A DNA stretch of 64,000 nucleotides from an uncultured virus (IMG/VR IMGVR_UViG_3300027751_000013) (taxonomy: Duplodnaviria > Heunggongvirae > Uroviricota > Caudoviricetes): IMG/VR virus record IMGVR_UViG_3300027751_000013; one strand, written 5' to 3'. Below, one piece after another: positions 1 to 64,000 of this stretch (positions are counted from its first letter, which is position 1; each line of letters starts with the position of its first letter). Under the pieces are notes generated by a model, which made no database searches, had not been told where the DNA came from, and was given only the letters and a program-made list of their open reading frames with translations. Position numbers and translations under genes: made by a program.

Positions 1-662
1 CAGACAAGAAAGCACCCAACTACCTTAAAAACTTAGATGCTCCTGCTCGTAATAAAGCAAAAGCTTATTCATTAGGTATTGCATACGGTATGGAAGCTTA
101 TGCTCTTAAAATGACTTTAGGTATTGATCAGAAGAAAGCTGAAGAATTAGTTCAAGGTTATTTAGATGGATTTCCTCAGCTTAAAGAATGGAGAGAGAAT
201 TCTAGACTTCAAGTCAAAGCTCACGGTTACATTAAAAACTATGTAGGACGAGTTAGACACTTACCTAAAGTTCAGAAGACTTATATGAAGTTTCAAGACC
301 GTATGATGGATTGGAGATTTAGAAAAGAGTTAGAAGCTAAATACGGTAAAGAAGTAGTAATACAAGCTTATAGAGATTACCGAAACGGACTTAATAACTG
401 CCTTAACTTCCAACTTCAATCATTAGCAGCTGCAGTAGTAAACCGTGCAGCGGTACAGATTAATAGAAAAGCTATAGAGTTAGGAATAGATGCTAAATGT
501 CAGGCACAGGTCCATGATCAACTTATTGTGAATGTATCAGAAAAAGATGCAGAAATGTTTGCACCTCATGTACAGCATATAATGGAAACTACGACTGTAC
601 TACCAGGAGTAACCCTAAAAGCACCACCAGAAATTGCAAATAACTGGGCGGATGGACATTAA
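1..662 (+). CDS. polA: Family A DNA polymerase, C-terminal part (5' end outside window)
   Basis: Frame open from position 3; motif B RNKAKAYSLGIAYG, NFQLQSLAA, motif C QVHDQL. Confidence 0.95.
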   Translation, partial: DKKAPNYLKNLDAPARNKAKAYSLGIAYGMEAYALKMTLGIDQKKAEELVQGYLDGFPQLKEWRENSRLQVKAHGYIKNYVGRVRHLPKVQKTYMKFQDRMMDWRFRKELEAKYGKEVVIQAYRDYRNGLNNCLNFQLQSLAAAVVNRAAVQINRKAIELGIDAKCQAQVHDQLIVNVSEKDAEMFAPHVQHIMETTTVLPGVTLKAPPEIANNWADGH

Positions 663-678
663 AAATTAAAATCAAGTA

Positions 679-685
679 TATTTAT
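679..685 (+). promoter_or_regulatory. Putative late-promoter core TATTTAT (representative copy)
   Basis: Same 7-mer shortly upstream of genes at 679, 3733, 7494, 8397, 12238, 13801, 24581, 27983, 33720, 41094, 55548, 59183, 61573, including baseplate-region and lysis genes. Confidence 0.55.
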
Positions 686-761
686 ATTAAAGAAGATTGA
701 CCCTAGAGCTTTCAACTTTTAAATTAACCGGAGATCTTAGGACTCCACAAATTACATCATT

Positions 762-1175
762 ATGAGTAACATTTTTTTACATGAACGAAATCCGTTCGAC
801 ATTTTAGTCCGCAATTTTTTGCAAACAGCCAATGGTTACGCACCACTAGCAGAATCCAAACTTCCTCACCCAGTAGACATTTACGAGACAGAGACACATC
901 TAGTGTTCGACATCGCTTGTACAGGAGTTTCTCAAGAAGAGCTCGAGGTACAGACTCAAAATAATACATTACGGGTAAATTACAATAAAGTAGATAAAGA
1001 CGACGAGGCAAAATATATCCACAGAGGTATAGCCAAACGTTCGTTTAATTTAGGATGGAAAATCGATAGTAAATTTGATTTAAGTAAAGCTGATGCTGAA
1101 TTTAAATACGGATTACTAAAGATTGCAATTCCATACGCTAAAGGGTCAGAAGTAAAGACTCTTAAAATAAAATAG
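762..1175 (+). CDS. Hsp20/alpha-crystallin small heat-shock protein
   Basis: PVDIYET, YIHRGIAKRSF, AEFKYGLLKIAIP. Confidence 0.95.
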   Translation: MSNIFLHERNPFDILVRNFLQTANGYAPLAESKLPHPVDIYETETHLVFDIACTGVSQEELEVQTQNNTLRVNYNKVDKDDEAKYIHRGIAKRSFNLGWKIDSKFDLSKADAEFKYGLLKIAIPYAKGSEVKTLKIK

Positions 1176-1228
1176 ATTAATTCCGCTCTAGGGTTTGATC
1201 TTTAAATAAATCTTCATATATTAATATA

Positions 1229-1423
1229 ATGAACAAAGAGGTTATAGAAGTTCGAGGAAACTTGTATCAAGTAGTTAGAAAAATTAAAGAGTCTCAAGTT
1301 AACGGTAACGTAGACGGATTAAAGGCTTGGAGAGAACTTCTTCACTGTGATACAATGTTTAACTCGAATGGAGTATACTACCTAGTAAAAGAAATAACAG
1401 ACGTAAATATAAACAATGAGTAA
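1229..1423 (+). CDS. Hypothetical protein
   Basis: 64-aa ORF overlapping the groES start. Confidence 0.7.
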   Translation: MNKEVIEVRGNLYQVVRKIKESQVNGNVDGLKAWRELLHCDTMFNSNGVYYLVKEITDVNINNE

Positions 1424-1724
1424 AAAGTTACAACCAACAAACGACAGAATCCTCATCAAACCTATTGATGAAGGAGAACAGACTTACGGTTCAATCGTAA
1501 TTCCAGATTTAGGAAAAGAGAAACCAGAAATGGGAGAAGTATTAGCAGTAGGTCCAGGGCGTCAGTCGGAACTTGACCCTTCTAAACTTATTACAGTTAG
1601 ATCCTGTAAAGTAGGAGATGTAGTCCTTGTACCTAAAATCGGAACATTAAGAATTGATTTCGAAGGTGAAGAGTATTATATCGCACAAGATAGAGAAATT
1701 TTAGCAGTTGTAAAAGAAGCATAG
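1416..1724 (+). CDS. groES: Co-chaperonin GroES
   Basis: LQPTNDRILIK, GSIVIPD..KEKP..GEVLAVGPG, KVGDVV, EILAVV. Confidence 0.97.
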   Translation: MSKKLQPTNDRILIKPIDEGEQTYGSIVIPDLGKEKPEMGEVLAVGPGRQSELDPSKLITVRSCKVGDVVLVPKIGTLRIDFEGEEYYIAQDREILAVVKEA

Positions 1725-1726
1725 AT

Positions 1727-3373
1727 ATGAGTAAGAAAATTACATTTTCAAATGACGCTAGAAATAAACTAGCTGACGGAGTAGATAAATTAGCAAATGC
1801 AGTTACAGCAACATTAGGTCCATCAGGCCGTAATGTTATCATCGAACAAGATATGGGTAATCCAGTATCTACGAAAGATGGTGTAACAGTAGCTAAATCT
1901 ATTGTACTAAAAGATAAAGTAGAGAATTTAGGAGCACAGATTGTTAAACAAGCTTCTATTAAGACGGCAGAACAGGCAGGTGATGGTACAACAACATCTA
2001 CCTTACTTGCACAAACTATTCTTAATGACGGTATTGATTCTTTAGATGCAGGATCAAATGCAGTAGACGTTAAGAGAGGTATTGATAAAGCAGTAAAAGA
2101 AGTAGTTAAGTTTTTAGAAACTGATTACTCAAAAGAAATAACGGATGAAGAACAGCTAAAACAAGTCGCTACAATTTCAGCCAACAACGATACAGAAGTT
2201 GGAGAATTGATCTCTACTGCTATGGATAAAGTAGGAAGAGATGGTGTTGTTACAATCGAAGAATCCAAAACAGGAGAAACATATCTCGAAACAGTCGAAG
2301 GTATGCAATTCAATCGCGGTTATAAGTCTCCATACTTCGTTACGGATAACTCTACCATGACTGCTGTTCTTCAAAAACCGTTGATTTTAATTACCGACAA
2401 GAGGTTAAATGCAATCAAAGAGTTACTTCCAATCCTAGAAAGTGTCTCACAGCAGAACAGATCTTTATTAATAATTGCTGAAGACCTAGATGGAGAAGCT
2501 TTATCGACACTAGTAGTTAACAAAATGAGAGGAATCTTATCTGTAGCTGCAGTTAAAGCTCCTGACTTTGGAGATAGAAGAAAAGCAGTCCTAGAAGATA
2601 TCGCAATCTTAACCGGGGGTCAAGTAATCTCATCAGAGAAAGGAATGAGATTTGAGAAGTTTGACACTAATTGGTTAGGTTCAGCTAATAAAGTTACAGT
2701 AGGTAAAGATACTACTACCATCATTGACGCTAAAGGAGATGAAGAGAAGATTACCCAAAGAGTAGAAGAGATTAAAAATCAAATTGATGATACTAAATCT
2801 CCATACGAAAAAGAAAATCTTCAAGATAGATTAGCTAAATTCATCGGCGGTATTGCAATCGTTCACGTAGGAGGAATGACAGAAGTAGAGATGAAAGAGA
2901 AGAAAGATAGAGTTGACGATGCACTACATGCAACCAAAGCAGCTTTAGAAGAAGGAATCTTACCTGGAGGAGGAATTGCATTACTAAATGCAGCCACAAT
3001 GCTAGAAAGTAGATTAGACTCAATTGAATCTAAAGATGAATACAAAGGATATCAAATTGTATTGAATGCATGCGAAGCTCCTTTCAGAAAAATCTTATTA
3101 AACGCAGGTTTTACTTCAGATAAGATAGGAGAAATTGATACAGAGTTACAAAACTCTAAAGATAAATGGTTAGGTTTTAACCCAAGAGCTGACAAAACAG
3201 TTAATATGTTTGAAGCAGGAATTATTGATCCAACCAAAGTTACAAGATTAGCACTAGAAAATGCAGCATCGGTTGCTGGTACGATGTTGATTACAGAGGC
3301 AGTAGTCTCTAACTTACCAGAGAAAAACAAAAAAGAAAGTAATGGTATGGATCCAAACATGCTATTAGGATAA
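1727..3373 (+). CDS. groEL: Chaperonin GroEL
   Basis: [48 protein letters not shown]; 548 aa. Confidence 0.99.
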
Positions 3374-3395
3374 ATTAAATTTTAAAATTAAGATT

Positions 3396-3566
3396 ATGTC
3401 AAAAAAACAAGAATTATTCGAAGCAATTGAAGCTAACTTTACAGAGTTAGCAGAAAACAATGCAGGAACTACTAAAGCATCTCAACAGAGAGCTCGTAAG
3501 GCAGCAGGAGAGATCAAGAAATTGATTACCGACTACCGTAAAGCTTCCGTAGAAGAGTCTAAGTAA
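3396..3566 (+). CDS. Histone H1-like Hc1-family small DNA-binding protein (56 aa, not in ORF track)
   Basis: MSKKQELFEAIEANFTELAENNAGTTKASQQRARKAAGEIKKLITDYRKASVEESK; KA...RARK...E..KL...RK.S pattern as in Bacteroidota Hc1-like proteins. Confidence 0.8.
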   Translation: MSKKQELFEAIEANFTELAENNAGTTKASQQRARKAAGEIKKLITDYRKASVEESK

Positions 3567-3576
3567 TCCGAGGGGC

Positions 3577-3624
3577 GGGGGCGTTTCTCTCTCCCGCACC
3601 GAAGGTGCCACGCGCATTTTTAAC
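3577..3624 (+). repeat. GC-rich structured element, copy 1
   Basis: GGCGTTTCTCTCTCCC-GCACC-GAA-GGTGC-CACGCGCATTTT; related copies at 52293 and 53594. Confidence 0.85.
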
Positions 3625-3625
3625 T

Positions 3626-3654
3626 AACCCTACCCTCAACCGGTGGGGTTTTTT
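3626..3654 (+). terminator. Intrinsic terminator
   Basis: AACCCTACC/GGTGGGGTT stem followed by T-run. Confidence 0.75.
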
Positions 3655-3764
3655 ATTGCCATATAGTTGCCATCCTGCTAAAATTGTGTTATCTTAGTTT
3701 AAGAGAAGTTCAAGAGAAGTTCAATTTTGGACTATTTATTAACATAACCCCTAAACACCGGCAT

Positions 3765-4070
3765 ATGAAAAAGATCTTATTTGCATTAGCAATGCTTGTA
3801 TCTGCCATAGGACTTGCACAGGAAAAGACCTATAAAGTAGTAAATGAAAATACCGTAGCAGTCACCATTAAATTTGATGGAGCACCGACACAAAAAGGTA
3901 TCTATACAAAGGTAGATGGAGTGTTTAAACCCCACGGTATATGGACACAATATGACGAGAATAATCGCGTTACCCTGCGGGTGATGTATCTGGAAGGTAA
4001 AAAAGTCTGGGTCGAGAAAGATTTTGGTGCAACACAGGTTGTAATAAATTATAAAGAAGGGGCTATTTAG
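3765..4070 (+). CDS. Secreted protein with a MORN-like motif (start revised to ATG 3765)
   Basis: Signal peptide MKKILFALAMLVSAIGLAQ; PHGIWTQYDEN..Y.EGKK. Confidence 0.7.
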   Translation: MKKILFALAMLVSAIGLAQEKTYKVVNENTVAVTIKFDGAPTQKGIYTKVDGVFKPHGIWTQYDENNRVTLRVMYLEGKKVWVEKDFGATQVVINYKEGAI

Positions 4071-4083
4071 CCTCTTTTTTTTT
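4057..4083 (+). terminator. Intrinsic terminator
   Basis: AAGGGGCT-ATTT-AGCCTCTT followed by long T-run. Confidence 0.8.
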
Positions 4084-4173
4084 GTTTAGAAGAAAAGATT
4101 TCTTATATTTATTAATATGCAAGACTTTATATTTTTCGAGGAATCGTGGAATGATAACCAAAACATAAATCAA

Positions 4174-4293
4174 ATGAGTTCTAAATTTTTTGGCAACAGC
4201 CTAACACCCAGTACAAGTAAAAGTAAAGTTAAAAACAGCAAAGGAAAAAATGTTGTTAAACAAGTTGTAAAAAAAGCCGGAAGAGGTAAATAA
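4174..4293 (+). CDS. Small basic protein (39 aa, not in track)
   Basis: MSSKFFGNSLTPSTSKSKVKNSKGKNVVKQVVKKAGRGK; stop abuts apt start. Confidence 0.55.
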   Translation: MSSKFFGNSLTPSTSKSKVKNSKGKNVVKQVVKKAGRGK

Positions 4294-4785
4294 ATGGATT
4301 TTAAAAGTTATATCAAAGAGGTTCCAAACTTTCCTAAAGAAGGTATTTTATACCGAGACATCCAACCCCTATTACAAGATTCAGTAGCATTCTATGATGC
4401 AATATATGCGATGGGAGAACTCATTGATATGGATAAAGTAGATTACTTTGTTGGAATCGAATCAAGAGGATTTATATTTGCAGCTGCTTTAGCAGCAATC
4501 AACCTGAAAGGATTTAAAATGATTCGTAAAGCAGGTAAACTTCCCGATAGAGGAGCAGCCCTATGTAGAACTGAATATGATCTTGAATACGGTTCAGATA
4601 TAATTGAAATGGAAAGCGGCTGGGGTAATGTTGTCTTAGTAGATGATGTTTACGCTACAGGAGGGACAATGAAAGCAGCAGAAGAACTAGCAGATTTTGC
4701 CGGATATCAAGTAATCGATTCTCTATGTTTATTGGATATAGGAATCGTAAAAGACCATAAAACAAAATGCGTAATATCTTATTAG
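4294..4785 (+). CDS. apt: Adenine phosphoribosyltransferase
   Basis: VPNFPKEGILYRDI, GIESRGFIF, RKAGKLP, YDLEYG, PRPP motif VVLVDDVYATGGT. Confidence 0.95.
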   Translation: MDFKSYIKEVPNFPKEGILYRDIQPLLQDSVAFYDAIYAMGELIDMDKVDYFVGIESRGFIFAAALAAINLKGFKMIRKAGKLPDRGAALCRTEYDLEYGSDIIEMESGWGNVVLVDDVYATGGTMKAAEELADFAGYQVIDSLCLLDIGIVKDHKTKCVISY

Positions 4786-5321
4786 TATCAGCAACCAAAC
4801 TCGAACATCATGATAGAGAGTTATTTGGTATTCCAATTCATATTATAGGAGTTGGAAAAGTAGAAGCAGCTTTAAATACAAAAAAGCTTATAGAGAATCA
4901 TAAACTGGCCCACGGTGGTGGAAAACCTTCCCGTGTAATTAATTTCGGTTCTTGCGGTAATCTTAAAAATCATAAAAGAGGTGAAGTTCTAGAAATAGGA
5001 ACCGTATATGATGACTTCTATGGATGTGTAGTTCCTGAACACGACCCTATAGAGATTACAAATTCACCTTACAAACTTTTCACTACAGATACTTTCTATG
5101 ATACATCAGAAGTCTACAGTAAAAGTTATGTAGAAAATATAAAAAAATGTGATGTTGTAGATATGGAAGGATATTCCATAGCAAAAGTTTGTCAGAACGA
5201 AAGAATTTCCTTATCTTTGTATAAGTGGGTTAGTGATGATGGCTCAACAGAAGACTGGCAAGCAAACGCAGCAGCAGGTTATAACAACTTTAAAAAGTTA
5301 TTCAAAGAAAAGTATTTATGA
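4767..5321 (+). CDS. PNP/UDP-family nucleosidase (MTA/SAH nucleosidase-like)
   Basis: GVGKVEAA, INFGSCG, TTDTF, VVDMEGYSIAKVC, KWVSD. Confidence 0.85.
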   Translation: MRNILLVSATKLEHHDRELFGIPIHIIGVGKVEAALNTKKLIENHKLAHGGGKPSRVINFGSCGNLKNHKRGEVLEIGTVYDDFYGCVVPEHDPIEITNSPYKLFTTDTFYDTSEVYSKSYVENIKKCDVVDMEGYSIAKVCQNERISLSLYKWVSDDGSTEDWQANAAAGYNNFKKLFKEKYL

Positions 5322-6274
5322 AAATTAGAACAGCAGAATTCGTATCACCAAGACACCCAGACAAATTATGTGATGGAGTATCAGACGCAATCTTAGACGC
5401 TTATTTAGCCGGTGATCCAGATTCTAGATGTGCAATCGAAACCATGGGAGGTCATGGTAAAGTATTTATTACAGGAGAGGTTACATCTAAAACTAAAGTA
5501 AATGACTCTACTATTAAAGCTTATGTAGCTAACCTAACAGGTATCACAGACGTAACTATTAACCTAGTTATTCAATCACCAGAAATAGCCCAAGGGGTAG
5601 ATACCGGAGGAGCTGGTGATCAGGGTATTATGATAGGTTATGCTTGTAACGATAACAACGAACAGGTACCTCAAGAGTACTACCTTGCTAGAAAATTAAA
5701 CAGAGAGATATACAGAAAGTATCCATTCGATGGAAAGACACAAGTTACATTAAGCGGTAAGAGTGTTAGGGTTGTAGCGTCATTTCAAAATGCTCCAAAA
5801 GCAGACTTAGAAACTATGTGTACAGATTTTTTCAAAAGAGAAAAATACACAATTAAAGAACTTCACTGTAATCCAGCCGGAGATTGGAAACAAGGAGGTT
5901 TTGATGCAGATGCAGGAGTTACTGGAAGAAAATTAGCCGTTGATAATTACGGACCTAGAGTGCCAATCGGAGGAGGAGCTTTCTCAGGTAAAGATGCAAC
6001 TAAAGTAGATAGATCGGCAGCCTATATGGCAAGACGTGTTGCTGTAGACTACCTCAAAAAGTATAAAGCAAGTGAAGTTATCGTTCAGCTATCTTATGCT
6101 ATTGGGTATGATCAACCTTTACAGGCATTAGCACAGGTAGACGGTAAAGATATACAAATTAAAGATTACGATTTATCTCCAAAAGGAATCATAGAGTTTC
6201 TAGATTTAAAGAAACCAATGTTCTTTGAAACTTCAAAATGGGGAGCGATGGGTAACAATTTTAACTGGAAATAA
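5318..6274 (+). CDS. metK: S-adenosylmethionine synthetase
   Basis: EFVSPRHPDKLCD, GAGDQG, DGKTQV, GGFDADAGVTGRK, GGGAFSGKDATKVDRSAAY. Confidence 0.97.
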   Translation: MKIRTAEFVSPRHPDKLCDGVSDAILDAYLAGDPDSRCAIETMGGHGKVFITGEVTSKTKVNDSTIKAYVANLTGITDVTINLVIQSPEIAQGVDTGGAGDQGIMIGYACNDNNEQVPQEYYLARKLNREIYRKYPFDGKTQVTLSGKSVRVVASFQNAPKADLETMCTDFFKREKYTIKELHCNPAGDWKQGGFDADAGVTGRKLAVDNYGPRVPIGGGAFSGKDATKVDRSAAYMARRVAVDYLKKYKASEVIVQLSYAIGYDQPLQALAQVDGKDIQIKDYDLSPKGIIEFLDLKKPMFFETSKWGAMGNNFNWK

Positions 6275-6288
6275 ATAAAATAAATGTT

Positions 6289-6555
6289 ATGAGTGATTCA
6301 ATTAAAAAGTACGAAGAGTTAGTAGAAGAAGGTAGAATATCAACCACTGGTCCAAAAACAACCTATATCTATGAATCTCCAGATAAAGGAGAAACTGTCA
6401 CTAGAAGACCTTTTCTAGGTGACATCTCAGATAGAGAGCTAATTAAAAAACCTATCTTAAGTGAAGGAGATAAAAAACTAGCTTACAATATTTTAATTGA
6501 ATACTCAGAAGCATCTATATTAGAAGCAGCTAGAATTTTACAGAGTGGAAGATAA
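6289..6555 (+). CDS. Hypothetical protein
   Basis: 88-aa ORF with YIYESPDKGETV motif. Confidence 0.7.
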   Translation: MSDSIKKYEELVEEGRISTTGPKTTYIYESPDKGETVTRRPFLGDISDRELIKKPILSEGDKKLAYNILIEYSEASILEAARILQSGR

Positions 6556-6982
6556 AATTTGGTACAGTATTGAAAATAGAATGCCGTACGGGGAGGTAAA
6601 AGGAGTCGTACAGGTAACCAATTCTAATTCTTTCAAATTTATTAAGGAAATACAAGAAAGTATAGAAGCTTTCAATAGAGAAATAGAATGGGATCAAATG
6701 TGGGATTTAAAAGAAACCCAAAAACGGTTCTCTAATAATGAAGTTTTATTTTTACTTCGTGATAAAAAAGGAGCTTTAGGGCATGTATGGTTTGATGAAG
6801 ACTATCTTTATAATATGTTTGTTAGTGATAGAAGAGAAGCTGGGATGCCAGTAAAATTTATCCTACATTGCTTCAACTATACACCGTATAAAGAAATCAG
6901 ACTTTATTGTGATAAGTGGAACTATAGGGCACAGAAATTCTTTGAAAAAGTTGGAGCTAAAGAAATTTCTTCTTATCTTTAA
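6545..6982 (+). CDS. GNAT-family acetyltransferase
   Basis: LYNMFVSDRRE.G and WNYRAQKFFEKVG (motifs A and B). Confidence 0.7.
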   Translation: MEDKIWYSIENRMPYGEVKGVVQVTNSNSFKFIKEIQESIEAFNREIEWDQMWDLKETQKRFSNNEVLFLLRDKKGALGHVWFDEDYLYNMFVSDRREAGMPVKFILHCFNYTPYKEIRLYCDKWNYRAQKFFEKVGAKEISSYL

Positions 6983-6984
6983 GT

Positions 6985-7491
6985 ATGAATATAAATCTAC
7001 CCTATAGTCCGACTACTAGTCTAGAAGAATTAGAAGATCACCTAACTACTAACTACTTCAAAAAACCTTACGATAGGTTTATGTGGTGGAGAAGTTATAC
7101 GTTAAAGAATAAACCTCTTACTTCTAGACATCCATTTAAGGATAGAATACTTAACGGTGATTTCGATATAGGTTCGTTTAAGTATGAAGCCCAAGTTGTA
7201 GAACATAGAATGAACGACAAATGGAGAGAGCTTTATAGGGATACCGGAAGGTATGTAGAAGAGACTTCTTTAGATAGAGCTAGACGTAAAAGACTATTAG
7301 AAGACTTTGAAAAGGACGAAGCTAATAAACTTCAGGAACTTGAAAGAGGATTCTTACAGACGTTTAAACTTACTAAGGAACAGTACGAAGAAGAGGTAAT
7401 GAATACCGACTTAGAGCTAATAGAATTATACTTTTATATTGAAGAAAAATACGGGACATATTGGAAACCCGCTAAGATTCCTTTAAAATAG
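6985..7491 (+). CDS. Hypothetical protein
   Basis: 168-aa ORF behind promoter motif at 6949. Confidence 0.7.
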   Translation: MNINLPYSPTTSLEELEDHLTTNYFKKPYDRFMWWRSYTLKNKPLTSRHPFKDRILNGDFDIGSFKYEAQVVEHRMNDKWRELYRDTGRYVEETSLDRARRKRLLEDFEKDEANKLQELERGFLQTFKLTKEQYEEEVMNTDLELIELYFYIEEKYGTYWKPAKIPLK

Positions 7492-7521
7492 TATATTTAT
7501 AATAAATACAAATAATCATTT

Positions 7522-7824
7522 ATGAAAACAATTGGAATAATCCTTTTAATTTTAGTAGTAGTTGCCGGTGGTATTTTCGTAGCAACAAAATTCTTCAAAA
7601 AATTTAAAGACGAAGATAATGACGGTATTCCTGATGCTGTAGAGGATGCAGTAGAAGACGGGAAAGAAATCATTCAAGATGTTAAAGAAAGAGCAAAAAG
7701 AGTTAAAGAAGAACTCGGAGATGTTAAAGATGCAGCTAAAGAGGTAATCAATCAGGCTGGAGATGTAGTAGACGCTGCAAAGAAAAAACCAAGAAGAGGA
7801 AGAAAACCAAAACAAACCAAATAA
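7522..7824 (+). CDS. Membrane-anchored coiled-coil protein
   Basis: N-terminal TM helix, DEDNDGIPD motif, basic tail. Confidence 0.7.
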   Translation: MKTIGIILLILVVVAGGIFVATKFFKKFKDEDNDGIPDAVEDAVEDGKEIIQDVKERAKRVKEELGDVKDAAKEVINQAGDVVDAAKKKPRRGRKPKQTK

Positions 7825-7825
7825 T

Positions 7826-8050
7826 ATGAAATTTATTTTAATCGCCGTAGCTTTAGCAGCAGCAGCATTTTTTATTGCAAAGAAACTTAAAGCTAAAAAA
7901 GAAGAAGTAGTAGCGCCTGCTAAAAAGGTAACACCAAAAGCACCTACTAAAAAGAAAACTAACACTGTTAAACCAGCAGGAGGAGCATCTTTATCAGAAT
8001 CAAATTCTAATGGAGATTATTATAGAAAGCCACGTAAGGCAAAGAAATAA
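7826..8050 (+). CDS. Membrane-anchored Lys/Pro-rich protein
   Basis: Hydrophobic N-terminus followed by basic low-complexity region. Confidence 0.6.
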   Translation: MKFILIAVALAAAAFFIAKKLKAKKEEVVAPAKKVTPKAPTKKKTNTVKPAGGASLSESNSNGDYYRKPRKAKK

Positions 8051-8055
8051 TTAAT

Positions 8056-8283
8056 ATGCAACAAAATTTAAATGTCGACATCAATCAAACGACAGGGGTT
8101 ACATGTGACGAGTGCGGAAACGGATATTTCGAACAACAGCTCGTACTTAGAAAAGCATCAGGACTCCTTACAGGAACAGGTCAACCGGCCTACATCCCAA
8201 TACCCGTTTTCGCTTGTACAAAATGCGGATCCGTCAACGGAGAGTTCTTACCAAAGGAAATTAAAAGCCTCGATGGGAAATAA
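8056..8283 (+). CDS. Zinc-ribbon protein
   Basis: CDEC...CTKC. Confidence 0.75.
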   Translation: MQQNLNVDINQTTGVTCDECGNGYFEQQLVLRKASGLLTGTGQPAYIPIPVFACTKCGSVNGEFLPKEIKSLDGK

Positions 8284-8339
8284 TTACTCCGGATTACAGG
8301 AGGATATATACAATACGGAGGACGATCTCTAGTAATAGA

Positions 8340-8378
8340 TTTCGTTGTAGGAAGCGAGAGGGGGTGTAGGAACCCCCT
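8340..8378 (+). other. Tandem hairpins with identical GTAGGA loops
   Basis: TTTCGTT-GTAGGA-AGCGAGA then AGGGGGT-GTAGGA-ACCCCCT. Confidence 0.6.
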
Positions 8379-8426
8379 TCCGCGTACAAAAAAGACTATT
8401 TATATAAAAGGAATGTTACACTTAAA

Positions 8427-8690
8427 ATGTTATTTATGTTAAATTATTTAAAACGTAAATGGATGGCTTTTAGAGATATGTTTAAGGATGAAAACGACAT
8501 CAACGAAAAAAACGTAGTAGGTTTTGCATCATTTGCAGTGATGGTTGTATTTGCAATTGCAGATATAGTCTCAGGATTTCTGGGTAAAGATTTAGTAGTA
8601 AACGAATTTATTTATAATTCATTTGTCATAATTACTTTAGGATCATTTGGTATCGCTGAAGCAGGTAAGATATTTGGAAAAAAAGAATAA
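8427..8690 (+). CDS. Two-TM small membrane protein, holin candidate
   Basis: Two hydrophobic segments, charged C-terminus, upstream of endolysin-like gene. Confidence 0.5.
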   Translation: MLFMLNYLKRKWMAFRDMFKDENDINEKNVVGFASFAVMVVFAIADIVSGFLGKDLVVNEFIYNSFVIITLGSFGIAEAGKIFGKKE

Positions 8691-8703
8691 ACAGTAACTA
8701 CTA

Positions 8704-8910
8704 TTGAAAGACAGGATTGTAAATATACTAGCAATAGGTATTCTAATACTATTAGGTTTTATAGTAGTAGGAGATTTTGCAGTTGCATTAGAGGAAAATA
8801 GACCTATTGATGATTCTGTAATACACCTATTACAAATAACAATTACAGGACTTATAGGAATAATAGGAACATACTTCGGTATGAATAATAGTAATAATAA
8901 TAAAAATTAA
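8704..8910 (+). CDS. Two-TM small membrane protein, holin/antiholin candidate
   Basis: Two TM helices ending IGIIGTYFG; TTG start. Confidence 0.5.
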   Translation: MKDRIVNILAIGILILLGFIVVGDFAVALEENRPIDDSVIHLLQITITGLIGIIGTYFGMNNSNNNKN

Positions 8911-8924
8911 AAAAAAGAAAGATT

Positions 8925-9746
8925 ATGTCAAATTGGTTTAAAAAAGCTGCAAATAGTATTAAAAAAGAAACTACTAAAGCTGCTAACACGGTTGCAAAAG
9001 AAACTACTAAAGCTGCTAACACGGTTGCAAAAGAAACTACTGATGCAGCTAACACGGTTGCAAAAGAAACTACTAAAGTAGCCAATCAAGTAGCAAAGAC
9101 AACTACAAACATCTATACTGATTCTAAAAAAGCAATAGTTCATACAACTAATGTAGTAGCTAAAAATACTGAAGAAGCAGCCAAACAAGGATTAGATGTA
9201 GCTTCTGATACCTGGAAAGAAGGAAGCAAACAGGCAATCGAATTTGCTAAAGATGGACTAGAAGTAGTAGAAGATGTGGCAGAAGATATTAAAGACGCAG
9301 CAGAAGATGCTGTTGAATGGTTAGACCAAAATGCTTGTTACATTGGATTAAATATGGCATTAACAACTGGATGTGTAATGTATTTCACTCCTAAACCAGC
9401 ACCAGCTGACCCTGGAACGGTAACATCAACAACTATCAGTGCAACAATGATAACAGCAATGTCCACCATGGGTCAAAAAGCAGCAATGGCGGCAGTATCA
9501 ACAGTAATTGGTAACCTTTTAGCCGATGGAATATTCTTAATCCCAGGAGTAAAAGGAGCTTGCAATAAAAAATTACTTACAAAGGTACTTACGAATGTAG
9601 TAGGACAAGCAAACCCAATATATGCAACAGCAGCTTTATCCACACCGGCAGGTGTAGGTTTATTTGTAGGCTCAGTAGTATCTCCAATAGTAGCAACACT
9701 TATTTGTGAAGGAGTAGTACCAAATGGATTTTCAAAACTAGACTAG
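8925..9746 (+). CDS. Protein with 11-aa amphipathic repeats and hydrophobic Cys-containing C-terminus
   Basis: KETTKAANTVA x4, then Gly/Ala-rich hydrophobic helices. Confidence 0.8.
   Translation: MSNWFKKAANSIKKETTKAANTVAKETTKAANTVAKETTDAANTVAKETTKVANQVAKTTTNIYTDSKKAIVHTTNVVAKNTEEAAKQGLDVASDTWKEGSKQAIEFAKDGLEVVEDVAEDIKDAAEDAVEWLDQNACYIGLNMALTTGCVMYFTPKPAPADPGTVTSTTISATMITAMSTMGQKAAMAAVSTVIGNLLADGIFLIPGVKGACNKKLLTKVLTNVVGQANPIYATAALSTPAGVGLFVGSVVSPIVATLICEGVVPNGFSKLD
8964..9095 (+). repeat. 33-bp coding tandem repeat x4
   Basis: AAAGAAACTACTAAAGCTGCTAACACGGTTGCA; two exact and two diverged units. Confidence 0.9.
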
Positions 9747-9758
9747 TAAAAGCAGATT

Positions 9759-10364
9759 ATGAAGTTTTCAGCAGAGAAAATAAAAAAAGCAGTTGAATCA
9801 AAAGGATATAAATTCTTCGAAGGAGGAAACTACAACCTTAATATTATAGGAGTTAGAAACTCAGACACTAAAGGTAAAGTTACTAATAGATTTGATGACT
9901 TAATTACAGTATCTTACCAAGTAGACGGAGTACAGAAGTATCATGAATTCGATGCAACTACCGATCCAGGTTCTCATTGGGAAAGGAATTTACTTAATGA
10001 AGACGGAGTAGCAATACTATGCCCAGGTCAGTATAGAGGTTCCCATACTATTGGAATGCATCAAGGTAAATACGAGGCTCTAAAACAACAGAAACCTGTC
10101 AAAGTTTACCGAGATAATAACAAAGACGGTGATTATGATATGTTAGAAGAAAATATCAAAGAAGGTATTTTTGGAATCAACATTCATAGAGCTACAGCTA
10201 AAGAAGGAGGAAAGTCCACTCAAGTTGACAAATGGTCTGCAGGGTGTCAGGTAATAGCAGCAAATAGTGATTTTAAACTACTTATGGAATTAGCTCACAA
10301 AGCAGCAGACTTGTACGGTAAATCATTTACCTATACGTTAATTGAATCAAAAGACATCTTATAG
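9759..10364 (+). CDS. YkuD/L,D-transpeptidase-like peptidoglycan hydrolase (endolysin candidate)
   Basis: GINIHRA...WSAGCQV His/Cys dyad; flanked by holin-like and spanin-like genes. Confidence 0.65.
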   Translation: MKFSAEKIKKAVESKGYKFFEGGNYNLNIIGVRNSDTKGKVTNRFDDLITVSYQVDGVQKYHEFDATTDPGSHWERNLLNEDGVAILCPGQYRGSHTIGMHQGKYEALKQQKPVKVYRDNNKDGDYDMLEENIKEGIFGINIHRATAKEGGKSTQVDKWSAGCQVIAANSDFKLLMELAHKAADLYGKSFTYTLIESKDIL

Positions 10365-10399
10365 TTGTCTAATAGGAAATAAATACCTATCTTAAAGTT

Positions 10400-10786
10400 A
10401 TGAGCACAAGAAATACATTAATATTAGGTCTAGCAGGTGTCGCTATATTCTATTTGTTATATAAACAAAAAGAGTTCGATACCTCTTCCTATCTTAATAA
10501 GATAGTAGATCTTGAGAAAAAAGTAGATTCGCTTCATAGTCAAAATAAAACACTTAATGTAGAACTAAAAACTTTAGAAGATGCATTAGCTAGGTATGAC
10601 AAAGAAGTAGATAGTCTAGAAAATAGTATAGTAATAATAAAAAGAAGAACGGATGAAAAACTACGTAATGTTAGTAGTCTTACTCTGTCTGAGCTTCAAA
10701 GCTTTTTCACAGAAAGATACAATTCAAGTAGTACGCCTACAGGAACCAATAGCCCGACTAGTGGTGAAGGATCTGATAATAGGTGA
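10400..10786 (+). CDS. N-anchored coiled-coil protein (i-spanin-like)
   Basis: N-terminal TM plus long coiled coil; overlaps next ORF. Confidence 0.55.
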   Translation: MSTRNTLILGLAGVAIFYLLYKQKEFDTSSYLNKIVDLEKKVDSLHSQNKTLNVELKTLEDALARYDKEVDSLENSIVIIKRRTDEKLRNVSSLTLSELQSFFTERYNSSSTPTGTNSPTSGEGSDNR

Positions 10787-11051
10787 TGGCTTACAGAAAG
10801 AACTTGCTGTATCTAGATTAGTTATAGAAACACTAAAAACTAAATCCATTACTCAAGACAGCATTATATTTAATTTTAAATCTCAAGTACTTAATTTAAA
10901 TTCAATATTAATTACTAAAGATGAGCAATTTAAGATACAAGAAAAACTTTCTAAAGACTTACAACAAGCTCTTAAGAAAGAGAAGTTTAAAAATAAGTTA
11001 TTCTCAATAGGTACACCAGTCTTAATTTTAGGCGCATTACTTTTGAAATAA
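10653..11051 (+). CDS. Exported coiled-coil protein (spanin-partner-like)
   Basis: Signal peptide, coiled coil, C-terminal hydrophobic tail; overlaps previous gene in another frame. Confidence 0.5.
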   Translation: MKNYVMLVVLLCLSFKAFSQKDTIQVVRLQEPIARLVVKDLIIGDGLQKELAVSRLVIETLKTKSITQDSIIFNFKSQVLNLNSILITKDEQFKIQEKLSKDLQQALKKEKFKNKLFSIGTPVLILGALLLK

Positions 11052-12223
11052 TGATTGAAACTATAAAAAGAAATACACTACCTACCATAATTGCGTTAGC
11101 AGCACTTTCAGTATCAGCATCAGCAGCATTTTATTCTGTTAGTGGACTAAGTAAATTATTTGCAGGAGCAGCATTAGAGGTAACAATAATGGCTGGTTCA
11201 TTAGAGGTAGCTAAGCTTGTTATCGCTTCACTTCTTTACCAATACTGGGATACATTAAATAAGTACCTTAGAACCTATCTCTCCATTGCAGCCTTTGTAC
11301 TAGTATTGATTACTAGTATGGGTATATATGGATTTTTAAGTGCGGCATATCAAGACACATACAGGCAATTAACAGTTAAAGAGAATCAAACTGCATTCCT
11401 AACCCAAAAGAAAGATTTCTATGAAAAAGATGTTATCAGATATGATGGCGAACTTGAAAGAATCTCTAGCAATATTTCTACTCTCAGTAACGCAAAATCT
11501 ACCGCAATCCAAATTAAGGACACATCGGTGGTTGGAGGCGTTAGAACCACCATCTCTACTGCAGAGCTTAGACTTGCCCAGCAGCGTATCGGAGTTGAAG
11601 AGGAGAATAGAAAACAAGTACAAGCTAAAAGAGAAATAGCAGCAGATAGCTTACAAAAATACCAACTTCAGATATTAGATTTAGATAACAATACAGAAGT
11701 AGCCGGAGAATTAGGACCATTACAGTACCTTTCCGGACTTACAGGAGCTCCGATGGATAAGATTATAAACATCTTACTCCTTGTAATCATATTTGTATTT
11801 GATCCTTTAGCTATATCACTTGTAATAGCAGCTAACTTCGCTTTTGATCAGGCCAAACCTAAATGGAACCTTTATGGAGAAATAGAAGATGATTTTAGTG
11901 AATGGGATGATTTAGATGAAGAAGAACCTAACGGAGATCTTAAAAGAGCTGCTGAAAAATATAAAGAAATTAGTAGAGATGAATTAGTATCCGAAGAAGA
12001 GATAATGGAAGACCTTGACCCTAAAGAAATAGAAGTCATAGATCCAGAAACCGTTACAGGAGAAGAAGAATGGAGAACATTGAATGAGGACGATACTGAA
12101 ATAAAAGAAAAAAAAGTAACCCGTATACTTCAAAAAACTCCTTCTAAAAGAAGAGTAGAATTCTCTGATGGCACCCAAGGATGGGTTGATAAAGGAGATG
12201 AGGATAAGATAATCTATATGTAA
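11051..12223 (+). CDS. Multi-TM coiled-coil membrane protein with acidic tail
   Basis: Three N-terminal TMs (LITSMGIYGFLS), coiled coil, TM with FVFDPLA. Confidence 0.8.
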   Translation: MIETIKRNTLPTIIALAALSVSASAAFYSVSGLSKLFAGAALEVTIMAGSLEVAKLVIASLLYQYWDTLNKYLRTYLSIAAFVLVLITSMGIYGFLSAAYQDTYRQLTVKENQTAFLTQKKDFYEKDVIRYDGELERISSNISTLSNAKSTAIQIKDTSVVGGVRTTISTAELRLAQQRIGVEEENRKQVQAKREIAADSLQKYQLQILDLDNNTEVAGELGPLQYLSGLTGAPMDKIINILLLVIIFVFDPLAISLVIAANFAFDQAKPKWNLYGEIEDDFSEWDDLDEEEPNGDLKRAAEKYKEISRDELVSEEEIMEDLDPKEIEVIDPETVTGEEEWRTLNEDDTEIKEKKVTRILQKTPSKRRVEFSDGTQGWVDKGDEDKIIYM

Positions 12224-12268
12224 TATAACTTTACCAATATTTATTAATAAACATAAAACAATATAACA

Positions 12269-12532
12269 ATGAGTGAAGAATTAAACTTTGAAGAGCAGCC
12301 AATCTTTGTACCTCAAGAAGAAGTACAGGAAATAGCTGAACAAACTCCTGAAGAAGCTCCTGCACCAGTAGAAGTTAAAAAAGTTAAAGAAGTAAAAAAA
12401 TCAAACGAGGTGAAGGTAGTTAGAATAGTTCAACACTTACCTAGTGGATATAGATTACTTTTAGAAGGAGGAGAAATTGTTAAAGTAAGAAAATCTCAGT
12501 TCATACAAGGACAGAAGACAGTAAAACTTTAA
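12269..12532 (+). CDS. Hypothetical protein
   Basis: 87-aa ORF, acidic N-terminus. Confidence 0.65.
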   Translation: MSEELNFEEQPIFVPQEEVQEIAEQTPEEAPAPVEVKKVKEVKKSNEVKVVRIVQHLPSGYRLLLEGGEIVKVRKSQFIQGQKTVKL

Positions 12533-12555
12533 AACTTTTTTTAAACAAAATATGT

Positions 12556-12583
12556 AAAAGAGTTGTCTAACGACGACTCTTTT
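12556..12583 (+). terminator. Terminator hairpin overlapping the next promoter
   Basis: AAAAGAGTTGTC-TAAC-GACGACTCTTTT. Confidence 0.65.
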
Positions 12584-12615
12584 CTTATATTTATAGTATA
12601 GATAATTAATTAGTT

Positions 12616-12924
12616 ATGAGTAAAAATAGCGATATTTACGGAACATGGACAATGGACAGTACAGCAGGGACTGTAAAAACAGATAAGTATGTCCAATCAG
12701 TAAAAAAAGCATTTGAACAAAGATCTCAAACTGGGATCAAAAAGTACAATACTACTTTAGAAAGAGAAGATCTAAACTTCCTTGATTGGTTACAGCATCT
12801 ACAAGAAGAATTGATGGATGCTACATTGTATGTTGAACGATTAAAAACAAGTTATGCCGAAGAAGTTACCAAAGTTAGTAAAGGAAGTATGGGAAAGCAA
12901 ACTAAAGCAGAGCCCAAAGAGTAA
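12616..12924 (+). CDS. All-alpha NTP pyrophosphohydrolase-like (MazG/dUTPase superfamily) protein
   Basis: GIKKYNTTL.R.DL...DWLQHLQEELMDATLY, EExxD motif. Confidence 0.55.
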   Translation: MSKNSDIYGTWTMDSTAGTVKTDKYVQSVKKAFEQRSQTGIKKYNTTLEREDLNFLDWLQHLQEELMDATLYVERLKTSYAEEVTKVSKGSMGKQTKAEPKE

Positions 12925-13792
12925 CAAACACATTTCCTACTCACAGTTAAATTCTTTCGCTTCTTGTCAAAAACAATGGTACTTACAGTACGTTAAGAAA
13001 TTAGCTCCTTATGAAGGTTCCATTCATGCTATGTTTGGAACTGCAATGCATGAAACTATTCAGACTTGGTTGACAACTTTGTATTACGATAAAGTTAAAA
13101 CTGCTAATGAGATGGACTTAGATGCTTTACTGTATGAGAATATGGTTAAAGCATATAAATCTACTAAAGCACAGAATAGCTTTCAGGAATTTACTTCATT
13201 AGAGGAAATGAATATGTTTTACTTAGACGGCAAACACATCTTAAACTTTTTAAAGAAAAAAAGAGGTGGGTACTTTAGTACTAAGGGAACTTATTTGGCC
13301 GGTGTAGAGACGCTACTATACCAAGAATTACGCCCTGGAGTACAGTTTAAAGGCTTCATCGATTTAGTATTTTATAGTGAAGTATTAGATGAATGGACAA
13401 TCATTGATATTAAAACCTCCACTTCAGGATGGAATGATTACGCTAAGAAGGACGATAACAAGATTGCACAAATTCTACTCTATAAAGAGTTCTTTTCCAA
13501 GCAGTTTGATATTCCAATTGATAAAATAAATGTAGAGTACTTTATACTGAAACGTAAGGTACCAAAAGATGCTGAGTTTGCTGCAATGGAACGTAGAGTA
13601 CAGCAATTTAGACCTCCGTCCGGAAAGATTAAAAGAGGTCAAGCAGTATCACTAATGAATAATTTTGTAGAGACAGCAGTCGATATAGATGGTGAGTATA
13701 TTGATAAAGACTATCCAACTTCTCCTTCGAAAAGTACATGTATGTTTTGTGCTTTTAAGAAAATGAGGATATGTCCTGATGCTGTTTTATAA
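12854..13792 (+). CDS. PD-(D/E)XK (RecB/Cas4-like) exonuclease
   Basis: ISYSQL...C, FGTAMHE, GFIDLV, IIDIKT, QILLY, C-terminal CMFC...C. Confidence 0.9.
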   Translation: MPKKLPKLVKEVWESKLKQSPKSNKHISYSQLNSFASCQKQWYLQYVKKLAPYEGSIHAMFGTAMHETIQTWLTTLYYDKVKTANEMDLDALLYENMVKAYKSTKAQNSFQEFTSLEEMNMFYLDGKHILNFLKKKRGGYFSTKGTYLAGVETLLYQELRPGVQFKGFIDLVFYSEVLDEWTIIDIKTSTSGWNDYAKKDDNKIAQILLYKEFFSKQFDIPIDKINVEYFILKRKVPKDAEFAAMERRVQQFRPPSGKIKRGQAVSLMNNFVETAVDIDGEYIDKDYPTSPSKSTCMFCAFKKMRICPDAVL

Positions 13793-13825
13793 TTTATATA
13801 TATTTATATATAGAACAATTTAGTT

Positions 13826-14008
13826 ATGAAACAAGACGAAAAACTTACCTCGGTAAAAATCACACAGCCATTATTTGATGAATTCAAGATGGCATCATTA
13901 CAAAACAACTTTTCATTTAAAAAGCTTGCAGATCGTGCAATTTATCTTTATCTTACTGATAGAGACTTCCGTGAAAAAGTACACAAACAGAATAACATTA
14001 AACTTTAA
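13826..14008 (+). CDS. Small RHH-like DNA-binding protein
   Basis: LTSVKI strand followed by two helices. Confidence 0.5.
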   Translation: MKQDEKLTSVKITQPLFDEFKMASLQNNFSFKKLADRAIYLYLTDRDFREKVHKQNNIKL

Positions 14009-14010
14009 TA

Positions 14011-15459
14011 ATGACTGACAAATTTGGTTATATCCCAAAAGACGAAAGAAAAAACGTCTTACTTTTATGTGATGATATTCGAATGCATTCCGGTATTGCT
14101 ACTATGGCAAGAGAGTTTGTAGTTGGAACAGCACAACATTTTAATTGGTTTCAAGTAGGAGCAGCTTTACAGCATCCAGACGCAGGAAAGGTGTTTGACC
14201 TGTCAGAAGACATAAATAACCGTACCGGTATAAAGGATGCTTCTGTAAAAGTAATGCCTAATAACGGCTATGGAGATGCTACATTGATTAGAAGGTTACT
14301 TAAACAAGAAAAACCAGATGCTATCTTTATCTTTACGGATCCAAGATACTGGACATGGCTGTTTGAAATCGAAAGAGAGATTAGATCTCAAATTCCAATT
14401 ATGTGGTTAAACATCTGGGATGACTATCCTGCACCGATGTATAATAAAAGCTATTACGACTCAGTAGATGTCTTAATGGCAATCTCTAAACAAACTAAAA
14501 ATATTAACGAATTAGTTTTAGGAGAAGAAGCTAAAAATAAACTCATTAAGTATGTACCTCATGGTATTAACAGTAACGACTTCTTTCCTATCACAAAAGA
14601 TCATAAATTATATCCAGACTTAGTTAAGTTTAAACAAGATACTATTCCAAATAAGGATGTAGAGTTTGTAGTTTACTTTAACTCAAGAAACATTAACAGA
14701 AAGAGACCAGGAGACGTAATTCTATCTTATAAATTCTTCTGTGACAGAATAGGAAAAGAAGCAGCTAAGAAATGTGCTTTAGTGATGCATACAGCAGCAG
14801 TAGATCAAAATGGAACTGATCTAAGAGCTGTAAAAGAAGCATTAACAGATCCAGAATATGTTAACATTTATTTCTCTCAGGCTAAGATTAATACAGCCCA
14901 GATGAATATGATGTACAACATGGCTGATGTTACTATGTTAATCTCATCTAATGAAGGATGGGGATTATCTTTGACAGAATCTATGATGGCAGGTACAATG
15001 ATAGTTGGTGCTGTTACAGGAGGAATGCAAGATCAAATGAGATTCGAAGACGGTAATGGTAACTGGGTTGATTTTAGTTCTGACTTTCCTTCCAATCATA
15101 GAGGTACAATTAAACAATGCGGAGATTGGGTTGAACCAGTCTTCCCATCAAACATCTCATTAACAGGTTCACCTTCTACTCCATATATTTTTGACGACAG
15201 AGTTTCATCAGAAGATGTAGCCATAGCTTTAGAGAAAGTATATAACTTATCTACAGAAGAGAGAATCAAAAACGGACTGAAAGGTAGAGAATGGGTTACT
15301 TCAGACGAATCTCAAATGTCAGCCGATACAATGTGTAAGAACATTATAGAGGTTATGGATGAAGGATTCAAAACATTTAAACCTAGACCAAGTTTTGAAA
15401 TTCATAAAGCTGGTCCAAGACCATTAAAGAAAGTTACACATAAATTAACAGGTTATTAA
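14011..15459 (+). CDS. GT-B (GT4-like) glycosyltransferase
   Basis: YVPHGI, NSRNINRKRPG, SSNEGWGLSLTESMMAG. Confidence 0.9.
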   Translation: MTDKFGYIPKDERKNVLLLCDDIRMHSGIATMAREFVVGTAQHFNWFQVGAALQHPDAGKVFDLSEDINNRTGIKDASVKVMPNNGYGDATLIRRLLKQEKPDAIFIFTDPRYWTWLFEIEREIRSQIPIMWLNIWDDYPAPMYNKSYYDSVDVLMAISKQTKNINELVLGEEAKNKLIKYVPHGINSNDFFPITKDHKLYPDLVKFKQDTIPNKDVEFVVYFNSRNINRKRPGDVILSYKFFCDRIGKEAAKKCALVMHTAAVDQNGTDLRAVKEALTDPEYVNIYFSQAKINTAQMNMMYNMADVTMLISSNEGWGLSLTESMMAGTMIVGAVTGGMQDQMRFEDGNGNWVDFSSDFPSNHRGTIKQCGDWVEPVFPSNISLTGSPSTPYIFDDRVSSEDVAIALEKVYNLSTEERIKNGLKGREWVTSDESQMSADTMCKNIIEVMDEGFKTFKPRPSFEIHKAGPRPLKKVTHKLTGY

Positions 15460-15460
15460 G

Positions 15461-16720
15461 ATGAGTAAACCATTAGCAGTAGTAAGCTGCCCTATAGACA
15501 CATATTCAGGATACGGAGCAAGAGCAAGAGACTTTGTAAAAGCTTTGATCGATTTAGATAAGTACGACGTAAAGGTTTTATCTCAAAGATGGGGTAACAC
15601 TAGATTTGGTTATTTAGAAGATCATAATGAAGATGATTTAAGTTCTAGAATTATACCTAACATGACTGTTAAACCAGACTTATGGGTACAGATTACAGTA
15701 CCGAATGAGTTTCAAAAAGTAGGTAAGTTTAACCTAGGAGTTACCGCTGGAATGGAAACTACATTAGTTCATAATACTTGGATTGAAGGATGTAATAGAA
15801 TGGATCTAAACCTAGTATCATCAGAACATAGTAAAAAGACTTTTTTAGATACTGTGTATATTAAAGAGGATACTAAAACAAAACAACCTACTGGAGAATT
15901 AAGATTAACATCTCCTATGGAGGTTTTATTAGAAGGAGCTGATTTAACTAAATACTTTCCGACTACAAGTTCATTAGACTTATCTCCTATAAAAGAATCA
16001 TTTTGTTTCTTATTTGTAGGTCATTGGTTAAATGGTGACTTTGGTCAAGATAGAAAAAATGTAGGGTATATGATTAAATCTTTCTTAGAGACATTTAAGA
16101 ATAAAAAAGATGCACCTGCTTTGATTCTAAAGACTAGTCAAGTTACTACTTCTATTACGGATAGAGAAGCAGTATTAGATAAGATAGAACAAATTAGACA
16201 ATCAGTTAAAGGTACCTTACCAAACATCTATCTCTTCCATGGAGATGTAAGTGATTCGGAAATGAATGAACTTTACAATCATCCAAAAGTAAAAGCGATG
16301 ATTTCGTTTACTAAAGGAGAAGGATTTGGAAGACCGTTATTGGAATTCAGCCTTGTTAATAAACCTATCATAGCTTCAGGTTGGTCTGGACATGTAGACT
16401 TTTTAGATAAAGAATTTACAAACCTAGTAAGCGGGGAGTTAACACCAGTACATCCATCAGCAGCATCTAAGGATATGATACTTACCGAAGCTAAATGGTT
16501 TAGTGCAGATGAAGCAGCAGTAGGAAGAATTTTAAAAACAGTACACAAAGACTACAAAAAGTTCTTATCTTTATCTAAGAGACAAGGACATAAAAGTAGA
16601 ACAGAGTTTAGTTACGAAAAGATGGTAGAAGTATTAGGTAGAACATTAGACCAATACGTTCCAGAATTTACTAAACAGATAGAATTAAATTTACCAAAAT
16701 TAGATTTACCAAAATTATAG
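15461..16720 (+). CDS. GT-B (GT4-like) glycosyltransferase
   Basis: SGYGARAR, DRKNV, TKGEGFGRPLLEF, IIASGWSGH. Confidence 0.9.
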   Translation: MSKPLAVVSCPIDTYSGYGARARDFVKALIDLDKYDVKVLSQRWGNTRFGYLEDHNEDDLSSRIIPNMTVKPDLWVQITVPNEFQKVGKFNLGVTAGMETTLVHNTWIEGCNRMDLNLVSSEHSKKTFLDTVYIKEDTKTKQPTGELRLTSPMEVLLEGADLTKYFPTTSSLDLSPIKESFCFLFVGHWLNGDFGQDRKNVGYMIKSFLETFKNKKDAPALILKTSQVTTSITDREAVLDKIEQIRQSVKGTLPNIYLFHGDVSDSEMNELYNHPKVKAMISFTKGEGFGRPLLEFSLVNKPIIASGWSGHVDFLDKEFTNLVSGELTPVHPSAASKDMILTEAKWFSADEAAVGRILKTVHKDYKKFLSLSKRQGHKSRTEFSYEKMVEVLGRTLDQYVPEFTKQIELNLPKLDLPKL

Positions 16721-16722
16721 TT

Positions 16723-17175
16723 ATGAAAGATCAATTAGTAGACTGTAAACGATGCGGAGGAAACGCATGTTACGAACAGCACATAGACGAATCAACAACT
16801 ACCTGGTTATGTATGGGGTGCGGGTTTACAACCTCAACTCTAATGAATGAAGGAGGAAAAGTAGTAGGGGACTTAATAGAAACTTCTCCAACTCTTTACA
16901 AAGATCTACTCTTCACAGACGATACTAAAAAAGTATGGGCTCCAGCAACAATGACATTACCAGAAAAAGGAATGGTATTCTTAGATGGTACATCAGAAAA
17001 GGAATGGAAATGGGCTGCAGTAAAAGCTATTAAGATTACAGAGGAGGAAAGAAAAGTAAAAAACTTCCCTAACGATCAGACATATAAAATGGATATGGCT
17101 GGCATTAAACATTACGGTCAAAGAGAGTTTATGGATGCTTTAGAGTTAATTGGTTTCTACGAAATAGGAGAGTAA
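16723..17175 (+). CDS. Zinc-ribbon-containing hypothetical protein
   Basis: CKRC...CMGC. Confidence 0.7.
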   Translation: MKDQLVDCKRCGGNACYEQHIDESTTTWLCMGCGFTTSTLMNEGGKVVGDLIETSPTLYKDLLFTDDTKKVWAPATMTLPEKGMVFLDGTSEKEWKWAAVKAIKITEEERKVKNFPNDQTYKMDMAGIKHYGQREFMDALELIGFYEIGE

Positions 17176-17799
17176 ATGAAAATTAGTTACGCAATAACAG
17201 TATGTAATGAGTTTGTAGAAATACAAAAGCTTGTTAACTTTCTTAGAGAGAATAAAAGAACTCAAGATGAGATTGTTATACTCTTTGATCAGAAGAACGG
17301 TGACCAAGAAGTAGCCAACTGGTTAACTAAACAAAGTAAATACCCAAATGTTCAGTTCTGGAGAGGATTCTTTGATGGCCATTTCGCTGATTGGAAAAAT
17401 AAATTGACAGAATACTGTGAAGGAGATTATATCTTTCAGATTGATGCCGATGAATTGCCTAATAAAATTCTCATTGATAACCTACCTAATATACTAGAGG
17501 CTAACCCTACAGTTGATATGTTAAGAGTTTCTAGAATTAATACTGTTGAAGGATTAACAGAAGAGCATATTAAGAAATGGGGATGGACGGTAAATGAAAA
17601 AGGTTGGGTTAACTGGGCAGACTGGCAAATGAGAATCTATAGAAGACATCCTGATATTAAGTGGAAAAATAAAGTTCATGAAGTATTGGATGGATTTAAA
17701 ATACACGGGATGTTACCAATGGAGGAAGAGTATGCTCTATACCATCCAAAAGATATAGAAAGACAAGAAAAACAAAACGCATACTACGATACATTATGA
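17176..17799 (+). CDS. GT2 glycosyltransferase
   Basis: ISYAITVCNE, YIFQIDADE, KVHEVL. Confidence 0.9.
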   Translation: MKISYAITVCNEFVEIQKLVNFLRENKRTQDEIVILFDQKNGDQEVANWLTKQSKYPNVQFWRGFFDGHFADWKNKLTEYCEGDYIFQIDADELPNKILIDNLPNILEANPTVDMLRVSRINTVEGLTEEHIKKWGWTVNEKGWVNWADWQMRIYRRHPDIKWKNKVHEVLDGFKIHGMLPMEEEYALYHPKDIERQEKQNAYYDTL

Positions 17800-18110
17800 A
17801 ACCAAAAAGTAATATATACGTAGATATAGATGAAACTATCTGTGATTATGAGTACAGAGAAGATAAGTTTAACTACAACTTAGCAAGACCTATACAAATT
17901 AATATAGATAAAATTAATAGACTCTATATTCAGGGACATTTAATTACATACTGGACTGCTAGAGGTTCAAGAACTGGGGAAGACTGGTACGAAGTTACTA
18001 AAAATCAATTAGAGGAATGGGGATGTAAGTACCACTTCTTAAGTGTAGGAGAAAAACCTGCATATGATTTACTGATATGTGATAAATCTAGAAGGATAGA
18101 GGAGATATGA
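17796..18110 (+). CDS. HAD-family phosphatase (capsule-biosynthesis type)
   Basis: YVDIDETI, WTARG, EKP.YDLLICDK. Confidence 0.85.
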   Translation: MKPKSNIYVDIDETICDYEYREDKFNYNLARPIQINIDKINRLYIQGHLITYWTARGSRTGEDWYEVTKNQLEEWGCKYHFLSVGEKPAYDLLICDKSRRIEEI

Positions 18111-18958
18111 AAAAAACCTATATAATAGCTGAAATCGGAATTAACCATCAGGGTGATATTAATATTGCAAAACGGTTAATAGATATTGCAGCAGCAGCTG
18201 GATGTGATGCAGTAAAGTTTCAAAAACGTAACCCCGATATAGCAGTCCCTGCAGCACAAAAAAATAAACCTCGTAGATGGCAAGGTCAAGATATGACCTA
18301 TCTTGAATATAAGTATAAGGTTGAATTCGGTAAAGAAGAATACGACGAAATCGATCGATACTGTAAGCAGCAAAACATTACTTGGTCAGCTTCACCATGG
18401 GATTATGATTCGGTTGAATTTTTAAAACAGTATGATTTACCGTTTATAAAAGTACCTTCTGCTATGTTAACAAATCATAAACTGCTTACTTCATGTATGA
18501 AGAGTAGTATGAGAGTAATACTTTCAACAGGAATGTCCACTGAAGAAGAAATAGATGAAGCAGTTAATGTATTAAGAAAAGCTAAACATTTTTTTAGAAA
18601 CCCTCATCCAATAGGATTACTACATTGTAATTCTTCCTACCCTGCTCCTGTAGAAGAACTTAACTTATCCGCTATAAAGACCTTAACCGAAAAATACCCT
18701 GATTGTGAAATAGGATACTCAGGACATGAGATATTACTAGGTACGACAGTAGCGTCAGTACTACTAGGAGCGTCAATTGTAGAGAGACATGTTACACTAG
18801 ATAGGAATATGGAGGGATCGGATCATGCATGCTCTGTTACTCCACATGGTCTTTTTAAACTAGTTTCAGGAATAAGAGATTTAGAAAAAGCATATGGGGA
18901 TGGACAAATCAAAGTAACTGAAACTGAAAAAGCTGTTAAAGAAAAACTTAGAGGATGA
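18107..18958 (+). CDS. neuB: NeuB-family nonulosonic acid synthase (lacks C-terminal AFP-like domain)
   Basis: IIAEIGINHQG, DAVKFQKR, ILSTGMS, LLHCNSSYP, GYSGHE, ERHVTLDR..GSDH. Confidence 0.93.
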   Translation: MKKTYIIAEIGINHQGDINIAKRLIDIAAAAGCDAVKFQKRNPDIAVPAAQKNKPRRWQGQDMTYLEYKYKVEFGKEEYDEIDRYCKQQNITWSASPWDYDSVEFLKQYDLPFIKVPSAMLTNHKLLTSCMKSSMRVILSTGMSTEEEIDEAVNVLRKAKHFFRNPHPIGLLHCNSSYPAPVEELNLSAIKTLTEKYPDCEIGYSGHEILLGTTVASVLLGASIVERHVTLDRNMEGSDHACSVTPHGLFKLVSGIRDLEKAYGDGQIKVTETEKAVKEKLRG

Positions 18959-19638
18959 AAAACTTAAATGAAATAGCATTTGTAGTTCAGGCAAGACTTA
19001 ATAGTAAAAGGGTACCTCAAAAGATGATTCGTCCATTTGCTGGTGATACGTTATTTGGTATAGTATTAGACAAGCTATTGGACTGCAAAAATATACCTAA
19101 CGAAAATATATTTGCTTCTATATACGAAGACGAGCTTATAGAGATTGTAGATAATAAACCAATCAGTTATTTTGTTAGAAGTAAAGAATCAGCCGAAGAA
19201 GAGGACAATTTACAATTAATATACGAATGGCATGATAAGCTTCCAGCTAAGTACAAGTACGTAGTTCTAATTTCTGGTTGTAATCCATTACTTCAAATAA
19301 ATACGATTGATAGGTTTATAGAAAAGTTCGTAAACCAACAGGAAGAAAATCTATTTGCAGTCATAGAAAAAAGACAGTACTTCTGGAATAAACAAGGTAA
19401 GATGATTAATGATTGGCCGGTAGGTGAAACAATAATGAATACGAAAGTCATTGAACCTACATATGAAGCAGCACATTGTCTCTACGCTTCTAGATTAGAT
19501 ACTATAAAAAATAATAAATTTATGGTAGATTTTTCAAAAGAAAACCTTACCTTATATACTATACCAGAACTAGAGTCATTTGATATCGATTACGAATGGC
19601 AATTTAAAACAGCTGAACTGTTGTATGAAAAAATTTAA
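18955..19638 (+). CDS. neuA: CMP-nonulosonate synthetase (cytidylyltransferase)
   Basis: QARLNSKRVPQKMIR, CNPL, FDIDYEWQF. Confidence 0.85.
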   Translation: MKNLNEIAFVVQARLNSKRVPQKMIRPFAGDTLFGIVLDKLLDCKNIPNENIFASIYEDELIEIVDNKPISYFVRSKESAEEEDNLQLIYEWHDKLPAKYKYVVLISGCNPLLQINTIDRFIEKFVNQQEENLFAVIEKRQYFWNKQGKMINDWPVGETIMNTKVIEPTYEAAHCLYASRLDTIKNNKFMVDFSKENLTLYTIPELESFDIDYEWQFKTAELLYEKI

Positions 19639-20452
19639 AGTAGGAGTATTAGGAAACGGATTCGTAGGAGAGAGTCAAGCATTTGCTTTCTCACCAACTA
19701 CCGATTTAAGAATTTATGATGTAGATCCATTAAAAGCTACTCATACAAAAGAACAAGTAGACGAATGTGATTTTATATTTGTTTGTGTTCCAACACCAAT
19801 GTATAAAGATGGTTCACAAGATCTATCTTATATTGAAAAAGTATTTGAAGAGGCAGTAGAAGGGCCAATCTATATTATCAAATCTACAGTGCTACCCGGT
19901 ACCACAAAAGAACTCTCTGAGAAATATAATAAGATTAATATAGTATTTAGTCCTGAGTTTTTAACTGAGAGAACCGCTAAGTTAGATATGTTAACACAAG
20001 CAAGAATTATCTTTGGAGGACCAAGACAGCATACTAGAAAAGTAAGAGATTTGTTTGAGCAAAGATTCATGAATAGAAATATAATTGAAACAGACTCTAC
20101 AACTGCTGAGTTAATCAAATATATGAACAATACTTTCTTTGCAACCAAAGTATCTATCATGAATGAATTCAAAAGACTTTCAGATGCAATAGGAACTGAT
20201 TGGGAGACAGCTTTATATGGATTTGCTTCTGACGGAAGGATAGGAGATAGCCACTTACATGTCCCTGGACCAGACGGTAGAATGGGATACGGAGGAACTT
20301 GTTTTCCTAAAGATGTTAACGCTATTATAAAATACGGAGAAAAATATGGAACTCCTATGAATACTATAGCTGCAGGTTGGAAGACCAACCTAGAGGTTAG
20401 ACCAGAAAAAGATTGGGAAAAAGATAAAGGTAGAGCAGTAAGCGATGATTAA
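19625..20452 (+). CDS. ugd: UDP-glucose/GDP-mannose dehydrogenase family, short form (start revised to ATG 19625)
   Basis: GNGFVG, CVPTP, IKSTVLPGTT, FSPEFL, AELIKY..N.F.A.K, GYGGTCFPKD. Confidence 0.9.
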   Translation: MKKFKVGVLGNGFVGESQAFAFSPTTDLRIYDVDPLKATHTKEQVDECDFIFVCVPTPMYKDGSQDLSYIEKVFEEAVEGPIYIIKSTVLPGTTKELSEKYNKINIVFSPEFLTERTAKLDMLTQARIIFGGPRQHTRKVRDLFEQRFMNRNIIETDSTTAELIKYMNNTFFATKVSIMNEFKRLSDAIGTDWETALYGFASDGRIGDSHLHVPGPDGRMGYGGTCFPKDVNAIIKYGEKYGTPMNTIAAGWKTNLEVRPEKDWEKDKGRAVSDD

Positions 20453-21131
20453 AAATAGTTTTAGGGAAGATATAGAGTTCATTTTTACTAAACTAAAAAA
20501 TAAAGAGAAGTTTAGTTTTAGTAAATACGCTGATGGAGAGTTCGCAATACTAGCTAACCAACGTATAACCAATATCGATAATTGGACTTTTGATCCAACA
20601 AAACATTCTGAGATTAGGAATGAATTAATAAGATCGTTCCAATTTAAAGATCCTGAATACTACGTAGGAGTTAGCTGTAAGTGCTGCCAACCTGAACAAA
20701 TAGTAAACTGGATGAGACAAGAATCAAAACAAGATGTTCTTACTTGGGCTAACATATTTGTTAATAGTAACTACCCTTACTTCCAAGAGAATTTTATTCC
20801 GGAATTTAGTAACCATAAAGTAGTTTTATTTGCAAGAGAAGATGCTCGTACAAATGAATTACCATTTGAAGTAGAACATATACCTATAACTTCGGAAGCT
20901 TTTATAGATAATTTTGATATGGTAGAAAATTTTCCTATAGAAGAATATAAAGACAAGTTATTTTTATTCTGTGCTGGACCATTAGGTAACATGTTAGCAG
21001 CTAAATTTTGGGAAAAGAATAAAGAGAATACATATCTTGATATAGGTTCAACATTAAACGGATACTTAACTGAAACTAATAGAGGGTACCTTAAAGGAGG
21101 TAACACAGCACTAAAAACTTGTATATGGTAA
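20445..21131 (+). CDS. GT-D-like glycosyltransferase
   Basis: FSKYADGE, FCAGPLGN, YLDIGS. Confidence 0.65.
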   Translation: MIKNSFREDIEFIFTKLKNKEKFSFSKYADGEFAILANQRITNIDNWTFDPTKHSEIRNELIRSFQFKDPEYYVGVSCKCCQPEQIVNWMRQESKQDVLTWANIFVNSNYPYFQENFIPEFSNHKVVLFAREDARTNELPFEVEHIPITSEAFIDNFDMVENFPIEEYKDKLFLFCAGPLGNMLAAKFWEKNKENTYLDIGSTLNGYLTETNRGYLKGGNTALKTCIW

Positions 21132-22105
21132 ATAAAGTCTTAATTTGTTTTGGAACAAGACCTGAATGGTTGAAAGTAAAACCTTTAGTTGAGACTTTAG
21201 ATAACTGTCAACTACTCTTTACCGGTCAACATAAAGACTTACTTGCTGATATAAAAGTAGACTATAGAATAGAAATAGGAGATCAAACAAATAGACTTGA
21301 TCAAATCATAAGTGACTGCTTACTTCAATTCCCAGAAGGAGACTTCGATACAGTCTTAGTTCACGGCGATACAGTTTCAGCTCTTGCTTGTGCTCTAGCA
21401 GCATTTAGTAGAAAGAAAAAAATCATTCACCTTGAAGCAGGTTTAAGATCTCATGATTTGACTCAACCTTACCCGGAAGAAGGGTACAGACAAATGATAT
21501 CTAGAATAGCAGATATAAACTTTGCTCCAACTGAACTGTCAGCTGAGAATTTAAAACAAGAAAGAGTTTTAGGAACAACACACATTGTAGGTAATTCAGT
21601 TTTAGATAACTTACTGCCATTAAAAGATGAAGCAGTATATGGAGACAAAGTTCTAGTCACCTTACATAGATGGGAGAATCATATTTGGATGGATAAATGG
21701 TTTAAAGAAGTAAACCAACTAGCGATTGATAACCCTACCTTAGAGTTTATCATTCCTCTACACCATCATCCCGAAGTACAAAAACATAGAGAATTACTAA
21801 CACATGTTAATGTAGTTCCGTCTTTACCTCATACTGAACTTTTAGATATAATGTTACAATCTAAACTCATCATATCAGATAGCGGAGGACTTCAGGAAGA
21901 AGGAACATTCTTTAATAAGAAAGTAATTGTATGTAGAGATGTAACTGAAAGACCAGAAGGTATAGAAACAGGACATTTACATTTATGTCATTACCCAGAA
22001 CAGATATCTGATATCTTTTATAAGATTTTAAATAATTACGAAATAGATACAAAATGTCCATACGGTGAAGGTAATACAGCCAAACTAGTTAAAGATTTAC
22101 TATGA
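21125..22105 (+). CDS. wecB: UDP-N-acetylglucosamine 2-epimerase
   Basis: FGTRPE, TGQH, VHGDT, HLEAGLRS, PYPEE, SDSGGLQEE, TERPE. Confidence 0.95.
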   Translation: MVNKVLICFGTRPEWLKVKPLVETLDNCQLLFTGQHKDLLADIKVDYRIEIGDQTNRLDQIISDCLLQFPEGDFDTVLVHGDTVSALACALAAFSRKKKIIHLEAGLRSHDLTQPYPEEGYRQMISRIADINFAPTELSAENLKQERVLGTTHIVGNSVLDNLLPLKDEAVYGDKVLVTLHRWENHIWMDKWFKEVNQLAIDNPTLEFIIPLHHHPEVQKHRELLTHVNVVPSLPHTELLDIMLQSKLIISDSGGLQEEGTFFNKKVIVCRDVTERPEGIETGHLHLCHYPEQISDIFYKILNNYEIDTKCPYGEGNTAKLVKDLL

Positions 22106-22818
22106 TAACAGTTGTACTAAATAGCTACAAAAGAGCACAATACCTACCTGAACAGATAAAAGCCATTAGGGAACAATCTATTCCTGTAGACGAAATAATG
22201 GTATGGTCAAACAAACCAGAAGAAGGGTTACAGTACAATATAGATAATTTAGGAGTTAAGGTAGCTTATGCAAATCATAATTTCAAGTTTCATGGTAGAT
22301 TTGCTTTTGGTTTATTAGCTAGAAGCGAGTATGTAGCTTTTTTTGATGACGATACAATACCTGGACCTAAATGGTTTGAATCTTGTTTAAAATACTCAGA
22401 GGAAAATATTATACTAGGTTCAACAGGAGTTAAGTATTTAGGAGATGCTTATGACCCGCATGAAAAGTATGGCTGGAATGGAATAAAAAGTAATAAACTA
22501 GAAGATGTTGACTTAGTTGGACATTCATGGTTTATGAAAAGATCTACTTTAAAGTACTTATGGGAAGAAGATCCCATCTCTTGGGAGAACGGAGAAGATA
22601 TTCAACTGTCTGGTTTTGCTTATAAATACGGAAACATAAGAACAGCAGTACCCCCTCACACTCTAGATAATAGAGAGGAATGGGGAAGTATAAAAGGAGA
22701 CGTATACGGAAATGATGAAAATGCTTCTCATTGGAAAGGTAATCATTCACCGTTACGTAATCAGATTTCTAAAACATTAATGGAACAAGGATACAAAAAA
22801 GTAATAGATAGAATATGA
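22102..22818 (+). CDS. GT-A (GT2-like) glycosyltransferase
   Basis: VVLNSYKR, AFFDDDTIPG, GEDIQLS. Confidence 0.85.
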   Translation: MITVVLNSYKRAQYLPEQIKAIREQSIPVDEIMVWSNKPEEGLQYNIDNLGVKVAYANHNFKFHGRFAFGLLARSEYVAFFDDDTIPGPKWFESCLKYSEENIILGSTGVKYLGDAYDPHEKYGWNGIKSNKLEDVDLVGHSWFMKRSTLKYLWEEDPISWENGEDIQLSGFAYKYGNIRTAVPPHTLDNREEWGSIKGDVYGNDENASHWKGNHSPLRNQISKTLMEQGYKKVIDRI

Positions 22819-23663
22819 AAGTACTAGTAACAGGCGGAGCTGGTTTTATCGGAACAAATATTGTTAATAAACTTCTTAAAGAGGGGCATGAAGTTATGTC
22901 TTTAGATAATTACGATAGTGGCCTTAAAGAGAATGAACTACCTGGATGTATATACAAAGAAGGAGAGTTAGAGTTCTTAAAGTACTTTAATGGAAACGGA
23001 TTTGATATAGTTTACCATCTAGCAGCTTTATCTAGAATACAGCCTTCATTTGAAAATCCATTAGAAACTTTCAGAGTAAATACCGAAGGAAGTTTAATTG
23101 TAGCTGATTGGGCTAAAAAGTACAACGTAAAGGTTGTTTATGCCGGTTCATCTTCAAGATGGCATGATCCATTACAATCACCTTACGCAGCTTTTAAACA
23201 TATGGGAGAAGAAATCTTTAAAATGTATAGAAAGGTATACGGGTTAAATGTAGAAATAGCTAGATTCTATAATGTATATGGACCGAAAGAAATAGTAGAT
23301 GGAGATTGGGCAGCAGTTATAGGAATATGGAGACGTCAAGTTAGAGATGGAGAACGTATTACAATAGTAGGTGATGGAGAACAGAGAAGAGACTTTACTC
23401 ATGTTCACGACATAGTAGACGCTTTATATAAAATTGGTATTGGAAAAGAATCACACGAAGATGCTTGGGAATTAGGAACAGGAGTCAACTACTCTATCAA
23501 CGAAGTATTTGATATGTTTAAAAGTAGGTTTAATGTTGAAGCAGTATACTTACCAGACCAGAAAGGAAACTATAGAAAGACTTTAAGAGAGAATGATGAT
23601 AGTTTATTACGTTTAGGTTGGAAACCTGAAGATCAATTACTATCTTATATAAACAGCTTATGA
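22815..23663 (+). CDS. NAD-dependent sugar epimerase/dehydratase
   Basis: VTGGAGFIG, YHLAA, SPYAAFK, RFYNVYGP, GDGEQRRDF. Confidence 0.95.
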   Translation: MKVLVTGGAGFIGTNIVNKLLKEGHEVMSLDNYDSGLKENELPGCIYKEGELEFLKYFNGNGFDIVYHLAALSRIQPSFENPLETFRVNTEGSLIVADWAKKYNVKVVYAGSSSRWHDPLQSPYAAFKHMGEEIFKMYRKVYGLNVEIARFYNVYGPKEIVDGDWAAVIGIWRRQVRDGERITIVGDGEQRRDFTHVHDIVDALYKIGIGKESHEDAWELGTGVNYSINEVFDMFKSRFNVEAVYLPDQKGNYRKTLRENDDSLLRLGWKPEDQLLSYINSL

Positions 23664-24409
23664 AATTAGTAGTATATACAGCCCTATTTGCAGACGAATC
23701 TCTACCTTTAGAAGATGTAGGAAGGTTTTTTCCATTCACTCATGACAAAGGAGGTGTAGAGTACATAGCGTTTACAAATAGAGAAGACCTAAAATCAGAC
23801 TTTTGGGATGTAAGAGGTATAGAAAAAGAAGGGGATAAGTCATTTAGAATGATGTCTAGGTTCTTAAAATGGAACCCAACAAAAGCTAATCTTCCGGAAC
23901 ATACTCATTCATTATGGATGGACTCACAATGTTATTTCCAATACGAACCTACAGCTATTGTTGATGGATACTTGAAAGACAAATACCATACAGCTATGCA
24001 TCATCATACAGACCTACAAAGTATCTATGTAGAAGGAATGGTAACATCGTATGTTTACTTTAATGACAAACCTTCTATTGTTAATAGACAATTAGAAAGA
24101 TACTTCGAAGAAGGGCATCCTTATCAATATGATCATTACGAAACTGGAATACTTATTAGAAAGAACTGTAAGGAAGCTAATGAACTTGGAGAGACTGTTT
24201 ATAATGAACTCTCCAACGGAAGTATTAGAGATCAACTATGTACACCATATGTAGTTAAAAAGAGGAGAGACAAAGGAGATGAAGGTATACTAACAATACA
24301 AGAATCTTTCACAGGACATAGAGGACAGCTACCTCTACCTAAATCAAAAATATTTTTTACAGAACCAAAACCAAGCGAAAAGCTTAAAGAAGATTTAACA
24401 AAGAGATGA
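23660..24409 (+). CDS. DUF616/TOD1-like GT-A glycosyltransferase
   Basis: VVYTAL, SRFLKW, SLWMD, ETGILIR, RDQL. Confidence 0.7.
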   Translation: MKLVVYTALFADESLPLEDVGRFFPFTHDKGGVEYIAFTNREDLKSDFWDVRGIEKEGDKSFRMMSRFLKWNPTKANLPEHTHSLWMDSQCYFQYEPTAIVDGYLKDKYHTAMHHHTDLQSIYVEGMVTSYVYFNDKPSIVNRQLERYFEEGHPYQYDHYETGILIRKNCKEANELGETVYNELSNGSIRDQLCTPYVVKKRRDKGDEGILTIQESFTGHRGQLPLPKSKIFFTEPKPSEKLKEDLTKR

Positions 24410-24579
24410 AAAAGTACATTGTAGAGTTTACGTATCTAGACGGAACAAAAGAAGAAGTAGAGTTTTTAACCGATAGAATTGATTGGACTATAAACCAATA
24501 CTGCCGTAATAGAATGATAGCTAATTCACAAGTTTTAACAGAAGGATCATCAAATAGTAAAAAAATGTTATTAGGTTAA
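24406..24579 (+). CDS. Hypothetical 57-aa protein (not in track)
   Basis: MKKYIVEFTYLDGTKEE...SKKMLLG; ATGA overlap with previous gene. Confidence 0.6.
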   Translation: MKKYIVEFTYLDGTKEEVEFLTDRIDWTINQYCRNRMIANSQVLTEGSSNSKKMLLG

Positions 24580-24622
24580 CTATTTATTTGTATACCCGAA
24601 AAAGATTTCTTATATTTAAGAT

Positions 24623-25000
24623 ATGAAACAATTAGAAAAATTAGTAAAAGAAGTTATAACTGAAGCAGCTAAAATTAACTTTGCTGGACATTCATTTATG
24701 CTTAAGGTTGACACTAATGAGGATCCTCAGAAGAAAGGTGTAAAGGTTCAATTTATTCCAACACAGTTTGGACAAATGACTCCAACCGAACAAAATGATA
24801 TTGCAATCGAATTGGAAACTAGACTTGAAAAAGGATTAGGTCAGTTTGATATGAGAGTAGAAAGAGACAGAAACTTAAAGGATAAAACTATTATAGGTTT
24901 CTTTATCTATATTGAATATTTCGATAGAATTATTCGTAAGGCTCTAGCAGGAGAGAATCCTGATCAAGGAGACGCTGGTGCAGAACCAGAACAAGTGTAA
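24623..25000 (+). CDS. Hypothetical protein, possibly virion-internal
   Basis: N-terminal LEKLVKEVITE helix. Confidence 0.65.
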   Translation: MKQLEKLVKEVITEAAKINFAGHSFMLKVDTNEDPQKKGVKVQFIPTQFGQMTPTEQNDIAIELETRLEKGLGQFDMRVERDRNLKDKTIIGFFIYIEYFDRIIRKALAGENPDQGDAGAEPEQV

Positions 25001-25018
25001 CTTAAAACCAGTTTACAG

Positions 25019-25177
25019 ATGAATGGGTATCGATTTTACAGTAAAGAAGACCCTGAAAAAGAAACTATTATGGCCTGGCCTTCTAGTTCTTTTGAAACGG
25101 CAGTAGAAAGATTTGCACAAATTAAGAATCTTCCAGTAGAAGATTTTACTAAACTATTTGAAGTAGAAAGATTATGA
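25019..25177 (+). CDS. Hypothetical 52-aa protein (not in track)
   Basis: MNGYRFYSKEDPEKE...KLFEVERL; ATGA overlap with next gene. Confidence 0.55.
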   Translation: MNGYRFYSKEDPEKETIMAWPSSSFETAVERFAQIKNLPVEDFTKLFEVERL

Positions 25178-25581
25178 TTGAACCTAGAAAAAAAGTCAGA
25201 CAAGTCCTATTTTCTATTCATCAATTATCTTACCGCATCAAAGAAAAATCCCCAAGTAACGAGCATATGAATAAAAAAATATTCATAGAGGTTTTAGAAC
25301 AATTAAAGTTAATCGAAGAGCGTAGGGATTTTATGGAAGAAGAAATAGGAATGGATATGACACAGTACGAAGATCAATTCTTCTCAGTCATTGAGAACCT
25401 ATTTAAATTAGCTTTCAATAAACAGCAACTTGGACTCATTCAATTATACCTCTATCAGTTAGTACCGGACAAAGAATGGGACGGAACAATCACAATAGAA
25501 TTAGGTAAAGAAGAAAAGGTAGTAAATTTTAAAACACCTGAAGATGTTTGGAATACTATAAACTTATTTACAAATGGTTAA
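25174..25581 (+). CDS. Hypothetical protein
   Basis: 135-aa coupled ORF. Confidence 0.7.
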   Translation: MIEPRKKVRQVLFSIHQLSYRIKEKSPSNEHMNKKIFIEVLEQLKLIEERRDFMEEEIGMDMTQYEDQFFSVIENLFKLAFNKQQLGLIQLYLYQLVPDKEWDGTITIELGKEEKVVNFKTPEDVWNTINLFTNG

Positions 25582-25903
25582 CGTAAGTGATACAGCAGCA
25601 CAGCAGCTACTAAATATATTTATAGAAGAGAATAAAGACCCAAAAGAAAACTACGTAAGAGTAGGAGTTAAATCAGGAGGATGTTCCGGTTTATCTTACA
25701 TATTAGACTTTGAGGATAAAGCTTCGGAAGACGATAAAGTAGTAGAATCAAATGGAGTAAATCTTCTTATAGATAAAAAGAGTCTTTTATACCTTATCGG
25801 GACTACATTAGAATATTCTTCCGGACTAAACGGTAAAGGATTTCATTGGACTAATCCAAACGCACAAAGAAGTTGCGGATGTGGAGAAAGTTTTTCACTA
25901 TAA
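25574..25903 (+). CDS. iscA: A-type Fe-S carrier (IscA/HesB)
   Basis: VKSGGCSGLSY, NPNAQRSCGCGESF. Confidence 0.96.
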   Translation: MVNVSDTAAQQLLNIFIEENKDPKENYVRVGVKSGGCSGLSYILDFEDKASEDDKVVESNGVNLLIDKKSLLYLIGTTLEYSSGLNGKGFHWTNPNAQRSCGCGESFSL

Positions 25904-25963
25904 AGTTGCTAGATTAAATTATTATTCTTATATTTAGTATTATTAATTAACTAAAGGTTATAT

Positions 25964-26347
25964 ATGCAATTAGAAATGATTGAGTGCCCTAAATGCGGCA
26001 ACGACTTCCCATTAAAAAGAAAAGAGTTAGGTTACCATGTATGTGTTAACTGTTCGACAACTAAAGCAGTAGTAGGCGTTACTACAGTAGAAGGAAGTGG
26101 AGACCATACTTACAATGATCTTATTATTATGGATCAAGATCAATACCTTTCTATTAAAAGAAAAGAAGCTGAACTATCAGGTAAGAAATCAGACTTATTA
26201 GAAATTCTAGACTTAGACAGAGACGAAAACGAAGTAAGCCAATCAGTAAAAGAACAAGTCAACGTAATATTAGATGACGACTTGGAAGCAGAGGAAGACG
26301 AACAAGACGTTGACAGAACAGGTCAAATAGAAGGAATAGATTACTAG
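25964..26347 (+). CDS. C4 zinc-finger protein with acidic tail
   Basis: CPKC...R.ELG...CVNC. Confidence 0.75.
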   Translation: MQLEMIECPKCGNDFPLKRKELGYHVCVNCSTTKAVVGVTTVEGSGDHTYNDLIIMDQDQYLSIKRKEAELSGKKSDLLEILDLDRDENEVSQSVKEQVNVILDDDLEAEEDEQDVDRTGQIEGIDY

Positions 26348-26348
26348 T

Positions 26349-27344
26349 ATGGATTTTGAAAATTACTTTAGAGACATAGGAAGGAAAGTTATATACAAAG
26401 CTGTAAACGGTGAGTACGACAAAGGTATAGATATGTTTAGTTATAATGCTAAAGGAATAGATAACCATAAAAATCTCTATAAGTCTATACCTAATTTTAA
26501 AACTCAAGAGGATTTATGGGAGTTCTTATTAACTCACTTACCGGATGGGTATAAAGTTGGCACTTTTAACTTACCTCCTGAAGATATATACTCTGTATTT
26601 AGCCCAATCGACCTAGTACATCAAGCTATTGAGTTTTTGGAACTATACAAGGAAGGTAGTGATTGGAAAGCTTTGATTAGCGATCTAGAATTTAAAAATG
26701 GTAAAACACTACTCTTACCTGTATACACACACTATTTTAAATTATCTCAATTAGCACGTATCTACATAAAGGCTGGTCTAAATTTTACATACCCTCCAAC
26801 TGCAAATAAAATTTTAAACTTACCTAAATACTTCTTACACCCAGGAGGTTTTAGACAGTTAATCTACCAAGTATTTTCACCTGATAAAAATATAGAAGTG
26901 CTTGGGCTAGCAGCTAAAGATGTTGAAGTAGTTAAAGAATTTAACAGTACTGAGAGTATATTAGAGTATTTTAAACTTAATACAGAAACAGCAGAATTAG
27001 ATATTACCTTACATGGTTTCGAAAATTTACTCCTGCCTCAATTTGCTTTCGGCTATACAGACTACCACAAAGGACTAAAATCAGAGTTTATAAACTTTCT
27101 CAAATTTTTTGATTCTGTAAACATATTTACCAACTTTATGTTTACTCATAAGAGTATAGATCAAAGTAAAGTAAAAACTGATTACTTTATAGAATTAGAA
27201 GATAAGGAAGATCCAATAATAATACTAAAAGTATTTCTTCTACTACCTTTTTTAGAAACTAAAGATAGACACTATTTTGAGGAAATCCCAGGTGTAGTAG
27301 TAAGAGAATTAAAACCGATTAAGATTACTAAAACTAACAACTAA
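26349..27344 (+). CDS. Hypothetical protein (331 aa)
   Basis: Long ORF; HPGGFR motif; family not recognised. Confidence 0.7.
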   Translation: MDFENYFRDIGRKVIYKAVNGEYDKGIDMFSYNAKGIDNHKNLYKSIPNFKTQEDLWEFLLTHLPDGYKVGTFNLPPEDIYSVFSPIDLVHQAIEFLELYKEGSDWKALISDLEFKNGKTLLLPVYTHYFKLSQLARIYIKAGLNFTYPPTANKILNLPKYFLHPGGFRQLIYQVFSPDKNIEVLGLAAKDVEVVKEFNSTESILEYFKLNTETAELDITLHGFENLLLPQFAFGYTDYHKGLKSEFINFLKFFDSVNIFTNFMFTHKSIDQSKVKTDYFIELEDKEDPIIILKVFLLLPFLETKDRHYFEEIPGVVVRELKPIKITKTNN

Positions 27345-27347
27345 AAA

Positions 27348-27980
27348 TTGCCTAGAGCTCCAAAAATATTAACCAAAGAAGATATACAAAGAGCACAATT
27401 AAGAACTCGTTCTAATTTAGCAGCAGCAAGATATCTTCATGTTTCCTACCCACACTATAGGAAGTATGCTTTGTTATTTAAAAACGAAGACGGAGTTACT
27501 TTATTTGAAGCTCATAAAAATCAAGAGGGTAAAGGTATAGCCAAATTTAATCCTAACGGAATAAATGAACCTCCTCTATTAGATATCTTAGAAGGTAGAG
27601 TACCTTTAGAACATTTTGACTCAAAAAGAATCAAAGAGAGAATAATCTTTGAAGCTCTAATAGAAGAGAAATGTGCCCATTGCGGATTCTCAGAGAAGAG
27701 AGTACATGATACTAAAGTACCTATCATCTTAAACCATAAGGACGGTAATAGGAAGAACTGGCTTGTCGAGAATTTAGAATTCTTATGTTACAATTGTGCA
27801 TTTTTGTACGCTACTTCTCCTATTACCGACAATCAGGTAGATAGAATGGAAGATTATGTAGATAAATCTGATGAAGAGTTTACTTGGGAGATGGATGAAG
27901 CTACAGTAGAACATCTTAAGAACTTAGGACTGTACGAAGAAGAGAAGAGACCTGGAGATGAGTACATCTCTAGACTTTAA
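27348..27980 (+). CDS. HNH endonuclease-domain protein with N-terminal HTH
   Basis: SNLAAARYL; CAHC...LNHKDGNRKN...NLEFLCYNC. Confidence 0.85.
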   Translation: MPRAPKILTKEDIQRAQLRTRSNLAAARYLHVSYPHYRKYALLFKNEDGVTLFEAHKNQEGKGIAKFNPNGINEPPLLDILEGRVPLEHFDSKRIKERIIFEALIEEKCAHCGFSEKRVHDTKVPIILNHKDGNRKNWLVENLEFLCYNCAFLYATSPITDNQVDRMEDYVDKSDEEFTWEMDEATVEHLKNLGLYEEEKRPGDEYISRL

Positions 27981-27993
27981 TCTATTTATTATT

Positions 27994-28143
27994 ATGACAA
28001 AGAAGAAAACTAGTAAGCTTTCTACCTTTAAAAAGAATAAACCTCTCGAAAGAAAAGTAGCCGATGACTTAGTAAGGCTACATGAACGTAATGAAAAGTT
28101 ACGTGAAAAAGAGATAGGAACTTCCTTTTTAGACCTATTTTAG
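27994..28143 (+). CDS. Small basic protein
   Basis: ATG 27994 just after TATTTAT; ends SFLDLF. Confidence 0.55.
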   Translation: MTKKKTSKLSTFKKNKPLERKVADDLVRLHERNEKLREKEIGTSFLDLF

Positions 28144-28194
28144 TTGGTCGTTATCTTTTTTTTCCTTATCTTTAATTAACTTAAAAAACCTATT

Positions 28195-28758
28195 ATGATG
28201 TATAGATATGACAGAGTAACTTTGGAATTTAAAAAAATTAAGTATAGTGAAATTTTCTTTAAAACTATATTAGCAACTGTAGTTCTATTTACTCTTTTTA
28301 GTTTAACCTATAAATTAGATAGAACTAAAATAGATCAACTCACCGACGAAGAGAAACTAATAATTATCTCAGACTATAATGAATTTTCGGAAGAAAAACT
28401 TGTTGCTAAGATTAAGGAATTGAACTTTAGATACCCACATATTGTATTAGCACAAGCAAAACTAGAAACAGGTTACTTTAAATCAGAAAGTTTTACTTAC
28501 GCTAATAACTTATTTGGTATGAAACAAGCTAAAGCAAGAGCAAATACTGCTGTTGGAACTTCAAGAGGTCATGCTCGTTACGATAGTTGGATTGAAAGTC
28601 TATATGACTATGCTCTTTTCCATAACGCTTATTTAAATAAGTTAAGAACTGAAGCACTCTACTACGCCTACTTAGGTCAAAATTATGCTGAAGATCCTAA
28701 ATATGTCGATAAATTAAAAGCTATAGTAGAAAAACAAGAATTAAAAAATAAATTCTAA
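28195..28758 (+). CDS. Membrane-anchored GH73 glucosaminidase-like peptidoglycan hydrolase
   Basis: AQAKLETG, NNLFGMK, YAEDPKY; N-terminal TM. Confidence 0.88.
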   Translation: MMYRYDRVTLEFKKIKYSEIFFKTILATVVLFTLFSLTYKLDRTKIDQLTDEEKLIIISDYNEFSEEKLVAKIKELNFRYPHIVLAQAKLETGYFKSESFTYANNLFGMKQAKARANTAVGTSRGHARYDSWIESLYDYALFHNAYLNKLRTEALYYAYLGQNYAEDPKYVDKLKAIVEKQELKNKF

Positions 28759-28764
28759 AAAGTT

Positions 28765-29133
28765 ATGAATTTACTATTTCCAAAGTATAAATTATCAGAC
28801 AAAGAAATACAAATTAAACATATTATTGAAAACCTAATTAATGACCCTGTTACTGTTAAGTTAATGGATCCAATTACATCTCATTATTACTTAGATAACA
28901 AAAAGTTGGGATACTTTATTCTCATTAGTTACAGTATTATAAAAATTACAAATCATAAATTCTACTATACAGAAAATATTAGCAGTAGATTTAGCAGTGA
29001 AATTGAAAAATCAATCCAGGTAGCAATAAGTAAAGATAGAAGAAGAATTGAAGACGAAATGTTTAAAAACGAATCTGATCTTTTGACAAATATTCTTAAA
29101 AAAGTCACAGTTCCTAGTTTGAAATCTGAATAA
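28765..29133 (+). CDS. Hypothetical protein
   Basis: 122-aa ORF. Confidence 0.65.
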   Translation: MNLLFPKYKLSDKEIQIKHIIENLINDPVTVKLMDPITSHYYLDNKKLGYFILISYSIIKITNHKFYYTENISSRFSSEIEKSIQVAISKDRRRIEDEMFKNESDLLTNILKKVTVPSLKSE

Positions 29134-29167
29134 TATTTCTTATCTTTATGTATATAAAAAATAGGTT

Positions 29168-29485
29168 ATGGCAGAAAAGAGGGGTGAAATTGAGAAAATT
29201 ATAAATGATTTCAACACAGCTGGTAGTTTAGAGATAAACCATCCTGTAGTAGGTTGGCATAGAGTTACAGCTAAAGACTTCAGATCATTTGATGGCGAAA
29301 GAAGAATTACCGAGCCTGAATATACCAGACTTAGTACGGTTGAAGTTCCTATGAAGACAGTAGAGTACTTTGGCCCTGTATACTATTGGGGAACTAATAA
29401 AGAAGTACGTCCTACTAATTCAGGAAAGATAATTGATAGCCCTATACAGGCAAAGTTAAACAGAATCTCAGGAAGTAAAGGTTAA
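29168..29485 (+). CDS. Hypothetical protein
   Basis: 105-aa ORF, promoter motif and GGTTATG start. Confidence 0.7.
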   Translation: MAEKRGEIEKIINDFNTAGSLEINHPVVGWHRVTAKDFRSFDGERRITEPEYTRLSTVEVPMKTVEYFGPVYYWGTNKEVRPTNSGKIIDSPIQAKLNRISGSKG

Positions 29486-29489
29486 TATA

Positions 29490-29783
29490 GTGAAGTTACA
29501 TTTCGAAAATACACACGAGTTTGAAGTCCTATTCAAAAATAAATCAATAGAAGTTACAAATGCTATCTACTTAGGTATTGAAAAAGCAATGCAGGATGGT
29601 AAAAAGACTGCTATGTTATTTGAGATTACTTTCGAAGAAGCAGAAAGAGCATTTGAAATATCTCTTCCCCGATCTCAATGGGTACAGGCATTAGAGTCCT
29701 GTCTTAAACATTTTCACGAACTTGAAATGTCAAATGAAGCAATAGATTGCTGGAAACTATTAGAAGCAGCAAAAGTCTGGTAA
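29490..29783 (+). CDS. Hypothetical protein
   Basis: 97-aa ORF, GTG start. Confidence 0.65.
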   Translation: MKLHFENTHEFEVLFKNKSIEVTNAIYLGIEKAMQDGKKTAMLFEITFEEAERAFEISLPRSQWVQALESCLKHFHELEMSNEAIDCWKLLEAAKVW

Positions 29784-29800
29784 AAATAAAAAGTAAAGTT

Positions 29801-30061
29801 ATGCCAATAAAAAAAGTATCAGTTACAAAGACATCACAGTATTATGTAGATGGGGAAGGTACAGTAGATAGAGATCGAATAGTTACTCTATCTCATGATT
29901 GGACTGAAAGAGACATAACCCTCTTTAAGAAACTAGCCAAACAAGGCGGTACCTGTAGACTTCAGGGGCTTAAGTATACAATCATACCAGGAGAAAAAAT
30001 AACAACATCCAAAGGATGGGCGGATGCTGGAGCAGCTCCAATGCCTGGACCAGAAAATTAA
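29801..30061 (+). CDS. Hypothetical protein (start revised)
   Basis: AAAGTTATG start at 29801. Confidence 0.6.
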   Translation: MPIKKVSVTKTSQYYVDGEGTVDRDRIVTLSHDWTERDITLFKKLAKQGGTCRLQGLKYTIIPGEKITTSKGWADAGAAPMPGPEN

Positions 30062-30066
30062 TAGTT

Positions 30067-30315
30067 ATGAAAGAACAAGACTTAATTGATCTAGGATTTA
30101 TAAAGAATGATGTATCAGCAGAAGAATCAGGAGATATTTCATTCTACTACTATACTTATGATATTACAGATGAGTTGTGTTTGATATCAAGTGATGATGG
30201 AGAGGCTAAAAAAGATGGATGGTCTGTAGAGATGTTTGATTACGATGGTATTAAGTTTACTAATGTAGAAGACTTAAAAACTCTTATTGATGTTATAGAA
30301 AGGAATAAGTTATGA
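30067..30315 (+). CDS. Hypothetical protein (start revised)
   Basis: AGTTATG start; MKEQDLIDLGF. Confidence 0.65.
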   Translation: MKEQDLIDLGFIKNDVSAEESGDISFYYYTYDITDELCLISSDDGEAKKDGWSVEMFDYDGIKFTNVEDLKTLIDVIERNKL

Positions 30316-30959
30316 AAAATAGGTTCGAACTAAAAGATACCCGAACATTTGGACAAAAGGTAAAATCCTTTCTTCAATCACTTTTATTTTGGAAAGGTAG
30401 AAAGAAAGGAATGATTCACACTCGTAATTTAGAGTGGGGTGATTTTCGTTATATCTTTTTTCCTAAAAAGTTAGAAAAGTTTGGGTATTTAGGAATCACA
30501 TTCTACAAAGAAGATAGTCCTTACTTTAAAGCAATCTATCCATTAGTTCTTGCAATGGATTATGAAGCAAAACCAAAATGGTGTCCAAGATGGTTTCTTC
30601 GTTTTCTTCATGTCTTCGGTGATGATAAAAGTTTGGTAAGAGTTAGAAACCATAAGTTGAGTAATCTACATAGAAGATTAACCAAAGGAATTCAGTTCTG
30701 GGATTGGAAAACAAAATGGACTGATTATGACCTTCGTATTTCCATAAGTGGACCAGAACATCTACAAAATCTTGCTGATAATATAGAACGAGGGTATTAT
30801 AGTAGAGGTAGACAAAAAGAGTTGGTAGAACAGATTAAAAAATTTGACCCGAGTGCAGGTATTATTTGGGGTAGTGTTAGTAGGTTAGAAGAACAACTTG
30901 AAGAACTAGAAAATAAAGAAGATGAAAGCAATACTAGAATTTCAACTCCCGGAAGATAA
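30312..30959 (+). CDS. Hypothetical protein
   Basis: 215-aa coupled ORF. Confidence 0.7.
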   Translation: MKNRFELKDTRTFGQKVKSFLQSLLFWKGRKKGMIHTRNLEWGDFRYIFFPKKLEKFGYLGITFYKEDSPYFKAIYPLVLAMDYEAKPKWCPRWFLRFLHVFGDDKSLVRVRNHKLSNLHRRLTKGIQFWDWKTKWTDYDLRISISGPEHLQNLADNIERGYYSRGRQKELVEQIKKFDPSAGIIWGSVSRLEEQLEELENKEDESNTRISTPGR

Positions 30960-31155
30960 ACAAGATTTTGATTTCGCAACTCAAGGTTCGGATTGGTGGA
31001 ATGTTTGTTGGGAAATGGACCAATGGCTCAGAGGAGAAATGAAACATCCAGCTGGCGATATGAGCGATGATACTTACGAGGCATTACAAAAATGTAGAGA
31101 GAAACTAAGAGAACTGATTGACGATAGTAACCTTAATTTAGATAACGTATTATGA
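30922..31155 (+). CDS. Hypothetical protein
   Basis: MKAILEFQLPED-type small phage protein. Confidence 0.65.
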   Translation: MKAILEFQLPEDKQDFDFATQGSDWWNVCWEMDQWLRGEMKHPAGDMSDDTYEALQKCREKLRELIDDSNLNLDNVL

Positions 31156-31481
31156 GTAAAGTAGAACAAAGAAAGATACTAATTGATATAATGAAAGCAG
31201 ACGAAGCTTCTGGTCTATATGAAGAGTTAAATTGGAAGCTTGTTAGAGAAAGAGATGGACTTACTAAAGAATCAGAAAAGGTTCTATGGATTGAATTTAA
31301 TGAAGATGGTAGATTTAAAGAGAAGTTTGATGAGGTAGCAGTAGGAAGATCTCTTCTTATGTCTCCATTCAATCAGTTCTTTACATGGCAGACTACTTCT
31401 ATAACAGAGATAGTAGAGCAGAAAGAGGATTACATTAAATTCAAAACACAAAATTCAAACTACGAATTATTTAAGTTATGA
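31152..31481 (+). CDS. Hypothetical protein
   Basis: WQTTSITEI...FKTQNSNY motif. Confidence 0.7.
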   Translation: MSKVEQRKILIDIMKADEASGLYEELNWKLVRERDGLTKESEKVLWIEFNEDGRFKEKFDEVAVGRSLLMSPFNQFFTWQTTSITEIVEQKEDYIKFKTQNSNYELFKL

Positions 31482-31891
31482 AAGCATATAAAATGACAAA
31501 CCGATATGGAGATAAATTTACATTTACTCCTCAAGAAGACGGAACCATATTATGGGAAGGTAATTTTGAATATTGTAGATTTGGTTGGCCTAATGACTAC
31601 ACAAAAGCCTTCTTTGAATATACAAGAGATACCGGAGGAGGTATTTCATTAGAACAGTTTAGAGAATTAGTTCACGCTTATGATGAGGTAAAAGAATCAT
31701 ATGTATTAGAAGACAATAAATATAGAGAACTTGTTACATCTAATAAAGCTATTATTAATATGGTAGATCCATCTGGCGGACCATACTTAACTTCCGGAAT
31801 GGCAGTAGAAAGTATATCTAAAGAATTAACTGATATGGAAATAGAGAGATTTGAATCGGTTAAAGAGGGTTGGAAAATATATTTAAGATAG
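31478..31891 (+). CDS. Hypothetical protein
   Basis: NRYGD...VDPSGGPYL motif. Confidence 0.7.
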   Translation: MKAYKMTNRYGDKFTFTPQEDGTILWEGNFEYCRFGWPNDYTKAFFEYTRDTGGGISLEQFRELVHAYDEVKESYVLEDNKYRELVTSNKAIINMVDPSGGPYLTSGMAVESISKELTDMEIERFESVKEGWKIYLR

Positions 31892-31954
31892 TTGTTTATT
31901 TGAATTATTCTTCTTATATTAAGGTATAATTAAAAAATGATAATAAAGGTTATG
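31890..31954 (+). promoter_or_regulatory. Early promoter/leader cassette AGT(T/A)G-N20-TAT(A/C)TT(A/T)A...AAAGGTTATG (representative copy)
   Basis: Copies start at 6949, 10363, 12561, 25904, 28142, 31890, 38365, 41941, 42385, 43864, 45991, 46782, 47061, 47566, 47971, 49301, 49650, 50211, 50778, 51367, 51662, 51898, 52356, 54073, 55970, 56634; spacer is 20 nt in every copy counted from 31890 onward. Confidence 0.9.
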
Positions 31955-33169
31955 AAAAAAATTATTTTAAGTCTAAGCATTCTTTTTATAGTTAGCTGTA
32001 CAAAAGATTCATTTACAGATACTGAACTTGAAAAAGTAATTGACACAGTACCTATCGCAGATAACCCATTTAGTGTAACCTATACACCCGATTATACGAA
32101 ACCTTCTTACTATACCAGATTGCCATTTCCAGAAAATGTAAAAAATGGTACATATAGAGAGTTTAGCAATTGGCACCCTCCTCTAGAAGCTGTAGTTTTA
32201 GACTACGATAAAGATGGTTACTTAGACATTATAGACAATCAATCAGACTACGGGGTATTTAGAAGAAACAGTATACTATTTCTAAAAGGTAATTCTTCTG
32301 GTAAGTTAGATATTGATAGGGAGAACTCATATAAACATACTGGTCTCATTCATGGGCGGAAAGGTCTTGTAGGTGATTACAATGGAGATGGATGGCCAGA
32401 TGTATTTTTTATTGGACATGGATACGATGTAGTAGACGGAAATCCAAGAGATGAATACCCCATAATGCTCCTTAATAATCAGGGGAAAGATTTTGAATAT
32501 AGAGCTTTTGAATCAGTAGTTGGTTTTTTTCATACGGGTGCTAGTGGAGATATAGATAACGATGGAGATTTAGATATACTAGTAATTGACGGTACTAAAG
32601 GAGTTAGTAATTCTTATATCTTTATCAACGACGGAAGTGGTAACTTTGAAAAGAAAACTTTAGATCAATATTCGTCTATACCTAATAATCTCTATGATTC
32701 ATTTTTCCAAAAATGGACTGTGGAACTAAAAGATATAGACAACAACGGGTACTTAGATATTATAATAGCTGGTGCACCGGATATGTATGATAGTACACCG
32801 CCTACTATAATGTTGAATTCTGCAAATGGATTTACCAGTAAAATTGAACTACCAAGAGAACCTGTATATAAATTAGTTGTAGATATAGACTTTTATGATT
32901 TTGATGGTGACGGGATAGATGAGTTAATACTAAACAGAACACCTTTAAATTATATATCTTATAAAGTTACTATTCATAGTTTAACTAGTGACGAGTACTT
33001 AACCACTACCTACTTCAATAACAGTGAGTATACAGGTCAGACTTCAGATAAATGGATGTATTGGATTTCTATCATTGAAAAAGATGGGGAACTATATTTA
33101 AAGGGAGACGATATGTATACTCCACATGAATGGATTTTTGAAGATGGAAAGTTTAAAAAAATAAAATAA
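31952..33169 (+). CDS. FG-GAP/VCBS-repeat lipoprotein (start revised to ATG 31952)
   Basis: Lipobox IVSC; repeats DYDKDGYLDI, GDYNGDGWPDV, GDIDNDGDLDI, DIDNNGYLDI, DFDGDGIDEL. Confidence 0.9.
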   Translation: MKKIILSLSILFIVSCTKDSFTDTELEKVIDTVPIADNPFSVTYTPDYTKPSYYTRLPFPENVKNGTYREFSNWHPPLEAVVLDYDKDGYLDIIDNQSDYGVFRRNSILFLKGNSSGKLDIDRENSYKHTGLIHGRKGLVGDYNGDGWPDVFFIGHGYDVVDGNPRDEYPIMLLNNQGKDFEYRAFESVVGFFHTGASGDIDNDGDLDILVIDGTKGVSNSYIFINDGSGNFEKKTLDQYSSIPNNLYDSFFQKWTVELKDIDNNGYLDIIIAGAPDMYDSTPPTIMLNSANGFTSKIELPREPVYKLVVDIDFYDFDGDGIDELILNRTPLNYISYKVTIHSLTSDEYLTTTYFNNSEYTGQTSDKWMYWISIIEKDGELYLKGDDMYTPHEWIFEDGKFKKIK

Positions 33170-33568
33170 ATGATAAAAGGAGTAATTGCCGGAAACTTTG
33201 ACGTAATGCATCCAGGCTACATAAAGATGTTTAAAGAAGCAGCAGCAAATTGCGACTGTTTAGTAGTCTTACTTCATACTGACCCTTCTATTGAACGCCC
33301 ACATAAGCTTAAACCTATTCTATCTATAGAAGAACGTAAAGAGATGTTGTTTGAATTAAAATCAATATGTGGCATACTTACGTATACTTATGAAGAACAG
33401 CTCTTAGACTTACTAAAAATGGGGGAGTTTGATGTAAGGTTCCTTGGAGATGATTATAAAGGTAAGCCTTTTACTGGAGACTATCTAAACATTCCTATTT
33501 ATTATTTGAATAGGGATCACGGGTGGTCTACTACAAAGTTTAAAAAAATGATAGCTAAAACTGTATGA
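33170..33568 (+). CDS. Cytidylyltransferase (TagD/RfaE-like)
   Basis: GNFDVMHPGY, LGDDY, HGWSTT. Confidence 0.9.
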   Translation: MIKGVIAGNFDVMHPGYIKMFKEAAANCDCLVVLLHTDPSIERPHKLKPILSIEERKEMLFELKSICGILTYTYEEQLLDLLKMGEFDVRFLGDDYKGKPFTGDYLNIPIYYLNRDHGWSTTKFKKMIAKTV

Positions 33569-33689
33569 TAATACAGGAAAAGATTTTAACCCCTCACCTA
33601 GCTACAGAAGTTACTTCCGGAAAACGTTTAGTACTCGTATAATGTTCTTAAGACAAGAAAACTTACAAATTAAAAGTGGATTAATTTGA
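33565..33689 (+). pseudogene. Internally deleted, frameshifted 2OG-Fe(II) oxygenase remnant
   Basis: MIIQEKILTP-HLATEVTSGKR, then in another frame MFLRQENLQIKSGLI*; aligns with both ends of 36120..36647. Confidence 0.7.
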
Positions 33690-33754
33690 ATCTTCTTATT
33701 AGATTACAAAACATACCTATATTTATATTAAATAAAGCTTTATAACTTATAATC

Positions 33755-35959
33755 ATGAAAGGAACCCTTTTTTCAACAGATTTTGTTAAAGACTCTAATG
33801 GAAACTTAAGATTGCTTGAAATCAATACAGATACTGCTATTGTTTCTTCTGCAATCAAACAATTAGACTTTACAGGATTTAAACAAGTATTAGAAAGTAA
33901 TTCTATTACAAAAGTAAAGACAATCCATAAACTATATCAAGAAGATATCGTAGAAGCATTAAAAGCATACTTAGATGCAAATGTACCTTCAGTAAACTCT
34001 TTTGAAAGTATAGTTGAAGATAGCAACACTATTTATCCTACATCTGTAGAAGATGCAGCAGATACCTTTATCTTAAGGTTAGCTTATGATGAAGCTGCAT
34101 TATTAGATAGTGAATATGCTAAAAACACACACAATATTCTAAAACTATTCAGCGACAATGGGCAAATTAGTTCAACAGTTGGGTATTATTATGCTGGAGG
34201 CGGTAGTATAGAAGACCACCTTACAAGAGATTTTAATGCTGAAAACGTTCCTGATATTTTAGTTAAAAACTTGAACACTACTTTAGGAGAGCCGATTGAG
34301 TTCTTTAAAATAGGTCAATCAAGTAAGACAGCTGAAGATAGATTTGCTGATGTATTCGATATGTTAGATGATACTAAAATTGCTATGAACTTCTACAACG
34401 ATGAAGCAGCAGCAAAAGTAGAATCTTTTAGAACATTACACATAGTATACGGAAGCGACCTAAACGTTATCGATGTAGCAGGATTTAAATCTTCAGCTAT
34501 ATTAGATAAACCAGCTTCTCTATCAGTAGTAGATGAAGATATAGTAACGAAAGTAGATGTAAAGCACTACCATGAATTAACTACTACATTACCTAGATTT
34601 GGAGTAGGTTCTAACTACGGAGGTATCTTTGAAGAAGAGTTTATTGTAAAAGCAGACGGTACGTTAGTACCTATTAAAGACGCTACAGTAGGAGATTCCT
34701 TTAAATCATACTTTATTTCAGGTTCACCCGATACAGACATTGAATCAGAATATCTAGCATGGACTTACCCAGGATCTGAATTACCTAGTGGTTCTTACGC
34801 TACAACTTCTACTTTAGTAAACAACTTAGAAGTAGGTTTATTCTATAATATGATCTTCCACGTAACTTTACAAGACGGAAGTGATTTTAGAGCAACAGGA
34901 AACTCTCACGTATTAGTTTACGATGTACAGGCAGACTTATTAAAGTATGTTGCAGTAAACTATCTATCATCAGATAAACATAAATTAATATCTGCAGGAA
35001 ATGGATTAGTAGATATTACAGGAGTTGTTTGTGAGATATTAGATGGGGAGTATTCTTCTCATATTCTAGATATGGAAATAGCCGATACATTCTTCATCGG
35101 TGATGGACAATTAAGCGTTAAGATTGTTGCCCACAACTGCTTCCCAGCTGGTACTAAAATTACAATGGCTGATGGTTCAGTCAAAAACATTGAAGACGTT
35201 AAGGCAGGAGATAAACTATTAACTATCAACGAAAATACTTTAGAACAATCAGAAGGTAGAGTTGGAGATGTATTAGTTAAGAAAGATAGATTGTTATTCG
35301 AATTCAAATTAGAAGACGGAGGAGTAATCAAATCTACATCTCATCACAGATATTTCGTAAAAGAAAAGTCATGGTTAACTGCTCAAGATATTCAAGTAGG
35401 AGACGTATTAGTTAGATCAAACGGAGATGATGTCAAAGTAGAATCAATTGAACAGCACGAAGGTGAGTTTGAAGTATTCCATATTATTGATGTAAAAGAT
35501 AACCATACTTACTACGCAGAAGATATTTTAGTTCATAACTATAAAGCTTGTTTCATCGCTGGAACAGAGATTACTTTAGCGAATGGAGATGTTAAAAATA
35601 TCGAAGATGTAGCAGTAGGAGAAGAAGTTCTTACTTACAACGAAGATAAAAAAGAAACAGAAGCAGGAGTAGTAGGAGACTTGAAGAAACATGAAGTTCA
35701 ATCTGTAATCAGATTAACTCTTGATAATGAGAATGTAATCGTAACAACTGAAGAACATCCTTTCTATGTAGTAGATGCAGGATGGGTAAAAGCAGGAGAA
35801 TTACAACCATTAGATGTTTGTTTAAAAGAAGACGGTAAAGAATCTCTAATCTCTTCAGTAGAGGTATTAGAAGAGAAACATGAAGTATTTAACTTACTAA
35901 GCGTTTCTGAAAACCATAACTTCTTCGCTAACGGAATATTAGTTCACAATAAAAAATAA
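33755..35959 (+). CDS. Circularly permuted ATP-grasp-like ligase fused to three tandem Hint (BIL/PT-HINT-like) domains
   Basis: DFVKDSNGNLRLLEINTDT resembles the glutathionylspermidine synthase DF..D....KLLE.NADT motif; Hint1 G290-N461, Hint2 C462-N595, YKA, Hint3 C599-N732, KK. Confidence 0.85.
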   Translation: MKGTLFSTDFVKDSNGNLRLLEINTDTAIVSSAIKQLDFTGFKQVLESNSITKVKTIHKLYQEDIVEALKAYLDANVPSVNSFESIVEDSNTIYPTSVEDAADTFILRLAYDEAALLDSEYAKNTHNILKLFSDNGQISSTVGYYYAGGGSIEDHLTRDFNAENVPDILVKNLNTTLGEPIEFFKIGQSSKTAEDRFADVFDMLDDTKIAMNFYNDEAAAKVESFRTLHIVYGSDLNVIDVAGFKSSAILDKPASLSVVDEDIVTKVDVKHYHELTTTLPRFGVGSNYGGIFEEEFIVKADGTLVPIKDATVGDSFKSYFISGSPDTDIESEYLAWTYPGSELPSGSYATTSTLVNNLEVGLFYNMIFHVTLQDGSDFRATGNSHVLVYDVQADLLKYVAVNYLSSDKHKLISAGNGLVDITGVVCEILDGEYSSHILDMEIADTFFIGDGQLSVKIVAHNCFPAGTKITMADGSVKNIEDVKAGDKLLTINENTLEQSEGRVGDVLVKKDRLLFEFKLEDGGVIKSTSHHRYFVKEKSWLTAQDIQVGDVLVRSNGDDVKVESIEQHEGEFEVFHIIDVKDNHTYYAEDILVHNYKACFIAGTEITLANGDVKNIEDVAVGEEVLTYNEDKKETEAGVVGDLKKHEVQSVIRLTLDNENVIVTTEEHPFYVVDAGWVKAGELQPLDVCLKEDGKESLISSVEVLEEKHEVFNLLSVSENHNFFANGILVHNKK

Positions 35960-35964
35960 GAATC

Positions 35965-36105
35965 ATGCCAGTAGTATATAAATCATTTGATTACCAAACA
36001 GAAGCAAGAGACAAAGCAGTAGAAGCAGCAGATGTAACTACAAAACAGCAAATGAATGACATCGTTGCAAGCTTTGTAAATTTATTTAAAGCTAAACACC
36101 TATAG
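35965..36105 (+). CDS. 46-aa protein directly after the Hint gene (not in track)
   Basis: MPVVYKSFDYQTEARDKAVEAADVTTKQQMNDIVASFVNLFKAKHL; same AATCATG start context as the Hint gene. Confidence 0.75.
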   Translation: MPVVYKSFDYQTEARDKAVEAADVTTKQQMNDIVASFVNLFKAKHL

Positions 36106-36119
36106 TATACAGCTTTAAA

Positions 36120-36647
36120 ATGGTTACTGAAAAAACGTTATTCTCACAACAAGATTGCGAATACATTAAATCATTTTATGATGTAGCAATTGAGAAGAAC
36201 GAAAAAGGTTTCAAAATAAACTCAGACAAATACCCACAAGGTATAGCAATAAAAGACGGTTCAGCAGTATCATGGAATGAAATCCAAAACGATACTCTGG
36301 ACCGTTTCTTGTTAAGTAAGCTTATAGAGTTAGAAATAACTTCACTCCCTTATCTTAAGCTAATGAAGTACGGAGTCGGAAATGAAATGAAACCTCATAG
36401 AGATTTTCAGGCATATGATACAAGTACAATCTATAGATCAACAACAATACAGCTAACCAGTCCGGAAGATTATAAAGGAGGAGAGTTATATGTAGAAGGA
36501 GTAAAAGCTAGTAATATACAAGGAACTGCAATTATGTTTAACCCCTATCAAACACATTGGGTTACAGAGATTACTGAAGGAGAAAGATGGGTTATAGTAG
36601 CTTTTTTAGAAGAGTTTCATTTTAATACTAAGAAAAGTTTATTATGA
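36120..36647 (+). CDS. 2OG-Fe(II) oxygenase (prolyl-hydroxylase-like)
   Basis: PHRD, YKGGEL, THWVTEITEGER. Confidence 0.92.
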   Translation: MVTEKTLFSQQDCEYIKSFYDVAIEKNEKGFKINSDKYPQGIAIKDGSAVSWNEIQNDTLDRFLLSKLIELEITSLPYLKLMKYGVGNEMKPHRDFQAYDTSTIYRSTTIQLTSPEDYKGGELYVEGVKASNIQGTAIMFNPYQTHWVTEITEGERWVIVAFLEEFHFNTKKSLL

Positions 36648-37153
36648 TTGATCAAAAAGTATTATTTACAGCAGAAGAATGTGAGTGGTTGAAATCCGCA
36701 CAATCAACTATATACCCACCAGTAGAAGATACTAAATGGTGGGAGTCACATCGTATAAATTATAGATTTAAAAATATACAAGAAAGAGAAGTATTTGAAC
36801 AGTCACGTTTAGATTTTGTTGCTAGTAGAGTTAAACAATTAGGAGTGAAATCTGTTCCTACATATAAAATTATACATTACGGTAAAGGTGGATTCTTCGC
36901 CCCTCACATAGATTCAGGGAGAAACCATCCAATTAGAAGAAAAACATTATTAGTGCAGCTATCCTCTAAAGAAGATTATTCTGGAGGTGATATGTATGTT
37001 AAGGGTGTACTTTTTGAAAAGACAATAGGCAATACAATATTATTTGATTCGTCATTAACTCATGAACTAAAATTAATAGAAGGAGGAAATAGATTAGTTA
37101 TGGTCACATGGTTATCTATTTATAACCTTGAGAATCCTAAAACTTTACTATGA
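36644..37153 (+). CDS. 2OG-Fe(II) oxygenase
   Basis: FAPHID, YSGGDM, THELKLIEGGNR. Confidence 0.92.
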   Translation: MIDQKVLFTAEECEWLKSAQSTIYPPVEDTKWWESHRINYRFKNIQEREVFEQSRLDFVASRVKQLGVKSVPTYKIIHYGKGGFFAPHIDSGRNHPIRRKTLLVQLSSKEDYSGGDMYVKGVLFEKTIGNTILFDSSLTHELKLIEGGNRLVMVTWLSIYNLENPKTLL

Positions 37154-37674
37154 TAACAGTTAAACATAACGTACTGTCGGATAGAGAGGTAAACAAGCTA
37201 CTCACTTTATGGTATGATACAAAACCTAACCATATTATAACAGACGGCTATAAGTATAATATTGAAGCAGTAGAGATTTTAGACTACATAGATAAATTAA
37301 AACTTTCGTATTCTTTTCCAAAAGAACACTATAGGGACTTTATACTACAGACAATAGATGAAACACATAGCAAAGCTCCTAATCATGACAAATATCACCG
37401 ACATGAAAATGAATGGACATATGTTATGTACTTAAATGATAACTATCAAGGAGGAGAAATAGAGTTTACTAATGGAACTATCATTAAACCACAAGTAGGA
37501 GATGTTATATACTTTTCACCTGAAGAAGGACATAGAGTTAAACCCCCATATGATTTTACCGAACAGTATTTTAAACACAACGGTAAGAGTATTCTTATGA
37601 ATAAAAGATGGTCACTTGTCGGATTCATGAATTCTGACATTATAAACGAGAATAAAAAAACATGCTTAATTTAA
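37150..37674 (+). CDS. 2OG-Fe(II) oxygenase-like protein (HxH variant)
   Basis: YHRHEN, YLNDNYQGGEIEF, HRV...KRWSL. Confidence 0.85.
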   Translation: MITVKHNVLSDREVNKLLTLWYDTKPNHIITDGYKYNIEAVEILDYIDKLKLSYSFPKEHYRDFILQTIDETHSKAPNHDKYHRHENEWTYVMYLNDNYQGGEIEFTNGTIIKPQVGDVIYFSPEEGHRVKPPYDFTEQYFKHNGKSILMNKRWSLVGFMNSDIINENKKTCLI

Positions 37675-38366
37675 TTTATACCTATTCAATCAAACTTAGC
37701 GGTAACAGTATAGAAAAATACGTTAAACTCCTAAATAAAGCATACCTACATAACAGTAAGTACCATTCTATAGTACTATATACCGATAGGGAGACATTAC
37801 CGTATGTAGAAGATATTTTTCCGGAGATAAGATTAGTAGAAATAGACAATCTTCAATTTATGGATGATATAAAAATGAAGATTATAGATAAACTTGAAAG
37901 CAATAGTATACTTACAGATTACGATATCTTTTTAAACTCACCTTTAATACTTCCAGACAATTTTGATGTGTATGTAGATAGAAGAGGTAAGGTAAAAGAG
38001 TTAGTACTGTACAGCCATTTGTTTGAACATTTAAGACATGAAGGTTATGGTATTTTTACTAAAGATGTAAATACCTATTTGAATGTAGGTATATTAAAAA
38101 TCAACAGTGAACATAAAATAAAAGCTATTAAAGACGCATATTACGCTTTAAGAAATTGGTATGTGGATAATAAAATAGAAGAAAGAACTCAATTTACATA
38201 CCATACAGGAGTATGCCCTTCTATAGCAGCTTTACAGTACAATTTAGATAAAATAGCTACTATAAGTAACTGGAAAGTATGTGAGATGAAAAAATACAAC
38301 AACTACCATCATTTAGTTGGAGAAGATAAATTTAAAGAAATAAGCACAAAAAATACTGTGATTTAG
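37662..38366 (+). CDS. DxD nucleotide-sugar-transferase-like protein
   Basis: IVLYTD, K...ILTDYDIFL, YLNVGIL, YHHLVG..K. Confidence 0.6.
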   Translation: MLNLIYTYSIKLSGNSIEKYVKLLNKAYLHNSKYHSIVLYTDRETLPYVEDIFPEIRLVEIDNLQFMDDIKMKIIDKLESNSILTDYDIFLNSPLILPDNFDVYVDRRGKVKELVLYSHLFEHLRHEGYGIFTKDVNTYLNVGILKINSEHKIKAIKDAYYALRNWYVDNKIEERTQFTYHTGVCPSIAALQYNLDKIATISNWKVCEMKKYNNYHHLVGEDKFKEISTKNTVI

Positions 38367-38426
38367 TTGTCAAAACAGTATATTTTTCATATATTTAGAT
38401 ATATTAATCTATTAAAGACAAATGTT

Positions 38427-38615
38427 ATGAACAAATTATTTTTTGTACCTTCAACCAAAATTAACGCAAGAATTGCCGACACTGTTGTTACAGGACAGCA
38501 TATTACAGTAGAAGGGTTAACTTACCAAATGGTATCAAAAAGACCACTTGGAAGAAGAGTACTAAGACGTCTAATTAACGAATCTACAAATACAAAAATT
38601 GTAATCTATTCATAA
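38427..38615 (+). CDS. Hypothetical protein (start revised)
   Basis: Behind promoter at 38365; TGTTATG start. Confidence 0.6.
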   Translation: MNKLFFVPSTKINARIADTVVTGQHITVEGLTYQMVSKRPLGRRVLRRLINESTNTKIVIYS

Positions 38616-38619
38616 CCAA

Positions 38620-39408
38620 ATGAAAGCAATATATAGCTACAAAATATTCTCAGACCAACGTAAACCTTTAGATAAAACGTTTTGGAAACTAGCTGCATAT
38701 AGTGTTAAGTCTGCTTCTAAGTATTATAGAACAGTTCTGTACTCCGATGAAGAAAGTGGAAAGCTATTTGATAGACACGGAATTTATTTTGATGAGTATC
38801 ATATTCTTCCTGAAATAGAAAATTATAAAGGAAGGGTTTATAGTGTACCAAAAATATATGCAATGATTGCTGAGAAAGAGCCATATATTCATTTAGACTT
38901 TGACTCTGTAATACTGGAAGAGATTATATCTACACACACTATTACATACGCATATACAGAAGTTGATTTAATAAATCTAGCAGGGTATGCTAGAATAGAT
39001 TACGTATTTGGAGGATATGTAAGACCTTATCGAGACTTGTTGGTTGATATATTTAAGGATGATATAATATATCCTGATTTTAATATAGTACCTAACCATT
39101 CTTTTCTGATGGTAAAAAATCCAACTATTGTTAGAGAGATTTACAAAAGAATACTCAGTAAAATACCAGCGGACATATTAGAAGAAGTAAGCCCTACATT
39201 ATTAGAGCAATGTCTACTTTACCTATACTTAAAAGAAAATCAAACAGATATAGGATACTTAAGTTGGTATTCAGCAGAGAAGTTTTTAGAACGTGAGTTC
39301 GGTTCTTATAAATTTATACATTTACCATTTTACAACGAACCGGAAAAGAAAGAAGAAGTAGAGTTTGTTCTTAAAAAACTTGAAGAACAATTCGGCCCAA
39401 TCGAATAA
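38620..39408 (+). CDS. DxD nucleotide-sugar-transferase-like protein (DUF6734-like)
   Basis: TVLYSD, PKIYAM..EPYIHLDFD, LLEQ, FIHL. Confidence 0.65.
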   Translation: MKAIYSYKIFSDQRKPLDKTFWKLAAYSVKSASKYYRTVLYSDEESGKLFDRHGIYFDEYHILPEIENYKGRVYSVPKIYAMIAEKEPYIHLDFDSVILEEIISTHTITYAYTEVDLINLAGYARIDYVFGGYVRPYRDLLVDIFKDDIIYPDFNIVPNHSFLMVKNPTIVREIYKRILSKIPADILEEVSPTLLEQCLLYLYLKENQTDIGYLSWYSAEKFLEREFGSYKFIHLPFYNEPEKKEEVEFVLKKLEEQFGPIE

Positions 39409-39423
39409 CAGTTATACCTTATT

Positions 39424-39774
39424 ATGAAAATTAAAGAGCTACTTTTAGGAGCCGTGTTATTTACTCTCGGACAGAGCATAGCCTGGTACCAGACTAATGG
39501 GCAATTTATAAGTAGTTGGATAAAAGAACATCCGTTACTTATGTCGGCAATAGTTGGAGTACCTGTTGGGATGTGTTATATTTACGGAACAACGTACACA
39601 GTAAGTGCTTTTGAAGGAGAATTATGGCCGGCAAGAATTATAGGATTTACAACTGGTATATTTTCCTTTACAGTTCTTACTACACTACACTTAAATCAGA
39701 CAATCGACCTTAAGACAGGTGTCATACTTAGTCTTGCAATTATAATTATTTTACTACAAGCTTTTTGGAAATGA
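39424..39774 (+). CDS. Four-TM small membrane protein (DMT/SMR-like)
   Basis: Four hydrophobic helices in 116 aa. Confidence 0.6.
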   Translation: MKIKELLLGAVLFTLGQSIAWYQTNGQFISSWIKEHPLLMSAIVGVPVGMCYIYGTTYTVSAFEGELWPARIIGFTTGIFSFTVLTTLHLNQTIDLKTGVILSLAIIIILLQAFWK

Positions 39775-40655
39775 ATTTTTTAGATAGTCAATATCAAGAC
39801 CTCCTCAAATACATTATTGAGAAAGGTCAAATAAAAGAAGATAGAACCGGAACCGGAACATTATCAGTATTTGGTAGACAATTTAGACATGAGATGTCAT
39901 TAGGCTTTCCTCTCCTAACAACAAAGAAGATAGCAGTCAAAACTATGATGACTGAACTGAAATGGTTTCTAAAAGGAGATACTAATATCAAGTATTTAGT
40001 TGATAACGGTTGTAATATTTGGAATGGTGATGCTTATAAGAATTATAGAAATAAGTTTGAACCAGCCCCTTATCAATTTACTCCAGATACAATGGAAGAG
40101 TTCATCAACAAAATCAAAACCGATGATGAGTTCGCAGAGGAGTGGGGTGAGTTAGGTCCAATATATGGAAAGCAATGGACTGATTGGAATGGTATAGACC
40201 AGATATTAAATCTTCTTAACTCAATAAAGAAGAACCCAAATAGTAGAAGATTGATGGTATCGGCTTGGAATGTAGGTGAATTACATGAGATGACATTACC
40301 TCCTTGTCATTACGGATTCCAGATAAATGTTAGAGGAGAGTATTTAGACCTAATGTGGAATCAAAGAAGTGTAGATACATTTTTAGGAGTACCTTTTAAT
40401 ATAGCCTCATATGGTCTGCTACTTAGTCTAATAGCGTATGAGACAGGTTATAAGCCTGGTTCTCTCATAGGATCTCTAGGAGATACACATCTATACACAA
40501 ACCATATAGAACAGGCGAAGGAACAGATAAAAAGAACTTCATTTGATCTTCCTACTCTTAAGATTATTTCATCTGATATTCTAAATGGAGAGTTTGAAGT
40601 AGAGTTTGAGAACTATATTTCACATCCTGCAATAAAAGCACCTTTATCAAATTAA
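39771..40655 (+). CDS. thyA: Thymidylate synthase
   Basis: DRTGTGT, FPLLTTKK, LGPIYGKQW, MTLPPCH, QRSVDTFLGVPFNIASY, GDTHLY. Confidence 0.98.
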   Translation: MNFLDSQYQDLLKYIIEKGQIKEDRTGTGTLSVFGRQFRHEMSLGFPLLTTKKIAVKTMMTELKWFLKGDTNIKYLVDNGCNIWNGDAYKNYRNKFEPAPYQFTPDTMEEFINKIKTDDEFAEEWGELGPIYGKQWTDWNGIDQILNLLNSIKKNPNSRRLMVSAWNVGELHEMTLPPCHYGFQINVRGEYLDLMWNQRSVDTFLGVPFNIASYGLLLSLIAYETGYKPGSLIGSLGDTHLYTNHIEQAKEQIKRTSFDLPTLKIISSDILNGEFEVEFENYISHPAIKAPLSN

Positions 40656-40711
40656 AGTTTGTAGTCTGAATTATTCTTCTTATATTAAGGTAGTTAAAAA
40701 AAGAAAAGGTT

Positions 40712-41077
40712 ATGCATTTAAGAACTACAAGAAGATTAGCTGAGAAGTATTTAAACAATTGTGAGAAAGTTTACGGATTAAGTAAGTTTCATGATAGCAC
40801 TCCTTACATAGAGTTTCAACCTTATGTTCATTCTGTTTACACAGAAGATGATAATCCAATTGCAGAGTATATCTTTGACTATAATACTATTGTAATATAC
40901 TATAAGAATATTCACAGTGCAGAAGATTTAGCTCAAACTATCGTTCATGAATACCAACACTACTTACAATCACCAAGCTGGATGACTAGATACTATAATA
41001 TGGGCTTCTGTTATTCAGACCATCCATATGAAATAGCAGCATTTAATGAAGAGAAAAATTGGAAATTAGTTGCTTAG
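40712..41077 (+). CDS. Zincin-like metallopeptidase
   Basis: TIVHEYQHYLQ...HPYEIAA. Confidence 0.8.
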   Translation: MHLRTTRRLAEKYLNNCEKVYGLSKFHDSTPYIEFQPYVHSVYTEDDNPIAEYIFDYNTIVIYYKNIHSAEDLAQTIVHEYQHYLQSPSWMTRYYNMGFCYSDHPYEIAAFNEEKNWKLVA

Positions 41078-41125
41078 TTAAAGTACATTTCACTATTTAT
41101 TAAGAACTAAACTAAACTAGAATAT

Positions 41126-41938
41126 ATGGCATGTGGTTGTGGAAGATCTCCAGACGGATGTAGAGGCTGGCACTCTTTAACAGAAGAAGAATTCAAAGTA
41201 GAATATGATGCGTTTCTAAAAGAAAAAGATGGTATCTTAAGAGTAAAAGAGGTAGAACATTATACCGATACTCTATTCAAATTCAAGTTAACTAAAACAG
41301 ACGAATATAAATTTAAGGCCGGACAGTTTACAATGTTAAATGTAGACGGTGCACCAAAAAGAGCTTATAGCTATACAAGTGGTCCGGAAGATGATTTTAT
41401 AGAGTTCTATAGTATAAAGGTACCAAATGGACCTCTTACAAGTAAGCTTCAGAAGATACAAGTAGGAGACTTTGTAAATGTTTCTCCAAAAGCTACTGGA
41501 ACACTCATAGTAGATAATCTTACAGAAGGAGACGATTTATGGTTACTTGCTACAGGAACTGGAATTGCACCATTCATTAGTATGTTATGTGATCCTTTAA
41601 CTTACGACAGATTTAAAAACATTCATGTTGTATGGTCGGTAAGAGTAAAAGAAGAACTAGACGCTTTTCATGATTGGTTAGGAAGTATAGGAATAGATTA
41701 TATTCCAATTGTTACTCGAGATGATAGATGGGAAGGAGAGAAAGAAAGAATAACAACTCTTATTCAAAGAGGAGACATAATGAAAGATAGTACTCCAGAT
41801 AATGATAAAGTAATGCTATGCGGTAATATGGACTTCAACAAAGAGATAAAAAATCTACTTGTTGACGAAAGAGGATGGGTAGAAGGTAATAGTAGACAAG
41901 CAGGATCATTTGCTTTAGAGAAAGCTTTTGTTGGATAA
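41126..41938 (+). CDS. fpr: Ferredoxin-NADP+ reductase with N-terminal CDGSH-like Cys/His motif
   Basis: FKAGQF, RAYS, GPLTSKL, LLATGTGIAPF, MLCGN, EKAF; N-terminal CGCGRSPDGCRGWH. Confidence 0.92.
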   Translation: MACGCGRSPDGCRGWHSLTEEEFKVEYDAFLKEKDGILRVKEVEHYTDTLFKFKLTKTDEYKFKAGQFTMLNVDGAPKRAYSYTSGPEDDFIEFYSIKVPNGPLTSKLQKIQVGDFVNVSPKATGTLIVDNLTEGDDLWLLATGTGIAPFISMLCDPLTYDRFKNIHVVWSVRVKEELDAFHDWLGSIGIDYIPIVTRDDRWEGEKERITTLIQRGDIMKDSTPDNDKVMLCGNMDFNKEIKNLLVDERGWVEGNSRQAGSFALEKAFVG

Positions 41939-41998
41939 AAAGTTGCTGCAATGGACTATTATTCTTATATTAAGGTATAATTAAAAATAGTAAGAGTT

Positions 41999-42397
41999 AT
42001 GACAACAGCAAAACTTTATTTAGTTACTTTTGAGTATGAAGGTACAAAATTTTTCAAAGTAGGTATTACAGAAAAAGGAGATGTAATGGATAGGTTTAAG
42101 TACTCTATACTTAAATATAAACTAATGAACTTTAAAATACATAAGTCCTCTTGGTTTAAATCTTTGGAAGCAGCAGAGAAAGCTGAACAAAAATGCTTTG
42201 CAGACATTAAACAAACCTTTCCAGAAAATAACTATGTTGATGCTCAAGGGAACCACTACTTCCATAATAAGTGGTTAGATGAAAAGATAAATGGTATAAC
42301 TGAAATCAGAGTATACAATGGAGAAGAGTATAAATTTGCATGGAATTTTGTACATAATAATGGAGTAAATAAATATAAGGATTTAGTAGGTTCTTAG
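41999..42397 (+). CDS. GIY-YIG/T5orf172-like nuclease
   Basis: LYLV...FKVGIT...R...AE..E...GITE. Confidence 0.6.
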   Translation: MTTAKLYLVTFEYEGTKFFKVGITEKGDVMDRFKYSILKYKLMNFKIHKSSWFKSLEAAEKAEQKCFADIKQTFPENNYVDAQGNHYFHNKWLDEKINGITEIRVYNGEEYKFAWNFVHNNGVNKYKDLVGS

Positions 42398-42436
42398 TAA
42401 ACTTATTCTTATATTAAGGTATAAATAATAAGGGTT

Positions 42437-42730
42437 ATGAAAGCAGAAAAACATTATCAAGAGTGGTCTTTAGAAGAGTGTAGAGTTTATTTCAAAATGT
42501 ATCTTGAATTAATTAAAAGGAGAGATGTTAAAGAAGTAAGAAAAGAGTTAGCCGAATTTTTTGGTAGGACTTATTCAGCTATAGGTTTCAAAGAGAGAGA
42601 AGTAGTAGGAGTGTTGACTGAAGGTCAACAAGGAATTTATACTTACGGTGAGAATATGGTTACAGCTACTAACGAAGCATTAGAAGCTTCTGGTATGAGT
42701 GTTATACGTTTTAAAATGTTATTCGAATAA
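42437..42730 (+). CDS. Hypothetical HTH-like protein
   Basis: W..EE...ELAEFFGRTYSAI. Confidence 0.55.
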   Translation: MKAEKHYQEWSLEECRVYFKMYLELIKRRDVKEVRKELAEFFGRTYSAIGFKEREVVGVLTEGQQGIYTYGENMVTATNEALEASGMSVIRFKMLFE

Positions 42731-42731
42731 T

Positions 42732-43130
42732 ATGGCATTATGGGATGTAGATGGAGAGATAGTGTATACAGAAGGTAGCCTGTCTCTAACGCCTGAAAAG
42801 GCAAATGCTTTATTTGTTACTCGTCATCGATATAAAATACCTTATTCAAATGTCGGTATGGGCGGTTTTGTTAAGACTGATAGAGGAACTTTTCATACTC
42901 CTTCTTGGATACAAGTTCATCCTCAAACTTCTTTTGAAGATTTAGAAGTAGAAAAGAAACCTTTCGAAGAGTTGTTTGTTGAAGAAAAGAAATGGGAGTT
43001 TAAATCAGGCTCTTCAGATAAAGTATATACTGTTAAACATAATAAGAGAGGAGAACTTTCTTGCGACTGTATGGGGTATATTGGTCATAGAAAATGTAAA
43101 CACATAACAGTAGTTAAAGAAAGCTTATGA
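42732..43130 (+). CDS. SWIM zinc-finger protein (start revised)
   Basis: YTV...SCDCMG...KCKHI. Confidence 0.85.
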   Translation: MALWDVDGEIVYTEGSLSLTPEKANALFVTRHRYKIPYSNVGMGGFVKTDRGTFHTPSWIQVHPQTSFEDLEVEKKPFEELFVEEKKWEFKSGSSDKVYTVKHNKRGELSCDCMGYIGHRKCKHITVVKESL

Positions 43131-43348
43131 GAATAATTATAGAGTATTTTGTTTGGTATATACTACCGGGACTATTTTGGGCAGGATTTTTGGAGTGGTT
43201 TACAACTACCAAATTAGAAGGTATATTTGGACAGCCTTGGAAAATGCCGGAAAGATTAATGCATTCATTTTTATGGCCGCTATCATTCTTAAAGTTTGCA
43301 ATCGAATTTCTAAAAGGTTTATTTGGATACTATGACGAAGAAGAATAG
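43127..43348 (+). CDS. Small membrane protein
   Basis: Hydrophobic segments, FLWP motif. Confidence 0.6.
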   Translation: MRIIIEYFVWYILPGLFWAGFLEWFTTTKLEGIFGQPWKMPERLMHSFLWPLSFLKFAIEFLKGLFGYYDEEE

Positions 43349-43868
43349 AAATATAGGTTTACTCATTCTATTTTTACTTTTAGCTTTAGTTGCTATAATA
43401 GTATTTACATATAGAGAAAAGACATTTAATATAGTTGAATTAGGTAAAGAGAATGCTGTCTTAAATAGAACAGACAAACCATATCTTGATACAATTGTAA
43501 GTGTAGGACTAAGTGAATTAGGTATTGCCGGAATTACTGTTCTAATAGACCCGTTAGAAAAAGAATTAATTACTGGAGAGTTTGAAATTCAAGCTCATAT
43601 AATCGGTACACAAAATCAATTCATTATATTTACAAATGAATTTTCAAGAGAGAAAGCTTTAGAAGTAATGTCTCATGAGTTAATACATCTTCAACAATAT
43701 AATACTGGAAGACTTATTAAGACAAATGGAGGAGTAATTTGGGAAGGATATTATATACAGTCAATAGATCAAATTCCATATTTAGCTCGTCCGTGGGAGT
43801 TAGAAGCTTTTGTATTAGGTGAGAATTTAGAAAGGACTTTGAAAGTAATTTTAATAAAAAAACAGTAG
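43332..43868 (+). CDS. Membrane-anchored zincin-like metallopeptidase (start revised)
   Basis: N-terminal TM; SHELIHLQQY...RPWELEA. Confidence 0.8.
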   Translation: MTKKNRNIGLLILFLLLALVAIIVFTYREKTFNIVELGKENAVLNRTDKPYLDTIVSVGLSELGIAGITVLIDPLEKELITGEFEIQAHIIGTQNQFIIFTNEFSREKALEVMSHELIHLQQYNTGRLIKTNGGVIWEGYYIQSIDQIPYLARPWELEAFVLGENLERTLKVILIKKQ

Positions 43869-43922
43869 GTTCGTATTATTATTTTTCTTATATTAAGGTA
43901 TAATTAAAAACAAATAGAGGTT

Positions 43923-44573
43923 ATGAAAAAGTTTAAAGGTTGGATTTTACTACCATTATTATTATTAAGCTGTAACAAAGACACTGAAGAGATACTCGAA
44001 ATACCTCAGAATGTTTACTGGTATCAAGACGAAATATATTCACAAATTGAAGATTCAGGTGAAGTACAAGATGTATTTAAGTCTTACTTAAGAGCTTTTA
44101 TAGCTGACGCTCAAAGACATGGAGTAGATTTATCACACGTTAATATTGAAAATAGTAGATTAGATTTAATTACAACTGATATTATTGCTTCAATTGGGTA
44201 CTGTGACCCTACTAGAGCTCAATTAATCTGGAATGTAAATAGCTGGAATACAAATAAATTAGAGAGAGTAGGAGAGCCTACTAAAATCTATTTAATGTGG
44301 CATGAATTAGGACACGATTTATTAGGATTAGATCATGTTTGTAAATCCGGGCATATAATGACTGGAAGACATACTCCCTGTAAAGGCGATGGAAACGAAG
44401 GAGAGGAAATAAACCTATACGGACTCAGATATAACACCGTAGAGGATGTTAGGAATTTTAAAAGAGCGGTTGATGATATGTTTGCAATGTATGAACAGTA
44501 CCATATGGACTGTAGAAATTCATTTTCTTCAAAAGGAACTGTAGAAATTCTGTCATGTAATTTAAATTATTAA
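43923..44573 (+). CDS. Lipoprotein with metzincin-like motif
   Basis: Lipobox LLSC; HELGHDLLGLDH...HIM. Confidence 0.8.
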   Translation: MKKFKGWILLPLLLLSCNKDTEEILEIPQNVYWYQDEIYSQIEDSGEVQDVFKSYLRAFIADAQRHGVDLSHVNIENSRLDLITTDIIASIGYCDPTRAQLIWNVNSWNTNKLERVGEPTKIYLMWHELGHDLLGLDHVCKSGHIMTGRHTPCKGDGNEGEEINLYGLRYNTVEDVRNFKRAVDDMFAMYEQYHMDCRNSFSSKGTVEILSCNLNY

Positions 44574-44574
44574 G

Positions 44575-44787
44575 ATGTACACACCTCCTCCTCAAATACC
44601 AATATCTGTCGCATATAAAAAGAAGACAGGACAAAAAGTTTGGATCAAAACATTTACCGATCTAAGATCTCCAGACCGATTAATAACTAACCGTTCTACT
44701 TTACTTCCGGAAGGGAGTGATATTTTAGAGATAGGAGTTGGGAGTAATTTTGAAGCAAGCTACAAAAAGAAATATAAAGTTAAATGA
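44575..44787 (+). CDS. Hypothetical protein
   Basis: 70-aa ORF. Confidence 0.6.
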   Translation: MYTPPPQIPISVAYKKKTGQKVWIKTFTDLRSPDRLITNRSTLLPEGSDILEIGVGSNFEASYKKKYKVK

Positions 44788-44966
44788 AGTTAGTATATAC
44801 TCAAGAGACTATCAACTACATGGCTAAAATTAATCCTCAACTCATAGAAGATCTAGCCAAATACGGAGCACCAGAACCAGTCGAACTATTAGATGATAAG
44901 GGAACTATAATAAACAAGTACTATCTATATAATATTAATGAAGATACTTCCGAACATATTAGCTAA
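44784..44966 (+). CDS. Hypothetical protein
   Basis: 60-aa coupled ORF. Confidence 0.55.
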   Translation: MKLVYTQETINYMAKINPQLIEDLAKYGAPEPVELLDDKGTIINKYYLYNINEDTSEHIS

Positions 44967-45468
44967 AGAATATGTTTCTTCTATACTTTCTAAACAAAAG
45001 CAGTTAGGGTATAAAGGAAGAGAATCATCTCCTATACATTTGAATTCTGCTATTGTAGAATGGAATATAGAAGGATATTGGAATAATGATGATGCAGTAG
45101 TACTTTCATTTGAAGATAAAGGCTTCGTATTTCTTCTATATACTTTTCAAAAGGATATAAACGGAACAGATAAACTCTACTGCGAAATAAGGCACATAGT
45201 AACATTAGAACAGTATAGAGGACAAGGTACCGGTAAGCAGTTAGTAGAAGCAACTGCAAAACACATGAAAGAGAGAGATTGTCAAATCTTAAAAGTCCTT
45301 TCAGATATTAAATCTAAAAACTTCTACATTAAAAATGGATTTGAGGTTTCCGGAATAACAAAGCACGGACTATCCTACTTCTGTAATGATATTACTTCTA
45401 GGAGAAATGTTTCAATGCCTGCTAGTGATTTTCCTTTTATGACTAATTCTCCTAAATCAATATTATGA
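44938..45468 (+). CDS. GNAT acetyltransferase
   Basis: IVTLEQYRGQGTGKQL, NFYIKNGF. Confidence 0.92.
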   Translation: MKILPNILAKEYVSSILSKQKQLGYKGRESSPIHLNSAIVEWNIEGYWNNDDAVVLSFEDKGFVFLLYTFQKDINGTDKLYCEIRHIVTLEQYRGQGTGKQLVEATAKHMKERDCQILKVLSDIKSKNFYIKNGFEVSGITKHGLSYFCNDITSRRNVSMPASDFPFMTNSPKSIL

Positions 45469-45986
45469 GAGGTATAATTAGAAATGTACTCAATCAATCT
45501 GATATAGACTCTATTTTTAAACTATATAATGAGTCTTCTAATATTGTTGAATTATATGGAGAGTTAAAAAATAGACATAACATTTCAAGTAATTTAGGAA
45601 TGTTTCTTTTATCACATTTTACACAAAAAGAGTTTCAACCATTCCTTTCTAAAATTATACCTTCAATAGAAGCTAAAGAAAGAATTGAATTAGAAACTAC
45701 TTCATGTAGGGTACTTAAATACACGAAAGATTGCTTTATTTCAAAACATAGAGACATTAAAACTTCAGAAGCCAATTCAAGCCTTTCGGTAATAATACAG
45801 CTCTCTAATCAAGATGAGTACGTAGGAGGAAAAGCGATTATAGACGGAGAAGAAAGTATACTACAGCAAGGTGATTTAGAGTATTATACCTATAGTTACG
45901 AACATGAAGTTACTAAAATATTTTCCGGTTGTAGGTATGTTATTAACTTACGAATTAATATCAAAAAAGATTCAACTTTAATATAA
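45465..45986 (+). CDS. 2OG-Fe(II) oxygenase
   Basis: SKHRD, YVGG, HEVTKIFSGCRY. Confidence 0.9.
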   Translation: MRGIIRNVLNQSDIDSIFKLYNESSNIVELYGELKNRHNISSNLGMFLLSHFTQKEFQPFLSKIIPSIEAKERIELETTSCRVLKYTKDCFISKHRDIKTSEANSSLSVIIQLSNQDEYVGGKAIIDGEESILQQGDLEYYTYSYEHEVTKIFSGCRYVINLRINIKKDSTLI

Positions 45987-46050
45987 AAAAAGTTGCTAGA
46001 ACGATTATTTCTTCTTATATTTAGGTATAATAATTAAAACAAATATATCT

Positions 46051-46176
46051 ATGAAGTATCAAGCGATTTTAAAAAATGGAAAGAATGGAGAAAAATTATT
46101 TTCAACGCCAAAAAAAGCGGTTAAATTTTATCCCGGTCAAATTAAATTATTGAAAGAGATTTATATAGGGGGTTAA
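46051..46176 (+). CDS. Hypothetical 41-aa protein (not in track)
   Basis: MKYQAILKNG...IYIGG behind promoter at 45991. Confidence 0.55.
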   Translation: MKYQAILKNGKNGEKLFSTPKKAVKFYPGQIKLLKEIYIGG

Positions 46177-46211
46177 TAATAACCCCTTTTGGGGGTTAAA
46201 AAATAAAGGTT

Positions 46212-46766
46212 ATGTCCACATTAGAATTCTACCCTACACTTACTCCAATCGAAATGTTACAGGAAGGTATATTTGGAGGTTCATATTTCGGAGTAGAGAA
46301 GTTGCAAGGAGATCAAGATTACCTACCTCTCTTTGAAACGTTAGGAGATATAGATCCTGCTCTCTATTTAGGAAACAAATATAAACCTAAAGTAAATAAG
46401 TTCAAAGTACGTTCGGGAATGCCATATCAATATTGGGTAGATATGAAATGGATGCATGCAGATGATCCATATGGTTGGTTTGAATGGTACATTAAATACT
46501 TCAACGGACGTAGACATCCAGATGACAATAGACAGATTTCTAGATGGCAGGACTTTGCCGGAAGGAATGGAAGATGGAGAAACAATATCTATAAGAAGAT
46601 ATATGATACAGGAGATTGGAATGTATCTCCTCGTATTCAGCAATCATTATTACATTGGGGATATAAAGTTAATGAAGGAGATTATAACTTATGGTTAAAC
46701 TCTATTCATAAATCAGATGAATGGTGTCAGTATGGCGGAATGCCTTCACCAAAAGCTTATATGTAA
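46212..46766 (+). CDS. Conserved-looking hypothetical protein
   Basis: TP.EML..G.FGG.YF, DPYGWFEWY..GRR..DD.RQI.RW, RIQQSLLHWG. Confidence 0.75.
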   Translation: MSTLEFYPTLTPIEMLQEGIFGGSYFGVEKLQGDQDYLPLFETLGDIDPALYLGNKYKPKVNKFKVRSGMPYQYWVDMKWMHADDPYGWFEWYIKYFNGRRHPDDNRQISRWQDFAGRNGRWRNNIYKKIYDTGDWNVSPRIQQSLLHWGYKVNEGDYNLWLNSIHKSDEWCQYGGMPSPKAYM

Positions 46767-46839
46767 ACTTTTTTAAAATAAAGTTGGTCCGTATTGTTTT
46801 TCTTCTTATATTAAGGTATAGAAATTAAAAATAAAGGTT

Positions 46840-47058
46840 ATGACAAATCCATTACATTACTTCACATTTTCATTCAAAGACAAATCAACCAAAGAGTATG
46901 TTGGTTGGAATACTACAGTTGCTACAACAGAAGAGGAAGCAATTGTAAAAGCACAGCAGCAATGGGATACAGCTGAGAGTACTTACTATATCGATACAGC
47001 ATCTTTTATTCAGCAAACGGATGAAGAAATGGTAGAGATGGTAAACTTTGCACTATAA
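46840..47058 (+). CDS. Early hypothetical protein
   Basis: Own promoter cassette. Confidence 0.75.
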   Translation: MTNPLHYFTFSFKDKSTKEYVGWNTTVATTEEEAIVKAQQQWDTAESTYYIDTASFIQQTDEEMVEMVNFAL

Positions 47059-47105
47059 GTAGTTGATTATTTAATTTATTCTTCGTATATTTAGGTATAG
47101 AAATT

Positions 47106-47173
47106 AAGAAATAAGTATTGCTTGCGGTTGGCAAAGCATGGATAAAGGCAGATAAGCCCATGCACTTATTCTT
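47106..47173 (+). ncRNA. Putative structured leader (three-way junction)
   Basis: AATAAGT/ACTTATT closing stem with TTGC/GCAA and GCATG/CATGC arms. Confidence 0.45.
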
Positions 47174-47191
47174 TTTTAAAAAATAAATGTT

Positions 47192-47575
47192 ATGCAAAAT
47201 TACATTACAGTTTACGATTCATTAGACGCACCAGACACTTCTGGTTCAAGTTTAAAAGGACATTTAGGTTACGGCATTACTTACGGTATGTTAATTGAGT
47301 ATTTAGGATTACCAACTTACCTTCCGGAAGATTCAGGAGACGGTAAAGTAAACTTTCAATGGGTAATAGAATTTGAAACTGCTAATGGAGGAACAAAAGT
47401 ATTCTATATTTACGATTGGAAAACTGAATCTCCAGAATGGTCAAGACTGAATACTGGAACTAAAGAACAAGCTTCAGAATGGTTTGGAGGTTCAAGATGG
47501 CATGTAGGAGGTAAAACTTATGCTGGAGACTTTATCGATTTTATCGAAAAAGAAATTAAGGAATTAGTTGCCTAA
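47192..47575 (+). CDS. Early hypothetical protein
   Basis: GSSLKG...GDGKV..W...IYDWK...WHVGG. Confidence 0.75.
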   Translation: MQNYITVYDSLDAPDTSGSSLKGHLGYGITYGMLIEYLGLPTYLPEDSGDGKVNFQWVIEFETANGGTKVFYIYDWKTESPEWSRLNTGTKEQASEWFGGSRWHVGGKTYAGDFIDFIEKEIKELVA

Positions 47576-47621
47576 TAGAAATATTCTTCTTATATTAAGG
47601 TATAATTAAAAAATAAAGGTT

Positions 47622-47972
47622 ATGTTAAAAAATGTATTAGTAGTATTAGGATTAACAGTTTTAGCTTCATGTAATAGCGGGTTAAAGGTAGAAGATGAAT
47701 ATGGTTTTAATGAGAAAGATAAAACATATTTAATAAACGAACTTAAAAGACTCGTAATAGAAGATGTTGAATCAGAAACCGATTTAATATTTACTGAAAT
47801 CTCCATTCAGCCTACTTATGGTAAAATGAAAGATGATGGTAGATTTATTGTTAATGGAAGTATATTCTATTCAATAGGTCCGTCAAATTATTTACAACCA
47901 TTTATTGGTGAAGTGGACGGAACTATCCATTTAGCAGGTGCTGCTGTTAATGCAGACTTTTTTAAAAAATAG
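47622..47972 (+). CDS. Lipoprotein
   Basis: Lipobox LASC; own promoter. Confidence 0.75.
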   Translation: MLKNVLVVLGLTVLASCNSGLKVEDEYGFNEKDKTYLINELKRLVIEDVESETDLIFTEISIQPTYGKMKDDGRFIVNGSIFYSIGPSNYLQPFIGEVDGTIHLAGAAVNADFFKK

Positions 47973-48028
47973 TTGTCTAATAGAAATATTCTTCTTATAT
48001 TAAGGTATAATTAAAAAGGTAAAAGGTT

Positions 48029-48823
48029 ATGACACGTACAGAAATTTTAAAGATTAGATTAGACGAGCTTAGTAATGAAAATACCAAGCTTGATGCTAGA
48101 GTAAGAAACTTGTATATTAGAAGACAGAAAGAACTTATTAATGTCTTAAGAGACTGGTTTATTCCTTTCAATATAGAAGATCAAGATGTTACTTTCAACT
48201 TTACTGAGTATAGAGTTGAGGTATTGAAAAAACAAAAAGAAGAAAATAAGGCCATCTTCTGGTTTAAATTGAGAGAAGAGTGGAACGATAAAACTACTTT
48301 TACTGGATTTGAACTAAATAGTTATTATGGAGGAGCGATAATTAGCGATGATACTGTTACAACAATGATATTAACTGCTAAATGGAGTCAGTTTGTATTA
48401 GATTATCAAGATGATATTATTGCCGAACTTAATATGGTTCAAGAGAGATATGAAAAGTATATAACTATACTAAGAGATAAACAATATGAGTTGAAAAAGT
48501 CTATCAATCAACAGCAATCAGATATTAATGAGTTGAGAAAAGAAGAGATCTTATCTAAACTAACTACTGAAGGAATAGAGTTAGATACAAATAAGAAAGA
48601 GAATAAGGATTCATATCTTCCATCTTTAGAAGTAAAGTTTGATTGGACTTTAAGATCAGTTAAAGCGTTAAAAGTTTTGAGAATGACTACTTCTAAAAAG
48701 TCAGCTGATGTTGAAGTTACAACAAGAGATTGGCAAGGAGGTTTACACAAAACAATAGTAGAAAGAGTCAGAATGGATAATATTTTAGGCTTTGTAAGAT
48801 ACAATGAGGATATAATAATTTAA
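48029..48823 (+). CDS. Early coiled-coil hypothetical protein
   Basis: 264 aa; own promoter. Confidence 0.75.
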   Translation: MTRTEILKIRLDELSNENTKLDARVRNLYIRRQKELINVLRDWFIPFNIEDQDVTFNFTEYRVEVLKKQKEENKAIFWFKLREEWNDKTTFTGFELNSYYGGAIISDDTVTTMILTAKWSQFVLDYQDDIIAELNMVQERYEKYITILRDKQYELKKSINQQQSDINELRKEEILSKLTTEGIELDTNKKENKDSYLPSLEVKFDWTLRSVKALKVLRMTTSKKSADVEVTTRDWQGGLHKTIVERVRMDNILGFVRYNEDIII

Positions 48824-48826
48824 GTT

Positions 48827-49093
48827 ATGGTAGAAATATTTCCAGCATATAGAAAAGCAATTAAAGTTATAGAATCTAGTGAAACATTACAACATTTGGA
48901 AGGTGCTAGAAAGTTTATTAATAACTTCTTCAGAGCTTATTCAATTCCTTACGAAGTCAGAAAAAGAAAGTTTGGTTGGGAGAACTTAAATAGTGAAACA
49001 AAAGTTGAAATAAGACAGCCTAATACGCTAGCAGCACATATGTATGAAGAACTGTTAATCATACTTGAAACAAAAGAAGCTAAATTTCAATGA
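48827..49093 (+). CDS. Hypothetical protein
   Basis: 88-aa ORF. Confidence 0.65.
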   Translation: MVEIFPAYRKAIKVIESSETLQHLEGARKFINNFFRAYSIPYEVRKRKFGWENLNSETKVEIRQPNTLAAHMYEELLIILETKEAKFQ

Positions 49094-49212
49094 GGGCACT
49101 AGCAAGACCAACCAGACTAAAATTATCACACAATCCTACTTCTCTACTGATTGTTTCAATACAGAAGAAGTTAAGAAGAGAGAAGAGGAAGAAAGCTTAT
49201 AGGATGTCATAA
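49090..49212 (+). CDS. Basic 40-aa ORF (not in track)
   Basis: MRALARPTRLKLSHNPTSLLIVSIQKKLRREKRKKAYRMS; ATGA overlap with previous gene. Confidence 0.4.
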   Translation: MRALARPTRLKLSHNPTSLLIVSIQKKLRREKRKKAYRMS

Positions 49213-49279
49213 CCCCTATATTATGTTTTTAATTATTATTAGAAGAGCCGGTAGACGTCATAACCCTACCGGTTTTTTT
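49198..49279 (+). ncRNA. Twin hairpins with loop AYGTCATAACC; the second is an intrinsic terminator
   Basis: TATAGG-ATGTCATAACC-CCTATA and GCCGGTAG-ACGTCATAACC-CTACCGGT-TTTTTT. Confidence 0.65.
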
Positions 49280-49359
49280 ATTGAAAATAATTAACAAAAG
49301 AGTAGGTTCGTATTGTTATTCTTCTTATATTAAGGTATAGAAATTAAAAGATAAAGGTT

Positions 49360-49662
49360 ATGACAATTACAGCAATTAAAAAAGAAAACTTCAAAGCAGT
49401 TAAAGACTTATTAATCAAGAAGTACAACGCTTACAACATCGAAAATGAAGGTAACTACTTTCATATGTTTATCGATTTTGAAGATGAAACTCTACAATGT
49501 GAATTAACAAGAGATTGTTCATTCGGAAGCTGGGATGCAACTAAACTTTCAGGTGAGGGATGGACACAAGAAGAGATAGCTAAACAAGCAGCTGCTGAAA
49601 GATTAGAAAATGAAGTTTATGCTGATATGAAAAAAATAACTAAAGAAATAGTTTCTAGTTAG
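49360..49662 (+). CDS. Early hypothetical protein
   Basis: Own promoter cassette. Confidence 0.75.
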   Translation: MTITAIKKENFKAVKDLLIKKYNAYNIENEGNYFHMFIDFEDETLQCELTRDCSFGSWDATKLSGEGWTQEEIAKQAAAERLENEVYADMKKITKEIVSS

Positions 49663-49685
49663 AAATATTATTCTTATATTTAGGT

Positions 49686-49810
49686 ATAATAGTTGGGGTA
49701 AGTATATCGGTATGGAGCAAGTCCGATGTTAAAGAGTCCCTAGAGAGTAATTGGCTGAAATCATCCTAACCCTACCAGAAGTTAGGTTTCAACTCACTAC
49801 CCAACATTAT
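49686..49810 (+). ncRNA. Putative ~125-nt structured RNA or leader
   Basis: Closing stem ATAAT.GTTGG.GTA/TACCCAACATTAT; arms ATCGG/CCGAT and TGAAA..CCTAAC/GTTAGGTTTCA. Confidence 0.55.
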
Positions 49811-49838
49811 ACTTTTTTAAACTAAACAAATAAAGGTT

Positions 49839-49961
49839 ATGATTGAAACAAGAGAACTACTTAGAGAAGAATTAAGATTACTACTTGACGGTACAAACAA
49901 TGTAGCGGAGACAGTAGAAGAGATCATCGCACACATCAGATGGAGAGAAGATAATTTATAA
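49839..49961 (+). CDS. Hypothetical 40-aa protein (not in track)
   Basis: AAAGGTTATG start; MIETRELLREELRLLL... Confidence 0.65.
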   Translation: MIETRELLREELRLLLDGTNNVAETVEEIIAHIRWREDNL

Positions 49962-49981
49962 TTCTAAAACAAATAAAAGTT

Positions 49982-50212
49982 ATGGCAACAGGATACAATT
50001 CAGTAATTAAGATCGAATGTATAAAAGGTTTCATTCCGGAAGGAGGAGATCTAGTAATAATGAAAGGAGATAGATTCTATCAATCTTCAGACTTCAGCGA
50101 TGATTGGATTGGAGAGGTAGATGGAAGAATGGAAGGAATGATTATATCTTTCTACACAGAACAACTAGCAAATAACTTTCAATTTGTAGGTAGAAAAATC
50201 TCCTTATATTAG
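49982..50212 (+). CDS. Hypothetical protein, SH3-like
   Basis: F..E.GDL....GD...DW..GEV.GR.G. Confidence 0.55.
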   Translation: MATGYNSVIKIECIKGFIPEGGDLVIMKGDRFYQSSDFSDDWIGEVDGRMEGMIISFYTEQLANNFQFVGRKISLY

Positions 50213-50268
50213 TAGGTTCGTATTGATATTCTTCTTATATTAAGGTATAGAAATTAAAAATAAAGGTT

Positions 50269-50775
50269 ATGACAATTCAAAACGTATTATCATTAGAGAA
50301 TTTAGTAGATGTTCAAGCGGTATTATCTGCAGCAACAAGAAGGGTAATTGAGTTAAAAAATAACTTACCATCCTTTCCGGAAGTTAAAAAGCAGGCTGTT
50401 ACTTTGAAGAAAGAGTTCAGAGCTTTAGTAAACGACGATTCTAAATACTATAATGACGATTTGACTGGCCGTGTTGAGATGATGAAGAATGAAGACGGGT
50501 CTAGATATTATGAAGGTTCGTTTAAAGTTATACCTTCAACAGGTCAAGAAGGAGTATATGATGAGGATTTTGGTTCACTTGCCGGACAGCCTAGATATGG
50601 ATACAAATTTCAACTTGATTCTCCAGACCAGACATTAGAGATTGTTAATAAAGTATTACCAAAAGGATGGACTACAGAAGTTAAAATCGATAAGGGCTTA
50701 GTTCATGAAGGTGACGATTTAGTACCTTATTCTTCTTATTTAGTAAGTGTAAAATCTCCAAACTTTTTTAAGTAA
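50269..50775 (+). CDS. Early hypothetical protein
   Basis: Own promoter cassette. Confidence 0.75.
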   Translation: MTIQNVLSLENLVDVQAVLSAATRRVIELKNNLPSFPEVKKQAVTLKKEFRALVNDDSKYYNDDLTGRVEMMKNEDGSRYYEGSFKVIPSTGQEGVYDEDFGSLAGQPRYGYKFQLDSPDQTLEIVNKVLPKGWTTEVKIDKGLVHEGDDLVPYSSYLVSVKSPNFFK

Positions 50776-50835
50776 ATAGTTGTTTCGTATTGATATTCTT
50801 CTTATATTAAGGTATAATTAAAAACAATAAGAGTT

Positions 50836-51348
50836 ATGGCAAATTATTTATCAGTAAACAAAAAGTATTCATCGTTTAATTCTCAACTTGCTCAGTCAGA
50901 AAAGAATGACTGCTTTGTAAGAGCGTTAGCTGTTGCAGGTGAAACAGATTATCAAACAGCTCATCAAATAGCTAAAGATGTATTTGGAAGAAGAGAGAAG
51001 AAAGGAACTTTAGGTTATATGATTCACTCTGCATTCTTAAAAGCAGAAGCTGCAGGAATGATGTTAGGAGGTAAAAAGCTTGAGGTAGCGGTATTAGGTA
51101 GAAGAGATACCAAAAATAGATATAAGGTTAAAGGAGAAGTAATTTGGAGACAAAAGACTCTAAAAAGCTTTATCGAATCTCATCCAGTAGGAAATTATAT
51201 CGTTACAGTTGCCGGACATGCATTAGCAGTAATAGATGGAGAGTTAGCAGATTGGTCTAAAGAAGGATTCAAACCTACTCGTAAAGTTCAAGCAGCTTAT
51301 AGAGTTCATCCTCAACAAATAGCATCTCAATTAAGTCTATTTGAATAG
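50836..51348 (+). CDS. Early protein, possible Cys/His peptidase-like, with C-terminal QLSLF
   Basis: NDCFVRALA...GHALAVIDG...D; ends SQLSLFE. Confidence 0.65.
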   Translation: MANYLSVNKKYSSFNSQLAQSEKNDCFVRALAVAGETDYQTAHQIAKDVFGRREKKGTLGYMIHSAFLKAEAAGMMLGGKKLEVAVLGRRDTKNRYKVKGEVIWRQKTLKSFIESHPVGNYIVTVAGHALAVIDGELADWSKEGFKPTRKVQAAYRVHPQQIASQLSLFE

Positions 51349-51427
51349 GAAAATAAATGGGGAAAGGGTTGCTAGATCGATCCTTTCTTCTTATATTTAG
51401 GTATAATAATTAAAACAAATCATTTTT

Positions 51428-51646
51428 ATGTTCTACCAAATTAAAAACACCTCAAAATTAAAATTTAATTTAATTGCTGTGAATTCAAAAAGCAAAATCT
51501 TTAACGCTATAAAAGAAGCTGGTTGGGTTGCATCTGAATGCAAAATAATTGCAATGGATGATTCATTAAAAAATACATTCACAAATATTAAAACTGGCAA
51601 TCGCAATAAAAAAGGACGCCAATTTGCAATGAGAGCGGGGGTTTAA
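51428..51646 (+). CDS. Early hypothetical protein
   Basis: Own promoter cassette. Confidence 0.65.
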   Translation: MFYQIKNTSKLKFNLIAVNSKSKIFNAIKEAGWVASECKIIAMDDSLKNTFTNIKTGNRNKKGRQFAMRAGV

Positions 51647-51719
51647 AAAACCTCAAATAGTAGTAGGTTTGTATTAATATTCTTCTTATATTAAGGTATA
51701 GAAATTAAAAATAGAGGTT

Positions 51720-51911
51720 ATGAGAGATTCAATCGCATTTAGTTCAAAGCATTTAAACCATGAGCGTATTGCTCAAGAGATCTTCGAAACATTCAACATT
51801 CGAGAGATAGGATTTGGTATCGTTAGATTTAAACTCAATCAGATGGGAATTACTGATGTAGAAGACATAAAAAAAGTTACGGATTTAGTTATGAAAAAGT
51901 TGGACGTCTGA
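51720..51911 (+). CDS. Early hypothetical protein
   Basis: Own promoter cassette. Confidence 0.7.
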   Translation: MRDSIAFSSKHLNHERIAQEIFETFNIREIGFGIVRFKLNQMGITDVEDIKKVTDLVMKKLDV

Positions 51912-51955
51912 GTTATTCTTCGTAAATTAAGGTATAGAAATTAAAAATAAAGGTT

Positions 51956-52276
51956 ATGACGATTCAAGATCAAGCAAAGCAATTAAAGAACGACGTTAAG
52001 CAATTTATTAATGGAGGATATGTTTGGATGCACAAAAGAAAGGCTGCCAAATGGACAGGTGGAGGAGAGTATTATGTAGTTGCTTTCCAAACATTAGAGA
52101 AGGAGAACAAAGAAGAGGACTTAATTACTCTACAATCATTAATACTTCCAGAAGGTTGGGTTGCATATTGGACAGGTTTCAGAATTGAACTTTATAAGAG
52201 AATAGGAGAAGGAGATTTACAGTTGGATGATATACAATATAAACATTTTACATTAGAATTCGAAAAATTACAATAA
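51956..52276 (+). CDS. Early hypothetical protein
   Basis: Own promoter cassette. Confidence 0.7.
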   Translation: MTIQDQAKQLKNDVKQFINGGYVWMHKRKAAKWTGGGEYYVVAFQTLEKENKEEDLITLQSLILPEGWVAYWTGFRIELYKRIGEGDLQLDDIQYKHFTLEFEKLQ

Positions 52277-52292
52277 GAGTAGAAAGGGGAAT

Positions 52293-52336
52293 GGCGTTTT
52301 TCTCTCCCCGACGAAGTCGCCACGCGCATTTTTAAC
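52293..52336 (+). repeat. GC-rich structured element, copy 2
   Basis: GGCGTTTTTCTCTCCC-CGAC-GAA-GTCG-CCACGCGCATTTTTAAC. Confidence 0.85.
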
Positions 52337-52413
52337 GAAACTTTTCTTTAAATAAAGTTGGTTCGTATTAGATTTCTTCTTATATTAAGGTATAGAAATT
52401 AAAAATAAAGGTT

Positions 52414-52668
52414 ATGACTTATTACACAGCATTAGTTTTAGTTGAAAGAAAGAACGCTTTTACAAACCGTATAAATAAGGTTAAAGAAAAATACGTAGTA
52501 GAAGCTAAATACGATTCAGAAGTAGAATCAAAAGTACTTTCTTATTTTGAAAATGGTGGAGGGGTATGGAACACGACAATGAAAGATGGTTCGGTAGTTA
52601 ATGTATCAGGTAATGTTCTTAGTGTTTTAAGTATTACTCGCACTACAGTTGAAGGAGTAATAGTATAA
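52414..52668 (+). CDS. Early hypothetical protein
   Basis: Own promoter cassette. Confidence 0.7.
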   Translation: MTYYTALVLVERKNAFTNRINKVKEKYVVEAKYDSEVESKVLSYFENGGGVWNTTMKDGSVVNVSGNVLSVLSITRTTVEGVIV

Positions 52669-52683
52669 ATTAAAATAAAGGTT

Positions 52684-52959
52684 ATGAGTAAATTTAAAAC
52701 ATTCGAAGACATTACTTGGAAAGCACACCAACTTGGAAAAGGTGCAATTCAAGGATTATTAATGCTAGATAATGGCATAGAATTATCTATTGTAGCAGGA
52801 CAGGGGATGTATAGCACACCCCGTGAAGATTTAGGTTCACCCGATTTACACTCATCATTTGAAGTTGCAATATTTGATAAAAAGGGTGATATGGTTGATG
52901 ATGTGTTAGGGTGGCAATCGAGAGAGGATATAAATAACTTAATTCAAATACATTCCTAA
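52684..52959 (+). CDS. Hypothetical protein
   Basis: NG..LSIV...FEVAI...DDVLGW. Confidence 0.7.
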   Translation: MSKFKTFEDITWKAHQLGKGAIQGLLMLDNGIELSIVAGQGMYSTPREDLGSPDLHSSFEVAIFDKKGDMVDDVLGWQSREDINNLIQIHS

Positions 52960-52981
52960 AGTATAATACAAAATAAAGGTC

Positions 52982-53167
52982 ATGCCAAAGAAGAAATTAG
53001 CATTAGATTCAGAATCACATTTACATTTATTAACTCATTTGTTTGATATCGAAGCGATGATTGAACCGGGTGAAGATATAATGCTTGATAGAGCATTAGA
53101 GAAACTAATTGAAGAGGTTAGGTTTTCGGATATAATTGTCTCATATAAACTAATGAAAGATGAGTAG
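52982..53167 (+). CDS. Hypothetical protein
   Basis: AAAGGTCATG start. Confidence 0.65.
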   Translation: MPKKKLALDSESHLHLLTHLFDIEAMIEPGEDIMLDRALEKLIEEVRFSDIIVSYKLMKDE

Positions 53168-53259
53168 AAGTTATTGGGGATGTGAAATGGAATCTCCTAT
53201 CTATCGAGAGGTAGCAGAAGAGATGAGGTTGAAGAAGGAACCATATAGTCTTCAGAGTA

Positions 53260-53517
53260 ATGAAAAGACTAAGAGAGGTAAGAAGAGTAATAAAGTCTAA
53301 CATTAATAAAACGTTTATGAAAGAAGGTAGTTACGAAGAAGTAAAGTATGGAGATGAGACATTTAAAATAGATAAGTCGACAGGTAAGATTGAGACGAAC
53401 TATACAATGAAGAACTCTCAAGGAAGGACAATAAAGCAAGAAGAGGATAGTGCTAAGATAATAGGCATTGCTATAATAGCTTTGATTGTATTAGGAATCG
53501 TTTTAGTATTTGTATAA
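53260..53517 (+). CDS. Hypothetical protein with C-terminal TM
   Basis: Hydrophobic C-terminus; start uncertain. Confidence 0.55.
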   Translation: MKRLREVRRVIKSNINKTFMKEGSYEEVKYGDETFKIDKSTGKIETNYTMKNSQGRTIKQEEDSAKIIGIAIIALIVLGIVLVFV

Positions 53518-53593
53518 GATGGATGATGAAAGGATTTACAAAGCGATAGAAGATTCTATTTTAGAGGAGTGGAAGAGGACGGAGTTGGAGTGA

Positions 53594-53639
53594 GGGGGCG
53601 CTTTCCTCTCTCGACAACGAAGTTGTCACGCGCATATTT
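53594..53639 (+). repeat. GC-rich structured element, copy 3
   Basis: GGGGGCGCTTTCCTCTCTC-GACAAC-GAA-GTTGTC-ACGCGCATATTT. Confidence 0.85.
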
Positions 53640-53881
53640 CACGAAAGGTCCTACCATCCTTCCTTACATTCTACAATAAGGACAAATATGTGATAACAAG
53701 CAAAGCTTGTCTCTGAGGTAGTTAGTGATTTGGGTGAACACTTCATATTAAACCCTAACGAACCTATAAGAGAGATAAGGATACATATGGTAGATAGAGG
53801 GTAAATGGCTTATTTCTACTTAAGTATAGAACATATTGTAAGTGTATAGATAATACCTAATGGAGACAACGCTATATGGGG

Positions 53882-53950
53882 TTAAAGACATCTAAAGATT
53901 ATCTATAGAAACCTAAAGACAACTAAAGAAGAACTAAAGATTCTATATAG
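53882..53950. repeat. Helically phased CTAAAGA heptamer array
   Basis: Units at 53882, 53892, 53903, 53913, 53923, 53934. Confidence 0.75.
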
Positions 53951-54129
53951 ATCAATAGGAATAGAGTGTGTAGAATAATGAAGGCTTGTGAATGGAATGA
54001 GATATATAAAGTACAGGCGTGTGCCTCCCTCCCTTCCCTTTTCAAAATTCTATAGAAAATATATGGTCAAATAGTTGCCGGCCTGCCATATTCTTCTTAT
54101 ATTAAGGTATAATTAAAAAGATAAAGGTT

Positions 54130-54483
54130 ATGACTTATTCAGAGAGAGTAAAAGCAGCTAAGACAATCATCAACGCAGTTAAGGTATTAAAGGACAAAGA
54201 GTACATCGTTGTAACTTATGGTACAGATTACAATAACGTACCTCAGGAGTATAGGATTTCTTGCAGCATATACAAAGAGGGTAAGCCTTCTTATAGCATT
54301 TACCGTAATGAGGTATGGGCTTTAGGTGGTATGAACATAGAGTCATTTACCAATACATTGGCTAAGGCTTATACTTACGATATGATGAGACAGAGAACTG
54401 CTTATAACTTTCCATTGTGTGAGATGGTATTAGTAGAAGAGCCTTTTAAAGAACAAGTTAATACTAGTGAGTGGGGTATCTAA
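54130..54483 (+). CDS. Early hypothetical protein
   Basis: Own promoter cassette. Confidence 0.7.
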   Translation: MTYSERVKAAKTIINAVKVLKDKEYIVVTYGTDYNNVPQEYRISCSIYKEGKPSYSIYRNEVWALGGMNIESFTNTLAKAYTYDMMRQRTAYNFPLCEMVLVEEPFKEQVNTSEWGI

Positions 54484-54507
54484 AGAGAATCTAAAGAGAG
54501 TCTATAG

Positions 54508-54768
54508 ATGAAAGAAAGAATAACTATACAAATAGATAGAGAGGTAGCTGAGACCATAAAGGAGTTATATCCAGATATGTCTTATACAGTAGCTCTAAGG
54601 CTATTACTTGATACATCTAAAGAGAGTCTAAAGAAAGTCTATAGACCTCCTACCATACATACGCCTACTACAGACAATATGGCTAGTCTAGATGATATAA
54701 AGGAATTAAAGGATAAGTTCTCTTCTGTACTGGACAACCTAATCAAAAAGAATAAGTTAAAGGTATAA
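54508..54768 (+). CDS. Ribbon-helix-helix DNA-binding protein with C-terminal coil
   Basis: RITIQIDREVAETIKEL...SYTVALRLLL. Confidence 0.6.
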   Translation: MKERITIQIDREVAETIKELYPDMSYTVALRLLLDTSKESLKKVYRPPTIHTPTTDNMASLDDIKELKDKFSSVLDNLIKKNKLKV

Positions 54769-54939
54769 GAGAGATTCCGGAAATTAGTAGGGTAGGTTTA
54801 TATCACCTTGATGGCACCTTGCTATAACACTGCCAGTATAGTTCCCTAAGAGGTTGGGCATCGGCTCGGCTGCGCCATACCTGGTTTCATATTTCTGATG
54901 ATTTTTCACTATATAGGGTTATATATATTTATATATTGT

Positions 54940-55365
54940 TTATATAATAGAGATTGTAGAACCAAATACCGTCAAAGATATACGTGTACCTTGTTGTATC
55001 TTAGGAAGTCTATGTAGAGTAGTAGAACTAAACACTCCTTCCTCCATCTCAAAGCCATTTACTACTAATTTAGTATTACATTCAGAGGGTTTTAACTCGC
55101 ATACATACGCCCATTTACGCCTAAAGTTATTATCCATATGTTCGTTAAAGAAGTCTCCTTCCTTCCATGTGTGTATATGGTAGGTATCGTATTCAGTTGA
55201 TATATCAATACCTTCAAATGAGTATATATGTTCTTTTAATTCCTTATGGAAGGGTACTTTACTGTAATGTGTATTAGTATACTTATAACTTCTATCTGGC
55301 CGATTATATGATTCTTGGTCGATATTTCTATTTCGTATAAACCAGTCTTTATATTCTTGTTTCAT
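54940..55365 (-). CDS. 2OG-Fe(II) oxygenase (only convincing minus-strand gene)
   Basis: FFNEHMD, LHRLPKIQQGTRISL. Confidence 0.85.
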   Translation of the reverse strand: MKQEYKDWFIRNRNIDQESYNRPDRSYKYTNTHYSKVPFHKELKEHIYSFEGIDISTEYDTYHIHTWKEGDFFNEHMDNNFRRKWAYVCELKPSECNTKLVVNGFEMEEGVFSSTTLHRLPKIQQGTRISLTVFGSTISII

Positions 55366-55430
55366 TATGTCAAAGACCTATTGTGTTACTATATATGTTG
55401 ATCCCTCTATGGGTACGGTTTCTCTATAAT

Positions 55431-55463
55431 ATAAGATACGATTTCTCTCTCTACTTTCCAACT
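55431..55463 (-). promoter_or_regulatory. Minus-strand copy of the early promoter
   Basis: Reverse complement reads AGTTG-N20-TATCTTAT upstream of 55365. Confidence 0.7.
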
Positions 55464-55556
55464 GTTTTCACAAAATACTTGGGGAAATTTTTTGGCAAAA
55501 TTTTTCGGTATATAGGGGGTGTCTTCTTATATTGATAATATACGAACTATTTATCG

Positions 55557-55988
55557 ATGATGAAACAAATAGATAAAGATACATTATTCTCAATCTTCGA
55601 ACAAGGAGATGAAGAAGTATACATGGAGCATGGAGTTAAAGATGTTCTAGACAATCCTTTTGTTTTAATGGGAATGATACTTAGAGGTTTAGAGAACTTT
55701 GAACTAATGGATATGATGTATAAAAGAAACTATCCAGAAGAATATGAGAATGTAAAGAACCTTATAAAATACAAATACTACAATAAGTTATATAGATACC
55801 TTACAAAAATAGACAGTAGGTGTTTTAAAGATGAGTATACAATAGGAGAGGCTTTTGATAGTGAGAATGTATATAAGGCTTTAGATGACCTAAGAGTATA
55901 CTATGAAGTTATAGAGGAATACGAAAAATGTTCGGTTATAAAGAATTTTAGAGAACTTTTAATAGATAAAGTTGTTACTTTAAAATAG
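55557..55988 (+). CDS. Hypothetical protein with UVR-like C-terminus
   Basis: YYE.IEEYEKC..IK. Confidence 0.65.
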   Translation: MMKQIDKDTLFSIFEQGDEEVYMEHGVKDVLDNPFVLMGMILRGLENFELMDMMYKRNYPEEYENVKNLIKYKYYNKLYRYLTKIDSRCFKDEYTIGEAFDSENVYKALDDLRVYYEVIEEYEKCSVIKNFRELLIDKVVTLK

Positions 55989-56030
55989 TTTTCTTATCTT
56001 TATGTATAGAAACAAAATAAAGGTTATATT

Positions 56031-56561
56031 ATGTCAAAAACTCAAGAGGGATTCAAAGTCACTAAGATATCCCCAGATCAAGCTTCTGAGCTTATTGCTT
56101 GCAATGATGACCAATTAGGTACCCCTGCAGCACACTTTACATTAACACCTTCCACTAATAGTAATTACCCGGCCTCTGAAGGATGGGAAGATGTTAGGTA
56201 CTACACCAACCGACCCAGGCATATACAAATGCCAAAAGGTATTACTAACTGTCAATGGATATACATCCTCTCTAATGAAACGATGCCCGGTCTTGTTAAG
56301 ATTGGCTTTACAAAGAATAAACCTTCGGAGAGAGTTAAGCAGATCAATGCTGCGACAGGAGTCGCATTAGACTTCTCGGTCGAATGGGCTTACCCTTGCT
56401 TTAACGCACATGATCTTGAAAAAGAGATACATATCTACCTTGAGAATCAAGGCTTCCGAGTAAATAAAAAGAAGGAATTCTTTAATATTACGATTGAACA
56501 GGCAAGATCTGTTATCGAACGTATAGGAGAACCTTATAGGATGGAAGTATTCCAAGACTAA
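56031..56561 (+). CDS. T5orf172/GIY-YIG domain protein
   Basis: WIYILSN..MPGLVKIGFT, LEKEIH, KEFF. Confidence 0.9.
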   Translation: MSKTQEGFKVTKISPDQASELIACNDDQLGTPAAHFTLTPSTNSNYPASEGWEDVRYYTNRPRHIQMPKGITNCQWIYILSNETMPGLVKIGFTKNKPSERVKQINAATGVALDFSVEWAYPCFNAHDLEKEIHIYLENQGFRVNKKKEFFNITIEQARSVIERIGEPYRMEVFQD

Positions 56562-56564
56562 AAA

Positions 56565-56605
56565 CTTCGTGGCAACTTCGCGCGTTTTGCGCGGCGGCGT
56601 AGCCG
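56565..56605. other. GC-rich palindromic element related to the cGAAg repeats
   Basis: Reverse complement contains CGAAGTTGCCACG; plus-strand CGGC-GTA-GCCG hairpin. Confidence 0.6.
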
Positions 56606-56684
56606 TTATATTTTCCATATAAAGCGCCCAAAAAGTTGCACACCTGCTTTTTTCTTCTTATATTTAGTAAACAAAATAAAGGTT

Positions 56685-57290
56685 ATGTATAAATTTAATG
56701 TTTTTCTGCTATTAGTAGCGGCTTCTTTACTATCTTGTTCACCTTCCGACGACTTTTCTCCTACTTGTCCATCTGGAGATTGTGAAGCAGGGGTTGTTTT
56801 TCCTGTTCAACCGGATGAGAATGGGTACTACCATGTGAAATTAGATTGGACTCGTGAGTATTTGCCTTATTTCTCGGTAGATGCTTATGCCGAACCTACT
56901 TCTCCGGAGTACCATTACAATAATTCACCTTTTGTAACTGCTAGATTTGATTCTAATTTAGTCTGGACGATTGGTGATACGTTGGTTATGCCGGATTACT
57001 ACTACAATCCATTCGGATCCGATAGAACTTCGTCGGGAACAGTGCTTCCAAGTGAAAAAATAGAGGTTTTACTCAATCAATTCAAAGGAATTCAAGTAAA
57101 TGTTGCACAAAACACCGAAATTTACTTTTCAGATAAGGGAAATTCAAAACTATACACAAAAAGAGTACTTGGACCATTCCCTCCAGAGTCAATTGGGGAT
57201 ACTATTACCCTATATATGGAGGTATTTTGGGATGCAGGAGTGGAATCTCAAATAAAAAACCACTACAGACAAAAATTTATTGTAGAGTAG
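56685..57290 (+). CDS. Lipoprotein
   Basis: Lipobox LLSC, then C.SGDC; own promoter. Confidence 0.8.
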   Translation: MYKFNVFLLLVAASLLSCSPSDDFSPTCPSGDCEAGVVFPVQPDENGYYHVKLDWTREYLPYFSVDAYAEPTSPEYHYNNSPFVTARFDSNLVWTIGDTLVMPDYYYNPFGSDRTSSGTVLPSEKIEVLLNQFKGIQVNVAQNTEIYFSDKGNSKLYTKRVLGPFPPESIGDTITLYMEVFWDAGVESQIKNHYRQKFIVE

Positions 57291-57320
57291 TTGATTCTTT
57301 AAATTATTTTTCATACCTTC

Positions 57321-57444
57321 ATATTATATAATTAATAAAATATATATAAGTATATAAATATATATAAATAATAACTATATAATCAATAATAAAATAGAAT
57401 ATAATAATATATTAATAGTATATATAATATAAATTTAATAAATA
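57321..57444. other. Extremely AT-rich intergenic tract
   Basis: 5 G/C in 124 nt by manual count. Confidence 0.85.
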
Positions 57445-57457
57445 CAAAAGGTTATCT

Positions 57458-58192
57458 ATGTTACAAGCAGAACAAATTCAAGGCAATTGGGATAAACATA
57501 TTAAGATTGTTAACCACTATATTACCGGAGAACGTAAGGAAAAGGTATTAGCTATGTTGGAAAAACTTTCCGATATCTACGTTATGGCTCCTGCTAGCGG
57601 TAAATCTTGGTACCATAATGCTTTTCCCGGTGGATATGTTGACCATGTTAATAGAGTTGTTCAATATGCCGTAAAACAGAAAGACCTTTACCTTCAAATG
57701 GGTGGGATAGTAGACTTTTCCGATGAAGAGTTAGTATTTGCTGCTTTATTTCATGATTTAGGTAAGATAGGTGATGGAGAGGGTCCAAATTATATTCCTC
57801 AAACTGATAAATGGAGACAAGATAAGTTATCTGAGATGTATACGCCTAATCCTGATTTAGACTTTATGCTTATACCGGACAGATCTCTATTTTTACTTCA
57901 GAAGTTTGGCGTTACAGTTAACCAAAAGGAATACTTAGGTATCAGATGTCATGATGGTGTGTTTGACGATGCTAATAAAGCTTATTTCTTTAGCAATCAA
58001 GAATCTTCCAGACAAAAGACAGCTTTGATATCTATTTTACATTCAGCTGACTTTTTAGCTTCTAAGGTGGAGTATGATATGTGGAAATCACAAGGTGGTA
58101 CTACTAAACCAAAAAGTGAAAAGATTACTTCTTCGACAGGAAGACCGGTAAAAGCTTCAGAAGGTCTAACTAACATGTTAAAAAACTTATAA
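57458..58192 (+). CDS. HD-domain phosphohydrolase (YhaM-like)
   Basis: APAS...HNAFPGGYVDH, ALFHDLGKIG, HDG, LHSADFLAS. Confidence 0.9.
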   Translation: MLQAEQIQGNWDKHIKIVNHYITGERKEKVLAMLEKLSDIYVMAPASGKSWYHNAFPGGYVDHVNRVVQYAVKQKDLYLQMGGIVDFSDEELVFAALFHDLGKIGDGEGPNYIPQTDKWRQDKLSEMYTPNPDLDFMLIPDRSLFLLQKFGVTVNQKEYLGIRCHDGVFDDANKAYFFSNQESSRQKTALISILHSADFLASKVEYDMWKSQGGTTKPKSEKITSSTGRPVKASEGLTNMLKNL

Positions 58193-58194
58193 TA

Positions 58195-58500
58195 ATGGTA
58201 CAGTACATAGTAATTACAGTATTAGTTGTATTCTCCGGAATTTTATCTTATCTTATATATAACCTACTAAGAAAAGTAGAGAAATATGAAGATATAACCT
58301 TAGATCAAACTAAATACTTACAGAACATATCGAACATAATAGCAGAATCTCAACAACACCTTTCAAAGTTAGATGAAAATGGGGTATTTCAATCTGATGA
58401 TGAGGTTGGAGAATTCTTTAAACAAATGCAAGCAATACAGACTGAGCTAGACAAATACATGCTCCCCGAAAACTATGGCAAGGAAGAAATCCAAAGCTAA
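58195..58500 (+). CDS. Membrane-anchored hypothetical protein
   Basis: N-terminal TM; FQSDDEVGEFF. Confidence 0.7.
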   Translation: MVQYIVITVLVVFSGILSYLIYNLLRKVEKYEDITLDQTKYLQNISNIIAESQQHLSKLDENGVFQSDDEVGEFFKQMQAIQTELDKYMLPENYGKEEIQS

Positions 58501-59179
58501 CTACTTTACCTCAGAAACAGAAGATTATATAGTAAAATATAACCAATCAACTGATCACGATTACAGAGCTAAAATATTTACAGACCACATTTATTTACCG
58601 TTTTATAAATTAGCGGAAAATATAATACATACATTTAAATTCTACTACACGGATGTAGAGCGGATAGAAGACCTCAAACACGAGGTCGTTTCTGTTTTAC
58701 TTGAACAGAAGATAGATAAGTTCGATCCTACGAACGGAGCTAAAGCATATTCTTATTTTGGTACAATAGTTAAAAGATGGTTAATTAACTACAATAATAT
58801 TAACTACAAAAAACTAAAACAGATAGGTTCCTTTTCTGATATAGAAGAATCATATGAAACAACAGGAGACCCAGATTTTTCTAACGCTAGGACATTGAGT
58901 ACATTTGTAGACGAATGGGTTGAAGAGATGTATAACGAAATTGATTATATATTTCCTAAATCTGATGAGTTAAAAATAGCAGATGCTGTTTTGACTATAT
59001 TTAAAACAAGGAACGATTTAGATATATTTAAGAAAAAAGCTTTATATATCTATATAAGAGAAATGACTGATTGCGAAACACCGCAACTAACTAAAGTATT
59101 AAATGTACTTAAAAGCAATTTCTACGAAAAATACCAACATTACTACGATCTAGGTCTTCTTTCCCGAAAACCATTGTAA
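58475..59179 (+). CDS. Phage sigma factor, T4 gp55-like (late transcription)
   Basis: ANYF, KLAENI...F..Y, KFDP...KAYSYFGTIVKR. Confidence 0.65.
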   Translation: MARKKSKANYFTSETEDYIVKYNQSTDHDYRAKIFTDHIYLPFYKLAENIIHTFKFYYTDVERIEDLKHEVVSVLLEQKIDKFDPTNGAKAYSYFGTIVKRWLINYNNINYKKLKQIGSFSDIEESYETTGDPDFSNARTLSTFVDEWVEEMYNEIDYIFPKSDELKIADAVLTIFKTRNDLDIFKKKALYIYIREMTDCETPQLTKVLNVLKSNFYEKYQHYYDLGLLSRKPL

Positions 59180-59205
59180 CTCTATTTATAATAAAACTAT
59201 AAACT

Positions 59206-59583
59206 ATGAGTTTAGATAAAGAAATATTTAATGGAAAGACCCTATCAGATCTTTTCGGAGAAATCTACGATAACTCTAAAGATACAAGATCACAAGTTCA
59301 AGGGTTAATTAGAGAGTTAAAACCTCTAATAGAGAACATAGGAGATGCGACTTTAATCGTCCCTATGATAAAAGAATACATGGAGATAGGTGTAAAGAAT
59401 GACGACGCTTTAATTAAGATGGCCACAATCATTCAAAGGATAGTAAGCGCAGAATCTAAAGGTGAGTCTGCAAGTGATTTTGATTTCTCAGATTTACAAG
59501 ATTTGTTAGAAGAACAGAATCAAATAGAGGCTGAATTAGAATCAGTTAAGAAAGAAGAAGAGACGGATGAATCTATCAACTAG
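59206..59583 (+). CDS. Hypothetical coiled-coil protein
   Basis: 125 aa behind TATTTAT motif. Confidence 0.7.
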   Translation: MSLDKEIFNGKTLSDLFGEIYDNSKDTRSQVQGLIRELKPLIENIGDATLIVPMIKEYMEIGVKNDDALIKMATIIQRIVSAESKGESASDFDFSDLQDLLEEQNQIEAELESVKKEEETDESIN

Positions 59584-60724
59584 TTTTTCCAGTAATTTAA
59601 ACTCAGCTAACAGGTTACCGGCAAATAACCTTGCTTTAATCCCTGTACGTGTCATCGATGTGATTATGGATGAAACTCATCCTGAGTATAATAAGTACGG
59701 AAAAACTAAATGTATTGGAGCCATTAAATATCAACCAGTAGATAAAAAGCTAAACAGCGACAATACCGAAACACTACCTATTGCTTTTCCTTCTAGTGCA
59801 ACTTTAAGAACGATCCCACTAGTAAACGAAATAGTACTTCTTACCTCAGCTCCTGACGAAGAGTCTTCTAATGAGAAGTCTACTAGTTCTACTTTTTATT
59901 ATATATCTATCATATCTGTTTGGAATCATCCCCACCATAATGCCTCCCCAGACGGTGTTTCTACATCTAAGGTAGATTTAGGGAATGACTTTAAAGAGAA
60001 AAACAACATAAACCCTCTACAGCCGTACCCAGGAGATGTTTTAGTAGAAGGGAGACAAGGTCAATCCATACGATTGTCTGGTACTAAACATTTTAAGAAT
60101 ATATATACCAACCAATCTAATGAAGGAGATCCTTTTACTATTATAAGTAATGGCCAAAAGAAGACTGAAAATGGTTCTGATTACATTGAAGAAGATATAA
60201 ACGAAGATGAATCTTCGATATATCTTGTTTCTAATCACACAGTTCCGTTAAAACAAGCTAGAGATAAGATAAAAGCTTGGAAGAAAGCTCCAATAAAAGC
60301 AGATAAGTATGAAGGTTCACAAGTAGTTGTGAATGGAGGAAGACTTTATTTTAATTCAAAAGAAGAAAGCATCTTATTTTCAAGTAAAGAAGCTTTCGGA
60401 GTTACCTCTAAAAACATTAATTTAGATGCTAAAGACTATATAGCACTAGATGCAGAAAAAATATACTTAGGGGAAAAAGCTTTAGTTGAAGAATACGAAC
60501 CTGTACTATTAGGGGAGTCAACAGAACAGTTTTTAAGTGAATTACTATACAATTTAAAAGAACTAGCTAAAGATTTAGTAAAAGCTAAAACTATAGACGG
60601 TAAAATTATCCCTAATTTAATATTAAGAGGTAAATTACTTGAAGCAGGAATGAAAAGCTTAGAGGCACAAATTAACCCCGGAGGAAAATCACAACTCAAA
60701 TCCAGAAAAGTATACACTGAATAA
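59567..60724 (+). CDS. Baseplate hub/spike protein (gp5/GpV-like)
   Basis: OB-fold-like N-terminus (PLVNEIV), GDVLVEGRQGQSIRL, beta-rich C-terminus; upstream of gp25/gp6. Confidence 0.65.
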   Translation: MNLSTSFSSNLNSANRLPANNLALIPVRVIDVIMDETHPEYNKYGKTKCIGAIKYQPVDKKLNSDNTETLPIAFPSSATLRTIPLVNEIVLLTSAPDEESSNEKSTSSTFYYISIISVWNHPHHNASPDGVSTSKVDLGNDFKEKNNINPLQPYPGDVLVEGRQGQSIRLSGTKHFKNIYTNQSNEGDPFTIISNGQKKTENGSDYIEEDINEDESSIYLVSNHTVPLKQARDKIKAWKKAPIKADKYEGSQVVVNGGRLYFNSKEESILFSSKEAFGVTSKNINLDAKDYIALDAEKIYLGEKALVEEYEPVLLGESTEQFLSELLYNLKELAKDLVKAKTIDGKIIPNLILRGKLLEAGMKSLEAQINPGGKSQLKSRKVYTE

Positions 60725-61566
60725 TGCCACACGGATATTTAAAAGAATTTAAAAGTTTACTAGCTCAATTTGCTGCCTTTAAAATAGGAGATCTTGAAGC
60801 TATGGCTATACAGTATGCTAATACCAAAGTAAATGAAATTATAAACGAATTACTTAATCAATGTCCGCCGCCTGAAGTTTTAAAGCAAATGGGTAAGACT
60901 GTTGACAATGTAAACAGTCTAATGAATAAGGTAGATAGACAAGTAGGGCAATTAGAAAAACTTCCAAAAAAATTAGATAAGCCAATCAAAGCGGGTAAGA
61001 TAATAGTAGAGGTACTTTCACACATGCCGCTACCTTCGACTATTGGAGGACCAGGCCCGATAGGTGTAATATTTTCAGTACCGACAGGAGTCATACAGGC
61101 ACAAGCACAACTACTAACGTTTACTTCTAATATGATTAACACATTAGAAAATGACCAGACAGCTATCAAGGATCTGTTATCATCTGCCTCCGGTATATTT
61201 TCCCCAGTTCGAACTAAGCTTAGTAGAATAGAAAGGTTACTGGCTAGATGTGCTTCCAATCCAAATCTATCAGATGAAGATAGAAAAAAAATATTAGAAG
61301 GTTTACAGGATAAAAATACTGGAACCTCAGGTACAACTGCCGGAGGAAAAGGAAAAGGAGTGGAGTATACTTCCAATATTAATGGAAATACATACACTAT
61401 ATCCATTGTAACAAATACCGAGACAGGTATAAGTGTACCACAAAGACAAGCAGTAGCTAAAGATTTTAGAGGAATTATAGTAATAAAAGGCCCTTTATCT
61501 TTTGCAAGCTCTGAGCAAGTCTTAATAGATGAATTAAAATTTAGAATAGATAATCAACTTCCATAA
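60724..61566 (+). CDS. Hypothetical protein in baseplate operon
   Basis: 280-aa coupled ORF. Confidence 0.7.
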   Translation: MPHGYLKEFKSLLAQFAAFKIGDLEAMAIQYANTKVNEIINELLNQCPPPEVLKQMGKTVDNVNSLMNKVDRQVGQLEKLPKKLDKPIKAGKIIVEVLSHMPLPSTIGGPGPIGVIFSVPTGVIQAQAQLLTFTSNMINTLENDQTAIKDLLSSASGIFSPVRTKLSRIERLLARCASNPNLSDEDRKKILEGLQDKNTGTSGTTAGGKGKGVEYTSNINGNTYTISIVTNTETGISVPQRQAVAKDFRGIIVIKGPLSFASSEQVLIDELKFRIDNQLP

Positions 61567-61583
61567 ACTAACTATTTATATAT

Positions 61584-62066
61584 ATGAAACTCGATCAACT
61601 TAGAAAGATAATCAGAGAAGAAGTGAGAGCCGCTGTTAAGGAAGAGTTACAAGAAGTAATGAACGAAGCAGTTAAAGCAGCTAGCACACCTACAGGATTA
61701 CAACCAGCTCCTATAGCAGGAGAGACCTCATGGTCAGCACCGAAAAAACCTTCAAGACAGGATTTAGCAGAAATGATGGGCTTATCTGATATGAAACCAA
61801 AGACAACTAATTTAAAGTTCGACGATCCAATCCAAGAGATGTTAAATCAAACTAAAAATAATATGTCTGGAGAGGAGTATAAGAATGTTATGAACTTTGA
61901 TTCGTCAATGGTACAGAAACCAAGCTTCGCTTCCTCTATGGCTAATCAAATGGGAATGACATCACCGGAAAATATGCCCGGTTTAGATATATCTCAATTA
62001 AGTTTTGTAAAAAAAGCTAAAAAGGTTTTAGATCTAGCTAACGAAAAAAGTAGTAATAGACTATAA
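61584..62066 (+). CDS. Hypothetical late/virion protein
   Basis: LRKIIREEVRAAVKEEL N-terminus; TATTTAT upstream. Confidence 0.7.
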   Translation: MKLDQLRKIIREEVRAAVKEELQEVMNEAVKAASTPTGLQPAPIAGETSWSAPKKPSRQDLAEMMGLSDMKPKTTNLKFDDPIQEMLNQTKNNMSGEEYKNVMNFDSSMVQKPSFASSMANQMGMTSPENMPGLDISQLSFVKKAKKVLDLANEKSSNRL

Positions 62067-62476
62067 TGGCATTTCAAATTCAAAAAATATACCCTCTAGA
62101 TTTAGAACCTAGAAAAGCTATCGGAGTAGATTTACCTTTCTCTGGTAAAGCTGTATTTAATTCTAATTACTTAACTAAGGATGCTATTAGGAACAACCTA
62201 ATTAATTATTTTTTGACTAATAAAGGTGAAAGGTACCTAAACCCTTCCTTTGGCTCTAATATTAGAAAAATGCTGTTTGAGAATATAACTCAAGATACAT
62301 TACAGGATATTAAAGAGATTATAGCTGAAGATTTAGCCACATACTTCCCAAGAGTGGTACCAAAAACATTTGAACTAACAGCTACACCGAACTCTAATAC
62401 TGTTAGGTTTTATTTGAAGTATACAATAGCAGACACAAATATAGAAGATGAACTTCTAATTAATATCGACCAATAA
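62066..62476 (+). CDS. Baseplate wedge protein, T4 gp25-like
   Basis: IRNNLIN.FLTNKGERYLNPSFGS.I...LFE. Confidence 0.92.
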   Translation: MAFQIQKIYPLDLEPRKAIGVDLPFSGKAVFNSNYLTKDAIRNNLINYFLTNKGERYLNPSFGSNIRKMLFENITQDTLQDIKEIIAEDLATYFPRVVPKTFELTATPNSNTVRFYLKYTIADTNIEDELLINIDQ

Positions 62477-64000
62477 TGGCAGAAGAAAGAGACATAAAGT
62501 ATATTAATAAAGACTTTTCTGATTTTAGAAATCAATTAGTGGAGTACGCTAAAAACTACTTTCCTGATAGCTACAACGATTTTTCTCCTACCTCACCCGG
62601 TATGATGTTTATCGAAATGGCTTCTTATGTTGGAGATGTACTGTCCTTTTACCAGGACACCCAGCTTCAAGAAACATACTTAACCTATGCTAAAGACCCT
62701 AAAAACCTATATGCTTTAGCATATATGATGGGATATAAACCTAAAGTAACCGGAGTAGCAGAAGTCGATATCGAGATCTCACAGATTATAGATGCTACCG
62801 GTGGTAGTTATAACCCTAACTGGGATCAAGCAGCAATTTTACAGCCAAACGCTATTCTAAGATCCACCGATAGCTCACAAACTTCATTTATTATTGAACA
62901 GAGAGTAGACTTTTCTTATTCAAGCTCTTTCGATCCAACAGATGTTATAATAAACAGCTTAGATTATTCAAACCTTCCAGAAAGCTACAAACTTACTAAA
63001 ACAGTTAAAGCTATTTCAGGAGAAGTAAAAACTACTACACAAGCTATAACTTCTGTAGAAAAGTTTAAAACCATAACTATTCAAGATAGTAATATAGTTA
63101 GGATATTAGAAGTAACTGACTCCGATAATAACGTATGGTACGAAGTTCCTTTTTTAGGTCAAGATACAATTTATGTTGATGAAGAGGCTACCTTTTCTAC
63201 ATCTAATGGACTACCACATACATTAAGTTTAAGAAAAGTTCCAAGAAGATTTGTTTCTAGGTTTCTTTCTAGCGGGTATTTACAACTTCAATTCGGAGCC
63301 GGTACAAATAGTAGTGATGATTCCGTTATATTACCCGACCCGTCAAATTTAAATATAGGGAATAATAATGCAGATAGTACAATAGATAGAGCTTTTGATC
63401 CATCTAACTTTCTATATAGTAAATCTTACGGTATCGCACCTAGTAATACCACATTAACAATTAAATACCTCACAGGTGGAGGAGTAACTGCTAACGTTCC
63501 TGCTAATACAATCACAGTAGCATCTAATGTAACAATATCTCCATCATTTGCAACACTCACCTACAACAACCCTAAACCAGCAGCTGGAGGAAGAGATGGT
63601 GATACTGTAGAAGAATTAAGACAAAATTCTTTAAGAGCTTTCAACGAGCAAAATAGAGCAGTAACACTACAGGATTACACAGTAAGAGCATTATCATTAC
63701 CTGGAAAATTTGGAAGTATAGCTAAAGCTTATGCTACTCAAGATCAATTAACCAACACAAACAGCGTAGATTCAGTTCTATTAGACAATAACCCACTAGC
63801 TATTTCACTTTATGTACTATCTTACGATGTAAACAAAAAACTAGTTCAAGGCTCTGTAAAATTAAAAGAGAATTTAAAAACATACCTTTCTGAGTATATG
63901 CTACTCACAGACTCTATAAACATTAAAGACGCATTTATAGTAAATATTGGCGTAAATTACGATATTATAGTGAGACCAGATTATAGCGGTAGAGATGTGC
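62476..64000 (+). CDS. Baseplate wedge protein, T4 gp6-like (runs off window; not in track)
   Basis: DFSDFRNQL..YAK.YFP..YNDFS..SPGMMFIEMASYVGDVLSFY; later GGRDGDTVEELRQ and QNRAVTLQDY. Confidence 0.93.
   Translation, partial: MAEERDIKYINKDFSDFRNQLVEYAKNYFPDSYNDFSPTSPGMMFIEMASYVGDVLSFYQDTQLQETYLTYAKDPKNLYALAYMMGYKPKVTGVAEVDIEISQIIDATGGSYNPNWDQAAILQPNAILRSTDSSQTSFIIEQRVDFSYSSSFDPTDVIINSLDYSNLPESYKLTKTVKAISGEVKTTTQAITSVEKFKTITIQDSNIVRILEVTDSDNNVWYEVPFLGQDTIYVDEEATFSTSNGLPHTLSLRKVPRRFVSRFLSSGYLQLQFGAGTNSSDDSVILPDPSNLNIGNNNADSTIDRAFDPSNFLYSKSYGIAPSNTTLTIKYLTGGGVTANVPANTITVASNVTISPSFATLTYNNPKPAAGGRDGDTVEELRQNSLRAFNEQNRAVTLQDYTVRALSLPGKFGSIAKAYATQDQLTNTNSVDSVLLDNNPLAISLYVLSYDVNKKLVQGSVKLKENLKTYLSEYMLLTDSINIKDAFIVNIGVNYDIIVRPDYSGRDV

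Follow-up and report, generated by a model that had tools for sequence, protein, structure and literature searches.

In the genome of an uncultured aquatic Caudoviricetes virus (IMG/VR IMGVR_UViG_3300027751_000013), a ligase fused to Hint domains is followed by a 46-aa ORF, three oxygenases and two DxD proteins, raising the question of what these enzymes act on and how they are brought to it. Here, we analysed the window, i.e., a 64,000-nt stretch of this virus (contig of 94.8 kb), computationally at the level of genes, folds and models, and all chemistry described here is predicted. Comparisons covered 68 distinct ligase loci (first clade), 45 distinct and independently fetched loci of a second, Cys-rich clade, and a distant clade of 15 loci (11 distinct), while residue conservation was counted over 93 ligase sequences. 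The locus probably encodes a peptide precursor that is fused to its enzyme and released by a Hint, with tailoring enzymes that dock through a tag.

Layout of the locus

All ORFs of the first-pass annotation lie at the positions that it gave, and the features are as follows.

33170..33568, + strand: cytidylyltransferase-like gene upstream of the ligase; untagged; family in 4/68 loci
33755..34609, + strand: ligase domain, covering residues 1-285 of the 734-aa polyprotein; circularly permuted ATP-grasp with most of the modelled tag pocket
34610..35137, + strand: Hint 1, without Cys1; terminal His-Asn present, block-B His variable among relatives
35138..35539, + strand: Hint 2, BIL-type, all motifs intact (C462, T528-x-x-H531, H594-N595)
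35540..35548, + strand: YKA spacer (Y596-K597-A598), candidate core peptide
35549..35950, + strand: Hint 3, BIL-type, motifs intact (C599, H668, H731-N732)
35951..35956, + strand: terminal KK (K733-K734), candidate second core piece
35965..36105, + strand: 46-aa ORF, putative ligase partner subunit from co-occurrence, selection and modelled contacts
36120..36647, + strand: 2OG-Fe(II) oxygenase 1 (H93-x-D95, H146); tagged; family in 42/68 loci
36633..36644, + strand: C-terminal tag in oxygenase 1, residues 172-175; docked in the complex model
36644..37153, + strand: 2OG-Fe(II) oxygenase 2 (H88-x-D90, H140); tagged; same family as oxygenase 1
37150..37674, + strand: 2OG-Fe(II) oxygenase 3, HxH type (H83-x-H85); tagged; family in 10/68 loci
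37662..38366, + strand: DxD protein 1, putatively GT-A-like (D86-Y-D88); tagged; family in 22/68 loci
38427..38615, + strand: 62-aa ORF, absent from the first-pass annotation; untagged; probably a bystander
38620..39408, + strand: DxD protein 2, DUF6734-like (D93-F-D95); untagged here; family in 3/68 loci; optional or a bystander
44938..45468, + strand: GNAT acetyltransferase; same tag; candidate outlying member, ~9 kb away
45465..45986, + strand: fourth 2OG-Fe(II) oxygenase; same tag; candidate outlying member, ~9 kb away

The cytidylyltransferase does lie upstream as annotated, but neither this gene nor DxD protein 2 is a fixed part of the cluster, both being rare among the loci and untagged. 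The 62-aa ORF also occurs in a locus (L005) where both DxD genes are absent. A promoter scan gave 35 promoter-like sites versus 39.3 expected, and a terminator scan found none on the + strand. The tailoring genes were sparsely covered by RNA-library contigs, and such contigs cannot show absence or rank genes. Two runs of small share (X2 and X3) were left out of habitat comparisons.

Ligase domain, 46-aa protein and C-terminal tag

The ligase domain matched no Pfam, PHROG or NCBIfam family, and PDB sequence searches with the ligase, DxD and sulfotransferase-like profiles returned nothing under E 0.3. Its fold matches YjfC/YgiC (Foldseek E 3e-7 to 2e-5), and VIA-align against the glutathione-synthetase/GspS clade gave Z 6.0-8.4 and rmsd 4.6-5.9 over ~190-225 aligned residues. 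The best of these matches (Z 8.4, rmsd 5.0, 214 aligned) is middling in Z, while the top ten all belong to the glutathione-synthetase/GspS/YgiC clade. In its model, the domain is a permuted ATP-grasp whose D...ExN segment has moved to the N-terminus. This N-terminal D...ExN, the R-x-x-Y/F after the pre-grasp strand, the fold and the permutation are shared with E. coli YgiC/YjfC (7uka, 7uk6), GspS (2io7), eukaryotic glutathione synthetase and Cp1B (9cjn); however, identity to these enzymes is 9-13%, and the viral domain, of 285 aa, is fused to Hints and has a 46-aa partner.

Residues D9, E22, N24, K185 and R226 are kept in 93/93 sequences and K171 in 90/93, and from their motifs we take them to have metal and ATP roles. 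Position 7 is Ser in 92/93 sequences and, judged by motif spacing, presumably corresponds to HsGS Arg125, two residues before the first Asp. The family comprises 536 proteins at E 0.001 (359 clusters at 50% identity), with no match in 50,697 GenBank phage records. A search for shorter homologues gave 68 matches, most of them on short contigs, and these were not read as Hint-less forms. Most likely, the ligase uses ATP to link a core amine to a carboxylate through an amide bond, which would close the peptide or fix it to a target.

The 46-aa ORF starts 5 nt after the ligase stop, as first described, and directly follows the ligase in 66/68 distinct loci and in 44/45 of the second clade, the misses being contig ends. 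It is under purifying selection (dN/dS 0.19 over 16 pairs), and the family, 43-53 residues long, is conserved end to end (Y5 in 66/66, H45 in 64/66) and closes with an amphipathic helix. It matched no Pfam, PHROG or NCBIfam family, and all Atlas matches scored under 0.9. The AATCATG context reported at both starts is present and occurs 4 times in the 94.8-kb contig. As a shared signal it carries no weight, as the four bases before the two starts are alike in only 5/65 distinct loci. Similarly, YKS and FKA are found in the ORF, but their supposed echo of the YKA linker is chance, as YK or YR occurs in 65/66 small ORFs while spacers start with YK in just 4/68 loci.

The same annotation took this ORF for a RiPP-like precursor modified by the ligase, oxygenases and transferases. 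The small ORF always adjoins the ligase, its conserved Tyr-Lys and Lys-His offer sites, and RiPP precursors also bind their enzymes. In graspetides of the microviridin type, too, an ATP-grasp enzyme adjoins a small ORF. However, graspetide precursors combine a leader, a variable core and conserved Asp/Glu plus Ser/Thr/Lys, a combination that the 46-aa ORF does not show. The 66 family sequences contain no Cys and no GG, and no acidic column exceeds 30/66 (Asp and Glu jointly reach 48/66 at one helix position), leaving no conserved acidic residue for an ATP-grasp crosslink; the RimK-type ATP-grasp of graspetides also ranks below the permuted GS/GspS-type fold for this ligase. In addition, the protein stays alike while enzyme sets change completely between loci, and YK is absent from 44/44 small ORFs of the Cys-rich clade. 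Since it behaves as a conserved subunit and its end lines the modelled tag pocket described below, we consider it very unlikely to be the modified peptide and favour a role as the ligase partner.

A C-terminal tag, K-x-x-hydrophobic-L/I, overlooked in the first-pass annotation, ends the three oxygenases, DxD protein 1 and the two genes 9 kb away, while DxD protein 2 and the cytidylyltransferase lack it. The first gene after the partner is tagged in 57/65 loci, compared with 0-16% of genes 6-13 places upstream. In the Cys-rich clade, 132/157 of the first four downstream genes are tagged, where 61/180 genes at least six places upstream also fit the loose pattern. A family-based count (316/417 versus 46/606) is partly circular, the tag having guided the choice of families, and position-based counts were therefore used instead.

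In a complex built with unpaired own alignments and ATP, which lies outside the calibration, the tag of oxygenase 1 docks in a pocket formed by the ligase and the 46-aa protein with a score of 0.66 (run 1, 0.52), compared with 0.02 for the best of three controls. The calibration mark is reached by 116/157 solved and 2/215 mismatched pairs. The docking covers this one tagged enzyme, with the 46-aa chain present but not scored as partner. The runs agree in at least 35% of contacts with a partner pLDDT of at least 75, and the surest contacts all fall on tag residues 172-175. On the ligase side, the modelled pocket involves K2, G3, T4, R108, E113-L117, V231-G233 and L236; it is completed by the C-terminal helix F41...H45-L46 of the 46-aa protein, which contacts tag residue L174. 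The 15 pocket residues are 85% conserved versus 56% for the domain (permutation p 2e-5). In the distant clade, partner ORF, pocket motifs and tag are jointly absent (2/45 genes tagged). A fusion of the 46-aa helix to the N-terminus of that clade's ligase was considered and found unsupported (hhalign 0.8%, E 0.07). The model thus places the C-terminal tag in a pocket shared by the ligase and its 46-aa partner, and because the pocket residues are named, tag binding is testable with one short peptide.

By motif, R108 presumably corresponds to the substrate-binding Arg of glutathione synthetase, and its place in the modelled pocket means that the tag could itself be a substrate. The tagged enzymes would then have their C-terminal carboxylate activated and joined to an amine (Lys-rich pieces, a polyamine or a virion Lys), in the way that YgiC/YjfC couple peptides to spermidine. 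In the model, the last residue of the tag touches R108, the motif match of TbGS Arg324/HsGS Arg267 (PMC2845819), and the closest folds, YjfC/YgiC, are named peptide-spermidine ligases (PMC12568646). However, the equivalent glutathione-synthetase Arg holds the far, non-reacting carboxylate (PMC2845819). Furthermore, none of D9, E22, N24 and R226 is among the confident tag contacts (residues not named there are uncertain), T4 and V231 lying five residues along strands from D9 and R226. This explanation, which would also leave unexplained why halogenase and SET genes follow core composition, appears unlikely to us, and docking of tailoring enzymes remains the preferred reading of the tag.

Hint domains, candidate core and tailoring enzymes

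The Hint 1 region is all-beta and Hint-like in the structure model, with H460 in 91/93, N461 in 93/93 and the block-B His in 36/93 sequences. It lacks the Cys/Ser at position 1 of BIL domains, does not conserve their block-B His and possesses His-Asn; from these motifs, Hint 1 is predicted to cut solely at its own C-terminal end, freeing what comes after. Like BIL domains, Hints 2 and 3 show the Hint fold, Cys1, TxxH, His-Asn and no Cys/Ser/Thr at +1 (Tyr596 and Lys733, respectively), and their best Foldseek matches are BIL Hints (2lwy; BIL2 of Tetrahymena BUBL, 6y75; E 4e-11 to 1e-10). Unlike BIL domains, they belong to a tandem array behind a ligase, with 0-3-residue exteins and a Hint 1 without Cys1, and the cargo would be a small peptide rather than the ubiquitin-like domains or toxin of the BIL systems compared.

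The YKA spacer sits where relatives carry hypervariable peptides, often with six cysteines, after the first Hint. In the Cys-rich clade, a Trp-containing peptide with at least 6 Cys directly follows Hint 1 in 45/45 loci, and a Lys is found within the last four residues in 43/45 cores. In one relative (P0316), an S74 self-cleaving domain (E 1e-6) comes after the core-position peptide, with weaker cases in P0304 and P0278. A gene-encoded variable core with co-clustered tailoring enzymes, as defines a RiPP, is thus clear in the Cys-rich clade and minimal in the window, where the core would consist only of YKA and KK. Such a core is small for four oxygenases. Freely varying spacer length and Hint number would also be expected of mobile cassettes in a loose tail.

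The three overlapping 2OG-Fe(II) oxygenases are borne out (PF13640, E 1e-9, 1e-9 and 2e-8). Oxygenases 1 and 2 carry the HxD...H iron triad, present in 51/53 family members, and oxygenase 3 has HxH...H in its place. They share fold family, iron motifs and tandem arrays with PKHD/P4H-like oxygenases of aquatic phages (PF13640, phrog_61), but score below the NCBIfam PKHD cut-offs and end in a tag common to unrelated folds. The two DxD proteins are indeed related, their profiles aligning over 96 N-terminal columns (hhalign 95%, E 3e-8), although pairwise BLAST gave no useful match. In the family of DxD protein 1 (30 sequences), D86, D88, G143, Y193, H217 and K223 are invariant, and DUF6734 is matched in 3/30 members (best E 3e-9; Atlas 0.96). 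The window proteins have the DxD, NxG and H-x-x-G-x-x-K layout of GT-A DxD proteins (DUF6734, GT8-like), and we take that of DxD protein 1 to be GT8-like. Their Atlas neighbours are DUF6734 (80% of the cluster) and another cluster with 20% GT8, and no curated GT-A/DUF6734 cut-off is reached. DxD protein 1 is putatively GT-A-like.

Hydroxylation followed by glycosylation had also been considered for phage DNA. Oxygenase and GT-like genes do adjoin thymidylate synthase, but this neighbour occurs in just 4/68 loci, and the usual ligase companions are SET, halogenase and sulfotransferase-like genes. Moreover, the window oxygenases match PF13640 and PKHD-type models rather than TET/JBP: none of the four matched Tet_JBP (PF12851) at E 0.1, and one neighbour family elsewhere gave a sub-threshold match (E 0.007). 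DNA hypermodification is therefore most improbable, while hydroxylation and then glycosylation is plausible and would act on the ligase-borne peptide.

The proposed link between the Hint ligase and a cluster for peptide or protein modification withstood the neighbourhood comparison. At least one tailoring gene is found at 67/68 distinct ligase loci, and the ligase is present in 14/14 loci found with an oxygenase alignment that was itself built from ligase-adjacent genes, 5 of them near-copies of the window locus. Enzyme content also differs with core chemistry: Trp halogenase occurs in 30/45 Cys-rich/Trp-rich loci versus 2/68 (both with Trp in the spacer), SET genes in 3/45 Cys-rich loci (no internal Lys in any core) versus 37/68, and the family of DxD protein 1 in 1/45 versus 22/68. 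Since this amounts largely to a single two-clade comparison, the contrast could also stem from lineage or habitat. Within the first clade, 8/10 Trp-spacer loci, including a 7-locus WK group, carry no halogenase in the DNA fetched, and a locus scan seeded with the halogenase led back to the query's own contig alone. Of 171 Fisher tests on residue-enzyme links in this clade, some were passed, including links between Pro and one oxygenase family and between Tyr and DxD protein 1; the six links listed had just 1-3 independent tree pairs, too few, and were set aside.

The same hub and docking could serve another substrate, such as a virion or host protein, a glycan or a small molecule, with YKA and KK as leftover tail around mobile Hint cassettes. 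A core of 3 + 2 residues facing four oxygenases would fit this, as would the 1-4 Hints per protein, the variable spacer length and the shortage of independent residue-enzyme pairs. Sugars are also conceivable substrates for many tagged families (SGNH-like, FkbM and other methyltransferases, sulfotransferase-like, GT-like). On the other hand, spacers contain hardly any acidic residues (7 Asp/Glu in 634 positions versus 15% in the ligase), all 68 parsed sets contain Lys or Arg (~11 of them included extra residues when parsed), six-Cys peptides occupy this position in relatives, and halogenase and SET content follows core chemistry between clades. We regard this as a minority reading that deserves some weight, and a peptide core as the probable substrate.

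Proposed pathway and its significance

The observed gene content, co-occurrence, selection, folds and tag enrichment, together with the modelled docking, are consistent with a tethered peptide precursor, for which cleavage, substrate, order of steps and product would be as follows. The 734-aa protein would be both enzyme and precursor, comprising the ATP-grasp ligase, Hint 1 and a core split by two more Hints into YKA and KK. The 46-aa protein would bind the ligase as a subunit and complete the tag pocket, where tagged enzymes would dock and so gain access to a still tethered core. In the window, this set of four oxygenases, a GT-A-like protein and a GNAT would hydroxylate, glycosylate and acetylate Lys/Tyr. 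Judged by their motifs, Hint 1 would cut at Asn461, standing in for a protease, and Hints 2 and 3 would free or join the core pieces. The fused ligase may then close the peptide or fix it to a target, e.g., a virion protein.

In borosins of the OphMA type, the modifying enzyme likewise carries a core at its C-terminus, acts on it in the attached state and is later separated from it (PMC7878506). Borosins have a fused alpha-N-methyltransferase and release by prolyl oligopeptidase; the protein described here differs by its ATP-grasp, which sets it outside the borosins, by predicted Hint release, by further enzymes that would dock through their own C-terminal tag and by its occurrence in viruses. 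Literature searches returned no published description of a ligase/partner/tag system. We see about even chances that this is a virus-only ribosomal peptide pathway with reversed recognition, in which enzymes carry a four-residue address tag, the precursor's ligase domain and 46-aa subunit read it, one-sided Hint release dispenses with protease and leader, and the ATP-grasp then cyclises or fixes the core.

If so, any enzyme gaining the tag would join the line, and for peptide engineering the four-residue tag would offer a simple plug-in means of bringing enzymes with any fold to a self-releasing substrate. It would also assign a role to the many tandem 2OG-Fe(II) oxygenases, SET, halogenase and sulfotransferase-like genes that large uncultured aquatic phages carry, and would mean that phages encode modular peptide chemistry.

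Ligase, Hint domains and distribution

The window is part of a single 94.8-kb contig whose phage-like genes lie on one strand. Every ORF named in the first-pass annotation was found in its place, and the features considered here, all in the same orientation, are:

33170–33568, cytidylyltransferase
33755, 734-aa polyprotein (permuted ATP-grasp ligase, Hint domains 1–3, YKA spacer, terminal KK)
35965–36105, small ORF of 46 aa
36120–37674, 2OG-Fe(II) oxygenases 1–3
37662–38366, DxD protein 1
between DxD proteins 1 and 2, ORF of 62 aa
38620–39408, DxD protein 2
44938–45986, 9 kb downstream, GNAT acetyltransferase (44938) and fourth 2OG oxygenase (45465), both tagged; pair also in locus L005

The structure model of ligase residues 1–285 (pLDDT 82) matched E. 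coli YjfC and YgiC in Foldseek (E 3e-7 to 2e-5), and the top ten rows of a wide VIA search comprised glutathione synthetases, YgiC, Cp1B and GspS with middling Z scores of 6.2–8.4. The ligase is kin to YgiC/YjfC, which PMC12568646 names peptide-spermidine ligases. Residues D9, E22, N24, K185 and R226 are invariant across 93 ligase homologues.

Three Hint domains lie C-terminal to the ligase domain. Hints 2 and 3 have Cys1, the block-B His and His-Asn intact and match structures of BIL domains, which perform cleavage, and splicing by aminolysis; a literature search on these two BIL activities returned no paper. Hint 1 has no Cys1, and its homologues keep the block-B His in 36/93, the terminal His in 91/93 and the Asn in 93/93; it probably cleaves at its C-terminal end only. 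At L090–L100, L107, L110, L122, L132 and other relatives' loci, the last Hint keeps Cys1 without the terminal His-Asn and, by analogy with Hedgehog, could do no more than convert the peptide before it to an activated thioester. A stand-alone Hint gene (L014:14724–15224) lies a few kb behind a ligase locus.

A profile search of 1.84 billion proteins for relatives gave 359 hits. The ligase domain is common on viral and metagenome contigs. Searched by tblastn, 50,697 GenBank phage records gave no match to it and 185,579 prokaryote genomes a single one, which lies on a 2.8-kb MAG contig. A literature search covering few subscription journals found no paper on the present ligase-Hint-tag system, which leaves absence unproven.

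Small ORF and neighbouring genes

Of 152 loci examined together with the genome, 91 have a complete ligase ORF (cut or distant ligases were left out), forming 68 groups at 90% identity. The small ORF stands directly behind the ligase in 89 of these loci and 66 groups, and both missing cases end within 165 nt. Judged by its sequence, it is a real gene, because its dN/dS is 0.19 (16 disjoint pairs) and Y5, F37 and H45 are conserved in 66, 59 and 64 of 66 members, respectively. RNA-library contigs of three studies partly cover the ligase gene, and one of 740 nt extends over both the end of that gene and the small ORF; carry-over of DNA is possible. The first-pass annotation treated the 46-aa protein as a possible peptide to be modified and saw in it an echo of the YKA spacer. 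This likeness is due to chance, because YK or YR is present in 65/66 small ORFs independently of the spacer, while only 4/68 first-clade spacers begin with YK and 0/44 second-clade small ORFs contain it; we consider it improbable that the 46-aa protein is the precursor.

The co-occurrence of ligase and tailoring genes was borne out, with at least one such gene in 67/68 groups, though the set differs by locus. The oxygenase 1/2 family occurs in 42/68 groups; DxD protein 2 (3/68) and the cytidylyltransferase (4/68) are rare. SET genes occur in 37, the DxD protein 1 family in 22, radical SAM in 21 and a sulfotransferase-like family with weak Pfam support (3/20 members) in 23 of the 68 groups; locus L005, with a close ligase, has neither DxD gene. 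In the reverse direction, the ligase was found in 14/14 oxygenase-seeded and 3/6 DxD-seeded loci; of the three without it, two begin at the edge of their contig and one carries a DxD gene that has no tag. Oxygenases 1 and 2 carry HxD...H, and oxygenase 3 comes from a family with HxH. As proposed, DxD proteins 1 and 2 are related, though distantly (hhalign 95%, E 3e-8, 96 columns; pairwise BLAST E 0.02). A contig of run X1 matches the ligase and small ORF and diverges where oxygenase 1 starts (window 36125), as a swappable cassette would give.

Outside the window, contig positions 7001–19091 hold a radical SAM gene of the tagged family type, a carbamoyltransferase-like gene and genes that we take, by motif, to resemble QueC, QueD, QueE, FolE and QueF. 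This is possibly a 7-deazaguanine DNA pathway separate from the ligase cluster; that the cluster itself modifies DNA is very improbable. Read by eye, window 14011–24409 contains a block of mostly untagged nucleotide-sugar genes and glycosyltransferase-, sialic-acid-synthase- and epimerase-like genes, which may supply sugars to the DxD proteins, and window 762–3373 contains phage-encoded small heat-shock-, GroES- and GroEL-like genes.

The C-terminal tag and its modelled pocket

The tag, K-x-x-hydrophobic-L/I, ends six proteins, namely oxygenases 1–3, DxD protein 1, the GNAT and the fourth oxygenase. Among the contig's 112 genes, 9 match a loose pattern, and a stricter version, composed after seeing these six, matches them alone. 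The tag is present on the first long gene behind the ligase in 57/65 groups and at the next six places in 46–60%, compared with 0–16% at places 6–13 upstream. In the second, Cys-rich clade (45 distinct loci, collected afterwards with an alignment of its own), 132/157 of the first four downstream genes are tagged; 61/180 far-upstream genes also match, because the island extends upstream. A 100-aa Cys-containing family without Pfam match (L187:9608–9907) occurs in 40/45 of these loci and is tagged in 40/40 members.

Ligase residues 1–461, the 46-aa protein and ATP were modelled with oxygenase 1 as scored partner. The complex scored 0.66 (runs 0.52, 0.67 and 0.66) against 0.02 for the best of three controls, with run agreement of at least 35% of contacts and partner pLDDT of at least 75. 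The calibration mark is reached by 116/157 solved and 2/215 mismatched pairs, counts that apply only roughly, because the alignments were our own and a ligand was included; we are aware of no solved structure of a comparable complex. The model supports binding of the oxygenase 1 tag to the ligase and 46-aa protein. All 24 surest contact pairs involve tag residues 172–175, facing ligase residues 113–117, K2, G3, T4, R108, V231–G233 and L236 and F41 and H45 of the partner. The 15 pocket residues of the ligase are much more conserved than the domain (0.85 vs 0.56, p 2e-5), R108 is kept in 45/45 second-clade ligases, and 44/44 partners there end in Lys/Thr/Arg-His-Leu/Ile. Small ORF, pocket motifs and tag are jointly absent from a distant clade that comprises 15 loci, of which 11 are distinct. 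This clade (L017, L025, L027–L036, L039–L041) has an N-terminal extension and spacers such as IPPK and KF; its oxygenases all terminate in G-x-x-F-K/R, an ending that could be either a second tag or simply usual for the family.

In motif terms, R108-x-x-Y111 corresponds to Arg324...Tyr327 in the S-loop of trypanosome glutathione synthetase, whose Arg holds the far glutamyl carboxylate (PMC2845819). The tag therefore probably occupies a subsite on the substrate side, which strand register places at some distance from D9/E22/N24/R226. This position speaks for docking more than for activation of the tag. That the tagged enzymes are substrates of the ligase is unlikely; tag docking, taken by itself, is quite probable.

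Core peptides and proposed mechanism

Among the matches listed (150 of 359), Hint 1 is followed either by a 0–14-residue spacer and a further Hint, or a short Lys-ended tail, or, in other relatives, by Cys/Gly/aromatic-rich peptides of 23–70 residues. In P0316, P0304, P0311 and P0278, an S74-like self-cleaving chaperone domain follows the peptide where the second Hint is expected; the S74 match has E 1e-6 in P0316, falls below the cut-off in P0304 and P0278, and was not found in P0311.

Every second-clade core (45 loci) contains Trp and at least six Cys and none has an internal Lys, while 43/45 have Lys among the last four residues. A Trp halogenase, predicted before looking, occurs in 30/45 second-clade vs 2/68 first-clade loci; SET genes show the opposite trend (3/45 vs 37/68). 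Both first-clade halogenase loci, on separate branches, have Trp in the spacer, and in 8/10 first-clade Trp-spacer loci no halogenase was seen; the contrast is mainly one comparison between clades. Acidic residues are scarce in the distinct first-clade spacers (7/634 residues), a set in which 4/107 inner spacers and one terminal spacer are parse errors. The Cys-rich cores (L174–L253) end in KL, KI or KV in 33/45 loci, resembling a shortened enzyme tag, and this end might occupy the same pocket.

We propose, as somewhat the better bet, that the precursor is fused to its enzyme with the 46-aa protein as partner subunit, that tailoring enzymes would dock through the tag, that a Hint domain would release the core, and that the ATP-grasp domain would form an amide on a core amine. 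Of the putative core, only YKA and KK are left in the window. The same hub acting on a different substrate is a minority reading, slightly ahead of the tagged enzymes as substrates. Fusion of enzyme and core is shared with borosins (PMC7878506), but the defining test of that family places the present system outside it. The product might decorate a virion protein or, alternatively, act in the host as a free modified peptide.

Follow-up and report, generated by a model that had tools for sequence, protein, structure and literature searches.

Organization of the hairpin locus

The stretch of DNA analyzed here (the window, 64,000 nt) belongs to a 94,822-base virus record (IMG/VR IMGVR_UViG_3300027751_000013; G000). 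All long open reading frames (ORFs) are located on the plus strand, the G+C content is ~33%, and G000 encodes GroEL as well as baseplate proteins. Among cultured phages, the nearest relative is vB_FspM_immuto, which infects Flavobacterium (67.5% GroEL identity). The host of the present, marine phage is Bacteroidota-like, presumably of the Flavobacteriia type. A phage bS21 was not found in G000, a weak negative result given that CheckV rates this record as 58% complete. Two metagenome contigs, L296 (133,918 bases) and L298 (115,688 bases), are identical to the window over the hairpin region. Both are longer than the record and the phage genome is therefore probably larger.

The locus comprises a transcription unit of three ORFs, encoding proteins of 264, 88, and 40 aa, which is closed by two hairpins (Table 1). 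The TAA stop codon of the 40-aa ORF (49210-49212) falls inside the loop of hairpin 1. The next cassette and gene follow 80 nt after this unit. Seven gene starts in the region, among them those of the 264-aa gene and of the gene that follows the hairpins, are each part of a repeated promoter-leader cassette, which consists of AGTTG, ~20 nt, TTCTTATATTAAGGTATA, an A-rich leader and then ATAAAGGTTATG. The cassette core is found in 13 copies in the window, all on the plus strand, between 31917 and 54100. From their arrangement, we infer that the cassette-driven genes are early genes. Pfam assigns no family to the 10 neighboring proteins and reveals no RNA-binding domain among them, and Rfam gives no match at E ≤ 1 in window region 46000-56000, C4 antisense RNA included. 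Just 5' of several cassettes there are AAACTTTTTTAAA-type blocks of a T-tract and an A-tract without a hairpin. They resemble upstream promoter elements rather than terminators, which leaves few true intrinsic terminators among these genes.

Table 1. Positions of the features discussed in the text (window coordinates).
Feature	Position	Strand	Description
Possible third anti-start hairpin	29907-29926	+	AAAGAG-ACATAACC-CTCTTT; inside 86-aa ORF 29801-30061
Transcription unit closed by the hairpins	48029-49212	+	Three ORFs
264-aa gene	48029-48823	+	Start GGTTATGACAC; first gene of the unit
88-aa ORF	48827-49093	+	Absent from G001
40-aa ORF	49090-49212	+	Absent from G001
Insertion relative to G001	48824-49220		88-aa ORF, 40-aa ORF and hairpin 1
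Hairpin 1	49198-49220	+	Stem TATAGG/CCTATA, 6 bp, 2 G-C pairs
Hairpin 1 loop	49204-49214		ATGTCATAACC, 11 nt
Spacer between hairpins	49221-49247	+	A/U-rich, 27 nt; TTTTTAATTATTATTA kept in G001
Hairpin 2	49248-49272	+	Stem CCGGTAG/CTACCGG, 7 bp, 4 G-C pairs
Hairpin 2 loop	49255-49265		ACGTCATAACC, 11 nt
U-tract	49273-49279	+	Seven T, directly 3' of hairpin 2; kept in G001
Cassette and start of next gene	49300-49364	+	AGTAGGTT..TTCTTCTTATATTAAGGTATAG..ATAAAGGTTATGAC; ATG 49360
Candidate target, 72-aa gene start	46836-46844	+	GGTTATGAC; ATG 46840
Candidate target, 264-aa gene start	48025-48033	+	GGTTATGAC; same transcription unit as the hairpins
Candidate target, 168-aa gene start	50265-50273	+	GGTTATGAC; ATG 50269
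Candidate target, 106-aa gene start	51952-51960	+	GGTTATGACG; best loop 2 match, predicted -15.9 kcal/mol
Candidate target, 84-aa gene start	52410-52418	+	GGTTATGAC; ATG 52414
Candidate target, 117-aa gene start	54126-54134	+	GGTTATGAC; ATG 54130
Start motif, examples	46832-46842, 25955-25966, 56022-56033
AAACTTTTTTAAA-type blocks	46790-46800, 47980-47992, 50785-50797, 52365-52377		T-tract/A-tract, no hairpin

Two hairpins with the same loop

The stems of hairpins 1 and 2 are unrelated and both loops read A(T/C)GTCATAACC. The closing G-C pair is common to both hairpins as well (G-AYGTCATAACC-C, with one Y difference). The second loop begins 51 nt after the first (49255 versus 49204). An earlier note on this DNA had described two hairpins with unrelated stems and the same 11-nt loop, which the sequence confirms in every detail. 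The 92-nt RNA spanning 49192-49283 is predicted to adopt these two hairpins and no other structure, at -23.2 kcal/mol (z = -4.06); none of 200 shuffled sequences folds as stably.

Hairpin 2 shows the features of an intrinsic terminator: a G+C-containing stem, which can be extended into the flanks via A-U and G-U pairs, a directly following run of seven T, the same orientation as the unit and a position after its last ORF. Hairpin 1 would be a weak terminator, having a short stem with few G-C pairs and a T-rich tail (TTATGTTTTT). Terminator loops are usually short (3-8 nt), whereas both loops count 11 nt. This length is also atypical for the genome, as loop lengths of 4-7 nt are seen in the four strongest terminator-like hairpins elsewhere in it. 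The sequence upstream of 49198 shows no promoter from which a separate small RNA could start, and processing must thus be assumed for such an RNA.

RNA-library contigs of run X15 cover most of the region 47994-49900; these data are assembled contigs that carry no information on ends, strand or abundance. One of the X15 contigs joins 49239 to 49272, thereby missing the 5' arm, the loop and most of the 3' arm of hairpin 2. The joint is absent from the two DNA runs compared. It may stem from skipping of the stable hairpin by reverse transcriptase or from a deletion variant, and shows neither transcription nor an RNA end.

Complementarity between the loops and gene starts

The complement of the loops, GGTTATGAC, occurs nine times in the window, with seven copies on the plus strand and two on the minus strand. 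The two minus-strand copies are the two hairpin loops, with the word centered in the loop in both cases, and all seven plus-strand copies head genes, at the same seven ATGs that the earlier note had named. The expected number is 0.33 for both strands together, the largest count in 100 shuffles is two, and the whole 94,822-base record contains the same nine copies and no others. The shorter word GGTTATG is found 28 times (5.86 expected). Eighteen of its 23 plus-strand copies are ORF starts, seven with GAC and 11 others, the latter matching the earlier estimate of at least 11 more genes that start with GGUUAUG. The antisense word CATAACC is located in the loop of a perfect hairpin (stem ≥6 bp) in three of its six plus-strand occurrences in the genome, compared to a background of 1.2% for any 7-mer position, which corresponds to a chance of ~3.5e-5 for this pre-stated word. 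The complementarity between loops and starts is exact and non-random, far beyond chance.

Both loops are predicted to be unpaired, with an opening cost of ~0.3 kcal/mol, and the predicted opening costs of the start regions amount to 0.9-4.5 kcal/mol. In the computed RNA-RNA interactions that the earlier note had suggested as a check, both loops indeed pair with all seven perfect start regions over 9-11 nt of perfect match (predicted -13.6 to -15.9 kcal/mol), while the 11 GGTTATG sites yield -8.5 to -14.2 kcal/mol. By these predicted energies the loops would offer an accessible seed, as a trans-acting small RNA derived from a 3' end needs, and the modeled duplexes are within the range of working small-RNA seeds. 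In the minimum free energy fold of a read-through RNA, loop 1 pairs with the start region of the gene at 49360. Action in cis is thus predicted to be energetically as feasible as action in trans.

The start motif in related phages

The start motif AAAGGTTAT(G) is situated 0-5 nt before the ATG and usually overlaps with it as AAAGGTTATG. The promoter 18-mer is found in at least 130 IMG/VR stretches (loci L002-L131), and the promoter cassette is also present in the genome of the cultured phage vB_FspM_immuto. We take this cassette to resemble the Bacteroidota -33/-7 promoter type. Among the promoter matches listed, GGTTATG is present within 45 nt in 68 out of 107 distinct downstream sequences, and its distance from the promoter takes 16 different values between 6 and 23 nt; GGTTATGAC is found in 26 of the 107, and another word, AAGGTTAT, followed by a few bases and then ATG, in six. 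A variable spacing between promoter and motif is also seen within G000. Since the spacing varies, AAAGGTTAT is a start-region signal of its own and not a by-product of the promoter repeat.

The word AAGGTTATG has a strong strand bias in all 12 related records in which it was counted, the cultured Flavobacterium phage included. It occurs 9-15 times on one strand and 0-1 times on the other in G000, G001, and G005-G009, and the counts for gene strand and other strand are 13/0 in G014, 8/0 in G011, 8/1 in G012, 2/0 in G013, and 8/0 in the cultured phage. A host-wide origin of the motif is not supported: two Flavobacteriales metagenome-assembled genomes (MAGs), which are not known hosts, contain 13 copies of AAAGGTTATG each versus 16 and 17 copies of the reversed control. 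In this small sample, the absence of an excess makes the motif look phage-specific.

Ribosomes of Bacteroidia work without Shine-Dalgarno (SD) pairing (PMC6847099; PMC7797042, PMC9976891), and initiation in F. johnsoniae is favored by adenines at -3, -6, -12, and -13 (PMC6847099). In the phage motif, three of these positions (-6, -12, and -13) are A, whereas -3 is G, against this host rule. The GG of AAAGG lies 2 nt from the ATG, in contrast to the ~5-9 nt of an SD spacing. The earlier remark that AAAGG is too close to the ATG for an SD function therefore holds, and the host type does not use SD pairing in any case (PMC6847099). It had further been proposed that a regulatory RNA explains why GGTT-ATG is conserved. 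This part is not borne out: the hairpins cannot explain the conservation of the motif, because the motif is clade-wide but the simple hairpin loops were found only in the G000/G001 lineage and in none of five other related records scanned in full. If anything, the hairpins exploit the start motif. A literature search on the motif, the hairpins and phage small RNAs returned no description of the motif or the hairpins, and the text matches to AAAGGTTATG, among those listed, are unrelated primers only. Independent of the hairpins, many Flavobacteria phages share a strand-specific start motif, AAAGGTTAT(G), that is coupled to a common promoter and departs from the known host rule of A at -3.

Conservation of the hairpins

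Orthologous proteins of the relative G001 (IMG/VR contig L139) and of G000 are 78% identical, and 67-74% of the four-fold sites agree. Hairpin 2 is retained in G001 with an identical loop and a CCGGAAG/CTTCCGG stem versus CCGGTAG/CTACCGG in G000. One stem pair has thus undergone a compensatory change from T-A to A-T, which G001 shares with the short metagenome contig L295 and which represents a single event. Together with the stem and the seven T, this change bears out the earlier proposal that the second hairpin is the terminator, and by its sequence features hairpin 2 is a conserved Rho-independent (intrinsic) terminator.

G001 encodes neither hairpin 1 nor the 88-aa and 40-aa ORFs. Instead, its 264-aa gene is directly followed by TACC, the conserved spacer and hairpin 2. 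As hairpin 1 is missing together with the two ORFs, it arrived with an inserted module. The same loop on unrelated stems, one of them inserted, implies that the loop was kept or acquired twice. In L295, hairpin 1 is present and hairpin 2 has the stem seen in G001. The conservation on which the earlier note made its idea depend is therefore divided: the loop of hairpin 2 is identical in G001 and L295, but the twin design is not maintained. Conservation between G000 and G001 extends over the entire 65-nt terminator region (TTTTTAATT to GAAAATAA) and thus does not mark out the loop in particular. Throughout the three haplotypes (G000, G001, L295), the loop is invariant and the start targets equally so. 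Co-variation of loop and start is consequently uninformative, because neither of them varies where both exist.

A flank pattern that does not depend on the loop retrieved five stretches from metagenomes, three of which are identical to the window, one being G001 and one being new (L295). Protein-based locus searches with the 100-aa gene, and with the 264-aa gene in metagenomes, yielded no further relatives. Among the 131 promoter loci listed, CATAACC is found on the promoter strand only at the G001 locus. In 24 related records searched by pattern (20 of them for GTCATAACC, the other five, counting W01, for TCATAACC), the dominant orientation of the word is that of gene starts. Antisense copies were located in the 18 records that were pattern-scanned only and, among the copies read in context, which are part of the total, a non-coding hairpin loop is found only in G001. 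CATAACC is in perfect-hairpin loops in three out of six cases in G000 and in the single case in G001, compared to none out of 19 in five further relatives whose records were scanned completely (649 kb). All five share the start motif and two are rated 100% complete; their loops contain no excess of anti-start 7-mers over control words. The idea that such loops are widespread in the clade was rejected on these two results.

Of the 14 IMG/VR stretches with AGACGTCATAACCCT, only L139 (the G001 contig) is related, the other 13 being unrelated contigs with 38-65% G+C and no hairpin. GATGTCATAACCCC matches at least 117 stretches, and the promoter cassette is present in none of those listed. Two loci with 7-8 flanking pairs, L233 and L277, were taken as chance finds, as these are unrelated contigs (43-55% G+C) without the start motif.

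A putative anti-start function of the loops

Our preferred, though tentative, reading is that the loops belong to an anti-start RNA, which would work in trans, as a fragment of the 3' end, or in cis. Hairpin 2 would be the Rho-independent terminator of an early unit in a Flavobacteriia-type phage, and the large loops of both hairpins would serve as seeds that pair with the start regions of small, cassette-driven genes of the same phage, from -4 to +5/+7 (GGUUAUGAC[A/G]). Pairing across the AUG in vivo would then block binding of the 30S subunit and repress translation. The active form would most likely be a stable, nuclease-resistant 3'-end fragment of the operon mRNA that works in trans, and the outcome a class-wide negative feedback on, or shut-off of, early translation. 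Alternatively, the loops could act in cis on the operon's own first gene (48029), or on the gene at 49360 in read-through transcripts.

Two properties argue for a function of the loop as such: its length of 11 nt, which comes at a cost to a terminator, and its presentation on two unrelated stems. Several observations count against it. The simple-hairpin feature is restricted to the one lineage of G000, G001, and L295, and hairpin 1 is not conserved within it. In addition, a single RNA made from one out of 13 or more cassette promoters would need to persist longer than 7-18 target mRNAs or exceed them in number, and a helix of 9-10 bp within a closed 11-nt loop would be sterically strained, which the energy model ignores.

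The next reading in rank, a serious rival although we regard it as somewhat unlikely, holds that both hairpins are plain transcription terminators and that the match between loops and starts is a historical by-product without regulatory role. Hairpin 2 would simply end the early operon, and hairpin 1 would be a weak terminator that travels with its ORF module. All terminator hallmarks of hairpin 2 and its compensatory stem change agree with this reading, as does the T-rich tail 3' of hairpin 1. The absence of the loop feature from fully scanned related phages with the same start motif points in the same direction, just as the conservation of the entire intergenic region does. However, a specific 9-mer would fall into a terminator loop by chance with a probability of ~1e-3 to 1e-4, and here this happens twice, on unrelated stems. 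Moreover, loops of this size weaken a terminator, those of the genome's others being shorter, and no mechanism is known that copies an inverted start motif into loops.

That the loops are ligands for a protein or the ribosome, as a mimic of the initiator-tRNA anticodon arm or as an operator for a phage RNA-binding protein, is improbable. Both hairpins contain TCATAACCC, and the anticodon arm of an initiator-type tRNA gene in the related record G007 (locus L286) reads CTCATAACCC, presumably the conserved anticodon loop and stem of initiator tRNAs. This likeness, however, follows automatically from complementarity to the AUG context and is limited to a linear 9-nt identity (TCATAACCC) with the L286 tRNA. 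The loops are 11 nt long instead of 7, the stems (TATAGG and CCGGTAG) are not the G-C-rich stem of an anticodon arm, and G replaces C before UCAUAA. In the corresponding match in a small ORF of relatives (see below), the additional bases follow the start motif (CCTT, the complement of AAGG) and not the tRNA (CCC). Identical loops on different stems would be typical of protein operators, but no RNA-binding domain is found in the 10 neighboring proteins.

Finally, it is very improbable that the loops mark the starts of tiny minus-strand genes or inverted sites at the DNA level (an origin or a protein-binding site): on the minus strand both do read GGTTATGAC(R)TC, which would open Met-Thr-Ser peptides of 10 and ~24 codons, and the relative G005 has a minus-strand gene with the start motif, but all 13 cassettes and all long ORFs are on the plus strand. 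Between G000 and G001, the peptides are conserved neither in length nor in sequence. The ATAAAGG consensus is missing from the upstream context (TAGGG/AGGGG), and the exact placement in the loops of stable hairpins suggests that the word is displayed single-stranded on the strand that is transcribed.

Should loops and starts indeed pair, a phage would have, in one short RNA, a compact means of timing or limiting an entire class of its genes, in a phylum without SD initiation and with very few known RNA regulators. The full picture would be that a clade of Flavobacteriia phages from marine and freshwater habitats marks its cassette-driven genes with a phage-specific, non-SD signal, AAAGGUUAU(G), and that in one lineage the terminator loops of an early operon have become duplicated anti-start seeds, which pair across the AUG and silence this gene class. 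We consider this combination as a whole rather unlikely. In other lineages, a hairpin within a small ORF may present this seed.

Comparison with known regulatory systems

The small RNAs CpxQ, SroC, and DapZ are examples of RNAs derived from 3'-UTRs. In bacteria, small RNAs of this kind can be embedded in the terminator (PMC7821165). Like these, the candidate comprises an mRNA 3' end with an intrinsic terminator, a short seed and targets in start regions. In contrast, the seed here would be in the terminator loop itself and duplicated, the RNA is predicted from the sequence, the phage's genes with one shared start motif would be targeted as an entire class, and the host type is without SD pairing. 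To our knowledge, this host type lacks Hfq.

In the icaR mRNA of Staphylococcus aureus, a 3'-UTR motif pairs with the mRNA's own ribosome-binding region (PMC3868564). Similarly, the first gene of the operon (48029) carries the motif that is complemented by its own 3' loops. The target in icaR is the SD, whereas here it would be the AUG with its context. As the motif is common to many mRNAs, cis specificity is not evident.

The c4 antisense RNA has a two-loop a'/b' design and is processed by RNase P. In phages P1 and P7, this RNA blocks downstream genes of the same operon (PMC8198154). In both cases, a phage RNA located in the operon of its target would expose short complementary stretches on a folded RNA. 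The two differ since Rfam gives no match, the loops are identical and they match many genes; c4 belongs to an immunity region, while the context here is formed by putative early genes of a Bacteroidota-type phage.

Phage T4 shuts off early genes class-wide through a shared feature of their start regions, by means of the repressor protein RegA and the nuclease RegB. The analogy is functional, i.e. a class-wide shut-off of early genes. Duplicated anti-start seeds, if true, would be the RNA counterpart of these proteins in a host without SD recognition. Regulation by small RNAs does exist in this SD-less phylum, as the Bacteroides RNAs GibS and MasB illustrate (PMC7366714, PMC10994844). Both are chromosomal, unlike the phage hairpins.

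Additional elements

A possible third anti-start hairpin lies far upstream in the window (Table 1). Its loop is complementary to the GGTTATGT starts of the genes at 46212, 47622, and 56685. Taken alone, it has a chance of ~5%, and only identical copies were found among relatives.

In G006, G007, G009, and others, the sole antisense copy of AAGGTTATG is contained in a small conserved ORF with the consensus MIE.IKH.LG.CGEHWHPNVITL... The element is complementary over up to 13 nt to the starts of those phages (AAGGTTATGACGT) and is placed in the apical loop of a predicted hairpin with 16 consensus pairs, three of which have double changes.

The corresponding family of small phage proteins (MIE.IKH.LG.CGEHWHPN...) has 268 relatives in IMG/VR, of which 80 loci were kept and 79 members read. 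One subfamily (L300-L306 and L316 with NVIT; L336 and L359 with NFIT) has a hairpin in the coding sequence with an apical loop (G/T)TCATAACC(TT), the complement of the start motif. Across five distinct NVIT sequences, the codons GTC ATA ACC TTG are invariant and neighboring synonymous sites vary. In most of the 79 members, NIWT or NIFT is found at this place, encoded by different codons, and the stem is missing. Because the constraint on the protein confounds the invariance of the codons, we treat this hairpin as a lead and not as support. A divergent homologue of the family is encoded in G000 outside the window (genome positions ~6853-6990).

G000 carries seven tRNA genes (Thr, Leu, Ser, Asp, Ala, Glu, and Gln; genome positions 7803-8386), with no tRNA-Met among them. 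The tRNA gene of G007 (L286, C1:69970-70200) has a CAT anticodon and a GGG/CCC anticodon stem, and is initiator-like.
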